The notes beneath the pieces were generated by a model, which worked only from the letters and a program-made list of their open reading frames with translations, had not been told where the DNA came from and did not search any database. Position numbers and translations under genes: made by a program. This document shows, piece after piece, positions 1-28,265 of a stretch of DNA of 28,265 bases. The stretch comes from an uncultured Candidatus Saccharibacteria bacterium (GTDB lineage Bacteria > Patescibacteriota > Minisyncoccia > Sungbacterales > HO2-52-23): contig CAZYED010000001.1 in assembly GCA_964646295.1 (NCBI GenBank), positions 22,527 through 50,791 of the forward strand. Reading direction: 5' to 3'. Each line of letters opens with the position of its first letter. Position 1 is the first letter of the stretch.

Positions 1-1561
1 GAGCCGCGAGAGGTATTGGGGGACGCCCTTGCCCATATGGAAGTGCGACAAGTGCGGCGAGATTGAAGTGATCGGCTCATGCGACGAGCTAAAAAAACGC
101 TCAGGCAAACTGCCGCATGATGCGGCACAAGAAGTGGATCTGCATCGTCCGTATGTGGATGAGATAAAGTTTGATTGCGCTTCCTGCAGTGGCGTTATGC
201 GCCGCACGCCGGAAGTTGCAGATGTATGGTTTGATTCGGGAGCCATGCCGTTTGCAAGTGCCCACTGGCCATTTTCATCTTATGAGACCCGGCCTCGTAA
301 GATGGAAAAACTTGCGTATCCGGCGGATTATATTTCGGAAGCCGTGGATCAGACGCGCGGATGGTTTTATAGCATGCTTGCGGTCGCCACTCTGCTAGGG
401 CGTACGGCACCGTACAAAAACGTGATCTCGCTCGGGCATGTTCTGGATGCCAAGGGTCAAAAAATGTCCAAGTCCAAAGGCAATGTCGTAAACCCGCAGG
501 AGATGATGGACAAATATGGCGTGGATGCGCTCCGGTGGTATTTTTTCACGATCAATGGCCCGGGCGAGCCGAAAAGGTTTGATGAAAAAGACGTGGCGCT
601 CCGCTCGCGCGGATTTGTGGCGACGCTTTGGAATACGTTTGTATTTTTTGATACGTACGTGACGAGAATCAAGAATCAAGAATCAAGAATCAAGAGGTCA
701 AATGTATTGGATGCATGGATCATGGCAAAACTGAATCTGCTTGTCGGGCATGTGACGGATCGGCTGGATGAGTATGATCTGGTGGGTGCTGTGCGTGCGA
801 TTGATGAATTTGCGGTGAACGACTTTTCGCAGTGGTATGTGCGCCGATCGCGTCGCAGATTCCAGCATCCGGAAAATGCGCAGGAAAAAAATGAGGCCGC
901 GGCAACCATGGCGGAGGTTTTGGCGTCGCTCGCGGAACTATCTGCGCCCTTCGCGCCGTTTATCAGCGAGACCGTGTATCGCGGATTGCGTAAGAAAATG
1001 GGATTGAAAGAGGAGAGTGTGCATCTGCGGCCGTGGCCTAAAATAGAATCAGGAATCAAGAAGAAGGAATCAGGAATGATAAAAGATATGGAAGCTGTAC
1101 GCGCTATTGTTGCTGAGGCTTTGAAATTGCGGGCGGAGGCGGGAATCAAAGTGCGTCAGCCTCTGCGGGAATTAGGAATTAGGAATAAGGAGTTAATGGG
1201 GAAGGAAGAGTTGCTACGATTGATAAAGGATGAGGTAAACGTCAAAGAGATTGTTTTTGGTGATGAGATAAAACTGGATACTGTAATTACGCCGGAGCTC
1301 AAAGAAGAGGGAATCGCGCGGGAGTTTGTGCGGACGGTGCAGGATATGCGCCGCGAGCTTGGTATGAAGCCGGGCGAAAAAGTGCGATGCCAGATCATGG
1401 GCAGTGAGCGTATTTCCGCGATTCTGGTAAGATGGGAGCGGGAGATCAAAAAAGATACCAATGCCGCGGAACTGAAAGCAGGCGGCAAAAAAGTATACAA
1501 GCTTGAGCGTGAATCCGATCTTGACGGCGAGAAGCTGTGGATTGGGATTTTAGCGGCATAA
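1..1561 (+). CDS. ileS: Isoleucyl-tRNA synthetase, C-terminal part (5' end outside window); type 2-like
   Basis: Frame is open from the window start (SRERYWGTPLPIW). Motifs DVWFDSGAMPF, EAVDQTRGWFYS (type 2 signature) and KMSKS are present. Confidence 0.97.
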   Translation, partial: SRERYWGTPLPIWKCDKCGEIEVIGSCDELKKRSGKLPHDAAQEVDLHRPYVDEIKFDCASCSGVMRRTPEVADVWFDSGAMPFASAHWPFSSYETRPRKMEKLAYPADYISEAVDQTRGWFYSMLAVATLLGRTAPYKNVISLGHVLDAKGQKMSKSKGNVVNPQEMMDKYGVDALRWYFFTINGPGEPKRFDEKDVALRSRGFVATLWNTFVFFDTYVTRIKNQESRIKRSNVLDAWIMAKLNLLVGHVTDRLDEYDLVGAVRAIDEFAVNDFSQWYVRRSRRRFQHPENAQEKNEAAATMAEVLASLAELSAPFAPFISETVYRGLRKKMGLKEESVHLRPWPKIESGIKKKESGMIKDMEAVRAIVAEALKLRAEAGIKVRQPLRELGIRNKELMGKEELLRLIKDEVNVKEIVFGDEIKLDTVITPELKEEGIAREFVRTVQDMRRELGMKPGEKVRCQIMGSERISAILVRWEREIKKDTNAAELKAGGKKVYKLERESDLDGEKLWIGILAA

Positions 1562-1568
1562 TCAAAAT

Positions 1569-2234
1569 GTGTATATGCAGGACTTGAATTTTTGGTTTTT
1601 TACTTTGAGTGCTATTCCGCAGACGCTCGGGGCGCTGGTAGCGCTGGTGGTCGCGTTTGTCATCTACCGGATCGGTGAGATAGACCGGCTGCTTGGCCGC
1701 GATATTCCGCGCATGAAAAGATGTCTGCTTGCCGCGACCGATGCTACGATTGCCGAGCTAAACGAGCAGAGCAGTCGGGAGATACTGCGTGATCTGCAAA
1801 AATTTTTGGCGACCATGGATCCCGAGAGAAACGAACTCGGACTGGAACTGCCGCGCCATGCGGAGCTTGTGGAAGTGTTTGACCGGATGACGGACGAGGA
1901 GTACGGCATCGTGTCGTCCAATAGCCGGGAGATTTATCTGTACCTGCAGGAGAAAGCGAATAAAATAGAGGTATCACTCAACAGTCGCGCGCTTATCCTG
2001 GAGTATCTCAAAGTCTCCGTGATTTTGTCGCTTTTTACGATCGTCGCGTCGCTTGGCATCATGCCGCAGAGTTCGTTCTTTCTGCCGCAGACGCGGGGAT
2101 TCATCGTCGCCTGCGTGCTTTTCCTGACAGTGGTCAGCGCCGCGTACACCGGGTACTCGGTGTTTGTAACCGTGAATCCGCGGGGATATCTGCGGAAGAA
2201 GATCGTGAGAAAGCGGCGGAAGATATCTTCTTAG
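1569..2234 (+). CDS. Hypothetical membrane protein (about 3 TM segments)
   Basis: 221-aa ORF packed between ileS and recO, with one N-terminal and two C-terminal hydrophobic stretches. Start is GTG 1569 or ATG 1575. Confidence 0.7.
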   Translation: MYMQDLNFWFFTLSAIPQTLGALVALVVAFVIYRIGEIDRLLGRDIPRMKRCLLAATDATIAELNEQSSREILRDLQKFLATMDPERNELGLELPRHAELVEVFDRMTDEEYGIVSSNSREIYLYLQEKANKIEVSLNSRALILEYLKVSVILSLFTIVASLGIMPQSSFFLPQTRGFIVACVLFLTVVSAAYTGYSVFVTVNPRGYLRKKIVRKRRKISS

Positions 2235-2248
2235 ACATGCTTTAGATC

Positions 2249-2731
2249 ATGCATGCCACCGACGCGTTTGTCTTGAAAAAACTTGATATTGGAGAGGCTG
2301 ATGTCCTGTATGCGCTGTATACGAGGGATTTCGGCAAAGTAGTCGCGCGCGCGCAGGGAATACGCAAAAACGAAGCGAAACTGCGCGGGCATCTGGAGCC
2401 ATTTTCTTTAAGCGCGGTGCGGCTCATCAGCGCGCGCCACGGGGAGAAGCTCATCGGAGCGTCTCTGGTGCGTTTCGGCGAGCGGATGCGATCGCGCGAT
2501 GTGACTCTGCGCCTGGCCGCATACGTGGCGGCGCGTCTGGATGAGCATTGTTTTGCGGGAGAGCGCGATCCCGCGCTCTGGCGTCTTGCGGATGCCGCGT
2601 TTGGCGCGCTTGATGGCCATGAATTCGCCGAGGATGCAGAAGCGCCGTTTCGCAAAGAATTTGATATGAACCTGTCTTTGTGTCTCGGGCACGGCGACGG
2701 CGATGGCAAATCATATGACGACGCGGTATGA
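2249..2731 (+). CDS. recO: DNA repair protein RecO (short form)
   Basis: N-terminal OB-fold pattern AFVLKKLDIGEADVLYALYTRDFGKV..A.G.RK..KLRGHLEPF; only 160 aa. Confidence 0.88.
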   Translation: MHATDAFVLKKLDIGEADVLYALYTRDFGKVVARAQGIRKNEAKLRGHLEPFSLSAVRLISARHGEKLIGASLVRFGERMRSRDVTLRLAAYVAARLDEHCFAGERDPALWRLADAAFGALDGHEFAEDAEAPFRKEFDMNLSLCLGHGDGDGKSYDDAV

Positions 2732-4659
2732 TAGAGAGACTTGAATCTAATAGTATTTACATCGTCAATTCATGGGACGACTTGATGAATTACAAGAGGG
2801 GTTGTATGGCGCCGCGGAAGACACGGAAATCACCGGCCGCAGAAAGCGGCGGTCGGCGCGTGCCGGGCGAGTGGAACGAGAAAGACGAGGAAGGCGAGTC
2901 TTTGCCTGCCAGACCCATGTTTTCTTTTCGTACGAGCCTGTTTCTCATAATCGGGGCGGCGGCTATTTTTCTTGCCGGAGCCGGAGTGTTTGTATATCTG
3001 TATCTTGGCACCGACCGGCAGGAGGCCGAGATTACGATCGGCGGCCGTGATTTTATTGAGGCGGGGGAAGCGGTGACTATTCCGGTGACGATACGCAACG
3101 CTTCTCAATCCGCTTTGGAAGACGTACAGCTTGCGATCGGCGTCCCCGCGGGGACGCTCGTAAAAAACGACGTGGGATTTGCGCCGCCGGATACGCCGCG
3201 CATGGTTGAGCATATCGGGACTATTGCCGCAGGCGAGGCCCAGACCAGGGAAATCACGGTGAGATTTTTCGGCGCCGAGCGAGAGGGACAAAATGTGGAA
3301 GTGACTCTCCTGTATCGCCCGGAGCGCTTGAGCGCGCGATTTTCGTCCACTTCGTCAAAGAAATTTACGATCGCGAGCGTCCCCTTGGCGCTTTTTTGGG
3401 AGACCTTGCCGCGCATAGATCCGCGGCAGAAGACGGAGATGACTCTGCGGTACAGTTCGCGCTCCCAAATTCCGTTTGGCGACGTATGGCTCCGGATAGA
3501 TCTCCCTCCGGGGTTTAAGACGGAGAGCGCCACGCCCAAGGCCGCAGTGGGAGAGTCGTTTTGGAAAATCGGCACGCTTGAGCCGGGCAAGGAAAGCAAA
3601 ATAGTCATCATAGGCGCTTTTGACGGTATGGGCGGCGAGGTGAATGCGCTGCGCGCGGGTCTCGGGTTTTTTGATGAGCGCACGAAAGAGTGGAGATTGT
3701 GGCGGGAGGCGACCAAGGAAGTGACGCTTTTATCCTCTCCGTTTCTGCTGACGACGCGGATCAACGGCATGCGCGACGGAGTACTGACTCCGGGCGAGGC
3801 CGCGGAGGTTGTCGTGGAGTATGCGAACCGCAGTGCGGTTACCGTACGAAACGTATCGGTGCAGGCGCGCATTGAGGGTAGTATTGCGGACTTGACGAGT
3901 ATGACTGTCGCAAGCGGCGGGGCTTTTGATACGCGTACGGGCGCTGTCGTATGGGGTCCGGGCGGGACCGAAGCCCTCCGTGAAGTCCGACCCGGACAGG
4001 CAGGGGAATTGCGCCTCTCGTTCCCCACGCAAAAGCGTCCTACGATGCGGACATCTGCAGATACAAACTTGACGCTCCGGGCGTATGCATCCATCAGCAC
4101 TCCCGATCTGCCGCAGGAGCTTGCGGGTGCAAAACTAAGCCCCGATGATACGGCGCAGTTGAAAGTGGCGACGATCGCTTTGTTTGTCGGACGCGCCGTC
4201 TTTCGCGCATCTCCCATTGCAAACAGCGGGCCTCTGCCGCCGCGGCAGGGCGAGAAGACGACATATGTGATCATCTGGGAAGCAAGGAATTTTACCAATG
4301 CGATAGAAAACGGCGAACTTGTCGCGCGCCTGCCGCCCAATGTCAGGTGGGAGAGTGCTACGTATCCGAGCGATGCCGATATCTCTTATAATGAATCAAC
4401 GAGCGAAGTGCGCTGGCGTCTCGGGCGCCTGGCGGCAGGCACGGGAGTGCTGACACCCGCGCGCACGGCCGCGTTTCAGGTGTCCATCGTCCCTGCGCCG
4501 AGCGATGTCCGCAAACCTCTGACGCTCGCGCATGAGGCTAGCTTTACGGGCAAGGACATGTTTACCGGACAGGACATCAAGGCGCGTATTGACGCGCTTA
4601 CCACGGAACTGCATGATGATACGGCGACGACCCAAAAAGACTGGTATGTCATTGAATAA
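2728..4659 (+). CDS. Membrane-anchored protein with repeated Ig-like beta-sandwich (DUF11-like) domains; start uncertain
   Basis: Single TM (LFLIIGAAAIFLAGAGVFVYLYL) followed by repeated beta-rich modules (VTIPVTIRN, TLRYSS, VVVEYAN, YVIIWEARN, W.LG.L..G). Confidence 0.75.
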   Translation: MIERLESNSIYIVNSWDDLMNYKRGCMAPRKTRKSPAAESGGRRVPGEWNEKDEEGESLPARPMFSFRTSLFLIIGAAAIFLAGAGVFVYLYLGTDRQEAEITIGGRDFIEAGEAVTIPVTIRNASQSALEDVQLAIGVPAGTLVKNDVGFAPPDTPRMVEHIGTIAAGEAQTREITVRFFGAEREGQNVEVTLLYRPERLSARFSSTSSKKFTIASVPLALFWETLPRIDPRQKTEMTLRYSSRSQIPFGDVWLRIDLPPGFKTESATPKAAVGESFWKIGTLEPGKESKIVIIGAFDGMGGEVNALRAGLGFFDERTKEWRLWREATKEVTLLSSPFLLTTRINGMRDGVLTPGEAAEVVVEYANRSAVTVRNVSVQARIEGSIADLTSMTVASGGAFDTRTGAVVWGPGGTEALREVRPGQAGELRLSFPTQKRPTMRTSADTNLTLRAYASISTPDLPQELAGAKLSPDDTAQLKVATIALFVGRAVFRASPIANSGPLPPRQGEKTTYVIIWEARNFTNAIENGELVARLPPNVRWESATYPSDADISYNESTSEVRWRLGRLAAGTGVLTPARTAAFQVSIVPAPSDVRKPLTLAHEASFTGKDMFTGQDIKARIDALTTELHDDTATTQKDWYVIE

Positions 4660-4662
4660 GCT

Positions 4663-6018
4663 ATGGAGAAAGCATCAGAACAAAACTTCGTATCAATGGA
4701 AAAGATCGTGAGCTTGGCCAAGCGGCGCGGCTTTGTCTTTCCCGCGTCCGAGATATATGGCGGGCTTGCTGGTACATGGGACTATGGGCCTTTGGGCGTG
4801 GAGCTCAAAAACAACATCAAAGAAATGTGGTGGCGGAGATTTGTGCGTGCCCGCGACGACATGGTGGGGATTGATACTGCAATCGTGATGAATCCGAAAG
4901 TATGGGAAGTATCGGGCCACGTCGGCGAATTTACCGATCCTCTGGTAGAGTGCAAAAAATGCCATCAGCGTTTTCGCGCCGATCAGACGGACGAATGGAC
5001 GGGACATTACGCGCGGGAGCATGGCCGGGCGGCAGAGGACGCGGATTTTTCCGAAGCGCGGAATTTCAATCTTCTGTTTCGCACATTTGTCGGCCCGGTG
5101 GAGGATTCCGCAAGCCAGACATACTTGCGTCCCGAAACTGCGCAGGGGATGTTTGTGAATTTCAAAAATATCACGGATACCATGCGCCATACTCTGCCTT
5201 TTGGTATCGCGCAGATCGGCAAGGCATTTCGCAACGAAATCACTCCGCGCGACTTCATCTTCCGCTCCCGCGAATTTGAGCAGATGGAAATAGAGTATTT
5301 TGTCCGCGAGGCGTCATGGGAGGATCACTTCGCGCACTGGCTCAACGAAATGCGCGCGTGGATCAGCGATATGGGTATCAGTATGGAGCGCGTGCATGAG
5401 CTTGAAGTGCCGGACGGGGAGCGCGCGCACTACTCAAAGCGCACGGTTGATTTTGAGTATGATTTTCCGTTTGGTAAAAAAGAACTGTACGGCCTCGCAT
5501 ACCGGGGCGACTTTGATCTCAAAAATCACTTCAAAGAGCCGCCGTATCGCGAGGAGGGCGAGGAGCCGTTTTATCCGCACGTGATTGAGCCGACATGGGG
5601 CGTGGATCGTACGGTGCTTGCGGTTTTGCTTGAGGCGTATCGTGAGGAAGAAAGCAAGAAAGGAAAGCGCGTATATCTGAAACTGCCGCCACGTCTGGCG
5701 CCCTACAAAGCCGCCGTATTTCCTCTGGTATCAAATCGTCCGCAGATCGTGGAAAAAGCAAATGAGGTGTGCAAGGAGCTCAAAGCGGGGGGGTTCAGTG
5801 TCGCATGGGACGCGCGCGGCAACATCGGCAAGCGTTATTATGCGCAGGATGAGATCGGCACTCCCTACTGTATCACGGTAGATTATCAGACATTGGAAGA
5901 CGGTACCGTGACAGTGCGCGATCGCGACACGGCAAAACAGGAACGCATAGCCGTGTCGGAATTGGCAAGGTTTTTAGCAGAAAAAACAAAGGGATCAATC
6001 TCAAACGCCACGCAATAG
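4663..6018 (+). CDS. glyQS: Glycyl-tRNA synthetase, homodimeric class II type
   Basis: KRRGFVFPASEIYGG, WDYGPLG, YLRPETAQG, motif 2 QIGKAFRNEITP, EQMEIEYF, and anticodon domain IGKRYYAQDEIGTPYCITVD. Confidence 0.97.
   Translation: MEKASEQNFVSMEKIVSLAKRRGFVFPASEIYGGLAGTWDYGPLGVELKNNIKEMWWRRFVRARDDMVGIDTAIVMNPKVWEVSGHVGEFTDPLVECKKCHQRFRADQTDEWTGHYAREHGRAAEDADFSEARNFNLLFRTFVGPVEDSASQTYLRPETAQGMFVNFKNITDTMRHTLPFGIAQIGKAFRNEITPRDFIFRSREFEQMEIEYFVREASWEDHFAHWLNEMRAWISDMGISMERVHELEVPDGERAHYSKRTVDFEYDFPFGKKELYGLAYRGDFDLKNHFKEPPYREEGEEPFYPHVIEPTWGVDRTVLAVLLEAYREEESKKGKRVYLKLPPRLAPYKAAVFPLVSNRPQIVEKANEVCKELKAGGFSVAWDARGNIGKRYYAQDEIGTPYCITVDYQTLEDGTVTVRDRDTAKQERIAVSELARFLAEKTKGSISNATQ
5917..5942 (+). 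repeat. 26-bp direct repeat, left copy (inside glyQS 3' end); right copy at 10842-10867
   Basis: CGCGATCGCGACACGGCAAAACAGGA is identical at both positions and begins with the 10-bp palindrome CGCGATCGCG. Confidence 0.92.
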
Positions 6019-6087
6019 CCGTGCAGATTTGGATTTATCCATCATCGTGTTGCCAACTTTCTGGAAATGTTGGTCTTTATGCGTCTC

Positions 6088-6116
6088 TTGCGCTCAATAT
6101 CCTTTTGCGCTACATT
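6088..6116 (+). promoter_or_regulatory. Predicted sigma70 promoter in the CRISPR leader
   Basis: TTGCGC(6088-6093)-17 bp-TACATT(6111-6116), 31 bp before repeat 1. Confidence 0.6.
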
Positions 6117-6147
6117 CCCAAAAGCTCTTTGATAGGCCCAAGGCGCT

Positions 6148-7728
6148 GTCTAAGAGTTACCCTATGAGAGGGAGTGTGTAAACGGGCGTAAACGGGCTTT
6201 GGGTCGTTACCCATCTGCGTCTAAGAGTTACCCTATGAGAGGGAGTTGCAAACTTCTGATGCTGGCAGTGATCCATCGCGGGTCTAAGAGCTACTCTCTG
6301 AGAGGAAGTGTGTAAACGTGCGTTGGCTTCCCTAATCTTATTCTTCTAAGAGCTACCCCATGAGAGGATGTGTTGAAACCATTATTGGCCTCCATGTGAG
6401 ATGTGTCAAAGAGTTCCTCATGAGAGGAGGTGTTGAAACGGCTTTTCTCCATCCTGCTAATACAGGTCAAAGGGCCACCTCATGAGAGGGAGTATGCAAA
6501 CGTGTGGTTTCTTTTTCTTGACAATTGTCTAAGAGTTGCCCCATGAGAGGGAGCATGCAAACAGGTGGTCCGTCTCAATCAGCATGGAATCTAAGAGCTA
6601 CTCCATGAGAGGGAGTATGTAAACAGGAGATTCTTCAAGCCGTCGAGGGGTCTAAGGACTACCTTATGAGAGGGAGTACGTAAACGAGCAGTCGGGTTTT
6701 GGCAGATTGAGTCAAAGATGAGAGGGAGCATGTAAACACGCTCTCAAAAAACTTGATGCCGTATCTAAGAACTACCCCATGAGAGGAAGTGTGTAAACTT
6801 GTAAACGCTTCCGTGCCACACATGTCCAGGAGTTACCCTGTGAGAGGGAGCATCTAAACCCAACAGCCGTAATGAGTAGCCCCGTCTAAGAGCCACCTTG
6901 TGAGAGGGAGCGTGTAAACCAACACACTTTTACCACGGAGGCTATGTCTAAGGACTACCTCATGAGAGGGGGCATGCAAACGCGGGATGTTCTCGTGGGT
7001 CGCCTTGGTCTAAGAGTCATCCCATGAGAGGAAGTGTGTAAACGCGTATCGGTGTGCTCGATTGAGAAGTCCAAGAGTTACCCCATGAGAGGGAGCATGG
7101 AAACGACCGAGCCTTCGACTTCCCACGCGAGTCTAAGAGCTACCCCATGGGAGGGAGCGTATAAACAATAACTTGTGTATCATTCGTGTAGAGTTAAAGA
7201 GCCACCTCATGAGAGGAAGTGTGTAAACAGGAGCGCACCGTACCAAAACAATTACGTCTAAGAACTACCCAATGAGAGGATGTATTGAAACCGGACAACG
7301 TCAGCATGCTCTTGAGATCAAAAAGTTGCCATATGAGGGGGAGCGTGTAAACGCCTAAAAACAGAAGGCGACCAAATTGTCTAAGTCTAAGAGTTCCCCT
7401 ATGGGAGGGAGCATGTAAACAAGTCCTCTGATCGTCCGCCATCCCATGTCTAAGAGTCACCCCATGAGAGGGGCATGTAAACCGTCGTCCGAGTCGCAAC
7501 GAGTTTGCAGTCTAAGCGCTACCCTATGAGAGGAAGTGTGTAAACTATAACGTCCTCTGCAAGGTGTCTGGTCTAAGAGTCATCCCATGAGAGGGAGCAT
7601 GTAAACATAGCCCTGACAGGAGAGAGTTACCAGTCTAAGGATTACCTCATGAGAGGGAGAATTGAAACGACGGCAATGGGTGGGGTCCTCAGAGTCTAAG
7701 AGTCACCAATGAGAGGAGGTATTGAAAC
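6148..7728 (+). CRISPR. CRISPR array: 26 degenerate ~36-bp repeats and 25 spacers (24-28 bp, one of 35 bp)
   Basis: Approximate consensus GTCTAAGAGYTACCYCATGAGAGGRAGYRTGTAAAC with a ~61-62 bp period. Repeat starts: 6148, 6219, 6282, 6344, 6405, 6466, 6527, 6589, 6650, 6711, 6763, 6824, 6884, 6946, 7008, 7069, 7131, 7193, 7256, 7317, 7385, 7448, 7510, 7571, 7633, 7694. All end in AAAC. Confidence 0.96.
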
Positions 7729-7756
7729 CTGGCTTACCATGAAGAGTAGCCAACAT

Positions 7757-7916
7757 TAAATTTTTTGAGCCCTGTCTCCGCGAGGAAGACAGGGCTCTTT
7801 TCATGAGAGGAAGCTTTTATACCCGACCGGTAATCCGGTCGGGGGATTGGCCGTTGAAACGATTTTAAAGCGGCCAATGGGCTTCTCTGTACGATACTAC
7901 CTATACAAGGAGCTTG
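7757..7916 (-). ncRNA. Predicted tracrRNA (boundaries approximate)
   Basis: Lies downstream of a canonical promoter. Contains stems at 7846-7878 and 7822-7843 (9-bp perfect), an anti-repeat at 7802-7822 complementary to the repeat 3' half, and the 7767-7797 hairpin. Confidence 0.72.
7767..7801 (+). terminator. Intrinsic terminator-like hairpin downstream of the array
   Basis: Perfect 11-bp stem GAGCCCTGTCT/AGACAGGGCTC (7767-7797) followed by TTTT on the + strand. Confidence 0.6.
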
Positions 7917-7922
7917 GGGAAA

Positions 7923-7951
7923 AAGATAGCTCAATCACGTTATCTTGTCAA
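7923..7951 (-). promoter_or_regulatory. Predicted sigma70 promoter for the tracrRNA
   Basis: Minus strand TTGACA(7951-7946)-17 bp-TATCTT(7928-7923). The -35 box lies in the last codons of the cas gene. Confidence 0.7.
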
Positions 7952-10513
7952 GGGGTTGGGAGCATCGGTATCCGGCGTGCGCCTGATCAAAGATATGGCG
8001 CGCCACGCCAGATTGATCGCGGCCAGCACGTCGGACTGTCCGTTGAATCCGCATCGGTGGCAAAAAAACTGCCCCCATTGCGGTTGCGGCTCAAGCGCAA
8101 GCCCGAGCAGTTGTCTGCTCTTGTGATCGTCCCCTTGCCGGATCGCTCGCTCAAGGTCTTCCAATGTCCCCCGCACGACGCGATGATAACGCGGAGTCAG
8201 CCGGACCCACTCCCTGCTAAGCGTAAAAAGTTCCCCGAAATCCACAGTGCCTGCATCGCAATCCACGTTGTCAAACCCCGTTGCGGCCGCGTCATCCACG
8301 ATATCGGGAATGACTACCATGGTATCGCGGTGTCCGGGATTTTTCGGTCGTCTCGCAAGCCAGGCGGTTCCGCACTGTGTGCAGGTGCGGGAGATGCCGC
8401 CCGGATAAATTTCCATCAGACCTCCCCATGGGTTGTCTTTTTTGTCAATGCGGACCGCGCCGGCAAAACTCAACGCGTCCACAAAGCCCGTTTTGTTGGC
8501 AAGATAGGTCTTTTTGGAAATAATCTTTTGCTCCCTGCCATGGAACCGGTCATCCAGCCGTTCTATCGCGAGGATACCTTTCCAAAATGCGACCAGTGAA
8601 TGGATCTTTGCCCGGGCGCTTCCCAAAACCGTATCCTGCAGGTGTCGGACCTTTTGGCGTAAATCGCGGGGCGGGGTTTGTTCGCGGGATTGGTACTCGC
8701 TGATCCGGCGTCTGGTCTCTATCAACCGGTCTATGTACTCCTTTTTGCCGAGAATACCCTCCTCAAGCACCCGGCCATCCTCTACAGACACCACGGCATA
8801 GGCAAGCGGATTGACCTCGCCGCGGTTTATCCCGATGACGGTGCGGGCGCGGGAATGCACATCGGAGGAGAAATCCAGATACCCCACCGGCGGAGGTCCG
8901 CTGATGACCATATGGAAGAATAACGTCCACTGGTCTTGGGGATTTCTTTTTTTCCCCACCAGCTTGGCGTTGGAGGCGAATACGCGCGGATTATCCGACA
9001 AGAGGCCCCACGTTTTATTGGTGAGCATCTTGCGCGCCTGCGATCTGCCGAAATAAAGGCGGAGTTTCAGCGCTACACCGGATGCGGGGTACTCGTCAAA
9101 AGATCCGGGTACCCATGTGATCTCTTTGTCCGGATTGTCTTTGCCTCGTCTGCCGCCGGTCGGTCTCATATAGATCAAATCTCCTCCTTTTTCTCTGATA
9201 GAGAATGCGGCGGGTGATGGGGAAAGACAGATATATAACTCCAGGGCATCGGCCGGAGTGTCGGCGTCTTTGGCAAGCGCCATGCCGTATTGAGGCGCGG
9301 GATTGGTCCGGTTGCTCGCCCACGAAAATCCTTCAAACGGGGCCGATATTGTCTCGGCTCGCACTCTTCTGCTTGCCGCATTGCTCCGGAGGAACTGGAT
9401 CTCGGTCCACCGGTCAGGATGCGCAAGCGTCGCGCGAAAGGAAAGGATATCCATGTATCTTGCCCTGATCTGGCTGTCAAAGGGCGCGCGGGCAAATCCT
9501 TGACGGCGCTTTTCGCATACCCGATCAATTTCGCCGAGGAAATGTCCGGCGACCGTTGACGGATCTTCTTCGGGGTTCCTCTCCATACGGATAGCACAGT
9601 ACAGAGCGACTCGTTGGGGCAGTGGCACGGCGCTTCCGAGTTTCCGGCGCACAGCCTTGTGCCTCACGCGATGGATATAGCCGAGGGTTTCGGCGGTGTG
9701 TGGTCTGACCTTTGCCATATCTTCCAGTTGCCGGATGATTACCATGGTATCCGGCGGCGTCCCGCGCTCGGCAATGGGAAATTTCGGAAGGTCGTTGATC
9801 CGCCCATTGAAAAATCGGAGGCGGGGCGACTCCCCGGTTTCTTCCGGCTCGTCCGCTTTCGCAAGGGCTGGAAGCATCTGATTGAGCGCGTAATTGTACG
9901 CGCCTTTCAGCACGTTTGTCTCTGCAATGAGCGCCCGGAATGCGCAAAGCGCGCCAAAATCCGCCGTCACCGCATCATACTCGGGCGCCAGACAGGTGGT
10001 GAGGCGGGTACGCAGGGCGTTGACAATGTCGGCCCAATCCATGTCCGCCGCATCCCGGAGTAACGCCTCATTGGCCTCCAAACACTCGGCGTATTCCCGC
10101 ATTTTCTTCCGGCCTTCCTCAAAAAGCCGTCGGTGGTTGGTGTGGAATGCGGCCATTGCGCCTTCGGCCTCGTGTCGCATTGCCGTAAAAACGGCAGATG
10201 TCATGATCGCGGGGTCAATATCGCGAAGGCCGTCAAGCACGGGCCTGCCTTTAAAAAATGTCTCGTATGAGAATTTTTCTTTCAGGTAGGCAAGGGGATT
10301 TTCTTGGAAATGCGCATAGAGCATTCCATAGAGTCTCTCACGCGCGGCCTCTGTCGCGGCAAACCATCGCTCTATGATGGCGTATTGCCTCTTTGTCGGT
10401 TTTATGCCAAAAGAGAATACGCGCGTGACTTGTCCGGGGATGACCCCGAAGTGATCGCTAATACGAGTCGTGTTGACCAAGGATTTGGTACTGGGCTTAT
10501 GCGCGTCGTCCAC
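7940..10513 (-). CDS. cas12: Type V CRISPR effector, CasX/Cas12e-like (857 aa), with RuvC-I Asp replaced by Asn; predicted nuclease-impaired
   Basis: TnpB-like N-terminus (RVFSFGIKPTKRQ), RuvC-I VIGINRGEVNP, RuvC-II ILAIERL (E651), split Zn ribbon CTQC (711-714) and CHRC (818-821), RuvC-III QSDVLAAINLA (D828). GTG start with SD AAGGAG; adjacent to the array. From memory it closely resembles the Ca. Sungbacteria 'CasX3' sequence in CasX patent filings (not verified). Confidence 0.9.
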   Translation of the reverse strand: MDDAHKPSTKSLVNTTRISDHFGVIPGQVTRVFSFGIKPTKRQYAIIERWFAATEAARERLYGMLYAHFQENPLAYLKEKFSYETFFKGRPVLDGLRDIDPAIMTSAVFTAMRHEAEGAMAAFHTNHRRLFEEGRKKMREYAECLEANEALLRDAADMDWADIVNALRTRLTTCLAPEYDAVTADFGALCAFRALIAETNVLKGAYNYALNQMLPALAKADEPEETGESPRLRFFNGRINDLPKFPIAERGTPPDTMVIIRQLEDMAKVRPHTAETLGYIHRVRHKAVRRKLGSAVPLPQRVALYCAIRMERNPEEDPSTVAGHFLGEIDRVCEKRRQGFARAPFDSQIRARYMDILSFRATLAHPDRWTEIQFLRSNAASRRVRAETISAPFEGFSWASNRTNPAPQYGMALAKDADTPADALELYICLSPSPAAFSIREKGGDLIYMRPTGGRRGKDNPDKEITWVPGSFDEYPASGVALKLRLYFGRSQARKMLTNKTWGLLSDNPRVFASNAKLVGKKRNPQDQWTLFFHMVISGPPPVGYLDFSSDVHSRARTVIGINRGEVNPLAYAVVSVEDGRVLEEGILGKKEYIDRLIETRRRISEYQSREQTPPRDLRQKVRHLQDTVLGSARAKIHSLVAFWKGILAIERLDDRFHGREQKIISKKTYLANKTGFVDALSFAGAVRIDKKDNPWGGLMEIYPGGISRTCTQCGTAWLARRPKNPGHRDTMVVIPDIVDDAAATGFDNVDCDAGTVDFGELFTLSREWVRLTPRYHRVVRGTLEDLERAIRQGDDHKSRQLLGLALEPQPQWGQFFCHRCGFNGQSDVLAAINLAWRAISLIRRTPDTDAPNPLTR

Positions 10514-10716
10514 GATGTGTCTCCTTTCAAGGAGATGATATAAATTGTCAGAGAACAGCTTACTTCGGACGCATGAGATTCAAAACGTCTGATTCAGAGA
10601 TTTGTGCCACAGAAAATGATATTGTGCAAGCCCTTCGCCGCATGCTATTCTTTTAGTGTACGACCTGCGTTTTTTCTGACAGACGCGATTTCTTTCAACT
10701 TATTGCGGTGAGTAAA

Positions 10717-10814
10717 GAGAGAAGTGTGAGCTTGCTTACGCTTCTCTCGAGCGACGACGCATCACCTGCTTATCGGTAGGCAGGAAGAGTCAATACCCCG
10801 CGGCTTGCCGCGGG
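10717..10814. repeat. Cluster of three palindromic hairpins upstream of cas12
   Basis: 10717-10748 (15-bp stem with two G-T pairs, GCTTGC apex), 10765-10784 (CCTGCTT/AGGCAGG), and 10797-10814 (CCCGCGGC-TT-GCCGCGGG, preceded by GTCAATAC). Confidence 0.7.
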
Positions 10815-10841
10815 TCAGTACGCGCGAAATGCGTTCAACCC

Positions 10842-10928
10842 CGCGATCGCGACACGGCAAAACAGGAGCGGATAACGGTGAAAGGGATTAATATGTATAC
10901 ATCGAAAATAAAAACTAAAAGTGATTAA
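10842..10928 (+). pseudogene. Second copy of the glyQS 3' end
   Basis: Reads RDRDTAKQERITVKGINMYTSKIKTKSD*, versus RDRDTAKQERIAVSELARFLAEK in glyQS; no start codon or upstream glyQS sequence. Confidence 0.82.
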
Positions 10929-10940
10929 GAGGAAATAGTT

Positions 10941-11210
10941 ATGACGCCCCTTCTCTATCTCTTGCTTAATATATGCCTAATTCTACTTGCCGTTATACCC
11001 ATAGGTGTGGTCATCCCTGATTATCCTCTTAGTTATTTTGTAACGTATAAAGGCCCATGGTTCTATATACGTATTGGCAATAGACTTGTTGTTGGAAATA
11101 TGAGACGAAGACACGATCTGCCTCCATTTAACTATAAACGTCGTATAATCTATTCTCTTATAACGGCAAATCTAATCTTTCTTATGTTACAATATCTTCC
11201 CTTCTCTTGA
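10941..11210 (+). CDS. Small hypothetical membrane protein (AT-rich)
   Basis: 89-aa ORF with SD GAGG and two hydrophobic segments. Confidence 0.5.
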   Translation: MTPLLYLLLNICLILLAVIPIGVVIPDYPLSYFVTYKGPWFYIRIGNRLVVGNMRRRHDLPPFNYKRRIIYSLITANLIFLMLQYLPFS

Positions 11211-11228
11211 AGAGTAATGTCAATATAA

Positions 11229-11591
11229 ATGAATCAACTTATGAATTTTTTAAAGAATCGAACCTATAGACTCTTAGCCGTAGAGTTGGTTCTTTTGGAT
11301 TTGATCCTATCGGTCTTCGGTTCTTTTTTCGCCCTGGATGGCTCACCGCAATTCATAGTAGATATTATGGGATTTCTCCTTAACATACTTTTCTGGTTCG
11401 GTATACCGGTATTTATCGTGTATCCCCCCATTTACTTAATAAAAAGAATGAGGGCAAAAAAGAATCTTGACAGGGAGGCATTTTATGCGTTGTATGGAGT
11501 ATCAATGCATCAGATATTGACGATCATATTTCTCCTCTTTTTATTGCCAATGTTCATACTGCCAACCCTGAACGTAATCTTATTTTGGTAA
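11229..11591 (+). CDS. Hypothetical membrane protein (AT-rich, about 3 TM)
   Basis: 120-aa hydrophobic ORF whose stop abuts the M16 start. Confidence 0.6.
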   Translation: MNQLMNFLKNRTYRLLAVELVLLDLILSVFGSFFALDGSPQFIVDIMGFLLNILFWFGIPVFIVYPPIYLIKRMRAKKNLDREAFYALYGVSMHQILTIIFLLFLLPMFILPTLNVILFW

Positions 11592-12869
11592 ATGTTTATG
11601 TTTAAAAAAACCACATTAGAAAACGGATTGCGCATTATTACCGCTCCTATGGTCGGGACCAATACCGTGACGGTACTGGTGCTGTGCGGTACGGGATCGG
11701 ATTATGAGGCGCGGGAGATCGGAGGCATCTCGCATTTTTTGGAGCACATGTTTTTCAAGGGCACGAAGAATCGCCCGACGCCGGATCATATCAAGCATGA
11801 GCTTGACGGCATGGGGTCCATCTCCAATGCGTTTACGAGCCATGAAATCACGGGCTATCACATCAAAGCCGCCAAGACCTATCTTGATCAGTCGCTTGAC
11901 CTGCTCGCCGATATCTACAAAAACTCTCTTTTGGCGGAGGAAGAAATCAATCGCGAGCGGCAGGTGATCATAGAGGAGATGCACAAAGACCGCGACACGC
12001 CGACGCTATTTGTCTGGTGGGTGTGGGAGCGGCTCCTGTACGGAGACCAGCCGGCCGGATGGGACGTCATCGGAGAGGAAAAAGTGATCCGCGCGCTCTC
12101 GCGCGATGATTTTGCCAATTACTTCACGCACCAGTATGTCGCGTCCAACACCGCGATCGTGATCGCGGGCAATTTTGACCAGGACGCTACGGTTGCCCGC
12201 GCGCGAGAGCTTTTTGGCGATCTGCGATCGGCTCCGCCCATGCGGACGAAGCCCGCGGTACGCGATATACAAAACGGCATCGGGCTTGACCTTGAGTATA
12301 AGGAGACGGATCAGACGCATATCACGCTCGGATTTCGCGGATATGACGCAAATCACCCCAAGCGCTATATCGCGGAAGTGCTTGCGGCCCTGCTCGGAGG
12401 ATCGTGGAGTGCCCGTATGTGGGATCGCATACGCGACAAGCTTGGCCTGGCATACACCGTGATGACGGCGCATGAATCGTATTCAAACCGCGGATATCTT
12501 GTGACGTATGCGGGCGTGGATCACGCCAATGTGGAGAAGACGATCCGCGCGGCTCTGGAGGAATATAAACGCATGACCGTGGAGCCGGTTTCGGCGGCCG
12601 AGCTCAAGCGCGTCAAAGACTATATGCGCGGCACGACCCTGATCGGCCTTGAGCAATCCAATGCGGTGGCAAATTTCATCGGGGGAGAGGAGATGCTGAC
12701 GGGCAAGCCCCAGACGATTGATGAGGTGTTTGCGAAGATTGACGCGGTAACGCCAGAAGATATCCTGATGGTATCGCGCGAGCTGATCCGCCCCGAGGCT
12801 CTCAATCTTGCCATGATAGGGCCCGCCCGCGATCGTGCGCCTTTTGAACGCATCTTGAAAGAACTATGA
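11592..12869 (+). CDS. M16 family zinc peptidase (pitrilysin-like)
   Basis: Inverted zinc motif HFLEH in GISHFLEHMFFKGT; NAFTS; IRDKLGLAY. Confidence 0.93.
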   Translation: MFMFKKTTLENGLRIITAPMVGTNTVTVLVLCGTGSDYEAREIGGISHFLEHMFFKGTKNRPTPDHIKHELDGMGSISNAFTSHEITGYHIKAAKTYLDQSLDLLADIYKNSLLAEEEINRERQVIIEEMHKDRDTPTLFVWWVWERLLYGDQPAGWDVIGEEKVIRALSRDDFANYFTHQYVASNTAIVIAGNFDQDATVARARELFGDLRSAPPMRTKPAVRDIQNGIGLDLEYKETDQTHITLGFRGYDANHPKRYIAEVLAALLGGSWSARMWDRIRDKLGLAYTVMTAHESYSNRGYLVTYAGVDHANVEKTIRAALEEYKRMTVEPVSAAELKRVKDYMRGTTLIGLEQSNAVANFIGGEEMLTGKPQTIDEVFAKIDAVTPEDILMVSRELIRPEALNLAMIGPARDRAPFERILKEL

Positions 12870-12962
12870 ATAATGAATTATGAATTGTGAGTAAGGAATT
12901 AGGACTCGCGAATGAGAAGCGGTATAATTGCCATACTTCCTCATTCATACATCCTACTTCCT
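12865..12962. repeat. Intergenic heptamer tandem repeats in inverted arrangement around a TATAAT
   Basis: Seven units such as TATGAAT/AAGGAAT (12865-12913), TATAAT at 12923-12928, then four complementary-type units ACTTCCT/CATTCAT (12935-12962). Confidence 0.65.
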
Positions 12963-12971
12963 GACCCATAT

Positions 12972-14015
12972 ATGCCTGCACGAGATCTCCAGCATATTTC
13001 TATCCCGGCGCTTACGATCCTGCGGTTTTTTGCCGTAGTGCTTTTGCTCGTCGGGCTTTATCTCGTCCTTGATATCATCGCCGCGTTGTTTTTTGCGGTG
13101 ATCATCGCGTCCGCTCTCCAGCCCGCGATTTCATGGATGACGGACCGGAGTCTGCCGCGGATTCTTGCCGTCGTGCTGATTTACCTTATGATTGCGATGG
13201 GCGTTGCGGGACTGGCTTACTTTATCGTGCCCCTGCTTATGGAAGAACTGCGCGGGTTTGCGGCGGTATATCCGTCCCTCGTGGCGCAGGCGCATCTCGG
13301 GCTCAATCAGGTGGGACAGCTACCGTTTTTCTCCCTCTTTGCGCCGGATATCGGCGGAGGATTTGATTTTGCGTTTGAGCGCTTCGGCGGGCTTGCGGAC
13401 GGATTTTTGAGCGCGGCTTCCGCCGCGTTCGGAGGCGTGTTCTCTTTTGTCCTCGTCCTGGTGTTTTCTTTTTATCTGGCGGCGCAGGAAAAGGGAATTG
13501 AGAATTTTCTGCGGCTCATGATGCCGCTTGCCTATGAGCCGTACATGCTTGATCTCTGGGAGCGGTCGCAGAAGAAACTTGGCAAATGGTTGCGTACGCA
13601 GATGCTTCTGGGTACGCTCGTCGGCGTGCTGATCTTTTTCGGCCTGACGCTCCTTGGCGTACGGCATGCGTTTTTCTTCGCGCTGATCGCGGGCGTCTTT
13701 GAGATCATTCCGATCGTGGGGCCGATCCTTGCGGCAGTGCCTGTCGTCGCGACGGCACTGCTGACGTCTCCGTTTCTCGGAGTGCTGACGATAGCGCTCT
13801 ATGTCGCGATCCAGCAGATTGAATCGCATGTCATCGTGCCTGTCGTCATGCGCCGCACCGTCGGCTTGAGTCCTTTGGTCGTCGTGCACGCACTTCTCAT
13901 CGGCGGCAGGCTCGGAGGCATCTTCGGCATCTTGCTTGCAGTACCTCTGACGGCGATCGCGGCGGAGCTTCTCAATGACTGGGACAAGAAAAAACGCGCG
14001 CTGATCCCCGAATAG
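12972..14015 (+). CDS. AI-2E family (PerM/UPF0118) permease
   Basis: Multi-TM protein with the family pattern IP.VGPILAAVP and QQIESHVIVP.VM...VGLSP. ATG 12972 is preferred because the longer ORF start runs through repeats. Confidence 0.9.
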   Translation: MPARDLQHISIPALTILRFFAVVLLLVGLYLVLDIIAALFFAVIIASALQPAISWMTDRSLPRILAVVLIYLMIAMGVAGLAYFIVPLLMEELRGFAAVYPSLVAQAHLGLNQVGQLPFFSLFAPDIGGGFDFAFERFGGLADGFLSAASAAFGGVFSFVLVLVFSFYLAAQEKGIENFLRLMMPLAYEPYMLDLWERSQKKLGKWLRTQMLLGTLVGVLIFFGLTLLGVRHAFFFALIAGVFEIIPIVGPILAAVPVVATALLTSPFLGVLTIALYVAIQQIESHVIVPVVMRRTVGLSPLVVVHALLIGGRLGGIFGILLAVPLTAIAAELLNDWDKKKRALIPE

Positions 14016-14107
14016 CGTTTAGGCTTCGTGTCGCATATCAAAACGGGGTAATGTCTGTGGAGCTGATGAGCTCATGCGTGAGGCGCGGCATTGACTGTCA
14101 GTAATTC

Positions 14108-15601
14108 ATGAATGAAACAACGGATAAAAAATCGGGGGCGTTTTACATCACGACGACACTGCCGTATGTAAACGCCGATCCGCATATCGGATTCGCTTTA
14201 GAGATCGTCAAAGCGGACGTGATCGCGCGTCTGCATCGCGCGCGCGGAGAAGAAGTGGTTTTTAATACCGGCACGGACGAGCACGGCGTGAAAATCTGGC
14301 GCAAATCTTTGGACGAGAAAAAAGACACGCAGGCGTACGTGGACGAATACGCGGCGAAGTTTGACCGCCTGAAGTCGGCGCTCAATCTAAGCTACACGCA
14401 TTTTATCCGCACGACCGATGCGCATCACAAAGCCGCGGCGCAGGAATTTTGGCGGCGGTGCGACAAGGCGGGCGATATTTACAAAAAAAACTATCGCGTG
14501 AAATACTGCGTCGGATGCGAGCTTGAGAAGACCGAGTCGGAGCTTGTGGACGGCGCGTGTCCGATCCACTCGAACCTTACGCTTGAGATCATTGAGGAGG
14601 AAAATTATTTTTTCCGCTTTTCCCGCTATCAGGAGCCTTTGCTTGAGCTCTACGCCGCAGATGCCGCTCTGGTCGTACCCGAGCATCGGCTCAATGAAAT
14701 CAGGAGATTTGTCTCGGACGGCCTGCAGGATTTCAGTATCTCGCGCCTGAAAGCCAAGATGCCGTGGGGAGTGGACGTGCCGGGCGATCCGGATCACGTC
14801 ATGTACGTCTGGTTTGACGCGCTGGTGAATTATATTTCCACGCTCGGCTGGCCGGAAGACGAAGAAAATTTCAGCAGATTTTGGCCCGGCATACAGATTG
14901 CGGGCAAGGACAATCTCCGCCAGCAGAGCGCCATGTGGCAGGCGATGCTGATGTCTGCCGATCTGCCCAACTCGCGGCAGATACTGATCCAGGGCTTTAT
15001 CACCGTGGAGGGCGCCAAGATGTCAAAGAGCGTCGGGAATGTCATAGACCCTTTTGCGCTGGTGGATACATACGGTACGGACGCCGTGCGGTATTATCTT
15101 CTGCGCGAGATACCCGCGTATGAGGACGGAGACTTCAGTTATGAGAAGTTTGAGGCGCGCTACAACGGCGATCTGGCAAACGGTCTCGGTAATCTCATAG
15201 CGCGCGTGGCAACACTCGGAGAAAAAGTGAGCCCCCTGCCGCAGATCGCGCCCGATGATGCGATTGCGCGGGAGATCGCGCGCGTGCGCGAAGTATATGA
15301 GAAAACATGCGCGGAGTTTCGTTTCAATGAAGCACTGGGGGCCGTGTGGGAACTGATCGCGGTAGCAGACAGGTATATCAACGACACCAAGCCATGGACG
15401 CTGAAAGACGATCATGCGGCACTGCAGAAAGTCATCGCGCACGCATGCGGACTGATAGATGCGGTATGCGAGTTTGTAGCGCCTTTCATCCCCGAGACCG
15501 TGGAAAAGATTCGCGAGCAGATCTCAGTACAAAACGGCATGATCACAATACAAAAGCGCGGGAATCTCTTCCCACGCTTGGATACGTCTCCATCGGATTA
15601 G
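14108..15601 (+). CDS. metG: Methionyl-tRNA synthetase (short form)
   Basis: FYITTTLPYVNADPHIG, TGTDEHG, YVWFDAL, KMSKS and DLANGLGNL; no C-terminal OB domain. Confidence 0.96.
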   Translation: MNETTDKKSGAFYITTTLPYVNADPHIGFALEIVKADVIARLHRARGEEVVFNTGTDEHGVKIWRKSLDEKKDTQAYVDEYAAKFDRLKSALNLSYTHFIRTTDAHHKAAAQEFWRRCDKAGDIYKKNYRVKYCVGCELEKTESELVDGACPIHSNLTLEIIEEENYFFRFSRYQEPLLELYAADAALVVPEHRLNEIRRFVSDGLQDFSISRLKAKMPWGVDVPGDPDHVMYVWFDALVNYISTLGWPEDEENFSRFWPGIQIAGKDNLRQQSAMWQAMLMSADLPNSRQILIQGFITVEGAKMSKSVGNVIDPFALVDTYGTDAVRYYLLREIPAYEDGDFSYEKFEARYNGDLANGLGNLIARVATLGEKVSPLPQIAPDDAIAREIARVREVYEKTCAEFRFNEALGAVWELIAVADRYINDTKPWTLKDDHAALQKVIAHACGLIDAVCEFVAPFIPETVEKIREQISVQNGMITIQKRGNLFPRLDTSPSD

Positions 15602-15619
15602 CATTTGCGATGCAGTATT

Positions 15620-15901
15620 TCAACGCATAGACTTCCTTTCGGCGTGATACAGACGGGTAAGGTGTTTCGCAACGAAGTCGCTCTGGGGCATTTTCGGATC
15701 AAAGACAGTCGGATCAAAGTCAGGATGAGTCTCAAGGTACTCCTGAAGGATCGGAAGTGCGATCATGATGAGGTTGCTGAAGTCAGTAGTACCGAGGGCC
15801 GCCATTACACCGCTAAGCTCACGCGCTTCTTTTTCGGTGAGATGGAAGTTCACGGCGCCCTGAAGATGAAGGATCGTGTTTTGTGGAATGAGCAGACCCA
15901 T
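15620..15901 (-). CDS. Small hypothetical protein, possibly ribbon-helix-helix-like
   Basis: ATG with SD-like AAGGGG; VNFHLTEKEARELSG...FSNLIMIAL pattern. The 3' end overlaps the GlyRS fragment on the other strand. Confidence 0.45.
   Translation of the reverse strand: MGLLIPQNTILHLQGAVNFHLTEKEARELSGVMAALGTTDFSNLIMIALPILQEYLETHPDFDPTVFDPKMPQSDFVAKHLTRLYHAERKSMR
15626..15697 (+). pseudogene. Fragment resembling GlyRS motif 2
   Basis: HRLPFGVIQTGKVFRNEV aligns with HTLPFGIAQIGKAFRNEI of this window's glyQS (from 5188); 12 of 18 residues identical. Confidence 0.7.
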
Positions 15902-16105
15902 GATTTTCCCCTTGGAGATGTGTTGAACTCTGAAACGTCACGTTAGGGTACCACTCTTTTGGTTTGGCGTCCACACAAGATGCGGTAATCAGGCGCGTGT
16001 AATGCTCGGAGGCCGCTGGCGCCTCGCTTTTTGGCCTACGCCAAAACACCGATAAGTATTGTTCCAAAGATAGGCGTACGCACATCTTTGGAACATATCC
16101 TGCGC

Positions 16106-16134
16106 TTGACATGCGGGATACGCGGTGATACACT
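16106..16134 (+). promoter_or_regulatory. Predicted sigma70 promoter of the toxin-antitoxin operon
   Basis: TTGACA-17 bp-TACACT with an extended -10 TG. Confidence 0.65.
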
Positions 16135-16148
16135 TTTGATACACCTCT

Positions 16149-16370
16149 ATGCTGGCAACAAAAACCCGTATCAATATCAGCGTATCCCACGACGTAAAAC
16201 GCGCATTGGCGCGGCTTGCGAAGCGTGATGAAGTGCCTGAAGCGACCAAGGCGGCCGAGTTGCTTTTGCGCGCATTAGAACTTGACGAAGATGATGTATG
16301 GGATGCGGTCGCGCGTACGCGCGACCGAAAGGGCGCGCGCTTTGTATCTCATGATCGCGCGTGGGCATGA
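16149..16370 (+). CDS. Antitoxin, RHH/CopG-like
   Basis: KTRINISVSHDVKRALARLAK N-terminus and SHDRAW C-terminus; ATGA overlap with the toxin. Confidence 0.75.
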   Translation: MLATKTRINISVSHDVKRALARLAKRDEVPEATKAAELLLRALELDEDDVWDAVARTRDRKGARFVSHDRAWA

Positions 16371-16648
16371 GTTATCGCCTGCAGTATCATGCATTGGTAG
16401 CAAACATAGATATACCCGCTCTGCCGGAAGAATGGCGGGAGCGGATACGGCGCGCGATAGAAGAACGCTTGGCCACGCATCCGGAAGTTTATGGCAAGCC
16501 CCTGCGCAGATCACTCAAAGGATACAGAAAATTCCGCGTGGGTGACTATAGAGTAATTTTTAGAATTGAACAGAATGACGTAAAGATTTTTGTGATTCAG
16601 CATCGATCGCGTGTGTACGAATCCGCAGAAAAACGTCTACATCCATGA
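16367..16648 (+). CDS. RelE/ParE superfamily toxin
   Basis: GKPLRRSLKGYRKFRVGDYRVIF and IQHRSRVY. Confidence 0.88.
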   Translation: MSYRLQYHALVANIDIPALPEEWRERIRRAIEERLATHPEVYGKPLRRSLKGYRKFRVGDYRVIFRIEQNDVKIFVIQHRSRVYESAEKRLHP

Positions 16649-17529
16649 CTCCACAGCTTTTTGACGTCCATACGCATACGCAGTTTGCCGCATACGCGGA
16701 AGATAAAGATGCGGTGATCCGGCGCGCGCTGGATGTAGGTGTTTGGATCGTGAATGTCGGCACCCAGCGTGATACGTCGGAGGCGGCGGTGGAGACCGCG
16801 CACCGGTACGCGGAGGGCATATACGCGGCAGTGGGCCTGCATCCGGTGCATACGGAGAAGTCGTATCATGACAAACAGGAATTGGGAATTACGAATCAGG
16901 AATCAGGGACTGGATTTACGTCGCGCGGAGAGGAGTTTGATTTTGAGTATTATAAAAAGCTTGCTCAAGACCCGAAAGTCGTCGCGATCGGCGAATGCGG
17001 CTTGGATTACTATCGTCTGGGAGAGGAAACGAAAGAAAGACAAAAAGAGGCGTTTTTGAAGCAGATCGCACTTGCGCACGAGGTCCGTAAGCCCCTCATG
17101 ATCCATTGCCGCAATGCATTTGCGGATTTAGTAGCAGTCCTACAAGCTACAAGCTACCAGTTACAAGCTTCCGCAGGCGTTATCCATTTCTTTGCAGGCA
17201 CCGTGGACGATGCGCGAGCGCTCCTTAACCTCGGATTTTCATTCTCATTTGGCGGCGTCATCACGTTTGCCCGCGACTATGATGAGGTGGTACGCTATAT
17301 ACCGATAGAGAGGATTGTGCTTGAGACGGATGCGCCTTACATTACGCCTGTGCCGTACCGAGGCCGCCGCAACGAACCGGCATATATTAAAAAAAAAAAA
17401 AAAAAGCTCGCTGAAATTAAAGCGCTGCCGTACGAGACGGCAGCAGAGATCACGACGAAAAACGCGATGAGGTGCTTAGGACTTACGCAAGCTCCTCCCA
17501 CCAGTAATACGAAGGATCCTCTTGCATAA
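16645..17529 (+). CDS. tatD: TatD family nuclease/hydrolase
   Basis: FDVHTH, AAVGLHP, AIGECGLDY, IHCRNA and VLETDAPY. Contains an A17 run at 17389-17405. Confidence 0.93.
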   Translation: MTPQLFDVHTHTQFAAYAEDKDAVIRRALDVGVWIVNVGTQRDTSEAAVETAHRYAEGIYAAVGLHPVHTEKSYHDKQELGITNQESGTGFTSRGEEFDFEYYKKLAQDPKVVAIGECGLDYYRLGEETKERQKEAFLKQIALAHEVRKPLMIHCRNAFADLVAVLQATSYQLQASAGVIHFFAGTVDDARALLNLGFSFSFGGVITFARDYDEVVRYIPIERIVLETDAPYITPVPYRGRRNEPAYIKKKKKKLAEIKALPYETAAEITTKNAMRCLGLTQAPPTSNTKDPLA

Positions 17530-18247
17530 AATTATCCTCCTGTCGGGCATGAGCTACGCAGAAGTAGTGGTTGCCTGTGAATTGCGTATGCCGTACATAC
17601 CTGGCGGCTCCTCCGCATTCCATGCAGAGCCGGAATTTTGCGATAGTACTCTCGCGCATAGAGGCGAGGCGTCCCCGGTTGTACTGGAGCATACGGTCAA
17701 ATGATTCCGCTTGTGCCATTGCATCCACGAGCGCATGGTGAGTATTGCGCCGCTTGACCGGATAGAAGTCAGGGGATATGCGCATGTCGGCGTATGAGCA
17801 GGCGGCCATGCCCATATAGTACGATCCTGCATCGAGCGCGCTGATACCGAAAGGATTCTCAATCTTGTACCGTTGGAAATAGGCATCAACTATGCTCCAG
17901 TCGGCGTGGGCGCTGAATGCCACAAAGATGGGCACGGTGTCTCGCGATACTATCCTAACCCATTCGGCAAATGCCTCCATAGCTGAAGCGGGGTTATCGC
18001 CTCGTTCATGCAGGACTGAAAGAACTGCGATTGGCTTTCCCACGACAGGTTCTCTCTTGAGAATGTCTGCCATGGTCTCTTCGGAAAAAATAGGCACAGC
18101 GATTGCCGCAGGGTCATATGCGTCATTGAGCGGCTGCAATTCCCGATAAAACATAAGCGTCTCGTCAGCTACCACACAAGCGCCAAGGGAAAGCATGTTT
18201 CCTTTGCCTGCGCTTTCGGTATCTACGGAGATATAGCGCTCGTGCAT
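17483..18247 (-). CDS. DEDDh 3'-5' exonuclease (RNase AS/Rv2179c-like) with a C-terminal Cys/His extension
   Basis: YISVDTES, ADWSIV..YF, NPFG..ALD and HHALVDA motifs. ATG 18247 has SD GGAGGG. Confidence 0.78.
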   Translation of the reverse strand: MHERYISVDTESAGKGNMLSLGACVVADETLMFYRELQPLNDAYDPAAIAVPIFSEETMADILKREPVVGKPIAVLSVLHERGDNPASAMEAFAEWVRIVSRDTVPIFVAFSAHADWSIVDAYFQRYKIENPFGISALDAGSYYMGMAACSYADMRISPDFYPVKRRNTHHALVDAMAQAESFDRMLQYNRGRLASMRESTIAKFRLCMECGGAARYVRHTQFTGNHYFCVAHARQEDNFMQEDPSYYWWEELA

Positions 18248-18389
18248 TGCCAGAGCCCTCCCCTTCCAGTGGTTTCGGGTTTTCAAGGTGCGCATTCCTT
18301 TGCGCGGGAGATCATCTTTGCACAAAAGACAAGGCTTGGCAAATGCGGTTTTTTTCCTTACTGTTAGTAACAGATAATCTACGTCATCT

Positions 18390-21300
18390 ATGCGTTATCA
18401 TCCTCAAAAAATAGAGAAGAAATGGCAGGCTCGCTGGCTTAAGGAAAAGACATACGAGCCCGATCTCAAGCGGGCAAAAAAGCCTTTTTATAATCTCATG
18501 ATGTTTCCGTATCCCTCCGCGGAGGGGCTTCATGTGGGCAATATGTATGCGTTTACGGGGTCTGACATCTACGGCCGCCTGAAACGGATGCAGGGATACG
18601 ACGTATTTGAGCCCATTGGTTTGGACGGATTCGGGATCCACTCGGAAAACTACGCGATCAAAATCGGCGCGCATCCGATGAAGCAGGCGAAGATCTCCGA
18701 AAAGAATTTTTATCGCCAACTTGCCATGATCGGCAACGGATTTGCGTGGCGCGAGCATCTGGAGACCTATGACCCCGAATACTACAAATGGACGCAGTGG
18801 ATCTTTATCCAAATGTTTAAGCAAGGCCTTGCATATCGCAAGAAGCAGGCGGTCAACTGGTGCCCATCGTGCAAGACGGTACTGGCCGACGAGCAGGTGA
18901 TCGCGGGCAAGTGCGAGCGATGCGGATCCACGGTGATCAAAAAAGAGCTTGAGCAGTGGTTTTTCCGCATCACCAAGTATGCGCCGCATCTTTTGAAAAA
19001 TCTCCAGACGCTTGACTGGTCAGAGCGCGTGAAGATCGCACAGCGCGAATGGATCGGTCGGAGCGACGGAGCCATGATTTCTTTTGAAATCCGTCGCTCC
19101 GCGCGGAATGTCACAGACAGAACGCAGAATATCGCAGAAAATGTTCAGCGTGATTCTGCGTCAAGTCAGCGAGAATCTGCGACGTTGACAACAGTCAACG
19201 TATTTACGACGCGGCCCGATACATTGTTTGGCGCGACGTATCTGGTCGTGGCGCCGGAGCATGTGGTGATCAGGAATCAGGAATCAAGAATCAGGAATTA
19301 TGGAGAGGTCACGAAATATGCGGAGCAAGCGCGGGGCAAGGCGGAAGCGGACAGGATTGCGGAGGGGCGGGAGAAGACAGGGGTTGAGCTGAAAGGTATC
19401 AAAGCGATCAATCCCGCAAACAATGAAGAGATACCGATCTTTGTCGCGGACTATGTGCTCGCAGGATATGGTACGGGTGCCATCATGGCAGTACCCTCAC
19501 ACGACGGGCGCGATCTGGAGTTTGCGCGAAAGTACGGGATTCCCGAGCGCACAGTGATCGTGCGACAGAGCATGAAGTGCGTACTGGTACACGGATGCCC
19601 CGCCAAACCGGAAGATAGGGTGGACGTGACAAAAGCGAGCGACAAGCATTGGATCCCGTGGATGAGGGAGCAGATGCAAAAGAATAAGATTCGGGTATTT
19701 ACGCCCCTTATGCCGGAGCCCTGGAAGCCCGACTATGCGGCATGGAAGAAAGAATTTGAAAAAATACCGGTGGATGAAAATACCGTGGTTGTGGGGCACA
19801 GTTGCGGCGGGGCATTTCTCGTCCGGTGGCTTGGAGAGACGCAGAGGAAAGTGAAGAAGCTGATTTTACTCGCCGGAGCGAAAATTCCGGCGGATGATGC
19901 GAACGAGGTTATACGCAATCTGTATGATTTTGATATTGACCCGCGTATACGCGACAACGTCGGCGAGATCGCCGTCTTGATTTCCGATGACGATGAGGAG
20001 CGACACAGAAAGTCAGCCGTACTGTACGCTGAGGCGCTCCACGGGAGGCTCGTGAAGTTTAAGGGCAAGGGGCATTTCCTTTTCAAGCAGATGGGGACGA
20101 ATGCCCTTCCGGAGCTTTTTGACGAAATTTTGAAGACCGCCGATGCATATACGGAAGGCGGCACGGTGGTAAATTCCGGGACGTTCAATGGCATGGACTG
20201 GCAAATGGCCAAAGGGGAAATTACCAAGTCTGTAAACGGAAAACTTGTAACGACATATCATCTTCGCGATTGGCTTGTATCACGCCAGCGCTACTGGGCG
20301 CCGCCGATTCCGATGATCTTCTGCGATGCATGCGCGGCGGCGAAAAGGGGCGAGCGCGCCGAAATGCCCGGATGGTATACGGCTCCCGCCAAAACCCTGC
20401 CGGTAAAGCTTCCGTTTATCAAAAACTTCCGTCCCACGGGGAGCGATCAGTCGCCGCTTGCGGGTGTGGCGAAGTTTTACCGCGTCCGGTGTCCCGCCTG
20501 CCGCGCGTGGGCGCGGCGCGAGACAGATGTCTCGGATACGTTTTTGGATTCGGCATGGTACTATCTGCGGTATCCCAGTGTCGGCGACAAAAAATACGCA
20601 TGGAATCCCGCTATTACAAAAAAATGGCTTCCGGTGACGCGCTATATGGGAGGTGCGGAGCACTCGGTACTGCATTTGCTCTATGTGCGGTTTTTGGCGA
20701 TGGCCCTGCACGATGCCGGGCTGGTGGATTTTGAAGAGCCGATGCCGACGTTTCGCGCGCACGGCCTCATCATCAAGGATGGCGCCAAGATGTCCAAATC
20801 CAAAGGGAACATCATCAATCCCGATGAATATATCCGCGCCTACGGCGCGGACGCGCTCCGCATGTATCTCATGTTTTTGGCGCCATGGGAGCAGGGGGGG
20901 GATTTCCGCGACGCGGGTATCAAGGGGATCACGCGGTTTTTGGAAAGAGCATGGAAGTTTGCGGATGCCAGACTGCAGACCGCAGATACGTCGCAAGTCT
21001 TAAACCCCGATGTGCAGATGCTGATGCACAAGACCATCAAGAAAGTAGGCGAGGATATAGAAAATCTGCAGTACAATACGGCGATTTCGTCGCTTATGAT
21101 ACTGTTGAATACAATTGAGACATCGTCCGATGCAGTGAGCCTTGAGGATATAAAAGTATTTTTGAAACTGCTCGCGCCTTTTGCTCCTCATATCACCGAG
21201 GATCTCTGGCAACGACATCGTCCTATAACCTACAACCTACAACCTACGATCTTTCGTTCAATTCATCGTGAGCCGTGGCCGGAGTATGATCCGCGTATGA

Positions 21301-21494
21301 TAGTTGAGAAGACGTTTGAGCTCGTGGTGCAGGTGAATGGCAAAATGCGCGGCCGTATCACTCTGCCCGCGGGGGCTGGCGAGGCGCAGGCCGTGGCCGC
21401 GGCGCGCGGGATGGACACCGTGAGACCGTATCTTATTTCCGAGCCGCGCAAAGTGATCTTTGTTCCGGATCGTCTCATCAATTTTGTCACGTAA
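18390..21494 (+). CDS. leuS: Leucyl-tRNA synthetase with an inserted alpha/beta-hydrolase domain
   Basis: MFPYPSAEGLHVGN, FTTRPDT, GTGAIMAVPSHD, DW..SRQRYW, DTFLDSAWY and KMSKS. The insertion spans 19572-20135. Confidence 0.96.
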   Translation: MRYHPQKIEKKWQARWLKEKTYEPDLKRAKKPFYNLMMFPYPSAEGLHVGNMYAFTGSDIYGRLKRMQGYDVFEPIGLDGFGIHSENYAIKIGAHPMKQAKISEKNFYRQLAMIGNGFAWREHLETYDPEYYKWTQWIFIQMFKQGLAYRKKQAVNWCPSCKTVLADEQVIAGKCERCGSTVIKKELEQWFFRITKYAPHLLKNLQTLDWSERVKIAQREWIGRSDGAMISFEIRRSARNVTDRTQNIAENVQRDSASSQRESATLTTVNVFTTRPDTLFGATYLVVAPEHVVIRNQESRIRNYGEVTKYAEQARGKAEADRIAEGREKTGVELKGIKAINPANNEEIPIFVADYVLAGYGTGAIMAVPSHDGRDLEFARKYGIPERTVIVRQSMKCVLVHGCPAKPEDRVDVTKASDKHWIPWMREQMQKNKIRVFTPLMPEPWKPDYAAWKKEFEKIPVDENTVVVGHSCGGAFLVRWLGETQRKVKKLILLAGAKIPADDANEVIRNLYDFDIDPRIRDNVGEIAVLISDDDEERHRKSAVLYAEALHGRLVKFKGKGHFLFKQMGTNALPELFDEILKTADAYTEGGTVVNSGTFNGMDWQMAKGEITKSVNGKLVTTYHLRDWLVSRQRYWAPPIPMIFCDACAAAKRGERAEMPGWYTAPAKTLPVKLPFIKNFRPTGSDQSPLAGVAKFYRVRCPACRAWARRETDVSDTFLDSAWYYLRYPSVGDKKYAWNPAITKKWLPVTRYMGGAEHSVLHLLYVRFLAMALHDAGLVDFEEPMPTFRAHGLIIKDGAKMSKSKGNIINPDEYIRAYGADALRMYLMFLAPWEQGGDFRDAGIKGITRFLERAWKFADARLQTADTSQVLNPDVQMLMHKTIKKVGEDIENLQYNTAISSLMILLNTIETSSDAVSLEDIKVFLKLLAPFAPHITEDLWQRHRPITYNLQPTIFRSIHREPWPEYDPRMIVEKTFELVVQVNGKMRGRITLPAGAGEAQAVAAARGMDTVRPYLISEPRKVIFVPDRLINFVT
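19102..19181. repeat. In-frame palindromic repeat element inside leuS
   Basis: Four CGC(A/G)GA-like units followed by four complementary TC(T/A)GCG units, each at about 10-bp spacing. Confidence 0.65.
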
Positions 21495-21524
21495 CACTGC
21501 ATTCCCGGAAAGCGTTGCATACGT

Positions 21525-21968
21525 ATGATTGCCTATAAGCCATTAAAGAGCGTCGGAGGTGTCGCGCGCCGAGAGGTGCATGCGCTCCTGCGGGAGCTTT
21601 CGGACAGTGCGGCAAAGAAATTTTCAGCGCCCACGCTCGCGCGCGCGCTCCGCGATGCAAATACATATATTTTGACCGCACAGGACGGCGGCGCGATCAT
21701 AGGTACGGGGACGCTTATCGTCATGGCGACCGCCACGGGCCTGCGTGGCAGGATAGAAGACGTGGTGGTGGCGTCTTCGCATCGGGGACAAGGGATCGGC
21801 CGCGAGATCATGCGCCGACTCATCGCGGAAGCCCGCCGGCGCCGCCTTGCGCAGGTGGAGCTGACCAGCGCTCCCGCGCGTGTCGCGGCAAATCATCTTT
21901 ATCAAGCGCTCGGGTTTTCTTTGCGCGAGACCAATGTGTACAAACTTGTCTTATCCGCCGGAAAATAA
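21525..21968 (+). CDS. GNAT family N-acetyltransferase
   Basis: IEDVVVASSHRGQGIG acetyl-CoA motif; ANHLYQALGF. Confidence 0.9.
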   Translation: MIAYKPLKSVGGVARREVHALLRELSDSAAKKFSAPTLARALRDANTYILTAQDGGAIIGTGTLIVMATATGLRGRIEDVVVASSHRGQGIGREIMRRLIAEARRRRLAQVELTSAPARVAANHLYQALGFSLRETNVYKLVLSAGK

Positions 21969-21976
21969 CAATCTCT

Positions 21977-22597
21977 ATGATCCTGATTCTTGATTTTGAC
22001 GGGGTGCTTTTTGACGGTGAAAAGTTCAAGCAAGACTATCTGCGCATTTTCAGCGATGCGGGAATCGCATCAGACGATGTCCGCATGGCGTACCGCGCAG
22101 GGAGGACGCATCCCAAAGGATACCATCATGTATTGACCGCGCGCGTAGCGCCTCACATAAACGCAAAAGAGCTTGCCCGGCGCACCCAAGCGCTTCTGGA
22201 TAAATCACCTCGCTATCTTTACCCCGATGCAAGGCAGTTTCTGCAGTGGTGCAGGCGTACGGGTATCACTCTTGCGATCGTAAGCCGCGGCCCCGCATTT
22301 CAAAAAAAGAAGATCACTGCATCCGGCATCGCGCGATCATTCAAAAAAATAACCGTCATACCTATGGGGCCAAAGAGCGAGGCGGTGCATGCGATCATGC
22401 GCGCGCATCCGCGACATCACGCGACCTTTGTGGACGACACGGCAGAAGTAGTGGACGAAGTGAAGCGCTCTCTCCCCACGCTTACGGCAGTGCAGATGAC
22501 GCGGCGGCGGAGAATTGAGAAAAGCGCCGTGGCAGATGCCCGTGTTGCGGATTTTGCAGGCGTCATGCGGGTCATTCGCAAGACCTTGCGTAGCTGA
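21977..22597 (+). CDS. HAD-superfamily hydrolase
   Basis: Motif I LDFDGVL, motif II IVS, motif IV FVDD. Confidence 0.85.
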   Translation: MILILDFDGVLFDGEKFKQDYLRIFSDAGIASDDVRMAYRAGRTHPKGYHHVLTARVAPHINAKELARRTQALLDKSPRYLYPDARQFLQWCRRTGITLAIVSRGPAFQKKKITASGIARSFKKITVIPMGPKSEAVHAIMRAHPRHHATFVDDTAEVVDEVKRSLPTLTAVQMTRRRRIEKSAVADARVADFAGVMRVIRKTLRS

Positions 22598-22621
22598 TCC
22601 GGCGTCTGCTAGGATCGTCTC

Positions 22622-23257
22622 ATGAAGACGATTCTCCTTACCGACGATTCTTTTGTCTCTGTCCTTGCGGAGACAAAGCGCACGCTTATGGCAGGCGGGA
22701 TCGTGATAGCGCCCACGGATACTGTGTACGGGACTTTAGGGGATGCCGCAAACGAGCGCGCGATCCGCGCGATGTTTGCCATCAAACGGCGTCCCGAAGA
22801 AAAGGCATTCCCCATCTTTGTCAGAGATATCGCCTCTGCGCGCCGCTACGCCTATATCTCCGATGAAAAAGCAAAATTTCTTGAGCGCGTATGGCCGGGT
22901 GCCGTAACTGCAGTATTTCAACACAAAAGCAAACTGCCGACACTGCTGACAGGAGGCCGCGATACGATCGGCATCCGCATGCCGGATCATCAATTCCTTC
23001 TCAAGCTCTTGGCGGAACTTTCAGCGCCGCTTGCTCAAACTTCAGCCAACATTTCATCCGAGTCTCCGGCCAAAACCGCAGAGGAGGCGATACGATATTT
23101 TGAAAAAAGCGAAATCAAGCCCGACCTTGTCATAGATGGCGGCACGGTACCCGGAGTTTCCTCCACCGTCATTGACTGCACAGGAGTATCCCCGCTCATT
23201 CTCCGGACAGGTATCATGACCAAACAAGAGCTTGACCACCTGCTGGATAGTTTTTGA
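22622..23257 (+). CDS. tsaC: L-threonylcarbamoyladenylate synthase (TsaC/Sua5)
   Basis: PTDTVYG, IK.R...K, WPGAVT, IGIRMP, TSANIS and SSTVID. Confidence 0.93.
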   Translation: MKTILLTDDSFVSVLAETKRTLMAGGIVIAPTDTVYGTLGDAANERAIRAMFAIKRRPEEKAFPIFVRDIASARRYAYISDEKAKFLERVWPGAVTAVFQHKSKLPTLLTGGRDTIGIRMPDHQFLLKLLAELSAPLAQTSANISSESPAKTAEEAIRYFEKSEIKPDLVIDGGTVPGVSSTVIDCTGVSPLILRTGIMTKQELDHLLDSF

Positions 23258-23278
23258 GATAGGTTCTACTATATCCGT

Positions 23279-23875
23279 ATGACTCGATCAGCGCTTTCCC
23301 GCATTTTGGATACCAAGACTCATTCCGAGCACCGGCTCATCCGCGATTTTGACACGCTCAAAAAGGTAGTTGAAGATCTGAAGAAAAAAGGCAAGAAGAT
23401 CGTGCTCACCCAGGGCGTATGGGATCTGATACACGAGGGACACGCCAAATATCTGGAAGCCGCCAAATCCTATGGCGACGTACTGGTCGTAGGCCTTGAT
23501 TCGGATGAGCTCACGCGCGCGCGAAAAGGCCCCAACAGACCGATCGTACCCGAAAAAGAGCGGATTGAGATGCTCACGCACCTGCGGCATGTGGATATTG
23601 TCACCGTGCGGGAGCTTGATCACGACATCGGCCACCTCATACGCCTCGTGCGGCCCCATGTGCTCGTAACATCCTCCAGCACCGCCGACTTCAAAAGCGA
23701 TCTGAAAACAGGCACATACGACGAATTCTGCAAAAAAGTCGTTACCCTGCCTCCGCAGGCGACGACGCATACCAGCGCCCGCATACGCAATCTGACCATA
23801 GACGGCGTAGAACAGCTCGCGCGCGAAGTGGACATGCTCACCAAGAGTTTTGTAAAAAAAATCCGCTCCGCATGA
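23279..23875 (+). CDS. Cytidylyl/adenylyltransferase (RfaE domain II-like)
   Basis: GVWDLIHEGH, LVVGLDSD and KGPNRPI. Confidence 0.88.
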   Translation: MTRSALSRILDTKTHSEHRLIRDFDTLKKVVEDLKKKGKKIVLTQGVWDLIHEGHAKYLEAAKSYGDVLVVGLDSDELTRARKGPNRPIVPEKERIEMLTHLRHVDIVTVRELDHDIGHLIRLVRPHVLVTSSSTADFKSDLKTGTYDEFCKKVVTLPPQATTHTSARIRNLTIDGVEQLAREVDMLTKSFVKKIRSA

Positions 23876-24711
23876 CTCACGTCTCCGTCATCTCGTATAT
23901 TCCGGCGATCCACAAAGGATATGTGGATTTTTTCAAAAAGTATTTCGCGGGGACGCTCTATATACTCGCAGAGGATCTCGTACGCGAAGTGCCGCGAATG
24001 GAGCGCGATATCAGGGCGGTACAGCCCAAAGAAATAAAAGCGCTTTTGGAAGGACTAAAGATTTTTGAAAAAATCATAGTGCTTGACCGTGCTACTTTGC
24101 CGGAGCTTCAGAGCGATAGCGCGCCTATCGTCATGCCTGATGAAGACGTAAACAGGCATTTTGCTACAGAGTATCTTGCGGACAAAAAAGTGGAATTCGT
24201 ATCCATATTTCTTCGTTGGGACAAGCAGATATCCACCAAAGAAATGGAAGTGCCGCCCGACCGCGTGATCTCGCAGGCAGAAGCGGATAAAGAACTCATG
24301 GGTGCTGCGTTCAAAGAAGCCGAGAAAAGCCCCGACTGGTGGCGGCAAATAGGCGCGCTTGCCGTGCGCGATGGCAAAGTACTCATATTGGCGTACAACA
24401 AGCCCCTACCGTCCAAGGACTACACATTCGGCCCATTCGGCGATCCGCGTGCCAATTTTGACGCGGGCGTGAGTTTTGAGCTTGTCAAGACCATACATGC
24501 CGAAGCCGCAGTCATCAGCGAGGCCGCACGCGGCGGTACATCGCTTGATGGAGCTACCCTCTACGTCACCACATTCCCATGCCCGGTATGTGCCAAATCC
24601 ATAGCCGCCGCAGGCATCAAAAAGCTCTTCTACTCCAAAGGATACTCCCTCTTAGACGCCGAAGATGTGCTGAAAGCATATGGCGTTGAGATCGTGATGG
24701 TTCGAAACTGA
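23872..24711 (+). CDS. dCMP-type deaminase with an N-terminal extension
   Basis: IHAE and FPCPVC zinc motifs in the C-terminal half. Confidence 0.87.
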   Translation: MTHVSVISYIPAIHKGYVDFFKKYFAGTLYILAEDLVREVPRMERDIRAVQPKEIKALLEGLKIFEKIIVLDRATLPELQSDSAPIVMPDEDVNRHFATEYLADKKVEFVSIFLRWDKQISTKEMEVPPDRVISQAEADKELMGAAFKEAEKSPDWWRQIGALAVRDGKVLILAYNKPLPSKDYTFGPFGDPRANFDAGVSFELVKTIHAEAAVISEAARGGTSLDGATLYVTTFPCPVCAKSIAAAGIKKLFYSKGYSLLDAEDVLKAYGVEIVMVRN

Positions 24712-24838
24712 CTATATTTGGTTCGAAGGCAGGGAGCCATTTAGGCGGCTTTCCTCGTGAAAAATCTTCCATCTTAAATGTTAAATGAAGCATTAGCTAC
24801 ATGTTAATTGTTAAAAGTTAAGATGTCTTTGAAAACCC

Positions 24839-24867
24839 TTGACTTATGCCATTTTCTGCGCTAACAT
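24839..24867 (+). promoter_or_regulatory. Predicted sigma70 promoter of the Fic gene
   Basis: TTGACT-17 bp-TAACAT, with nearby repeated ATGTTAA-like heptamers. Confidence 0.55.
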
Positions 24868-24908
24868 GTTAAGTATTGAGTTCAAGCAATGTAAATAAGA
24901 CTAAGTAT

Positions 24909-26075
24909 ATGGGTATACCCCTTAAGCTTTATGATCCCAAATGGGATAGTAAGCTTGCGAAGACTATTATTGAACTGGAAAAACTTAGAATCAAAAAGCT
25001 TGAGGGTCCAGTTCCTCCGTATATATTCTTTCAATTGAAAGATATTTTCCAGATGTTCGAAAGTCTAGGATCTGCACGAATTGAAGGAAACCGTACAACA
25101 CTATCCGAATTCGTTGAGAGAATAATTGAGAATCCCTCTAAAGATGCAAAGGACGAGAGGATGCAGGAAATTTTCAATATAGAAAGGGCCATTGAGTTCA
25201 TTGAGAAAAATATTAAGAAAACCACCCAATTTGATAGAGCTCTCATTTCAGAGATTCATAGGATCATTGTAGAAGGGCTTACTCCGCCTCCTACTGGTGA
25301 AGGATCAAGATACCCTGGAGAGTTTAGGCCGATTAACGTTTCAATCCAGCATTCAGGACACGTTCCGCCGGATCATATAAAAGTACCCGAGTACGTCGAG
25401 GAACTATTGAGTTTTGTAAATAAGTCTATCGATACCCAGTATCATCTGTTAGCCATCGCGTTGTCTCATCATCGTATGGCGTGGATCCATCCGTTTGATA
25501 ACGGCAACGGTAGAATGGTGCGGATGTTTACGTATGCACTTTTAATTAAGCAGGGCTTTCAGGTCAAAACCGGAAGGATATTGAATCCAACGGCCATATT
25601 CTGCATGGATCGGAATAAGTATTATGATATGCTTTCTCTTGCTGATTCGGGTAATGAGGATAAGGTGCTTGAATGGTGCCTCTATGTTCTTGAGGGACTA
25701 CGTTCCGAGATAGAAAAGATCGATAGGTTGCTTGATTTGGGATATACCGTTAATACGGTCTTACTTCCGATGCTTTCCTATGCCTTTGAACGTAAACATA
25801 TCACGAAGCGTGAACATGATATCCTTGCCGCAATTGTGAAGGGTAGAGACATGAGTACGAGATCTGCTAATTTGAAATCAGCGATAGGTAGCGAATCTCC
25901 CGTCCAAAAGTCACGGATACTCAAGAGATTAAGAGACAAACGGATGCTTATTCCACTTAAGGAAAAAGGCAGAGTTTATACGATAGGGTTTGCTAATAAT
26001 TATCTATTGCGAGGTATCGCGCATGTTTTGGAGCAAAATGGATTTGTGCCAGCATCTTTAAATAAGAGGAGCTAA
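24909..26075 (+). CDS. Fic family protein with N-terminal inhibitory motif and C-terminal winged helix
   Basis: HPFDNGNGRMVR Fic motif and SARIEG (S/T)xxxE(G/N) inhibitory motif; AT-rich. ATG 24909 is preferred over TTG 24876. Confidence 0.9.
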   Translation: MGIPLKLYDPKWDSKLAKTIIELEKLRIKKLEGPVPPYIFFQLKDIFQMFESLGSARIEGNRTTLSEFVERIIENPSKDAKDERMQEIFNIERAIEFIEKNIKKTTQFDRALISEIHRIIVEGLTPPPTGEGSRYPGEFRPINVSIQHSGHVPPDHIKVPEYVEELLSFVNKSIDTQYHLLAIALSHHRMAWIHPFDNGNGRMVRMFTYALLIKQGFQVKTGRILNPTAIFCMDRNKYYDMLSLADSGNEDKVLEWCLYVLEGLRSEIEKIDRLLDLGYTVNTVLLPMLSYAFERKHITKREHDILAAIVKGRDMSTRSANLKSAIGSESPVQKSRILKRLRDKRMLIPLKEKGRVYTIGFANNYLLRGIAHVLEQNGFVPASLNKRS

Positions 26076-26089
26076 TATTTTTAAGAACC

Positions 26090-26281
26090 ATGAATTATAT
26101 GGAGAACTGCAAAAAGTGCGGGAGTGGAAATATTATCTTGGTGGAGTATGCGCCGGGATCACCCGAGCGGTACGACGGCATTAGCGAGATCAAATGTAAC
26201 GATTGCGGGGTTCGGATCGGTCGATGGTCAGGTAAAGAACTCGCCGATGGAGAAATTGAAAAACGATACGGAGGCAGATAA
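26090..26281 (+). CDS. Small zinc-ribbon protein
   Basis: CKKC...CNDC in 63 aa. Confidence 0.6.
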   Translation: MNYMENCKKCGSGNIILVEYAPGSPERYDGISEIKCNDCGVRIGRWSGKELADGEIEKRYGGR

Positions 26282-26328
26282 TTCCTTATGAGCGAAACCG
26301 AGATATAGGTGTACATTTTGAACATCTC

Positions 26329-26442
26329 AAATCCATCGCCATCGCAGGCATCAAAAAGCTCTACTACTCAAAAGAATACTCCCTTCTAGACGCCGAAGAC
26401 ATGCTGAAGGTATACGGTGTTAAGATTGCAATAGTGAGATGA
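26329..26442 (+). pseudogene. Second copy of the deaminase 3' end
   Basis: KSIAIAGIKKLYYSKEYSLLDAEDMLKVYGVKIAIVR* versus the copy starting at 24595; 90/111 nt identical over 37 codons. Confidence 0.88.
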
Positions 26443-27215
26443 CGGATATTATGAAAGAAATTCCTAAAACAAGAAAAGATCTCTTAGAATTCTTAATGGC
26501 AGAAGAAGATGATGCAAAAAACCTTCGTGACAAAATCAATAGTGATCTTGGTGAGAAAAGAATTGACATAATAAGGGAGAAGAGAGTGTTCTTTCAAAAT
26601 ATTGCGATTACTTCGGCAACTCTTTTGGGTTTGACAACTGCATTTTCGTCAATAAATCCAGTAGCCATCTCCCGTTACCTACATGTCGGTTTAGGATTTC
26701 TCCTATGGGTAATCTGTATGGTGGTTATGTATATAAGAGATATTTTGGATCGGGACTCAGAGGGATTAGTTTCCTCACAGGATCGTTATATAAGTGTGCT
26801 CCAAGACAAGATGAAAGTTATCGAGCGATATGTTGATATATGTTTACAAGAAGGAGATGATAGTGTTGTGGAGAGTTCACTTCCGGCATATTTTGAAGAA
26901 CTAAAATCACCGTCTTCAGCTCAGGAAATTATAAAACAGAATAAGCAGATAAATCAGGAGCGTGAGTTACGAGTAGAAGGGAAAGCGGAGATGGAATTTT
27001 ATGGAGAATTCATAACTTTCTTCTTTATTTTAGGAGTATTCTTTGTTCTAATTGCGATTATCGGAAAACGGTGGGAGCTGCCCTACTTAATAGTAGCTGT
27101 ATTGGGGATATTCCTCTTTATATTTACAGAGTTTTTATCGCGTCTTTGGAAACATGTTTTTAAGATACTGACTTTTTTGAGAAGAGATATTGGCAAGGTA
27201 AATAAAGGCAAGTAA
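26439..27215 (+). CDS. Hypothetical membrane protein (about 4 TM, AT-rich)
   Basis: 258-aa ORF with two pairs of hydrophobic helices; ATGA overlap with the stop of the duplicated deaminase end. Confidence 0.7.
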   Translation: MTDIMKEIPKTRKDLLEFLMAEEDDAKNLRDKINSDLGEKRIDIIREKRVFFQNIAITSATLLGLTTAFSSINPVAISRYLHVGLGFLLWVICMVVMYIRDILDRDSEGLVSSQDRYISVLQDKMKVIERYVDICLQEGDDSVVESSLPAYFEELKSPSSAQEIIKQNKQINQERELRVEGKAEMEFYGEFITFFFILGVFFVLIAIIGKRWELPYLIVAVLGIFLFIFTEFLSRLWKHVFKILTFLRRDIGKVNKGK

Positions 27216-27261
27216 GTTCTTATGTGGGATGTCTGAAGTCCAAACTTCAAACATAATTTAA

Positions 27262-27290
27262 ACCAGTCAGGTGCGGGGCGCCTGACTGGT
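27262..27290 (-). terminator. Terminator hairpin between convergent genes
   Basis: 13-bp stem ACCAGTCAGGTGC/GCGCCTGACTGGT, followed by TTT on the minus strand. Confidence 0.6.
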
Positions 27291-27318
27291 GATGGGGTTT
27301 GGGCGGATTCGCGGTGCG

Positions 27319-27759
27319 TTATACCGGAAAGAATTGACCTCGGAGAAATGCCATTTCTGTTACGATTTCTTCCGGAGAAAGATTCTTGAAAAGTGCATCT
27401 TCAAGGCATTGTGCTTCTGTGTACAAGAGATCATTGAGTTTTCGCGGGAGTATGTGCCAGTGGAGGTGATTCACTTTGAGATCGCTCTCACCGAGAAACG
27501 GTCTCCAGTGCTGGCGTACGTCGCATCCCGTGCCGATGCTGAGTTTTACGATTCGCTCCTGAAACATGAGCACGGTATCAAACAGCTCATGACACTCATC
27601 CGGGTCCATCTGTTACGGCTCCTCCACATGGCGCTCCGGAATGGCCAGGAGATGATACGGCACCAGTTGGGGATTGCTCTGCATGACGTAAACCCGTGCT
27701 CCTCTCCACAGTACTCCCTGCCGCTCCTGATCAATGTTGCAAAATGGGCATAAAGACAT
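27319..27759 (-). pseudogene. HIT family hydrolase interrupted by an in-frame TAA
   Basis: MSLCPFC start with SD GGAGG, H.L.IP.RHV, then TAA at 27615-27613, then an in-frame HLHWHILPR histidine triad. Confidence 0.8.
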
Positions 27760-27851
27760 CCCCTGCCTCCAAGAGTATAAGGTTTTGTGCTGGCCGTACA
27801 GTATCAGAAAAGACCGATGGCGTCCATTTTCGCAAGGCGCATGAGTTGCTG

Positions 27852-27880
27852 TTGACAAGCATATTTTGAGGATATATCAT
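27852..27880 (+). promoter_or_regulatory. Predicted sigma70 promoter upstream of the riboswitch
   Basis: TTGACA-17 bp-TATCAT. Confidence 0.7.
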
Positions 27881-27897
27881 CTTAATACTTGAAAATC

Positions 27898-27990
27898 TAT
27901 GTGGTTATGAAGTGAAGCGGGTGAGAATCCCGCACTGTCGCGCAACGGTGTGTCCCGAGAAGTTCTCGGACAAGTCCGAGCCTTTATATG
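27898..27990 (+). promoter_or_regulatory. Cobalamin riboswitch-like aptamer (compact)
   Basis: GAA-GCGGG-TGAGAAT-CCCGC-ACTGT-CGCGCA-ACGGT core, a short P6-like stem TGTCCCGAGA/TCTCGGACA, and AAGTCCGAGCC matching the B12-box junction. Confidence 0.72.
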
Positions 27991-28052
27991 CGAAGTCGCA
28001 TGACTTCCCACATCGTCCGCGTAAGACAAACGGCTGTTTTCGGCCCCCTCTG

Positions 28053-28078
28053 ACTTATGCAGGACGCATAGGTTTTTT
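28053..28078 (+). terminator. Intrinsic terminator in the riboswitch expression platform
   Basis: CTTATGC-AGGAC-GCATAGG stem followed by TTTTTT. Confidence 0.6.
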
Positions 28079-28113
28079 ATTTGTCGGTCTTTTATAATGA
28101 GAGGAGTAATGCT

Positions 28114-28265
28114 GTGCTTGAAGTAGAACGCTATAGGATCAGAACGGTACGTGAAGCTCGCAAAGAGGGATATAAGCAGAGGCCTGAATTTCTCACGCAT
28201 CCGCTTGCGCGAGATCGGCTGGAGGAGACGATGCTCCGCATGGAGCGCAAGCTTGCCGACCTGTT
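28114..28265 (+). CDS. Hypothetical protein, 5' part (runs off the window)
   Basis: GTG start 7 nt after SD AGGAG; open to the window end (MLEVERYRIRTVREARKEG...). Not listed in the ORF track. Confidence 0.55.
   Translation, partial: MLEVERYRIRTVREARKEGYKQRPEFLTHPLARDRLEETMLRMERKLADL

Follow-up and report, generated by a model that had tools for sequence, protein, structure and literature searches.

Genomic islands and integrative elements can insert at the 3′ terminus of a tRNA or protein gene and rebuild its end; those that do so are flanked by att sites and encode an integrase. The window analysed here (the whole stretch of 28,265 nucleotides from the 864-kb genome of a groundwater Candidatus Sungbacteria bacterium) raises the question of whether such an element has been at work. 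A CRISPR-like array and a gene for Cas12e/CasX lie between two copies of the 3′ end of the glycyl-tRNA synthetase gene, glyQS, and the earlier note on this DNA took the arrangement for the att-like footprint of a CRISPR island that had restored the end of the gene. The coordinates of the features are collected in Table 1.

Table 1. Features of the glyQS–M16 locus, in window positions
Feature	Positions	Strand	Basis
glyQS, dimeric class II GlyRS, 451 aa, sole GlyRS match in genome	4663..6018	+	Pfam tRNA-synt_2b + HGTP_anticodon; orthologues in 41/41 relatives
Left repeat copy, inside glyQS, encodes RDRDTAKQERIAV	5917..5955	+	Sequence, repeat finder
Resident GlyRS tail, native-like (ERIAVSELARFLAEKT...), orthologous to tails of all relatives	5943..6018	+	Alignment
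Leader, glyQS stop to first repeat; 95% identical to sister lineage	6019..6147	+	Alignment
Degenerate CRISPR-like array: 26 repeats of ~36 nt, 60-92% alike; 25 spacers of 22-35 nt	6148..7728	+	Repeat finder
Array-casX intergenic region, partial repeat copy 7788-7830 + hairpins	7729..7939	.	Repeat families D3, D4
Cas12e/CasX homologue, 857 aa	7940..10513	-	NCBIfam NF045604; motif comparison
Truncated copy of genus-specific repeat element, last ~14 nt missing relative to sister lineage	10701..10845	+	Alignment of element copies
CGCG microhomology, joint of repeat element and glyQS fragment	10842..10845	+	Alignment of A, B and other copies
Second glyQS 3′ end, 86 nt + stop	10842..10928	+	Sequence, repeat finder
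o89, small hydrophobic ORF, low-GC (36-40%) cassette, no family match	10941..11210	+	Pfam/family searches
o120, small hydrophobic orphan ORF	11229..11591	+	Protein, genome and metagenome searches
ATGTTT, 6-nt tandem copy of M16 start region, right edge of haplotype-specific insert	11592..11597	+	Sequence read directly
M16-family peptidase gene, conserved right flank of hotspot	11598..12869	+	Pfam; synteny

The direct repeat itself is as first described. Positions 5917-5942 and 10842-10867 agree in 26 of 26 bases, both on reading the sequence and as repeat-finder family D6, and similarity extends to 39 bp at 90% (5917-5955 and 10842-10880); in 28 kb of sequence, chance alone would give about 1e-7 exact 26-mers by our own calculation. 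Translation of both copies bears out the two alternative in-frame GlyRS C-termini, RDRDTAKQERIAVSELARFLAEKTKGSISNATQ on the left and RDRDTAKQERITVKGINMYTSKIKTKSD on the right, each followed by a stop codon. The left tail fits the consensus of the relatives, QER[IV]xxxELxxYFxxKL, and its final ~9 codons (KGSISNATQ and stop) are an extension common to this genome and its sister lineage; the right tail does not fit when set against all relatives. In the second copy the 26 identical bases are followed by 13 of which 9 match, and then by an unrelated AT-rich tail, ITVKGINMYTSKIKTKSD and stop. Past 39 bp, an 11/12 match between AAAGGGATCAAT and AAAGGGATTAAT was considered as homology of the two tails and put down to chance, as 11-13% of shuffles equal it. 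The ATG of the next ORF stands 12 nt 3′ of the second glyQS end, preceded by a Shine-Dalgarno-like AGAGGA. This second end is found in no relative, genomes with an occupied gap included.

Misassembly does not explain the junctions: in an independent assembly (GCA_016181545.1, contig JACOZB010000048) the right junction and the cassette recur with 99.9-100% identity, and Logan contigs of two runs span the right junction without differences. Both copies do begin with the palindrome CGCGATCGCG, which in glyQS encodes the conserved RDRD motif. As a junction signal it fares less well: the genome contains 24 occurrences of it where about 1 would be expected, together with 105 of GCGATCGC, so that this common word is not special to the glyQS site.

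The accessory DNA is bounded by genes whose order, DUF11-glyQS-M16 peptidase, is conserved across the order (18/19 of the relatives' loci that reach far enough). The search for an empty site proposed earlier finds one in G003, of the same genus, where there is a single repeat copy and 4 bp separate the glyQS stop from the M16 ATG. The gap is filled by other cargo in G002, G013 and G017; because a Pfam search of the G002 and G013 cargo returned no informative family, that cargo is not called toxin-antitoxin genes here. Judged from gene order and content, the glyQS–M16 interval is a putative variable hotspot in this Sungbacteria lineage.

Comparison with the sister lineage separates the island from the repeat. 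The genome analysed here (G000) is termed haplotype A, and the sister lineage haplotype B, a set of 15 contigs consisting of G001 (GCA_001820655.1) and 14 more from public metagenome assemblies; nucleotide identity between A and B is about 90% (divergence about 8-10%). Haplotype B has the same CasX/Cas12e array island in the same position, next to the same native-like GlyRS tail, and its 15 contigs are without the second glyQS copy and without the low-GC segment 10851-11597. Homology of B to A stops at 10850 and restarts at 11597, and 22 nt of B (AATATCCTTTATTTGCAATACT) are replaced in A by 747 nt immediately upstream of the M16 gene. These 22 nt were rejected as a relic of the cassette, their local alignment against 10851-11597 being equalled by 30% of shuffles.

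Nor does the repeat mark the boundary of the island. Relative to the empty site, the left breakpoint lies in the glyQS stop region, about 5991-6018, and not at 5942/5943: homology to G003 and G002 runs through the left tail to about 5990, and what the island replaces is a stretch of about 11 nt that separates the stop region from the M16 ATG. In B the island is flanked by imperfect 9-nt direct repeats, CGCGATCGC and YGCGGTCGC.

Against these boundaries it is very improbable that an integrative element entered glyQS through a 26-bp att core, with its recombinase encoded elsewhere or since lost and its own copy of the gene end restoring the gene. Such an element would account for a direct repeat that is drawn from a gene's 3′ end, starts at a palindrome, brackets accessory DNA and continues as two alternative gene ends with the gene left intact, and a tyrosine recombinase, the single one in the whole genome, does lie outside the window on contig C4. 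However, haplotype B has the island without an attR; the supposed element-borne tail is the orthologous native tail, and the breakpoint is the stop codon, not the core; the palindrome is common in the genome; and CasX homologues elsewhere, which the earlier note suggested might also lie at glyQS, sit in other contexts. As that note had stated, no recombinase is encoded nearby: domain searches of the sizeable ORFs across the window detected no integrase, transposase or resolvase. Att-flanked islands share the bracketing gene-end repeat but encode an integrase, and here an unrelated repeat element, present as a broken copy, supplies one of the two 'ends'.

That element belongs to a family of 79-165 nt which starts TATTGCG and ends CCTTTAT. 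The copy forming the right end of the island (10701-10850) is intact in B and cut at CGCG (10842-10845) in A, although similarity to the element consensus reaches 10850 if mismatches are allowed. The four bases are common to the element consensus (CCCCGCGGTCG) and glyQS (GTGCGCGATCG), exactly at that position. The B junction, ...CTGCGGTCGCAATATCCTTTATT, continues like the independent element copies G001:C46, G001:C22, G003:C53 and G002:C108, which end ...GCGGTCGTA(A)TACCCTTTAT. The 3′ terminus is present in 14/16 element copies with a recognisable 5′ end, and the island copy of A is among the two without it. Three consequences follow: haplotype A is the derived state, because the element is intact in B and truncated in A; the A junction is a secondary microhomology joint and not the terminus it was taken for, because the element copy is broken there; and B is not a deletion derivative of A, because its junction is the intact element.

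For the same reason it is scarcely credible that the duplication and cassette were ancestral to both haplotypes and that B deleted 10851-11597. Such a history has the same number of events as the others, and deletions are common in reduced genomes, but the deletion would need to have restored, by coincidence, 13-14 nt (AATATCCTTTATT) extending the element just as its independent copies do. B's 22 nt are also without a significant match in the cassette, and a 26-bp remnant evolving neutrally would be expected to differ from the resident copy at about 2-4 positions since the A/B split, with P(0) about 0.03 by our own estimate from four-fold divergence.

At four-fold sites, A-B divergence is 0.144 in casX, against 0.10-0.24 across 15 backbone genes (pooled 0.19), and because the casX value lies within the backbone range the island is about as old as the A/B split. 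The noncoding divergence of island against backbone spans 0.04-0.25 and is uninformative, some of the 'noncoding' stretches probably being coding. The best explanation is that the common ancestor of A and B probably already had the CasX island, without the gene-end duplication. This fixes the relative age of an unusual CasX locus as older than the split of A and B.

The duplicated glyQS end is best read as the scar of homology-facilitated or short-homology recombination, by which two cargos came to be stacked in the hotspot between glyQS and M16. The first cargo, the CasX array island (about 5991-10850), would already have been resident. The second (10842/10846-11597) would be what another strain carried in the same hotspot, along with a little of each flanking gene: 86 nt of glyQS end from another allele, o89 and o120 as orphan low-GC ORFs, and 6 nt from the start of M16. 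This order, with the cassette entering an island-bearing chromosome by homology-facilitated illegitimate recombination (HFIR), is given a little less than an even chance. The right side would have been anchored by a RecA-dependent crossover in M16, and the left end joined at CGCG inside the element that ends the island, with deletion of 22 nt of recipient DNA. The 26-bp repeat would then be the imported glyQS fragment, matching the resident gene at its conserved RDRDTAKQ motif. Among the genes of G000 are those for RecA (457 bits) and for a ComEC-type competence protein, whose ComEC/Competence domain scores 165 bits.

The event is of a known kind. HFIR has been described in natural transformation of Acinetobacter, S. 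pneumoniae and P. stutzeri, where a microhomology of 3-10 bp accompanies an insertion and a short deletion (PMC3240628). The locus is alike in that foreign DNA lies beside a conserved, homologous anchor gene, the joint is a GC-rich CGCG within that length range, the insertion is paired with the 22-nt deletion, and no recombinase is needed. It differs in that the process is here reconstructed from comparative genomics of an uncultivated CPR bacterium, not observed, and in that the imported DNA would carry a piece of the gene across the hotspot; this fragment of the far-side gene would be the source of the distant direct repeat.

The donor predicted by a cassette that came second would have had a glyQS ending ...ERITVKGINMYTSKIKTKSD and stop, o89-o120 and M16, and no island. 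Neither 62 genomes of the order nor metagenome contigs yielded this haplotype, and a degenerate pattern for the odd glyQS tail gave no match. Searches for relatives of o120 returned only itself among 5.8 billion proteins, none in JGI metagenome contigs and, across 61 further genomes of the order, none at E < 1e-3, the weakest matches (0.002 and 0.008) being taken as chance. Mismatches between A and B form a mosaic over the length of M16, at densities of 0-13 per 100 bp and without a clear step. Two further observations count against the cassette arriving second. The match of the donor fragment is perfect over 26 bp and then has 4 mismatches in 13 bp, and it would be distinctly improbable for motif conservation to yield that 26-bp identity; the synonymous divergence of casX is low in the backbone range and leans weakly towards the island having been the incoming DNA.

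In that converse history, which is possible though doubtful, the backbone once had the odd-tail glyQS, o89-o120 and M16, and the island arrived by displacement of the C-terminus. A fragment from a B-like donor would have comprised glyQS from 5917, the native-like tail, the array and casX, up to CGCG in the element. It could have been circular, closed at the 9-nt repeats and integrated by a single RecA crossover in the 26-39 bp of glyQS homology, or linear, with its anchor in glyQS and CGCG as the illegitimate joint; by either route the old tail and old cargo would be displaced downstream. A RecA crossover requires a run of about 25 identical bases. An arriving island would yield exactly the structure of haplotype A, truncated element included, and directly explains 26 perfect bases followed by 4 mismatches in the next 13; the casX divergence is also below the pooled backbone value. 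That divergence nevertheless stays inside the backbone range and so does not demonstrate a later transfer, and there is no step in A-B divergence in glyQS, at 5917-5942 included. About 5 kb would have to be imported via just 26-39 bp of homology, or else the microhomology joint would have to fall within the anchor of homology itself, an arrangement not typical of HFIR. The backbone with the cassette only is the same haplotype that was sought among the 62 genomes of the order and the metagenome contigs, and not found. Among Logan contigs, whose 3-5x depth is too shallow for rare forms, the joints of 10841 to 5917 and of 5916 to 10868 are not listed. The earlier suggestion of homology-assisted recombination survives as the general mechanism, then, with the cassette somewhat short of evenly likely, and the island doubtful, as the incoming piece.

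Precedents exist for arrival of the island as well. In E. coli, re-circularised fragments and a single crossover give a duplicated homologous segment (PMC3240628). Such Campbell-type integration resembles the present case in the short homologous segment duplicated on both sides and the crossover in a run of perfect identity; it differs in that only 26-39 bp of homology are available here, and is relevant only to an incoming island. In Rhs/CDI/T6SS effector loci, C-terminal displacement leaves orphan 3′ ends (Kirchberger 2017, PMC5361080, and Jackson 2009 as cited there). The same succession of conserved gene, current tail, cargo, orphan 3′ end and older or other cargo is found here, the second glyQS end (10842-10928) being followed by o89 and o120; there too no integrase is involved and recombination is anchored in the conserved gene. 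Here, however, the gene is a housekeeping aminoacyl-tRNA synthetase rather than a polymorphic toxin, and the cargo a CasX locus and two orphan ORFs rather than toxin-immunity pairs. The same architecture recurs in the window at 24595-26442 (the deaminase/Fic case), with an orphan 3′ end at 26328-26442, which speaks for an incoming island; G001 has different cargo at this second island, and the order of arrival is not readable there.

The island itself is peculiar. Its effector matches the Cas12e/CasX equivalog model NF045604.1 at 681 bits (cut-off 200) over residues 27-840, but RuvC-I reads GINRGE in both A and B, with Asn for Asp, where 18 detected relatives have G[IV]DRGE; with this Asn, the intact RuvC catalytic triad of type V-E is absent. 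The ORF list and domain search show no cas1, cas2 or cas4 adaptation ORFs between glyQS and M16, whereas a 34%-identical CasX homologue elsewhere does have cas4-cas1-cas2. The sister-lineage array has 4 or 6 repeats, and spacer 12 is common to A and B. Compared with the cassette and the genome, the spacers gave nothing beyond 16-nt chance matches. An Rfam search over 5900-11600 found no known RNA family; in the whole window it gave one match only, a sub-threshold AdoCbl at 27887-28038. The literature searched contained no paper joining Sungbacteria with CasX or Cas12e. A CasX locus with a RuvC-I Asn, no adaptation genes and degenerate repeats, which is open-reading in both A and B, bears on the functionality of the system.

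For the biology of these bacteria, the first consequence is that a tempting inference, a mobile CRISPR island with att sites whose integrase is missing, is removed. It is rather unlikely that the 26-bp repeat records the passage, with no integrase, of an entire CasX defence or regulatory island from one Sungbacteria strain to another, with a circle excised at the 9-nt repeats, captured by RecA via a minimal run of identity at the 3′ end of glyQS, an essential synthetase gene, and the older tail and cargo displaced. If that were true, then together with the deaminase/Fic case, gene-end-templated stacking of cargo would be a general means of island exchange in recombinase-poor CPR genomes. On the reading preferred here, in a reduced CPR genome with RecA and ComEC and almost no recombinases, accessory DNA would turn over at fixed intervals between housekeeping genes, and such turnover by short-homology or illegitimate recombination would leave orphan gene ends as its scars.

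The 26-bp direct repeat formed by the end of glyQS is very probably not an att pair but the scar left when short-homology or illegitimate recombination brought two cargos side by side into a variable hotspot. Its copies (5917-5942 and 10842-10867) are identical and their likeness extends to 39 bp at 90%; by our own arithmetic, ∼1e-7 exact 26-bp repeats are expected by chance per 28 kb. The earlier note had described a duplicated glyQS 3′ end that yields two alternative GlyRS C-termini with no recombinase nearby, and this description holds: both copies lie in the GlyRS frame, the right one runs on to a stop at 10926-10928, and no integrase, resolvase or transposase domain occurs in the window's larger ORFs. 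Another assembly at 99.9-100% identity (GCA_016181545.1) spans the right junction, as do Logan contigs from two runs, and the junction is therefore no assembly artefact. The repeat does begin at the palindrome CGCGATCGCG, as noted earlier, but this word is not special to the site: it has 24 copies, against ∼1 expected, in G000, the genome carrying the window (864 kb, 92.5% complete), and within glyQS it codes for a conserved RDRD motif. Also over-represented genome-wide are GCGATCGC (105 copies, 16 expected) and GCGGCCGC (115 copies, 20 expected), and all three words are reminiscent of HIP1-type iterated palindromes.

The order DUF11 protein, glyQS, M16 peptidase is conserved across the order, with 0-100 bp between the glyQS stop and the M16 start in most genomes. 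The predicted empty site exists in the same-genus genome G003, where the GlyRS end ...ERIAVGELTSYIEEKTS and its stop are followed by 4 bp and the M16 ATG. In three other genomes of the family (G002, G013 and G017) the same place holds unrelated cargo, to which Pfam assigned no family. Empty in one genome and differently filled in others, the glyQS|M16 interval is therefore a variable hotspot flanked by two conserved genes. The second glyQS end is absent from every relative, whether the interval is occupied or empty.

Features of the glyQS|M16 neighbourhood and related loci (window positions unless a genome and contig are named)
Feature	Location	Strand	Description
glyQS	4663-6018		Pfam tRNA-synt_2b and HGTP_anticodon; contains left repeat copy
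Degenerate repeat-spacer array	6148-7728		26 repeats, 60-92% alike within array
casX	7940-10513	minus	857 aa; NCBIfam Cas12e/CasX equivalog, 681 bits (cut-off 200)
RuvC-I Asn	8825-8827	minus	Codon 563 of casX ORF
Genus-specific modular repeat element	10701-10850; G000:C38:2131-2250; G000:C5:7445-7522		79-165 nt
Second variable interval	24702-27840		Fic-domain gene; orphan deaminase 3′ end; two unassigned ORFs
Other DNA in interval	G002:C125:3812-4699 (L032)		∼880 bp, small ORFs
Other DNA in interval	G013:C5 (L084)		2.5 kb with 602-aa ORF
Other DNA in interval	G017:C18 (L005)		∼440 bp

In each of the 19 relatives where the gene end was read, it conforms to QER[IV]xxxELxxYFxxKL; the left tail fits this pattern, the right tail (...ITVKGINMYTSKIKTKSD and stop) does not. 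Nucleotide homology of the left tail to G003 and G002 persists to ∼5990, and the tail attached to the gene is thus the vertically inherited one. The earlier proposal that the island entered at the repeat and restored the gene end fares poorly, as the left breakpoint lies in the stop-codon region and away from the repeat, with the native tail already on the gene.

The structure in the window (haplotype A) can be compared with a sister lineage (haplotype B), comprising the closest named relative, Candidatus Sungbacteria bacterium RIFCSPHIGHO2_02_FULL (G001, GCA_001820655.1), and 14 public metagenome contigs, ∼90% identical across the entire neighbourhood. Leader, casX and the GlyRS tail ...EKRKGSISNATQ are shared. 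In every B contig homology ends at 10850 and restarts at 11597, so B has neither the second glyQS end nor the segment that encodes the two small hydrophobic ORFs o89 and o120 and whose GC content, 36-40%, is low beside the genome's 52.6%. This A-specific segment opens with 86 nt of glyQS 3′ end, which match the resident copy perfectly over the first 26 nt and at all but four of the next 13; the remainder is AT-rich and unrelated to it. Past the stop come 12 nt including AGAGGA, the o89 ATG and then o120; the segment closes with TAA ATGTTT, abutting the resident ATGTTTAAAAAAA of M16. With a glyQS fragment at one edge and a copy of the M16 start at the other, it looks like another strain's hotspot contents together with short pieces of the two flanking genes. 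No relatives of o120 were found in any collection searched, and a degenerate pattern search with the odd tail gave no match.

The right end of the island is a repeat element with four matches in G000, 14 in G001, five in G003 and one in G002 (loci L060-L083), and none in nine other genera searched. Copies start with TATTGCG, mostly straight after TTTAT, and 14 of the 16 with a recognisable 5′ end finish ...CCTTTAT. A hairpin around GCTTGC is conserved, with compensatory differences among copies, and the variable inner hairpins are closed by AAAGGTT/AACCTTT. The element has no Rfam match; it resembles MITE or PATE-like elements, or else a family of structured RNAs. In B the island copy ends ...CAACCCTGCGGTCGCAATATCCTTTATT, 9 nt before the M16 ATG, and independent copies (G001:C46, G001:C22, G003:C53 and G002:C108) finish likewise, ...CCGCGGTCGTA(A)TACCCTTTAT. 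The A copy halts at ...CAACCCCGCG and continues as glyQS sequence, ATCGCGACACGG..., so the element is uninterrupted in B and broken in A. The novel joint in A falls within CGCG (10842-10845), common to the element consensus and glyQS. That A is ancestral and B a deletion derivative is excluded, as a deletion could not recreate the last 13-14 nt of the element, and nothing in the cassette (the o89-o120 segment) corresponds to the 22 nt specific to B. The att-like pair of a mobile CRISPR island, as first suggested, falls with it: B has the island and an intact element but no second copy, which the strict att model explains only if A is ancestral.

Divergence between A and B at four-fold-degenerate sites is 0.144 for casX (57/396), 0.195 for glyQS and 0.239 for M16. 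The casX value lies inside the range of 15 backbone genes (0.10-0.24; pooled 503/2654 = 0.19), which suggests that the island dates from around the A/B split. By our own estimate, ∼2-4 differences would be expected in a neutral 26-bp remnant as old as the split; none is seen, which points to a more recent event, a need for identity in a crossover or conservation of the motif.

Two histories each yield haplotype A exactly. In the preferred one, held tentatively, an island-bearing chromosome imported another strain's cassette interval. A homologous crossover in M16 would anchor one side, and the other end would join illegitimately at CGCG, 22 nt past the point where homology stops, with the loss of those 22 nt. 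Such a joint is the usual outcome of homology-facilitated illegitimate recombination (HFIR), which involves 3-10 bp of microhomology and couples insertion with deletion (PMC3240628). In the other, less likely history, a cassette-bearing chromosome imported the island and native-like tail from a B-like donor. They would have come either as a circle, formed by closure at imperfect 9-nt repeats on both sides of the island in B and integrated by one crossover within 26-39 bp of homology in glyQS, or as linear DNA anchored in glyQS. If the island was imported, the 26 bp of perfect identity are explained as the place of the crossover, and the arrangement fits the displacement architecture reported at Rhs and T6SS loci (PMC5361080), seen again at the deaminase gene of the window, but ∼5 kb would have to enter via very short homology. 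Divergence profiles of A against B do not separate the two histories, and in Logan contigs at only 3-5x depth no listed joint is a circle or a precise island loss. Both histories are recombinase-free, and under either of them the repeat would be a scar rather than an att pair; G000 encodes RecA and a ComEC-type protein.

The second variable interval has the same stacked architecture as the glyQS site. In G002 the deaminase gene end (24701) is joined directly to 27841, and G001 has different DNA there, with a 154-aa ORF homologue only 38% identical; the orphan deaminase 3′ end (26328-26442) is 80% identical in nucleotides to the G001 gene end. Just beyond, at 27887-28038 (+), lies a sub-threshold AdoCbl riboswitch match of full model length (38.7 bits, gathering score 50, E 6e-4). 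Within the LeuRS ORF (18390-21494), residues 415-575 form a Ser_hydrolase domain (PF06821) that separates the editing domain from the remaining catalytic core.

The island locus lacks cas1, cas2 and cas4. Its array has 26 repeats in A and, across loci L037-L051, four in G001-type contigs and six in four ENA contigs; one spacer (6860-6883) is common to both haplotypes with a single mismatch. RuvC-I reads GINRGE in A and B (six cluster members) and G[IV]DRGE in 18 detected relatives. The casX ORF is intact in both haplotypes, with 90% amino acid identity, and a rough estimate suggests purifying selection, relaxed relative to the flanks. Retention of the ORF together with the Asn fits a nuclease-impaired, binding-type CasX. 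The second A-type assembly (L049, GCA_016181545.1) has a 122-bp deletion within casX relative to 9924-10045, and in two B-type contigs (L050/L051) gene calling splits casX into two or three ORFs; these disruptions are either strain-level decay or assembly errors. About a dozen full-length representatives of compact CasX homologues (24-34% identity) were found, in contexts other than the glyQS site the earlier note had proposed to check: one follows efp and precedes cas4-cas1-cas2, and another has a ParB-methylase gene as its neighbour. The glyQS site is not a preferred one for CasX loci.

Both kinds of event, HFIR and the displacement of orphan 3′ gene ends, are already known. New in this case are the CPR host, a CasX locus carrying the RuvC-I Asn as cargo, and genes for an aminoacyl-tRNA synthetase and a peptidase as anchors.

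Follow-up and report, generated by a model that had tools for sequence, protein, structure and literature searches.

A compact subtype V-E CRISPR locus with an altered RuvC site in two Candidatus Sungbacteria species and its possible action by DNA binding

The locus and its guide RNAs

The analyzed DNA, called the window throughout, is a stretch of 28,265 nucleotides. Positions 6019-10513 comprise a CRISPR leader, an array of 26 repeats and 25 spacers, a tracrRNA gene on the minus strand and an intact gene for a protein of 857 amino acids (Table 1). The first-pass annotation had described a three-part system of the CasX type, and this was borne out by family profiles, folds, the array and the anti-repeat. 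The locus is part of a 4.9-kb island flanked by a GlyRS-like gene and an M16 peptidase gene. The island was inserted there before two Candidatus Sungbacteria species diverged, in their common ancestor, and the locus has been inherited vertically at this fixed chromosomal site in the window species and its sister. The left and right borders of the inserted module are formed by the two copies of a 39-nt direct repeat, which are identical at 35 of 39 positions, and the C-terminus of the synthetase after the left copy matches the synthetase ends in two congeners. The island contains only the array, the tracrRNA gene and cas12e. At the sister locus, two small ORFs that adjoin the island are missing, as is most of the right direct repeat, which has shrunk to about 10 nt. 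The host of the window locus is a tiny groundwater bacterium.

Table 1. Features of the island and its borders (window positions).
Feature	Position	Strand	Remarks
Left copy of the 39-nt direct repeat	5917-5955	+	inside the 3' end of a class II GlyRS-like aminoacyl-tRNA synthetase gene
CRISPR leader	6019-6147	+	95.3% identical to sister; the sister's extra units directly adjoin the leader
CRISPR array, 26 degenerate repeats of ~36 nt and 25 spacers	6148-7728	+	spacers mostly 24-27 nt
G+C-rich hairpin, then TTTT	7767-7801	+	read from the sequence; folds computationally
Predicted tracrRNA	~7796-7916	-	two stem-loops and a 13-nt anti-repeat (7814-7802)
Promoter-like TTGACA-17-TATCTT for the tracrRNA	7923-7951	-	10/12 matches; overlaps the last cas12e codons
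cas12e (casX), 857 aa	7940-10513	-	GTG start, AAGGAG-type ribosome-binding site
Codon AAC (Asn563)	8825-8827	-	replaces the catalytic Asp of RuvC-I
Right copy of the 39-nt direct repeat	10842-10880	+	fragment of the synthetase 3' end

The array was found with the 26 repeats and 25 guides that had been counted before, and it is the only one in the window assembly. All 26 repeats differ from one another (mean pairwise identity about 75%) and all end in AAAC, a conserved 3' end. Repeat 10 lacks part of its 5' end, and spacers 1 and 20 contain small tandem duplications. A hairpin inside the repeat was also examined but discarded, since by eye its stem is not supported by covariation among the repeat variants. 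Spacer 12 (6860-6883) is the only spacer clearly shared with the sister array (23 of 24 positions); the idea that it is better conserved than the flanking repeats was discarded, since 1/24 and 10/72 differences are statistically indistinguishable. The window array was identical across four groundwater runs. In contrast, sister strains with 99.8-100% identity are distinguished by two repeat-spacer units near the leader, the repeats of which are identical to repeat 1, and therefore this type of array can still gain or lose units. The array had been called 'locked'; its constancy in four runs and its old, drifted repeats agree with that description, while the two units that differ between sister strains do not. 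Taken together, the array is old and its turnover slow, but it is not frozen, and the polymorphism of the sister array implies that spacers are taken up or lost although no Cas1 is apparent. The proposed leader promoter, TTGCGC-17-TACATT (6088-6116), is weak and stays below the threshold of the consensus scan, while the leader itself is 95% conserved and is the place of the sister's new units.

A promoter-driven anti-repeat RNA had also been proposed, and indeed the 13-nt anti-repeat lies downstream of a promoter-like sequence, both hexamers of which are also found at the sister locus. The fold of the tracrRNA region has a z-score of -8.4. Cofolding of the predicted tracrRNA with the repeats yielded a 13-bp duplex, in which each of the 13 anti-repeat positions pairs in 23-26 of the 26 repeats, and variation occurs only where G-U pairing is allowed. 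In addition, the repeat 3' end has its complement in a loop segment of the predicted tracrRNA, GUUUCAAC (7860-7853). Between the window and the sister, the tracrRNA core differs by one change in 123 nt (99.2% identity). An Rfam search returned nothing above threshold. To judge from its sequence, the hairpin at 7767-7801 would terminate the array transcript, and the tracrRNA region on the minus strand would have it as its 3' hairpin; it is not listed by a simple terminator scan because its T run is short.

The system had been suggested to repress mobile-element or host targets as a natural CRISPRi module. For host targets this was not upheld: BLAST analysis of all spacers against the own genome gave no matches beyond chance, and the longest exact match was 14 nt, compared with 13-17 nt for shuffled spacers. 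Comparison of the whole array with 62 genomes of the order gave only chance-level matches, the sister array excepted. No credible protospacer was found in exact scans of IMG/VR with the 22-nt heads of six window spacers and the two newest sister spacers, in one JGI metagenome scan, among the INPHARED phages or among the PLSDB plasmids. Spacer 8 matched a Rhizobium plasmid at 25/26 positions, but with E = 2 this was rejected as not credible.

The first-pass annotation had noted that cas1, cas2, cas4 and Tn7 genes are missing nearby and had proposed to search the full genome for them. The search was run on the assembly, and the absence extends to all of it. Both Sungbacteria genomes are MAGs, with a completeness of 92.5% (window assembly) and 87%. 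Cas1 was not found in the window genome, the sister or three congeners, and true cas2, true cas4 and tniQ are absent from the window and sister genomes. Several candidates were set aside: a 'Cas2' match is a PaaX-like protein and a 'Cas4' match a generic PD-(D/E)XK nuclease (PDDEXK_1), both encoded elsewhere in the genome, a TniB-like match, on another contig, belongs to a generic AAA+ protein, and the genes of rve type are likewise found on other contigs. TniQ gave no match in the window assembly, which is a weak test because the TniQ model matched no control genome. The window genome contains two RNase III genes.

The effector and its RuvC site

The 857-aa protein is a subtype V-E effector (Cas12e/CasX) of the short branch without an NTSB domain, and its reading frame is intact, as had been stated. 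The NCBIfam model NF045604 (Cas12e/CasX) matched residues 27-840 with 681 bits against a cutoff of 200, and the PADLOC Cas12e model matched with 1281 bits. A single-sequence phmmer search of the PDB missed the CasX entries, which were found with the family profile (7way, PlmCasX, 7.6e-102; 8xyc, VemCas12e, 1.1e-89; also 6ny1 and 8y2i). The top Foldseek matches were likewise 7way and 8xyc, in agreement with the profile search. By profile and fold, the homology to CasX spans the full length of the effector, and the Helical-I region is all-helical, without the NTSB insert. The zinc-ribbon/TSL insertion has two CxxC pairs (C711, C714, C818 and C821), all of them invariant. Apart from the sister protein (90%), identity to members of the Cas12e family is only about 16-34%. 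The Cas12c model matched weakly (E 0.0016), and apart from the RuvC fold that they have in common, the profile and PADLOC searches revealed no homology between the effector and Cas12c or Cas12m.

The RuvC-I motif reads VIGINRGE, in which the Asn is residue 563. The D-E-D triad is thus incomplete: motif I has Asn563, while E651 and D828 are kept and the RuvC motifs and fold are present. An alignment of 17 members verified the altered RuvC site that had been noticed earlier. The exchange is confined to the two Sungbacteria proteins, and all 15 others keep the Asp. The Asp is also retained in a further fragment (P0011, 38% identical); another fragment (P0010, 58% identical), on a contig of 547 nt, stops short of RuvC-I. 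One relative that keeps the Asp (34% identical) is accompanied by cas4-cas1-cas2. N563 is also present in the sister protein, for which 12 independent contigs gave exactly the same sequence. Exchange of the first carboxylate of RuvC/RNase H folds, D-to-A or D-to-N, abolishes catalysis. In the dCas12e proteins D576A and D578A, it is this Asp that was exchanged (PMC11685505).

Among 31 columns that are invariant in the 15 other members, the Sungbacteria pair departs near the nuclease centre also at R810Q and T707I. Gln810 replaces the invariant Arg that precedes the second CxxC, adjoining the zinc ribbon, and Ile707 replaces an invariant Thr. A further 25 family-invariant residues are kept in the pair. 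A concentration of the lost invariant residues in the nuclease half was considered and rejected, as the difference (3/20 versus 2/10) is not significant.

The sister species and selection on the system

The first-pass annotation had mentioned a close homologue that reportedly appears in patents as 'CasX3'. In the Candidatus Sungbacteria MAG RIFCSPHIGHO2_02_FULL_52_23, the hypothetical protein A3J58_03210 is 90% identical and fits this description, and it is probably the protein that was meant. The two loci share the chromosomal site, the tracrRNA, the repeat family and the one spacer; they differ in that the sister array has only 4 or 6 repeats, of which those at the leader end are perfect. 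Only this one sister species carries the changes to N563, I707 and Q810. A scan of JGI metagenomes and GTDB genomes with a C-terminal alignment recovered the sister species as the only further relative, and within the family the clade with the locus is very rare, at 2 of 36 genomes.

The reading frame is intact in both species (855-857 aa). Between the species, cas12e has an overall dN/dS of 0.23, with values of 0.16-0.57 for each of its domains, and the RuvC/TSL region is under purifying selection. The neutral-looking intergenic DNA upstream of cas12e is 85.4% identical and dS amounts to 0.2-0.39, as compared to an identity of 99% for the tracrRNA core and 95% for the leader; therefore, the system is maintained and is not decaying. 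Effector, tracrRNA, leader and repeat/anti-repeat pairing are all conserved by selection.

Possible mode of action and comparison with known systems

The cutting site has lost its key Asp, yet protein, RNA and array are under selection, and so the effector probably binds rather than cuts. Judged on sequence evidence, we regard a cleavage-impaired CasX that would act by RNA-guided binding as an evenly balanced proposition. The array would be transcribed from the leader on the plus strand, and the minus-strand tracrRNA would pair with 13 nt of every repeat. The guides would be trimmed by host RNase III, for which two genes are present, or by the effector. The ribonucleoprotein would locate a target flanked by a PAM and form an R-loop, and DNA cutting would be nil or very slow because the first carboxylate of the RNase H fold is missing. 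Interference would then rely on stable binding to invading DNA, which would block its transcription or replication, the binding-based mode shown for Cas12c and Cas12m. Asn563 might leave residual nuclease activity, and the retention of E651, D828, the zinc cysteines and the RuvC/TSL region could mean a remaining catalytic role, e.g., in RNA processing or slow cutting. A more far-reaching version is put forward tentatively: a naturally cleavage-dead CasX, under purifying selection since before the two CPR species split, that would defend the cell or regulate DNA through RNA-guided binding alone, with an array that gains spacers without Cas1-Cas2. The genome encodes no Cas1-Cas2, and therefore spacer uptake would occur in trans or by an unknown route.

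It is unlikely, though worth serious consideration, that the protein is an ordinary cutting CasX, in which Asn563 is tolerated or compensated and the target is degraded, perhaps more slowly. Two of three catalytic carboxylates, the zinc ribbon and the 25 other invariant residues are retained, the RuvC/TSL region is under purifying selection, and plasmid interference has been seen with each of the eight Cas12e orthologs tested to date (PMC11685505). However, the changed residue is the metal-binding Asp that is mutated to kill Cas12e and is invariant elsewhere in the family, the one-base reversion from AAC to GAC is absent in both species over a dS of about 0.2, and the invariant Arg preceding the second CxxC is also gone. 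A domesticated regulator, in which the dead effector would be guided to chromosomal sites of the bacterium or of a host cell for the control of gene expression, like TldR or natural CRISPRi, seems improbable. The own-genome spacer matches do not exceed those of shuffled spacers, nothing significant was found among the 62 genomes of the order, and the sister has one clearly shared spacer with the others gained or lost, unlike a fixed regulon; nevertheless, the dead-looking nuclease, the lack of adaptation genes, the old stable array and the vertically inherited fixed site do resemble domesticated repressors.

Slightly more doubtful still is a relic that is heading for loss, i.e. an inactivated effector with a fossil array and no present function. 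The divergence of all repeats, one of them truncated, the slippage duplications in two spacers, the loss of the adaptation genes and the rarity of the clade would fit decay, but the intact frames with a dN/dS of 0.23, the single change in the tracrRNA core, a repeat drift that respects anti-repeat pairing and the recent change at the sister's leader end contradict it. Loss of nuclease and adaptation genes is also the type V-K pattern, in which Cas12k guides a Tn7-like transposon. That the effector guides another machine or is the partner of an unrecognised gene is, however, very improbable, as TniQ was not found, the TniB-like and rve-type candidates are generic or on other contigs, and the island holds nothing but the system itself, with adjoining small ORFs that the sister lacks.

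If the binding reading is true, subtype V-E would gain its first binding-only member; to our knowledge, every CasX member characterised so far cuts DNA. Nuclease-free interference, known from Cas12c, Cas12m and Cas12k, would then have evolved independently within subtype V-E as well. CasX is among the leading compact enzymes for genome editing, and an 857-aa protein evolved for binding would be a ready-made compact dCasX scaffold with a possible use in CRISPRi or base-editor fusions. The change at the leader end of the array in genomes without Cas1-Cas2 raises a testable question about adaptation. CRISPR systems are rare in CPR bacteria, and thus a retained one is informative on their defence economy.

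RNA-guided DNA binding without target cleavage, the mode proposed here, is common to Cas12c, Cas12m and Cas12k, and Cas12k has likewise lost adaptation genes. However, these are other subtypes without close homology to the window effector; Cas12c and Cas12m retain an intact RuvC, which is used on RNA, and Cas12k is linked to Tn7-like genes, none of which is present in the window genome. DpbCasX and PlmCasX (6NY1, 7WAY), the prototypes of subtype V-E, are homologous to the effector over the whole length by profile and fold and share the order of the RuvC motifs, the TSL zinc ribbon and a guide of tracrRNA and crRNA. In contrast to the window system, they have about 980 aa with an NTSB domain, adjacent cas4-cas1-cas2, uniform repeats and an active nuclease, the catalytic residues of which are D672/E769/D935 in DpbCasX. 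The system also resembles those of VemCas12e (8XYC), LesCas12e (8Y2I) and OpbCas12e, orthologs of the same family without an NTSB domain (Li et al., 2024, PMC11685505), which have about 850-900 aa and depend on a tracrRNA, as is predicted for the window system. A cas4-cas1-cas2 module is typical of subtype V-E, though some loci do without it. The OpbCas12e locus also lacks cas1, cas2 and cas4 and has its tracrRNA gene between cas12e and the array, as in the window (PMC11685505). These orthologs have a full D-E-D triad and cut DNA, whereas the window protein has Asn563 and Gln810 and the window repeats are strongly degenerate.

Insertion site and layout of the CRISPR island

The source assembly (864 kb, 97 contigs, 92.5% complete), in which the window occupies C1:22527-50791, has as its nearest relative the MAG Candidatus Sungbacteria bacterium RIFCSPHIGHO2_02_FULL_52_23, which represents the sister species. 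A cas12e gene was carried by two of the 36 genomes of the family, i.e., by the source genome and one congener, and no second CRISPR array was found elsewhere in the assembly. The gap between the genes for a GlyRS-like synthetase and an M16 peptidase differs by species. It is empty in the congener G006, where the peptidase start lies within a few bases of the synthetase stop, whereas in the congener G005 it is occupied by different cargo of about 0.9 kb, including a HicB-like small gene, and in the window by the CRISPR island. A 39-nt direct repeat flanks the module on both sides; its two copies agree at 35 of 39 positions and represent a duplicated piece of the synthetase 3′ end. The variable gap and the flanking repeat mark the module as an inserted island at a site that varies between species; no integrase was visible. 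At the sister locus the right direct repeat is reduced to about 10 nt, and both small ORFs that separate the island from the peptidase gene in the window are missing. Internal serine-hydrolase/alpha-beta-hydrolase Pfam matches were observed in the LeuRS-like large class I synthetase (1016–1034 aa) of the window and of the sister (locus L004, 1-1416).

Features of the island and its surroundings (window positions)
Feature	Position	Strand	Remarks
GlyRS-like class II synthetase gene	4663-6018		left flank of the locus
Direct repeat, left copy	5917-5955		39 nt
CRISPR leader			129 nt, between synthetase and peptidase genes
CRISPR array	6148-7728	+	26 repeats of ~36 nt, 25 spacers
Spacer 1	6184-6218		10-nt tandem duplication across repeat end
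Spacer 8	6625-6649		
Repeat 10	6711-6737		~9 nt of 5′ half missing, 3′ guide handle intact
Spacer common to both species	6860-6883		
Spacer 20	7353-7384		6-nt duplication of repeat start at its end
Hairpin with T run	7767-7801		
Anti-repeat	7814-7802	-	13 nt, within a structured region
cas12e ORF	7940-10513	-	857 aa
Codon of Asn563	8825-8827		AAC
Direct repeat, right copy	10842-10880		39 nt
Small ORF	10941-11210		89 aa, looks membrane-spanning; no Pfam or PADLOC match
Small ORF	11229-11591		120 aa; no Pfam or PADLOC match
M16 peptidase gene	11592-12869		right flank of the locus
LeuRS-like class I synthetase gene	18390-21494		

The effector and its RuvC active site

The effector is a Cas12e (CasX) protein. 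It scored 681 bits against the NCBIfam model NF045604 (cutoff 200) and 1281 bits against the PADLOC Cas12e model, and a profile of 17 family members matched PlmCasX, VemCas12e, DpbCasX, and LesCas12e at 1e-82 to 1e-102. The structures of the same four proteins were the best matches of an AlphaFold model (pLDDT 82). The Helical-I region is all helix, and therefore the effector belongs to the short Cas12e branch without an NTSB domain, which has been described previously (Li et al., 2024; PMC11685505). An exhaustive HMMER search yielded 29 relatives, and apart from the short fragments P0003 (89% identical) and P0010 the closest of them was about 38% identical; the sister protein (90% identical) was found by a separate search. 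The gene product is already present in public databases and is recognized by annotation models. A literature search retrieved no paper pairing Sungbacteria with CasX or Cas12e and none on a natural RuvC-mutant Cas12e.

The RuvC-I motif reads GINRGE, with an asparagine (Asn563) at a position that is Asp in 15 of 15 other aligned members, in one further 38%-identical fragment, and in Cas12a. The sister protein was recovered without a single difference from 12 contigs that came from several sources, showing that N563 is not a sequencing error. The Sungbacteria pair differs at five of the 31 columns that are invariant in the other 15 members (S122A, Y531L, D563N, T707I, and R810Q). T707I falls in the TSxTC motif, and R810Q replaces an arginine eight residues upstream of the second CxxC, which would correspond to the Nuc/TNB arginine required for cleavage in Cas12a and Cas12f. 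I707 and Q810 are also found in P0010, and thus both changes predate the split of the two species. This fragment (about 58–59% identical, as compared over the last 150 residues) represents a third lineage within the CasX clade and also has the QSD form of RuvC-III; its 547-nt ENA contig (L032) does not include RuvC-I.

Predicted guide RNAs and history of the array

The predicted minus-strand tracrRNA had a fold z-score of -8.4, and cofolding with the repeats resulted in a 13-bp duplex. By sequence, each of these 13 positions pairs in 23–26 of the 26 repeats. The listing of sequencing runs contained no RNA run. Repeat bases opposite a tracrRNA U vary between A and G and those opposite a G between C and U, while those opposite C or A are invariant. 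The genome contains two RNase III genes. The sole difference between the species in the tracrRNA/terminator core is a G to A change on the plus strand in the hairpin 7767-7797 (compared with the sister loci L004 and L006). With this change the hairpin of the minus-strand RNA retains a G-U pair, but that of the plus-strand RNA acquires an A-C mismatch, which hints that the hairpin matters for the minus-strand (tracrRNA) transcript.

The first-pass annotation had described the array as "locked." This description is only partly right. Pieces of the window array were identical across four groundwater runs, and the drift among its 26 distinct repeats, which average about 75% identity between pairs, shows that its units are old. 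The sister array, however, has four or six repeats depending on the strain. The two extra units adjoin the leader, and their repeats match repeat 1 exactly, even in a CC insertion specific to the lineage. The respective strains are 99.8–100% identical around the locus, indicating that this array type recently gained or lost units there, and no Cas1 is visible. The two species clearly have one spacer in common (23 of 24 positions), and spacer 8 and the sister's third spacer are a possible second case (18 of 25 positions, p ~0.01). In the groundwater run X2, one contig among the pieces at window 7737-7960 had 10 differences and matched the sister tracrRNA region; this run thus contains both species, and the two array types coexist in one sample.

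Maintenance and proposed mode of interference

Comparison with the sister gene indicates that the cas12e system is maintained. The dN/dS value was 0.23 (dN 0.048, dS 0.209), between those of housekeeping neighbors (0.03–0.16) and a surface protein (0.26), and the values for single domains ranged from 0.16 to 0.57, revealing constraint in every domain. The tracrRNA core had one change in 123 nt (99.2% identity) and the leader six in 129 nt (95.3%); the DNA upstream of cas12e was 85.4% identical. Next to these values, the view that the system is a relic appears very improbable. Taken together, the sequences support a selected, complete V-E system with a nuclease center that is damaged at the key metal-binding Asp. 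In RuvC/RNase H folds, loss of this residue generally abolishes catalysis. Changing the same Asp has been used to make dCas12e (PMC11685505). For these two reasons binding without cutting is favored, and there is about an even chance that interference would operate by RNA-guided binding with no cutting or very slow cutting. The effector retains all four zinc cysteines as well as E651 and D828. That it is a still-active nuclease is rather unlikely.

The spacers bear on a role as a chromosomal regulator, which is distinctly improbable: no protospacers were found in the organism's own genome. Likewise, the spacers had no protospacer in 62 genomes of the order, and none came from eight scans of IMG/VR, a single scan of JGI metagenomes, or searches of phage and plasmid collections. 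A match of spacer 8 to a Rhizobium leguminosarum plasmid (25 of 26 positions) was read as chance (E = 2). It is exceedingly improbable that the effector serves as a guide for another machine; no TniQ was found in the genome, and rve and AAA+ matches were unlinked to the locus. Cas1 was not found in the source genome, the sister, or two other congeners, a weak Cas2 match was a PaaX-type protein, and the Cas4 match, located on another contig, was a PDDEXK_1 nuclease of 473 aa. Thus, the earlier remark that adaptation and Tn7 genes are missing near the locus could be extended to the whole 92.5%-complete assembly. In this respect the locus differs from that of a 34%-identical relative, which has kept the RuvC-I Asp and has the gene arrangement cas12e-cas4-cas1-cas2.

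Follow-up and report, generated by a model that had tools for sequence, protein, structure and literature searches.

A CasX-like (Cas12e) locus whose 26 CRISPR repeats all differ: probable long persistence without growth under a tracrRNA-pairing filter

The closest described systems are those of type V-E, represented by DpbCasX and PlmCasX, in which an effector of the CasX family is accompanied by 36-nt repeats ending in AAAC and by a tracrRNA with two U-tracts, a stem and an anti-repeat. Cas12k of type V-K and Cas12m of type V-M are effectors that bind without cutting, and their orphan or adaptation-less arrays are short. CRISPR arrays gain spacers at the leader end and accumulate substitutions in their old repeats, and polymorphic repeats, discussed in this respect for terminal repeats, are thought to resist recombinational loss (PMC8047081). 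The locus described here lies within a stretch of 28,265 nucleotides (the window) and resembles the type V-E systems of known structure (PDB 6ny1 and 7way) in effector family, in repeat length and ending, and in its predicted tracrRNA. Unlike its type V-E relatives, it has no cas4-cas1-cas2 module, carries Asn in place of Asp in RuvC-I and has an array that converges on cas12e. With the V-K and V-M systems it shares an effector whose DNase is probably impaired, a locus without an adaptation module and guides that have long been kept, but where their arrays are short the window keeps 25 guides, and its sister species has recent units at the leader end. As in ordinary degenerate terminal repeats (PMC8047081), the substitutions are in old repeats; unlike ordinary trailer-end degeneracy, they affect every repeat in the window, the first two included, and show no gradient.

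The array occupies positions 6148–7728 on the + strand and was parsed into 26 repeats, nominally of 36 nt (starts 6148 to 7694, ends 6183 to 7728), separated by 25 unique spacers. Twenty-one repeats are 36 nt long, four are 35 nt and one, R10, is 27 nt; R10 has an internal 9-nt deletion in its 5′ half and a complete 3′ handle. The spacers are 24–28 nt long with a mode of 25–26 nt, apart from outliers of 35 and 32 nt, and in this alternation of fixed-length repeats with unique spacers of fixed length the array is canonical. Its repeats are not identical or nearly so: all 26 sequences are distinct, pairs differ at 1–15 (mean 7.2) of the 36 columns, and mean identity within the array is ~80%. Nineteen columns are informative and 12 are invariant (2, 5, 18, 19, 21, 23, 24, 27 and 33–36), the AAAC end and the core being unchanged in 26/26 repeats. 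The core motif has 24 copies within the array or immediately behind it (23 in repeats and one in a pseudo-repeat at 7802) and two in other places; 2.1 would be expected over the whole window. The two long spacers each carry a tandem duplication over a repeat/spacer junction, of 10 nt in S1 (GTAAACGGGC twice, 6178–6197; 35 nt in all) and of 6 nt in S20 (GTCTAA twice, 7379–7390; 32 nt). These duplications and the R10 deletion fit an old array that has not been renewed.

Between the stop codon of a class II aaRS gene and the first repeat lies the leader (6019–6147, + strand), which is identical in the sister species at 125 of 131 positions (6/131 differ), compared with differences of 18–30% at synonymous sites; the leader–repeat junction is the same in both. 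At the other end, a strong hairpin at 7767–7797 lies between the array and the tracrRNA; the TTTT that follows it on the + strand makes it a likely terminator of the pre-crRNA, and it is kept in the sister with one change. Neither a second array nor a spacer match (self-target) was found in the window's own genome. The repeat family was not found in IMG/VR or in 34 other genomes of the family, no protospacer was found in IMG/VR for the spacer shared with the sister (S12) or for the sister's two extra spacers, and no Rfam family matched in the window. Similarity among the 25 spacers is not above chance, with none duplicated or moved, and segmental duplication of the array was rejected on this ground.

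An earlier note on this DNA had pointed out that all 26 repeats differ and that variants recur in non-adjacent repeats, and both observations are borne out by the parsing. The variant GGACTACC is present in R9 and R14 and GAACTACCC in R11 and R19, R15 and R24 share an identical 16-nt 5′ part, an identical 18-nt 3′ end is common to R3, R11, R15, R18 and R23, R4, R5, R19, R25 and R26 end in TTGAAAC, and R24 does join the 5′ half of R15 to the 3′ half of R10. That all repeats differ is not surprising in itself, since 99.4% of trials with independently shuffled columns yielded 26 different sequences (P = 0.99). No correlation links the 5′ half of a repeat to its 3′ half (r = 0.05), and pairs with the same 5′ half show no excess (two against 0.6 expected, p = 0.11). 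Most of the sharing that gives a mosaic appearance is thus what chance yields from ~19 sites of few states. Tests for block structure and polarity along the array were negative: neighbouring repeats resemble each other no more than distant ones do (mean difference 7.16, against 7.22 for all pairs; Mantel r = −0.05, p = 0.75), nor do they in the 5′ half or the 3′ half taken alone, and neither the distance to R1 nor that to the consensus follows a gradient (rho 0.11, p = 0.6).

The array converges on a gene for an effector of 857 residues (7940–10513, − strand), which matches NCBIfam NF045604 with 681 bits (cut-off 200) and is named Cas12e by its PADLOC model. As a single sequence it gave no match reaching the solved CasX chains. 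A profile built from the effector and 16 relatives aligned over the full length of PlmCasX (7way, 3.7e-101), of two other Cas12e structures and of DpbCasX (6ny1, 1.5e-83). On the strength of these matches the effector is assigned to type V-E as a Cas12e/CasX-like protein. The gene is intact, and its dN/dS of 0.23 against the sister indicates that it is under purifying selection. The RuvC D-E-D triad is incomplete: the window and its sister have IGINRGE, with N563 (codon 8825–8827) at the position of the RuvC-I Asp, where 15 relatives have IGIDRGE or IGVDRGE, while E651, D828 and the zinc cysteines are retained. Judged from this substitution, the nuclease is probably impaired, and the effector may bind DNA without cutting it.

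On both sides of the array and cas12e the genes are housekeeping ones, and no cas4-cas1-cas2 module adjoins the effector. The window's own genome is an 864-kb CPR bin, 92.5% complete, whose nearest record is a Candidatus Sungbacteria MAG; neither cas1, cas2 nor cas4 was detectable in it, and cas1 (PF01867) had no match in either this MAG or that of the sister. The sole Cas2-like hit (PF09827) was rejected as a PaaX (PaaX_M) regulator. Relatives with 27–34% identity have cas4-cas1-cas2 beside cas12e (P0004, P0006 and P0007; the module is listed also for L023 and L025). Only one of the relatives' arrays, that of L025, was assembled; its 14 identical 36-nt repeats and spacers of ~34 nt differ from the mutually different repeats and 25–26-nt spacers of the window. 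Cas12e of this type occurs in only two lineages among 62 genomes of the order, so that one orthologous array is available for comparison. The window's own Cas12e is absent from the contig index, and literature searches combining CasX or Cas12e with Sungbacteria found nothing. Between cas12e and an M16 peptidase gene lie ~830 bp (10765–11596) that are absent from the sister, which has 88 bp there; this stretch holds ORFs of 89 residues (10941–11210) and 120 residues (11229–11591) with no match in Pfam, NCBIfam or PADLOC. Beyond the CRISPR module, 39 nt at 10842–10880 copy the class II aaRS gene at its 3′ end (5917–5955) with 90% identity.

Directly 3′ of cas12e, a tracrRNA is predicted on the − strand at approximately 7760–7915 (fold z = −6.9 against shuffles). 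Its elements follow in the order hairpin 1 (7846–7878), with a 17-nt U-rich loop in which the repeat 3′ end has its complement, hairpin 2 (7822–7843), an AUAAAAG motif, the anti-repeat (7802–7822, with a 13-nt core at 7814–7802) and a strong terminal hairpin 3, a layout which we take to match the triplex, scaffold stem and extended stem of the CasX sgRNA. Read on the + strand, the anti-repeat is a degenerate copy of the repeat 3′ half. A promoter-like site, TTGACA-17-TATCTT (7923–7951, − strand), overlaps the end of cas12e; it is a consensus match only, with both hexamers conserved in the sister, and is a candidate for the tracrRNA promoter. The tracrRNA region differs from that of the sister at one position in ~127 nt. 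The same layout is found directly 3′ of cas12e in six loci (the window and five others), with compensatory changes in 9 of the 15 consensus pairs, and L025 has a 17-nt perfect anti-repeat in the same place. Thus, as a predicted RNA, the locus has the tracrRNA with anti-repeat that characterises type V-E.

Columns 16–28 of the repeat are complementary to the tracrRNA, with the complementarity extending imperfectly to column 36. When these 13 columns are set against the anti-repeat in all 26 repeats, 282 of 336 cells are Watson–Crick pairs, 48 are G·U and 6 are mismatched; wobbles account for 48 of the 54 departures from Watson–Crick pairing, and 20 of the 26 repeats have no mismatch at all. With the array read in the other direction, each of the 54 would be a mismatch. 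A transition at a G or U of the crRNA breaks the pair and one at an A or C gives a wobble, and within the 13-bp duplex all six G/U positions are invariant and all seven A/C positions vary (p = 6e-4). Of the states that keep a wobble, 7/7 are seen, against 4/32 of those that break a pair (p = 2e-5). Mean duplex energy is −22.4 kcal/mol, compared with −18.3 ± 0.6 when the same changes are placed at random (0/300 as good). The pattern identifies the partner RNA and, judged by this predicted pairing, shows that the + strand carries the crRNA sense. It also means that selection for function acted on the repeats as they diverged. An intramolecular hairpin of the repeat (columns 13–16 with 21–25) was set aside, since pairing with the tracrRNA fully accounts for columns 16–28.

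The array of the sister species, whose Cas12e is 90% identical to that of the window, is present at the same chromosomal site in ten assemblies, with 4 units in six of them (L001–L004, L009 and L010) and 6 units in four (L005–L008). The two extra units stand at the leader end and have unique 25–26-nt spacers, and their repeats are the same as the first repeat down to its private 2-nt insertion. The 6-unit form therefore begins, at the leader end, with three repeats of one sequence, and its older repeats are all different. Whether the difference between the forms is a gain or a loss, the pattern is the canonical one, and the new units are shown to be exact copies of the leader-proximal repeat. 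These leader-end spacers were made with a 25–26-nt ruler, and cas1 was not found in the sister's MAG. The earlier note had reasoned that growth by Cas1–Cas2 should leave contiguous blocks of identical repeats, which is right and is what the sister has. It had also named growth at the leader end with uniform new repeats as the pattern that would count against its own interpretation, and this too is seen in the sister, with mutually different repeats among the older units. The heterogeneity is consequently not a property of how the system grows.

A single unit, R12-S12-R13 (6824–6919, + strand), is common to the window and the sister. S12, the 12th of 25 spacers in the window, is identical at 23 of 24 positions to the trailer-most spacer of the sister, and the repeats flanking it keep their 5′ parts in both species (GTCCA... 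and GAGCCACC). At least one unit is thereby shown to predate the species split (dS 0.2–0.4). The repeats of the shared unit have 10 differences, nine of them at columns that vary elsewhere in the array, and 9 of 38 informative sites differ (24%), which, for these 38 sites in one orthologous unit and one sister lineage, compares with a pS of 0.18–0.30 in six flanking genes. Informative sites within the array differ by ~38%; set against the 24% of the shared unit, this suggests that most units arose before the two species parted. If the sister state is ancestral, 9/9 changes fall on the window branch, about twice the neutral expectation, on small numbers. S12 itself is better conserved than expected under neutrality (1/24, P ~ 0.009 at p = 0.25), a single data point which hints at selection on this guide.

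We consider it probable that this is an old array which no longer grows but is still functional, and whose repeats have drifted under a tracrRNA-pairing filter in the absence of adaptation genes. Growth in the clade is canonical, with leader-end units copied from the first repeat; in the window lineage neither adaptation genes nor a recent identical block could be detected, and growth would have ceased very long ago. Of the 36 positions in the repeat, some 19 would be free to change, in three groups: positions in the 5′ part, which is probably outside the mature crRNA; the mismatched junction at columns 29–32; and positions at which a transition turns a Watson–Crick pair into a G·U wobble. At these sites drift at about the neutral rate, carried near to saturation, would make each repeat unique, erase blocks and polarity and cause distant repeats to share variants by chance. 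Removal of pair-breaking changes by selection would imply that the array is still in use. The diverged repeats probably hinder deletion within the array, as a by-product of survivorship and not as the selected cause of the divergence. The step from the missing cas1 to the absence of growth is not secure, since the sister has changed at its leader end and its MAG also lacks cas1; an integrase may be encoded on unbinned DNA.

The distribution of the 3′ variants speaks against drift as the whole account. The descendants of an in-place duplication stay contiguous, and the 3′ haplotypes are scattered along the array, so that in-place duplication followed by drift does not give them unless they are convergent, and the scattered families need either convergence on a small set of permitted combinations where duplex and triplex meet, or conversion of short tracts. 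Gene conversion or recombination, within the array or with co-occurring strains, could have moved short tracts, mainly in columns 25–32, between homologous anchors in the core (columns 18–24) and the AAAC end, to give true mosaics; shuffling of this kind had been suggested in the earlier note. Linkage at short range is in excess (r2 for d ≤ 4 of 0.073 against a null of 0.044, p = 0.003) and falls with distance (rho −0.23, p = 0.001), the PHI test for recombination on the repeat alignment gives p = 0.02–0.045, and the signal stays after columns of possible multi-base events are dropped (p = 0.002–0.025). Identical 18-nt 3′ ends number 11 pairs against 3.6 expected (about threefold, p = 0.007), and A at column 25 never occurs with C at column 28 (9:0 against 5:11, p = 0.001). 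The repeats flanking S12 agree with each other at columns 17 and 28 within each species and differ between species, although this concerted pattern has a chance probability of ~0.2. In addition, a contig from run X2 (record 15) covering 7737–7960 has sister-type letters in the 5′ region of the tracrRNA, which places both lineages in the same groundwater study. Against conversion, linkage overall equals the null (p = 0.23) and at long range lies below it; the signal is confined to columns 25–32, with none in the 5′ patch alone (p = 0.11–0.14); the homology blocks are only 4–8 nt; and no spacer has been duplicated or moved. A decay of linkage with distance can be mimicked by slower sites under partial constraint that lie close together, or by epistasis where duplex and triplex join. 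Thus most of the sharing stays at chance level and the part of the suggestion that survives is a modest but robust excess of linked 3′ variants (columns 25–32, p ~ 0.003–0.01), which could reflect gene conversion or convergent selection. We regard conversion as possible, if on the unlikely side.

A wider reading, which we put forward only tentatively and with slightly less expectation, is that the array is a frozen, hereditary bank of guides for a nuclease-impaired CasX. On this reading selection would have preserved the guides in both species, S12 being identical at 23/24 positions where neutral sites differ by 18–30%, in an array whose repeats would have become too individual for it to collapse by recombination any longer. 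The scattered 3′ haplotypes would be traces of conversion between repeats or of a co-adaptation of each handle with the single tracrRNA. In the sister, new units would be added with no recognisable cas1-cas2 in the genome, by an integrase that is trans-acting or unknown and has a ruler of 25–26 nt.

It seems improbable that the divergence of the repeats was itself positively selected as a means of blocking deletion and so preserving a guide set that cannot be renewed, which was the other proposal of the earlier note and resembles the idea put forward for terminal repeats (PMC8047081). The proposal agrees with the failure to detect adaptation genes, with an array that is the same across four sequencing runs, with a sister whose sole length polymorphism involves its three identical repeats and with the conservation of S12. 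Yet the rate at the variable sites is close to the synonymous one and not above it, adjacent repeats, where protection would matter most, have no excess of differences, and survivorship explains the same facts; nothing in the data shows that divergence was favoured. Overall, the interpretation of the earlier note is partly supported.

That the array is a decaying relic with unconstrained repeats is very improbable. The missing cas1, cas2 and cas4, the change of the RuvC-I Asp to Asn and the small indels (the R10 deletion and the S1 and S20 junction duplications) could be read in this way. They are outweighed by the wobble-only filter on the 13-bp duplex, by the AAAC end and core that are invariant in every repeat and the complete 3′ handle kept even by R10, and by a leader and tracrRNA far more conserved than synonymous sites beside an intact cas12e with a low dN/dS.

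The sequence comes from a metagenome of low coverage (word depth 3–5), but chimeric merging of reads from several strains or arrays can safely be set aside, since Logan contigs of four groundwater runs match stretches of several units exactly (for example 6978–7623, 7191–7556 and 6453–6737) with one SNP, no joints and no indel variants, divergent repeats ease assembly rather than hamper it, and it is the relatives' contigs that break where arrays seem to start. The heterogeneity is thus not an artefact, a possibility the earlier note had allowed for. No gain or loss of a spacer or unit was seen for the window's strain in the four runs, and the array is stable in the sampled groundwater population. 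Among the relatives, contigs end at the apparent start of the array (P0003, P0004 and P0005), with three contig ends (L021, L023 and L024) lying soon after cas12e or cas2. Repeat divergence may therefore bias which arrays appear whole in short-read metagenomes: divergent arrays such as this one assemble where uniform arrays break contigs, and arrays of ~80% identity, often discarded by array finders, can be functional.

What is new here is a variant of type V-E without an adaptation module, with a nuclease that is probably impaired and with a 26-repeat array that is individualised and yet constrained. The heterogeneity of the repeats has in itself an ordinary cause, mostly old age together with the missing spacer-adding genes, rather than a novel mechanism of shuffling. 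The 26 natural variants serve as a ready-made mutational scan of the guide RNA of a CasX-type system, showing which positions of the handle tolerate change, which is useful for the design of guides for compact Cas12e, and they provide a calibrated rate, in that permissive repeat sites change at approximately the synonymous rate. The locus also offers a clear natural example of an array long after adaptation has stopped, in which interference or binding is still selected.

What the first reader, a model, noticed from the sequence alone, without database searches (positions are those of the whole stretch)
7802..7822. Repeat variation is constrained by G-U wobble pairing to one anti-repeat, which fixes orientation and indicates selection
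The minus-strand anti-repeat 5'-GCUUCCUCUCAUG-3' (7814-7802) pairs with 13 nt of the + strand repeat. 19 of 26 repeats pair at all 13 positions when G-U is allowed. Positions facing U vary mostly A/G, positions facing G vary mostly C/T, and the six positions facing C or A are invariant. In the opposite orientation the wobble-tolerant positions would be exactly the invariant ones. This supports a + strand crRNA and a - strand tracrRNA, and shows the array is still under functional constraint. My recollection is that patent guide sequences for the homologue use the reverse orientation, so earlier tests may have used the wrong strands (unverified).
Basis: partly seen in the sequence, partly recalled or inferred. 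Interest (0 to 1): 0.76.

Follow-up and report, generated by a model that had tools for sequence, protein, structure and literature searches.

The report
CasX tracrRNA anti-repeat fixes guide orientation
The flagged 13 bases are the pairing site of the helper RNA (tracrRNA) of a compact CasX/Cas12e CRISPR system in a groundwater Sungbacteria genome; the way the 26 CRISPR repeats vary, together with related loci, shows that guides are read from the + strand and the helper RNA from the - strand.

Summary
With G-U allowed, 19 of 26 repeats pair at all 13 positions with the minus-strand sequence 7814-7802, against 0 of 26 in the opposite orientation. All 7 positions facing U or G vary by transition. 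All 6 positions facing C or A are invariant (Fisher p about 6e-4). G/T positions elsewhere in the repeat vary freely (9 of 10, p about 9e-4).

One caveat: the raw count of 19/26 is not unique. An unrelated pyrimidine-rich 13-mer at 25629 reaches 20/26. The pattern of variation carries the signal, not the count.

The reading is supported independently. The effector (7940-10513, minus strand) is a Cas12e. Its tracrRNA has a conserved promoter, a stem closing a 17-nt U-rich loop, a scaffold hairpin, an AAAAG linker and then the anti-repeat. This RNA recurs directly downstream of cas12e, on the gene strand, in at least 10 related loci, with compensatory changes. In each locus the anti-repeat and the loop co-vary with that locus's repeats. 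Loci whose leader lies next to cas2 give the same repeat polarity (3' end ...AAAC).

This is a new member of a known kind (type V-E guide RNA). No transcript data could be obtained. The patent remark agrees with my own recollection but cannot be verified here.

The parts
6019..6147 (+). Leader of the CRISPR array, between the stop of the class II aminoacyl-tRNA synthetase gene and repeat 1
   Evidence: It is nearly identical in the 90%-identity relatives. In the variant arrays L003 and L001, the extra units with identical repeats lie at this end. No strong sigma-70 match was found on the + strand, so the promoter is inferred.
6148..7728 (+). CRISPR array: 26 repeats of 35-36 nt (one truncated at 6717-6737), no two identical; spacers mostly 24-28 nt; crRNA sense 5'-GUCUAAGAG...AAAC-3'
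   Evidence: The AAAC 3' end is invariant. Orientation follows.
7729..7753 (+). Terminal spacer-like segment after the last repeat, with no repeat downstream; it would be a 26th guide if the handle lies 5' of the spacer
   Evidence: This segment differs between the window and L003, while the sequence from CATTAAATTTTTT onward is shared. Its role as a guide is inferred.
7767..7801 (.). 13-bp hairpin (7767-7797) plus TTTT (7798-7801). On the + strand it looks like an intrinsic terminator for the pre-crRNA. On the - strand it is the 3' hairpin of the tracrRNA, at the position where relatives have their terminator.
   Evidence: The single substitution in L001 (G to A on the window + strand) keeps pairing as G-U only in the minus-strand RNA.
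7802..7814 (-). Anti-repeat 5'-GCUUCCUCUCAUG-3', pairing with repeat positions 16-28
7815..7821 (-). Conserved A-rich linker (UAUAAAA) that precedes the anti-repeat in all relatives (YAUAAAAG type)
   Evidence: Alignment A2; sequences.
7822..7843 (-). Scaffold hairpin: 9-bp stem with an AUUA loop
   Evidence: compensatory changes across loci.
7847..7877 (-). Stem P1 (7847-7853 with 7871-7877) closing a 17-nt loop with two U-runs. GUUUCAA (7860-7854) pairs with the repeat's 3' tail. CUUUA (7870-7866) is a candidate third strand of a triplex.
   Evidence: The loop is 17-18 nt with two U-runs in L017, L024 and L025, and longer in L023.
7878..7916 (-). Lineage-specific 5' extension of the tracrRNA, forming a hairpin
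   Evidence: This part varies between the window and L001 with G-C to A-U compensatory changes. The transcription start near 7916 is inferred from the promoter.
7923..7951 (-). tracrRNA promoter: TTGACA, 17-nt spacer, TATCTT; it overlaps the last codons of cas12e
   Evidence: A TTGACA box with a 17-nt spacer is present at the same place in L001, L017, L023, L024 and L025.
7940..10513 (-). cas12e (CasX-type effector, 857 aa) with Asn in place of the RuvC-I Asp (N563)
   Evidence: NCBIfam NF045604 at 681 bits. PADLOC Cas12e. The family profile matches VemCas12e 8xyc at 5e-62 and PlmCasX 7way at 1e-50. N563.

Best explanation
Window 7802-7814 encodes, on the minus strand, the anti-repeat at the 3' side of the tracrRNA of a compact type V-E (Cas12e/CasX) system of a Candidatus Sungbacteria genome.

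The tracrRNA starts near 7916 from a TTGACA-N17-TATCTT promoter that overlaps the end of cas12e. Reading 5' to 3', it contains:
- a lineage-specific 5' hairpin;
- stem P1 closing a 17-nt loop with two U-runs;
- a scaffold hairpin;
- an A-rich linker;
- the 13-nt anti-repeat;
- a terminal hairpin.

The array is transcribed from the leader at 6019-6147 on the + strand, so it converges on the tracrRNA. Each crRNA would carry about 21 nt of repeat as a 5' handle followed by its spacer. Handle positions 16-28 pair with the anti-repeat (the Cas12e 'extended stem'). The invariant 3' AAAC pairs with GUUU in the tracrRNA loop, probably as part of a U-A-U triplex as in solved Cas12e guide RNAs.

The repeats have drifted apart. 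The anti-repeat carries U or G at every position where they vary. Positions whose change would break pairing have not changed. This is the footprint of purifying selection on crRNA:tracrRNA pairing.

Shown: the sequences, the statistics, the homology, and covariation across loci. Inferred: transcription, processing, the triplex, and current activity.
For: Counts and tests in the window: 19/26 against 0/26 fully paired; 49 against 0 wobble-compatible differences; Fisher p = 5.8e-4 and 8.7e-4.

Effector identity: Cas12e.

tracrRNA region:
- It folds with z = -6.8.
- It has a promoter on the minus strand.
- It is identical from 7757 to 7880, apart from one base, in relatives whose Cas12e is 90% identical, while the flanks vary.
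- In the alignment of 8 loci, 11 of 15 stem pairs carry compensatory changes.
- The covariance model finds the same RNA just downstream of cas12e, on the gene strand, in three loci not used for training: L018 (60.6 bits), L028 (32.2 bits) and L013 (19.7 bits).
- In the relatives the anti-repeat is followed by a terminator on that strand.

Covariation with the repeats:
- The anti-repeats differ between loci and match each locus's own repeats, always leaving a 5-8 nt 3' tail.
- Counting columns with a G-U pair, 13 are wobble in this orientation and 2 would be wobble only in the opposite one; both of those lie at duplex ends.
- The repeat tail and the tracrRNA loop co-vary: AAAC/GUUU, CUAAAAC/GUUUUAG, GCAAC/GUUGC, UCAAAC/GUUUGA.

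Independent polarity markers:
- L023, L025 and L028 have cas4-cas1-cas2 with the leader next to the array. Reading from that leader gives repeats ending in AAAC.
- L003 carries two more units than L001 at the leader end, with identical repeats.

Published Cas12e guide RNAs have a triplex, a scaffold stem and a repeat:anti-repeat extended stem, with conserved repeat 3' ends (PMC11685505).
Against: No RNA data: no RNA run was listed for the window or for the relative.

No convincing + strand promoter was found in the leader.

On the minus strand the hairpin after the anti-repeat is followed by A6U3, not a U-run, so the 3' end of the tracrRNA is unclear.

The anti-repeat is only 13 nt, against about 20 nt in most relatives.

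The raw 19/26 count is matched by a chance 13-mer elsewhere in the window.

The statistical tests rest on 13 to 16 columns, and the repeats are not independent.

Most repeats pair with the tracrRNA loop over only 4-5 of 7 positions.

The effector lacks the RuvC-I Asp and the genome has no cas1 (assembly 92.5% complete). The system may not be a working nuclease-based defence.
Confidence: 0.85

Rival explanations
1. The orientation is as proposed, but the invariance of the six G/U positions comes from direct protein contacts or another requirement of the handle, not from pairing with the anti-repeat. The wobble fit is then a by-product.
For: The invariant positions are mostly G in a purine tract, and Cas12e proteins contact the extended stem (PMC11685505). 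The AAAC tail is invariant even though A-to-G facing U would still pair. Constraint beyond simple pairing therefore exists in this RNA.
Against: Position 25 of the repeat is G in 17 copies and A in 9, and the anti-repeat carries U there. Positions 16 and 28 are C/U mixtures facing G. The split between tolerant and intolerant columns follows the anti-repeat base exactly, 7/7 against 0/6. In relatives, different repeat sequences are matched by different anti-repeats.
Confidence: 0.08
2. 7802-7822 is only a decayed last repeat of the array with no function, and the wobble pattern is chance or mutation bias.
For: On the + strand it is a repeat-like copy in the same sense as the array: 7802-7822 matches the repeat's 3' 21 nt at about 15 positions. 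A template drawn from the repeats' own alleles reaches 19/26 in 4% of draws. An unrelated 13-mer reaches 20/26.
Against: It lies at the homologous position, directly after the conserved linker, in a structured RNA found in 10 other loci. The region is conserved base for base while the neighbouring DNA varies. G-to-A and T-to-C changes are common in the rest of the repeat, at 9 of 10 columns, so mutation bias does not explain 0 of 6.
Confidence: 0.04
3. Opposite orientation: guides come from the minus strand (5'-GUUUAC...UUAGAC-3') and the partner RNA from the + strand. As I recall, this is how the repeat is written in patent listings.
For: In L017, L019, L023 and L025 the array is on the same strand as cas12e. 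Copying that layout onto this locus would give the minus strand. Duplex energies computed over the whole 7757-7916 interval do not discriminate: -26.8 against -26.3 kcal/mol.
Against: 0 of 26 repeats pair fully in that orientation. The tracrRNA homologue, its promoter and its stems (with G-U pairs) lie on the gene strand. The repeat polarity set by cas2-leader loci puts AAAC at the 3' end, which is the + strand here. L028 shows the same inverted layout as the window.
Confidence: 0.03

Closest known systems
Guide RNAs of DpbCas12e/PlmCas12e (CasX) and of VemCas12e/LesCas12e (PDB 6ny1, 7way, 8xyc, 8y2i; PMC11685505)
   Same: The effector family is the same. The tracrRNA has a U-rich triplex region, a scaffold stem and a 3' anti-repeat that forms the extended stem with the repeat. 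The crRNA is a 5' handle followed by the spacer, and the repeat 3' end is conserved.
   Different: Protein identity to the solved enzymes is too low for a single-sequence search to find them. The repeat ends in AAAC; from my own knowledge, not checked here, CasX repeats end in CAAAG. The anti-repeat is only 13 nt. The array is inverted relative to cas12e and the tracrRNA. The repeats are all different. RuvC-I Asp is replaced by Asn.
OpbCas12e locus (PMC11685505)
   Same: It lacks an adaptation module, and the tracrRNA gene lies between cas12e and the array.
   Different: OpbCas12e is an active nuclease according to that paper.
Related compact Cas12e loci found here (L017, L023, L024, L025, L019, L018, L021, L028, L013)
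   Same: They share the tracrRNA family, in the same position and on the same strand relative to cas12e, with the same register of repeat pairing.
   Different: Most have anti-repeats of about 20 nt, a clear terminator, the catalytic Asp, and often cas4-cas1-cas2. Only L028 shares the inverted array.

Membership tests
Type V-E (Cas12e/CasX) CRISPR-Cas guide RNA system | Effector homologous to Cas12e over its full length | tested here: met
   NF045604 at 681 bits against a cut-off of 200. PADLOC Cas12e. A profile of 14 relatives matches VemCas12e at 5e-62, PlmCasX at 1e-50, LesCas12e at 3e-49 and DpbCasX at 1e-39.
Type V-E (Cas12e/CasX) CRISPR-Cas guide RNA system | tracrRNA gene in the locus, with its anti-repeat at the 3' side pairing with the repeat (extended stem) | tested here: met
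   The 13-nt anti-repeat at 7814-7802 pairs with repeat positions 16-28. The homologous RNA is present in 10 other loci. This is an in silico test only.
Type V-E (Cas12e/CasX) CRISPR-Cas guide RNA system | Scaffold stem and other tracrRNA helices | tested here: met
   11 of 15 consensus pairs carry compensatory changes.
Type V-E (Cas12e/CasX) CRISPR-Cas guide RNA system | Triplex formed by the conserved repeat 3' end and U-runs of the tracrRNA | tested here: inconclusive
   Watson-Crick pairing between the repeat tail and the tracrRNA loop co-varies across loci. A second U-run is present. The AAAC is invariant even to wobble-compatible change. A third strand cannot be shown from sequence.
Type V-E (Cas12e/CasX) CRISPR-Cas guide RNA system | Expression and processing of the crRNA (5' handle, 3' spacer) and the tracrRNA | not testable with these tools
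   No RNA run was listed for the window or for the relative.
Type V-E (Cas12e/CasX) CRISPR-Cas guide RNA system | Intact RuvC D-E-D catalytic triad | tested here: not met
   N563 replaces the RuvC-I Asp in the window and in P0001; all 12 other relatives have Asp. E651 and D828 are kept. This lowers the claim 'active nuclease', not family membership by homology.
Type V-E (Cas12e/CasX) CRISPR-Cas guide RNA system | Adaptation module cas4-cas1-cas2 (present in the founding loci; not universal) | tested here: not met
   No Cas1 match in the own genome, which is 92.5% complete. The module is present in relatives L023, L025, L027 and L028. The published OpbCas12e locus also lacks it.

The most novel reading that the evidence does not exclude
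The Sungbacteria CasX lineage is a naturally nuclease-impaired, RNA-guided DNA binder. It keeps a drifting set of about 26 different guides usable through one short anti-repeat that acts as a universal wobble partner. Because its array is inverted relative to cas12e, guide designs listed so far for this orthologue are on the wrong strand, so it has never been tested properly.
Probability: 0.2. Interest if true: 0.7.

Novelty: new member of a known kind. Interest (0 to 1): 0.45.

Why it matters
It gives a concrete, testable guide RNA design for an uncharacterised compact CasX orthologue of 857 aa: the tracrRNA is 7916-7802 on the minus strand, and the crRNA handle is the last 21 nt or so of the + strand repeat.

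It also warns that copying the usual layout, with the array on the cas gene strand, gives the wrong strand here.

The locus is a clean natural example of using G-U asymmetry, plus covariation between a repeat tail and a tracrRNA loop, to orient a CRISPR array. It shows that repeats can drift a long way while pairing with a single tracrRNA is preserved.

The mechanism itself is the known type V-E one.

Tried and rejected
1. RNA evidence. Two searches for public RNA runs, one with the window and one with relative L016, listed none.

2. Duplex energies of whole repeats against the whole 7757-7916 interval in both orientations. They do not discriminate (-26.8 against -26.3 kcal/mol). The method ignores intramolecular structure and finds spurious purine/pyrimidine pairings. 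The 13-mer energies (-19.8 against -15.7) only restate the wobble count.

3. An internal hairpin in the repeat as the explanation. RNAalifold gives a consensus energy of -0.34 kcal/mol with no compensatory pair. Two explicit hairpin registers do not exceed shuffled or slid controls. Rejected.

4. Uniqueness of the 19/26 count. A scan of the window found a chance 13-mer at 25629 with 20/26, so I do not use the count as evidence on its own.

5. Rfam. No family came near threshold in 5900-8100.

6. Literature. No paper in the held library mentions Sungbacteria together with CasX or Cas12, or contains the repeat sequence. The founding CasX papers are not held, and one PMC id that I recalled was wrong.

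7. An exact look-up of the window's own Cas12e in other assemblies found nothing.

8. A + strand leader promoter. No match at the scan's threshold.

Full report
WHAT IS THERE

The window holds a CRISPR array of 26 repeats on the + strand at 6148-7728. Downstream lies a structured non-coding stretch (7745-7939). Beyond it is an 857-aa gene on the minus strand (7940-10513).

The protein is a Cas12e/CasX:
- NCBIfam NF045604 scores 681 bits against a cut-off of 200.
- PADLOC assigns Cas12e.
- A profile of the protein with 13 relatives matches the solved VemCas12e (5e-62), PlmCasX (1e-50), LesCas12e and DpbCasX.
- The single sequence alone finds none of these solved structures.

The closest relative, at 90% identity, is from Candidatus Sungbacteria bacterium RIFCSPHIGHO2_02_FULL. 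The neighbouring genes are housekeeping genes.

THE OBSERVATION

The minus strand of 7802-7814 reads 5'-GCUUCCUCUCAUG-3'. I extracted the 26 repeat cores and recounted.
- 19 of 26 pair at all 13 positions if G-U is allowed.
- 0 of 26 do so in the opposite strand assignment.
- 49 of the 58 cells that differ from perfect complementarity are wobble pairs in the first orientation, and none in the second.

On a gapped alignment the six columns facing C or A are strictly invariant. All seven columns facing U or G show transitions.

Column-level tests avoid counting related repeats many times:
- 7/7 against 0/6 gives Fisher p = 5.8e-4.
- G/T columns elsewhere in the repeat vary by transition in 9 of 10 cases, against 0 of 6 in the duplex, p = 8.7e-4. 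A general bias against G-to-A or T-to-C changes is therefore not the cause.
- The anti-repeat is the single best possible partner built from the repeats' own alleles. A random draw reaches 19/26 in 4.2% of cases, and no actual repeat used as a template exceeds 14.

One caveat matters. The repeat core is a purine tract, so any U/C-rich 13-mer pairs with it when G-U is allowed. A scan of the window found an unrelated 13-mer at 25629 that pairs fully with 20 of 26 repeats. The bare count is not evidence; the position-specific pattern is.

The consensus fold is worth -0.34 kcal/mol with no compensatory pair, and two explicit registers do not beat shuffled or slid controls. That hairpin would also leave the invariant U18 and G19 in its loop and G27 outside it, so it gives no reason for their invariance.

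INDEPENDENT EVIDENCE FOR THE tracrRNA AND ITS STRAND

In the window:
- The region 7745-7920 on the minus strand folds far better than shuffles (z = -6.8).
- A TTGACA-N17-TATCTT promoter lies on the minus strand at 7951-7923. This puts the start near 7916.
- In the 90%-identity relatives, 7757-7880 is identical apart from one base, while 7881-7939 varies.

More distant relatives, at 23-34% protein identity, were found by an exhaustive search and their loci fetched. The same RNA lies directly after cas12e, on the gene strand, in L017, L023, L024, L025, L019 and L021. Its parts, in order:
- a TTGACA promoter, seen in L001, L017, L023, L024 and L025;
- a stem closing a loop with two U-runs (17-18 nt in L017, L024 and L025);
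- a scaffold hairpin;
- a YAUAAAAG linker;
- an anti-repeat;
- a hairpin plus U-run terminator.

RNAalifold finds compensatory changes in 11 of 15 pairs. A covariance model built from these sequences also finds the RNA at the same place and strand in three loci not used for training: L018 (60.6 bits), L028 (32.2 bits) and L013 (19.7 bits). Rfam has no such family.

COVARIATION BETWEEN tracrRNA AND REPEATS

The anti-repeat differs between loci and matches each locus's own repeats. It covers repeat positions 9-28 or 16-28 and leaves a 5-8 nt 3' tail.

Counting columns with a G-U pair, 13 are wobble in the proposed orientation. Two would be wobble only in the reverse orientation, and both lie at duplex ends.

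The repeat's 3' tail pairs with the 3' part of the tracrRNA loop, and the two change together:
- CUAAAAC with GUUUUAG in L017, L025 and L013;
- GCAAC with GUUGC in L019;
- UCAAAC with GUUUGA in L028;
- AAAC with GUUU in the window.

In the window, five repeats ending in UUGAAAC pair over all seven positions of the loop segment.

Published Cas12e guide RNAs consist of a triplex region, a scaffold stem and a repeat:anti-repeat extended stem, with conserved repeat 3' ends that form the triplex (PMC11685505). The AAAC here is invariant even to A-to-G changes that would still pair with U. That fits a base triple, but the triple itself is inference.

ARRAY POLARITY WITHOUT THE tracrRNA

L023 and L025 carry cas12e-cas4-cas1-cas2, then a leader, then the array. 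L028 has the adaptation genes and the array on the strand opposite to cas12e. In all three, reading from the cas2-proximal leader gives repeats ending in AAAC. L028 also has its degenerate repeat at the far end. By homology, the window's + strand repeat (GUCUAAGAG...AAAC) is the crRNA sense.

Two variants of the Sungbacteria array differ by two units with identical repeats at the end next to 6019-6147 (L003 against L001). This marks that end as the leader.

On the + strand the array begins with a repeat and ends with a spacer-like segment followed by a hairpin and TTTT. That suits a crRNA with its handle 5' of the spacer.

The one substitution in that hairpin in L001 keeps pairing only in the minus-strand RNA. 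The hairpin is probably also the 3' hairpin of the tracrRNA.

WHAT IS NOT SHOWN

- No RNA run could be listed, so transcription, processing and present-day activity are inferred.
- No good + strand promoter was found in the leader.
- The tracrRNA lacks a clean terminator on its strand.
- Whole-interval duplex energies do not discriminate between the orientations.
- The effector carries Asn instead of the RuvC-I Asp, as does its 90% relative, while 12 other relatives keep Asp.
- The 92.5%-complete genome has no cas1.
- Whether the system cuts, only binds, or is decaying is open.

One spacer is shared with the relative (window spacer 12 matches L003 spacer 5, with 1 mismatch). All five substitutions in the duplex region of its two flanking orthologous repeats are wobble-tolerated (read). 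This supports constraint acting since the two lineages split.

THE PATENT REMARK

From my own memory, which cannot be verified here, patent listings for the Sungbacteria CasX give four 25-nt repeat sequences beginning GUUUACAC... or UUUUACAU.... All four occur exactly in the NCBI Sungbacteria locus on the cas12e-coding strand. They are therefore the reverse complement of the last 25 nt of the repeat in the sense derived here.

I found no open paper on this orthologue's guide RNA. Whether any experiment used those sequences as RNA is unknown.

VERDICT

Its statistical core is sound, at p of about 1e-3. The reading is right: + strand crRNA, - strand tracrRNA, and pairing under constraint. It is strongly backed by comparative evidence.

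This is a new member of the known type V-E guide RNA architecture. Its practical value is a correct guide design for an untested compact CasX. It is also unusual in that an array of all-different repeats is served by one short anti-repeat.

Noticed in passing
window 8825-8827 (codon 563 of the minus-strand gene): The RuvC-I catalytic Asp is Asn in the window's Cas12e and in the 90%-identity Sungbacteria homologue. All 12 other relatives aligned have Asp. The RuvC-II Glu and RuvC-III Asp are kept.
   Followed up: partly
window 7878-7916 (-) and L001 12598-12635: The Sungbacteria tracrRNA has a 5' extension of about 40 nt that the other relatives lack. It folds as a hairpin and differs between the window and L001 by G-C to A-U compensatory changes. 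In the window it can alternatively pair with the anti-repeat itself.
   Followed up: partly
window 6359-6379, 6419-6439, 7271-7291, 7648-7668, 7708-7728: Five repeats end in UUGAAAC and pair with all 7 nt of the tracrRNA loop segment GUUUCAA. The other repeats pair over only 4-5 positions. Guides may therefore differ in how well they load.
   Followed up: no
L003 6900-7320 against L001 12780-13010, and window 6860-6883: The relatives' arrays have only 4 or 6 repeats. L003 has two extra leader-end units with identical repeats. One spacer is shared with the window (window spacer 12 matches the last spacer of L003). Yet no cas1 is found in the window's genome. The source of new spacers and the history of the trailer side are unexplained.
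   Followed up: partly
window 7729-7753: A 25-nt segment after the last repeat differs completely between the window and L003, while the following sequence is shared. It looks like a final spacer with no downstream repeat.
   Followed up: no
window 25629-25641 (+): An unrelated pyrimidine-rich 13-mer pairs, with G-U allowed, with 20 of the 26 repeats. This shows how promiscuous the purine-rich repeat core is.
   Followed up: no
L028 1-1362 and 5920-6003: A distant relative has cas4-cas1-cas2 and its array on the strand opposite to cas12e and the tracrRNA. The inverted layout of the window is therefore not unique in this family.
   Followed up: partly
L019 1684-1702: L019 has a second, longer stretch complementary to its repeat (19 nt), about 45 nt downstream of the architecture-defined anti-repeat at 1627-1639. 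Its role is unknown.
   Followed up: no

Follow-up and report, generated by a model that had tools for sequence, protein, structure and literature searches.

A natural asparagine in place of the RuvC-I catalytic aspartate in a Cas12e (CasX) homologue from Candidatus Sungbacteria: a candidate cleavage-impaired, RNA-guided DNA binder

CasX (Cas12e) is a leading compact genome editor, and exactly the RuvC-I catalytic aspartate is mutated to obtain its dead forms, which serve in repression and base editing. The locus analyzed here lies in a 28,265-nucleotide stretch of DNA from a groundwater CPR bacterium (this whole stretch is referred to as the window), and it raises the question of what a Cas12e does in which this very residue has been replaced naturally. 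On the minus strand, positions 8827-8825 read AAC within GTC ATC GGG ATA AAC CGC GGC GAG GTC AAT CCG, which translates as VIGINRGEVNP. With the GTG at 10513 as the start codon, the asparagine is residue 563, and the catalytic triad D-E-D is therefore incomplete, reading N563-E651-D828. This agrees with the preliminary description of the window, which had also correctly given the open reading frame as uninterrupted and had placed N563 at a residue mutated in dCasX. The frame spans 7940-10513 and encodes 857 aa. The engineered alanine of DpbCasX is indeed residue 672 and the PDB chains of dVemCas12e, dLesCas12e, dPlmCasX and DpbCasX (A672) read IG(I/V)ARGE at this place; since these engineered dead chains carry alanine there, N563 occupies exactly the column that was mutated for dCasX. 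Cas12a, found in a PDB search with the single sequence, aligned its GIDRGE to the GINRGE of the window protein. Two-metal catalysis in the RNase H fold depends on the first carboxylate, and an Asp-to-Asn change at this position kills RNase H, RuvC and retroviral integrases.

The product of the open reading frame is a Cas12e (CasX) homologue, and it belongs to one genus of Candidatus Sungbacteria (CPR). The NCBIfam equivalog model for Cas12e/CasX (NF045604) matched residues 27-840 with 681 bits against a cut-off of 200, and the Cas12e model of PADLOC gave 1281 bits. The PDB search with the single protein missed CasX and returned weak Cas12a matches only, whereas a search with the family profile retrieved dVemCas12e, dLesCas12e, dPlmCasX and DpbCasX with E-values of 1e-144 to 1e-101. 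The same four proteins were the best Foldseek matches (8xyc, 7way, 8y2i and 6ny2; E 1e-22 to 1e-17, TM 0.52-0.63) of an AlphaFold2 model of the window protein with a mean pLDDT of 83.3. The gene itself is not new, because the protein is already present in public databases and is recognized by Cas12e profiles; our literature search found no paper linking Sungbacteria with CasX or Cas12e.

With DpbCas12e and PlmCas12e (type V-E) the window protein shares its family, by profile and by fold, the RuvC motifs IGxxRGE, ExL and xxD, a Cys4 finger in the TSL domain, a tracrRNA and a downstream array. It differs from them in being about 120 aa shorter and only about 19% identical, in having Asn for the RuvC-I Asp and Gln for the conserved Arg, in the absence of cas4-cas1-cas2, and in its strongly diverged repeats. 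Similar in size are the compact VemCas12e, LesCas12e and OpbCas12e, and the OpbCas12e locus resembles the present one in having no adaptation module and a tracrRNA between cas12e and the array (PMC11685505). All eight Cas12e systems that were tested, including Vem, Les and Opb, cut DNA and interfered with plasmids (Li et al. 2024, PMC11685505). As the dead PDB forms of Vem and Les Cas12e carry an engineered Ala, their wild-type forms have Asp, whereas the window protein carries a natural Asn.

Table 1. Features of the cas12e locus, with positions counted from the first nucleotide of the window.
Feature	Position	Strand	Evidence
39-nt direct repeat, copy 1, inside the 3' end of glyS	5917..5955	+	repeat family D6
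Leader, about 95% identical to that of the sister species, where new units were added at this end	6019..6147	+	
CRISPR array with 25 spacers, mostly of 25-27 nt, and 26 repeats of about 36 nt, of which that at 6711-6737 is truncated	6148..7729	+	
Putative tracrRNA: promoter-like site 7951-7923, two hairpins, anti-repeat 7814-7802, terminal hairpin	7754..7951	-	fold, conservation, pairing
cas12e (CasX-like) ORF, 857 aa, GTG start	7940..10513	-	NF045604, PADLOC, AF2/Foldseek, dN/dS
D828, RuvC-III Asp, retained; preceded by S827 (Ala in relatives)	8030..8032	-	alignment
Zinc-finger cysteines C711, C714, C818 and C821, which enclose the TSL insert	8051..8383	-	family alignment
Q810, in the motif PR..Q..F.C preceding the second CxxC; Arg in all other family members	8084..8086	-	alignment
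I707, at the Thr position of the TS motif that precedes the first CxxC	8393..8395	-	Thr in 20/20 relatives
E651, RuvC-II Glu, retained	8561..8563	-	invariant column
AAC codon of N563, RuvC-I catalytic Asp column	8825..8827	-	sequence, family alignment, PDB chains
39-nt direct repeat, copy 2, remnant of the 3' end of glyS	10842..10880	+	

Searching 1.84 billion representatives exhaustively with HMMER yielded 29 relatives, and a family alignment was built from 22 sequences, namely the pair that carries N563 and 20 others. At the N563 column the other Cas12e-family representatives all have Asp (20/20), and they include a Plm/Dpb-like branch, a Vem/Les-like branch and one Cas12a-like outlier. Asp is likewise found there in the wild-type forms of all Cas12e proteins with a solved structure. 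In the maximum-likelihood tree the N563 pair is nested inside an Asp-bearing clade, adjoining the sequences P0005 and P0006; its monophyly is supported at 100/100, and its stem measures 1.54 substitutions per site compared to 0.5-0.8 for its neighbours. Asn at the RuvC-I column is therefore derived from Asp-bearing ancestors, and it is unique to this lineage among the family representatives compared. The word-based and exhaustive homologue searches showed no state intermediate between the Asp-bearing family and the N563 lineage. The exhaustive search also returned a fragment (P0010), 59% identical, which lies on a 547-bp contig and does not include RuvC-I.

The second member of the pair, the orthologue P0002 from Candidatus Sungbacteria bacterium RIFCSPHIGHO2_02_FULL_52_23 (the sister species), is 90% identical, agrees in the VIGINRGEVNP motif and in the AAC codon, and occupies the same genomic place. 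It was the only close homologue retrieved by a word-based search of 5.8 billion clustered proteins; 12 contigs encode it, and the six that were fetched came from six different samples. Logan contigs from three groundwater runs cover codon 563 (pieces 8736-9322 in X1, 8610-8842 in X2 and 8824-9130 in X3) with 0 differences at this codon, an agreement of assembled contigs, not of raw reads, in which one run is possibly the source sample. With the identical codon in the contigs of three runs and in six contigs of the sister species from as many samples, an error of sequencing or assembly can practically be dismissed, and the earlier suggestion of a conserved trait has been borne out. The D563N substitution is older than the split of the two species.

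The site had been described as otherwise intact. This is correct for E651, D828 and the four zinc-finger cysteines, the columns of which are invariant or nearly so in the family alignment, but the nuclease lobe of this lineage has also lost two otherwise invariant residues (R810Q and T707I). Among 29 near-invariant columns, four were changed in the N563 lineage (S122A, D563N, T707I and R810Q), compared to 0-2 in each of 18 other representatives. Plm, Dpb, Vem and Les Cas12e all carry the Arg at column 810. The change A827S concerns a less strict column, with Ala in 18 of 19 relatives. Because R810Q and T707I accompany D563N, the catalytic center is more degraded than first thought. In Cas12f, an active-site Arg (R490) precedes the RuvC-III Asp by 20 residues, and cleavage is lost when this Arg is mutated to Ala (PMC8053092); from its position in the motif, the Arg of Cas12e column 810 may well be the equivalent residue. 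We judge efficient cleavage unlikely, since the first carboxylate is needed for catalysis and since the Arg and the Thr are gone as well. The presumed loss of efficient DNA cleavage by the RuvC site is strengthened by the loss of R810 and T707 in the same lineage. The retention of E651 and D828 says little in this respect, because by our own estimate two neutral codons would remain unchanged about one third of the time at a dS of about 0.2.

Is the gene nonetheless maintained? Between the window cas12e and its sister orthologue, dN/dS was 0.23 (dS 0.20, dN 0.047) for the whole gene and 0.35 for the part that encodes RuvC and TSL; this evidence of conservation is shallow, only two species carrying the gene (2 of 201 genomes, the window's own and 200 relatives). 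The region from the array to the stop codon folds strongly (z = −6.0). In the core of the putative tracrRNA, 7754-7882, there is no listed difference to the sister species, the listed differences starting at 7883, and the core is thus 100% identical despite a synonymous divergence of 0.20-0.34. Rfam contained no known RNA family matching the tracrRNA region, and the promoter-like site scored at chance level. The 13-nt anti-repeat on the minus strand pairs at all 13 positions with 19 of the 26 repeats, G-U pairs allowed, and at 11-12 positions with the remaining seven. It follows from this repeat:anti-repeat pairing that the plus strand encodes the crRNA and the minus strand the tracrRNA. The repeats themselves have a mean pairwise identity of 78%, their conserved parts being a 5' GTCTAAGAG, a core ATGAGAGG and a 3' AAAC. 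Because the diverged repeats keep their pairs with the anti-repeat, their drift seems to have been filtered by pairing to one tracrRNA. These comparisons show cas12e, the tracrRNA and the repeat-to-anti-repeat pairing to be under purifying selection, and cas12e does not appear to be decaying. No second CRISPR array was found in the window genome, and scanning metagenomes and genomes for a 21-nt core of the repeat brought up arrays of this type in the sister species only.

The array of the sister species occurs in a form with 4 repeats (contigs L001 and L002) and a form with 6 repeats (L003-L006), and L021 and L022 show a two-hit pattern that matches the 4-repeat form. The two extra units are located at the leader (glyS) end, between three identical 38-nt repeats, and they bear the signature of polarized acquisition. 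Since both species carry N563, these extra spacer units were added after D563N; alternatively, they arose after D563N and some strains have deleted them since. The two species have one spacer in common (window 6860-6883), which differs at 1 position in 24, and this single shared spacer gives a hint that guides may be retained across species. When the 25 spacers of the window and the 5 of the sister species were compared with the rest of the 864-kb window genome, no match exceeded 16 nt. As no spacer matches the host genome, the targets are probably foreign. A self-regulatory role was considered as well, and, with no self-match in a genome that is 92.5% complete, it is unsupported. Protospacer searches with four spacers in viral contigs and with the shared spacer in genome contigs returned only the array itself, so that no PAM could be derived.

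The locus consists of the leader, the array, the tracrRNA and cas12e only, and its neighbours in the window are housekeeping genes (ileS, recO, glyS, an M16 peptidase gene, metG, tatD, leuS and a tsaC-like gene). Two 39-nt copies bracket the array and cas12e, and in the genome G003, of the same genus and without cas12e, the site is empty, glyS adjoining the M16 gene. The flanking repeats, this empty site and the 2 carriers among 201 genomes indicate that the module was inserted in the common ancestor of the two species. The window contains no cas4-cas1-cas2, and Cas1 was not found in the window genome (92.5% complete) or in three others of the genus (G000-G003). Matches to Cas2 and Cas4 elsewhere in the genome were rejected as an adaptation module, being partial, of 24 bits, and located inside frames of 200 aa and 484 aa. 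In the closest Asp-bearing relative, P0005, cas4-cas1-cas2 lie directly downstream. Such adjacency has been described as a stable association for Cas12e (PMC10691335), but it is not strictly defining, because the active OpbCas12e is also found without these genes.

Our preferred reading, to which we assign a probability of roughly 55%, is that the window encodes a natural cleavage-impaired, RNA-guided DNA binder. Starting from Asp-bearing ancestors, the lineage has acquired Asn at the first RuvC carboxylate, and this change is fixed in the two species, accompanied by R810Q, T707I and the loss of cas4-cas1-cas2 from the locus. The effector would have been kept as a DNA binder guided by tracrRNA:crRNA and, once bound, might block transcription or replication of invading DNA, as reported for Cas12m. 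That the RNA-guided system still works is argued by the selection on protein, tracrRNA and pairing, and by the gain of spacers after the substitution. Cas12c is a type V effector that interferes without cutting its target DNA, and its locus has no full adaptation module. Both features are also described for Cas12m (type V-M), which suppresses plasmids without cleavage, and further inactivated branches of Cas12 are known, V-M being a case in which catalytic residues were lost gradually (PMC10691335). Cas12m and Cas12c belong to different Cas12 lineages and have no Cas12e-type tracrRNA, and a binding-only mode is a prediction for the window protein. Engineered dCasX (D672A/E769A/D935A) has a substitution at the same RuvC-I column; it is man-made and has all three carboxylates changed to Ala, whereas the natural protein has one carboxylate changed to Asn, together with the Arg and Thr changes. 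A survey of inactivated Cas12 lineages names V-A, V-K, V-F, V-M and V-U, and not V-E (PMC10691335). If the binder reading is true, type V-E would join the Cas12 lineages (V-K, V-M, and some V-A, V-F and V-U) that have turned from cutters to binders, with an 857-aa natural binder kept with its own tracrRNA and no obvious partner protein. The wild type and N563D, Q810R and I707T revertants would offer a ready-made comparison of which residues Cas12e catalysis needs.

Part of the same evidence would also fit a working, altered nuclease, in that E651, D828 and the zinc finger are kept and the RuvC part evolves at an omega of 0.35. The enzyme might then still cleave nucleic acid by means of an altered or rearranged site, in which Asn or a relocated carboxylate (E808, D654/D655) serves in catalysis, with an activity that could be weak, nicking, Mn-dependent or RNA-processing. 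The family alignment does show E808, D654 and D655 to be acidic residues specific to this lineage and close to the catalytic motifs, rearranged active RuvC sites occur in TnpB and Cas12, as does a non-canonical RuvC-I in V-U24 (PMC10691335), and the continued gain of spacers suggests working immunity. Against these points stand the two further invariant residues lost from the nuclease lobe and the general experience with RNase H, RuvC and integrases, in which the Asp-to-Asn change at the first carboxylate abolishes catalysis. On balance we regard continued cleavage as somewhat unlikely.

It should be noted here that spacer gain occurs alongside no detectable Cas1, an observation that the binder reading leaves unexplained and that raises the question of how an array grows in such a genome. 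One tentative picture, rather unlikely in our view, is that of a dead CasX with a living memory, in which, even after the cutting site and the system's own cas4-cas1-cas2 were lost, spacers continue to be taken up at the leader end, protection or regulation is achieved by binding alone in a CPR genome of 0.86 Mb, and the integrase is borrowed in trans or is of an unrecognized kind.

The bound effector could instead bring in a second machinery, for example a transposase, as Cas12k does, or a different partner. Other dead lineages of Cas12 and TnpB are tied to partners (PMC10691335), and the duplicated 3' end of glyS in which the module is located is att-like. Cas12k (type V-K CAST) has a tracrRNA and a short array as well, and it is nuclease-dead by nature, as is predicted for the window protein, but it forms part of a Tn7-like transposon that also carries tnsB, tnsC and tniQ. 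At the window locus these three genes do not occur beside the effector, and a search of the window genome found no TniQ. Moreover, what the two species have in common is limited to cas12e, the tracrRNA and the array, among housekeeping neighbours, and two small ORFs at 10941-11591 are missing from the sister locus. Recruitment therefore seems improbable to us. A decaying relic, deprived of its nuclease and its adaptation genes and serving no function at present, is if anything slightly more improbable: the absence of cas1, cas2 and cas4, the repeats that are only 78% alike, the degraded catalytic site and the long stem branch would all suit it, but both species have kept the 857-aa ORF intact at a dN/dS of 0.23, the tracrRNA core is identical between them, the variation of the repeats respects the anti-repeat pairing, and the sister array has recently gained units. 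The missing adaptation module alone need not mean that the system is inactive, because OpbCas12e, which also has none, still cuts (PMC11685505).

The CRISPR array and the cas12e gene are bracketed by two copies of a direct repeat, both consisting of glyS 3'-end sequence, and in the same-genus genome G003 glyS directly adjoins the M16 peptidase gene. This glyS/M16 junction in G003 looks like an empty site of the module. The module carries no recombinase gene. The flanking genes were compared (window 4663-6018 and 11592-12869) with the corresponding loci of G003 (L012) and of a further same-genus genome, G002 (L014). Over its N-terminal 130 aa the M16 peptidase shares 88-96% identity with its counterparts in G003 and G002, whereas the figure for the adjoining GlyRS is only 57-58%. 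Because these values are discordant, the comparison suggests recombination close to the site of module insertion.

Features in and around the module (window coordinates)
Feature	Coordinates	Remarks
Direct repeat, first copy	5917-5955	39 nt; glyS 3'-end sequence; copies 90% identical
Direct repeat, second copy	10842-10880	39 nt; glyS 3'-end sequence
Hairpin	7765-7800	Perfect 13 bp, then TTTT on + strand; between anti-repeat and last repeat
Small ORF	10941-11210	89 aa; no family match
Small ORF	11229-11591	120 aa; no family match

The 26 repeats of the array (6148-7729) have a mean pairwise identity of only 78% (range 58-92%), which is an unusual divergence for a CRISPR array. The repeat at 6711-6737 is shortened by 9 nt, and the first spacer, of 35 nt, contains a copy of the repeat end GTAAAC. 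In the sister species, 4-repeat and 6-repeat versions of the array were found in different samples (L001 12540-13140 vs L003 6690-7415), the difference being two units at the leader end with identical 38-nt repeats. Despite these two versions, no Cas1 was found in the sister-species genome (87% complete). The window's own genome has two marginal matches elsewhere. One, to the Cas2 profile (G000:C25:9816-9932), is partial: it covers positions 4-39 of 74 at 24.2 bits and falls within a frame of 200 aa. The other, to a Cas4 domain (G000:C4:14130-14504), scores 24.4 bits within a frame of 484 aa. Both are distant from the array and are probably unrelated nucleases.

The hairpin could terminate the array transcript on the + strand; read on the - strand, it is a candidate for the tracrRNA end. 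Beyond cas12e, both small ORFs lie in a low-GC stretch (10881-11591). The sister species lacks this stretch, and its cas12e and M16 genes are only ~340 nt apart. Further along the window, the LeuRS gene (18390-21494) has an insertion C-terminal to the editing domain: residues 415-575 match Pfam Ser_hydrolase, a domain of the serine-hydrolase / alpha-beta-hydrolase type. The sister-species LeuRS gives the same Pfam matches.
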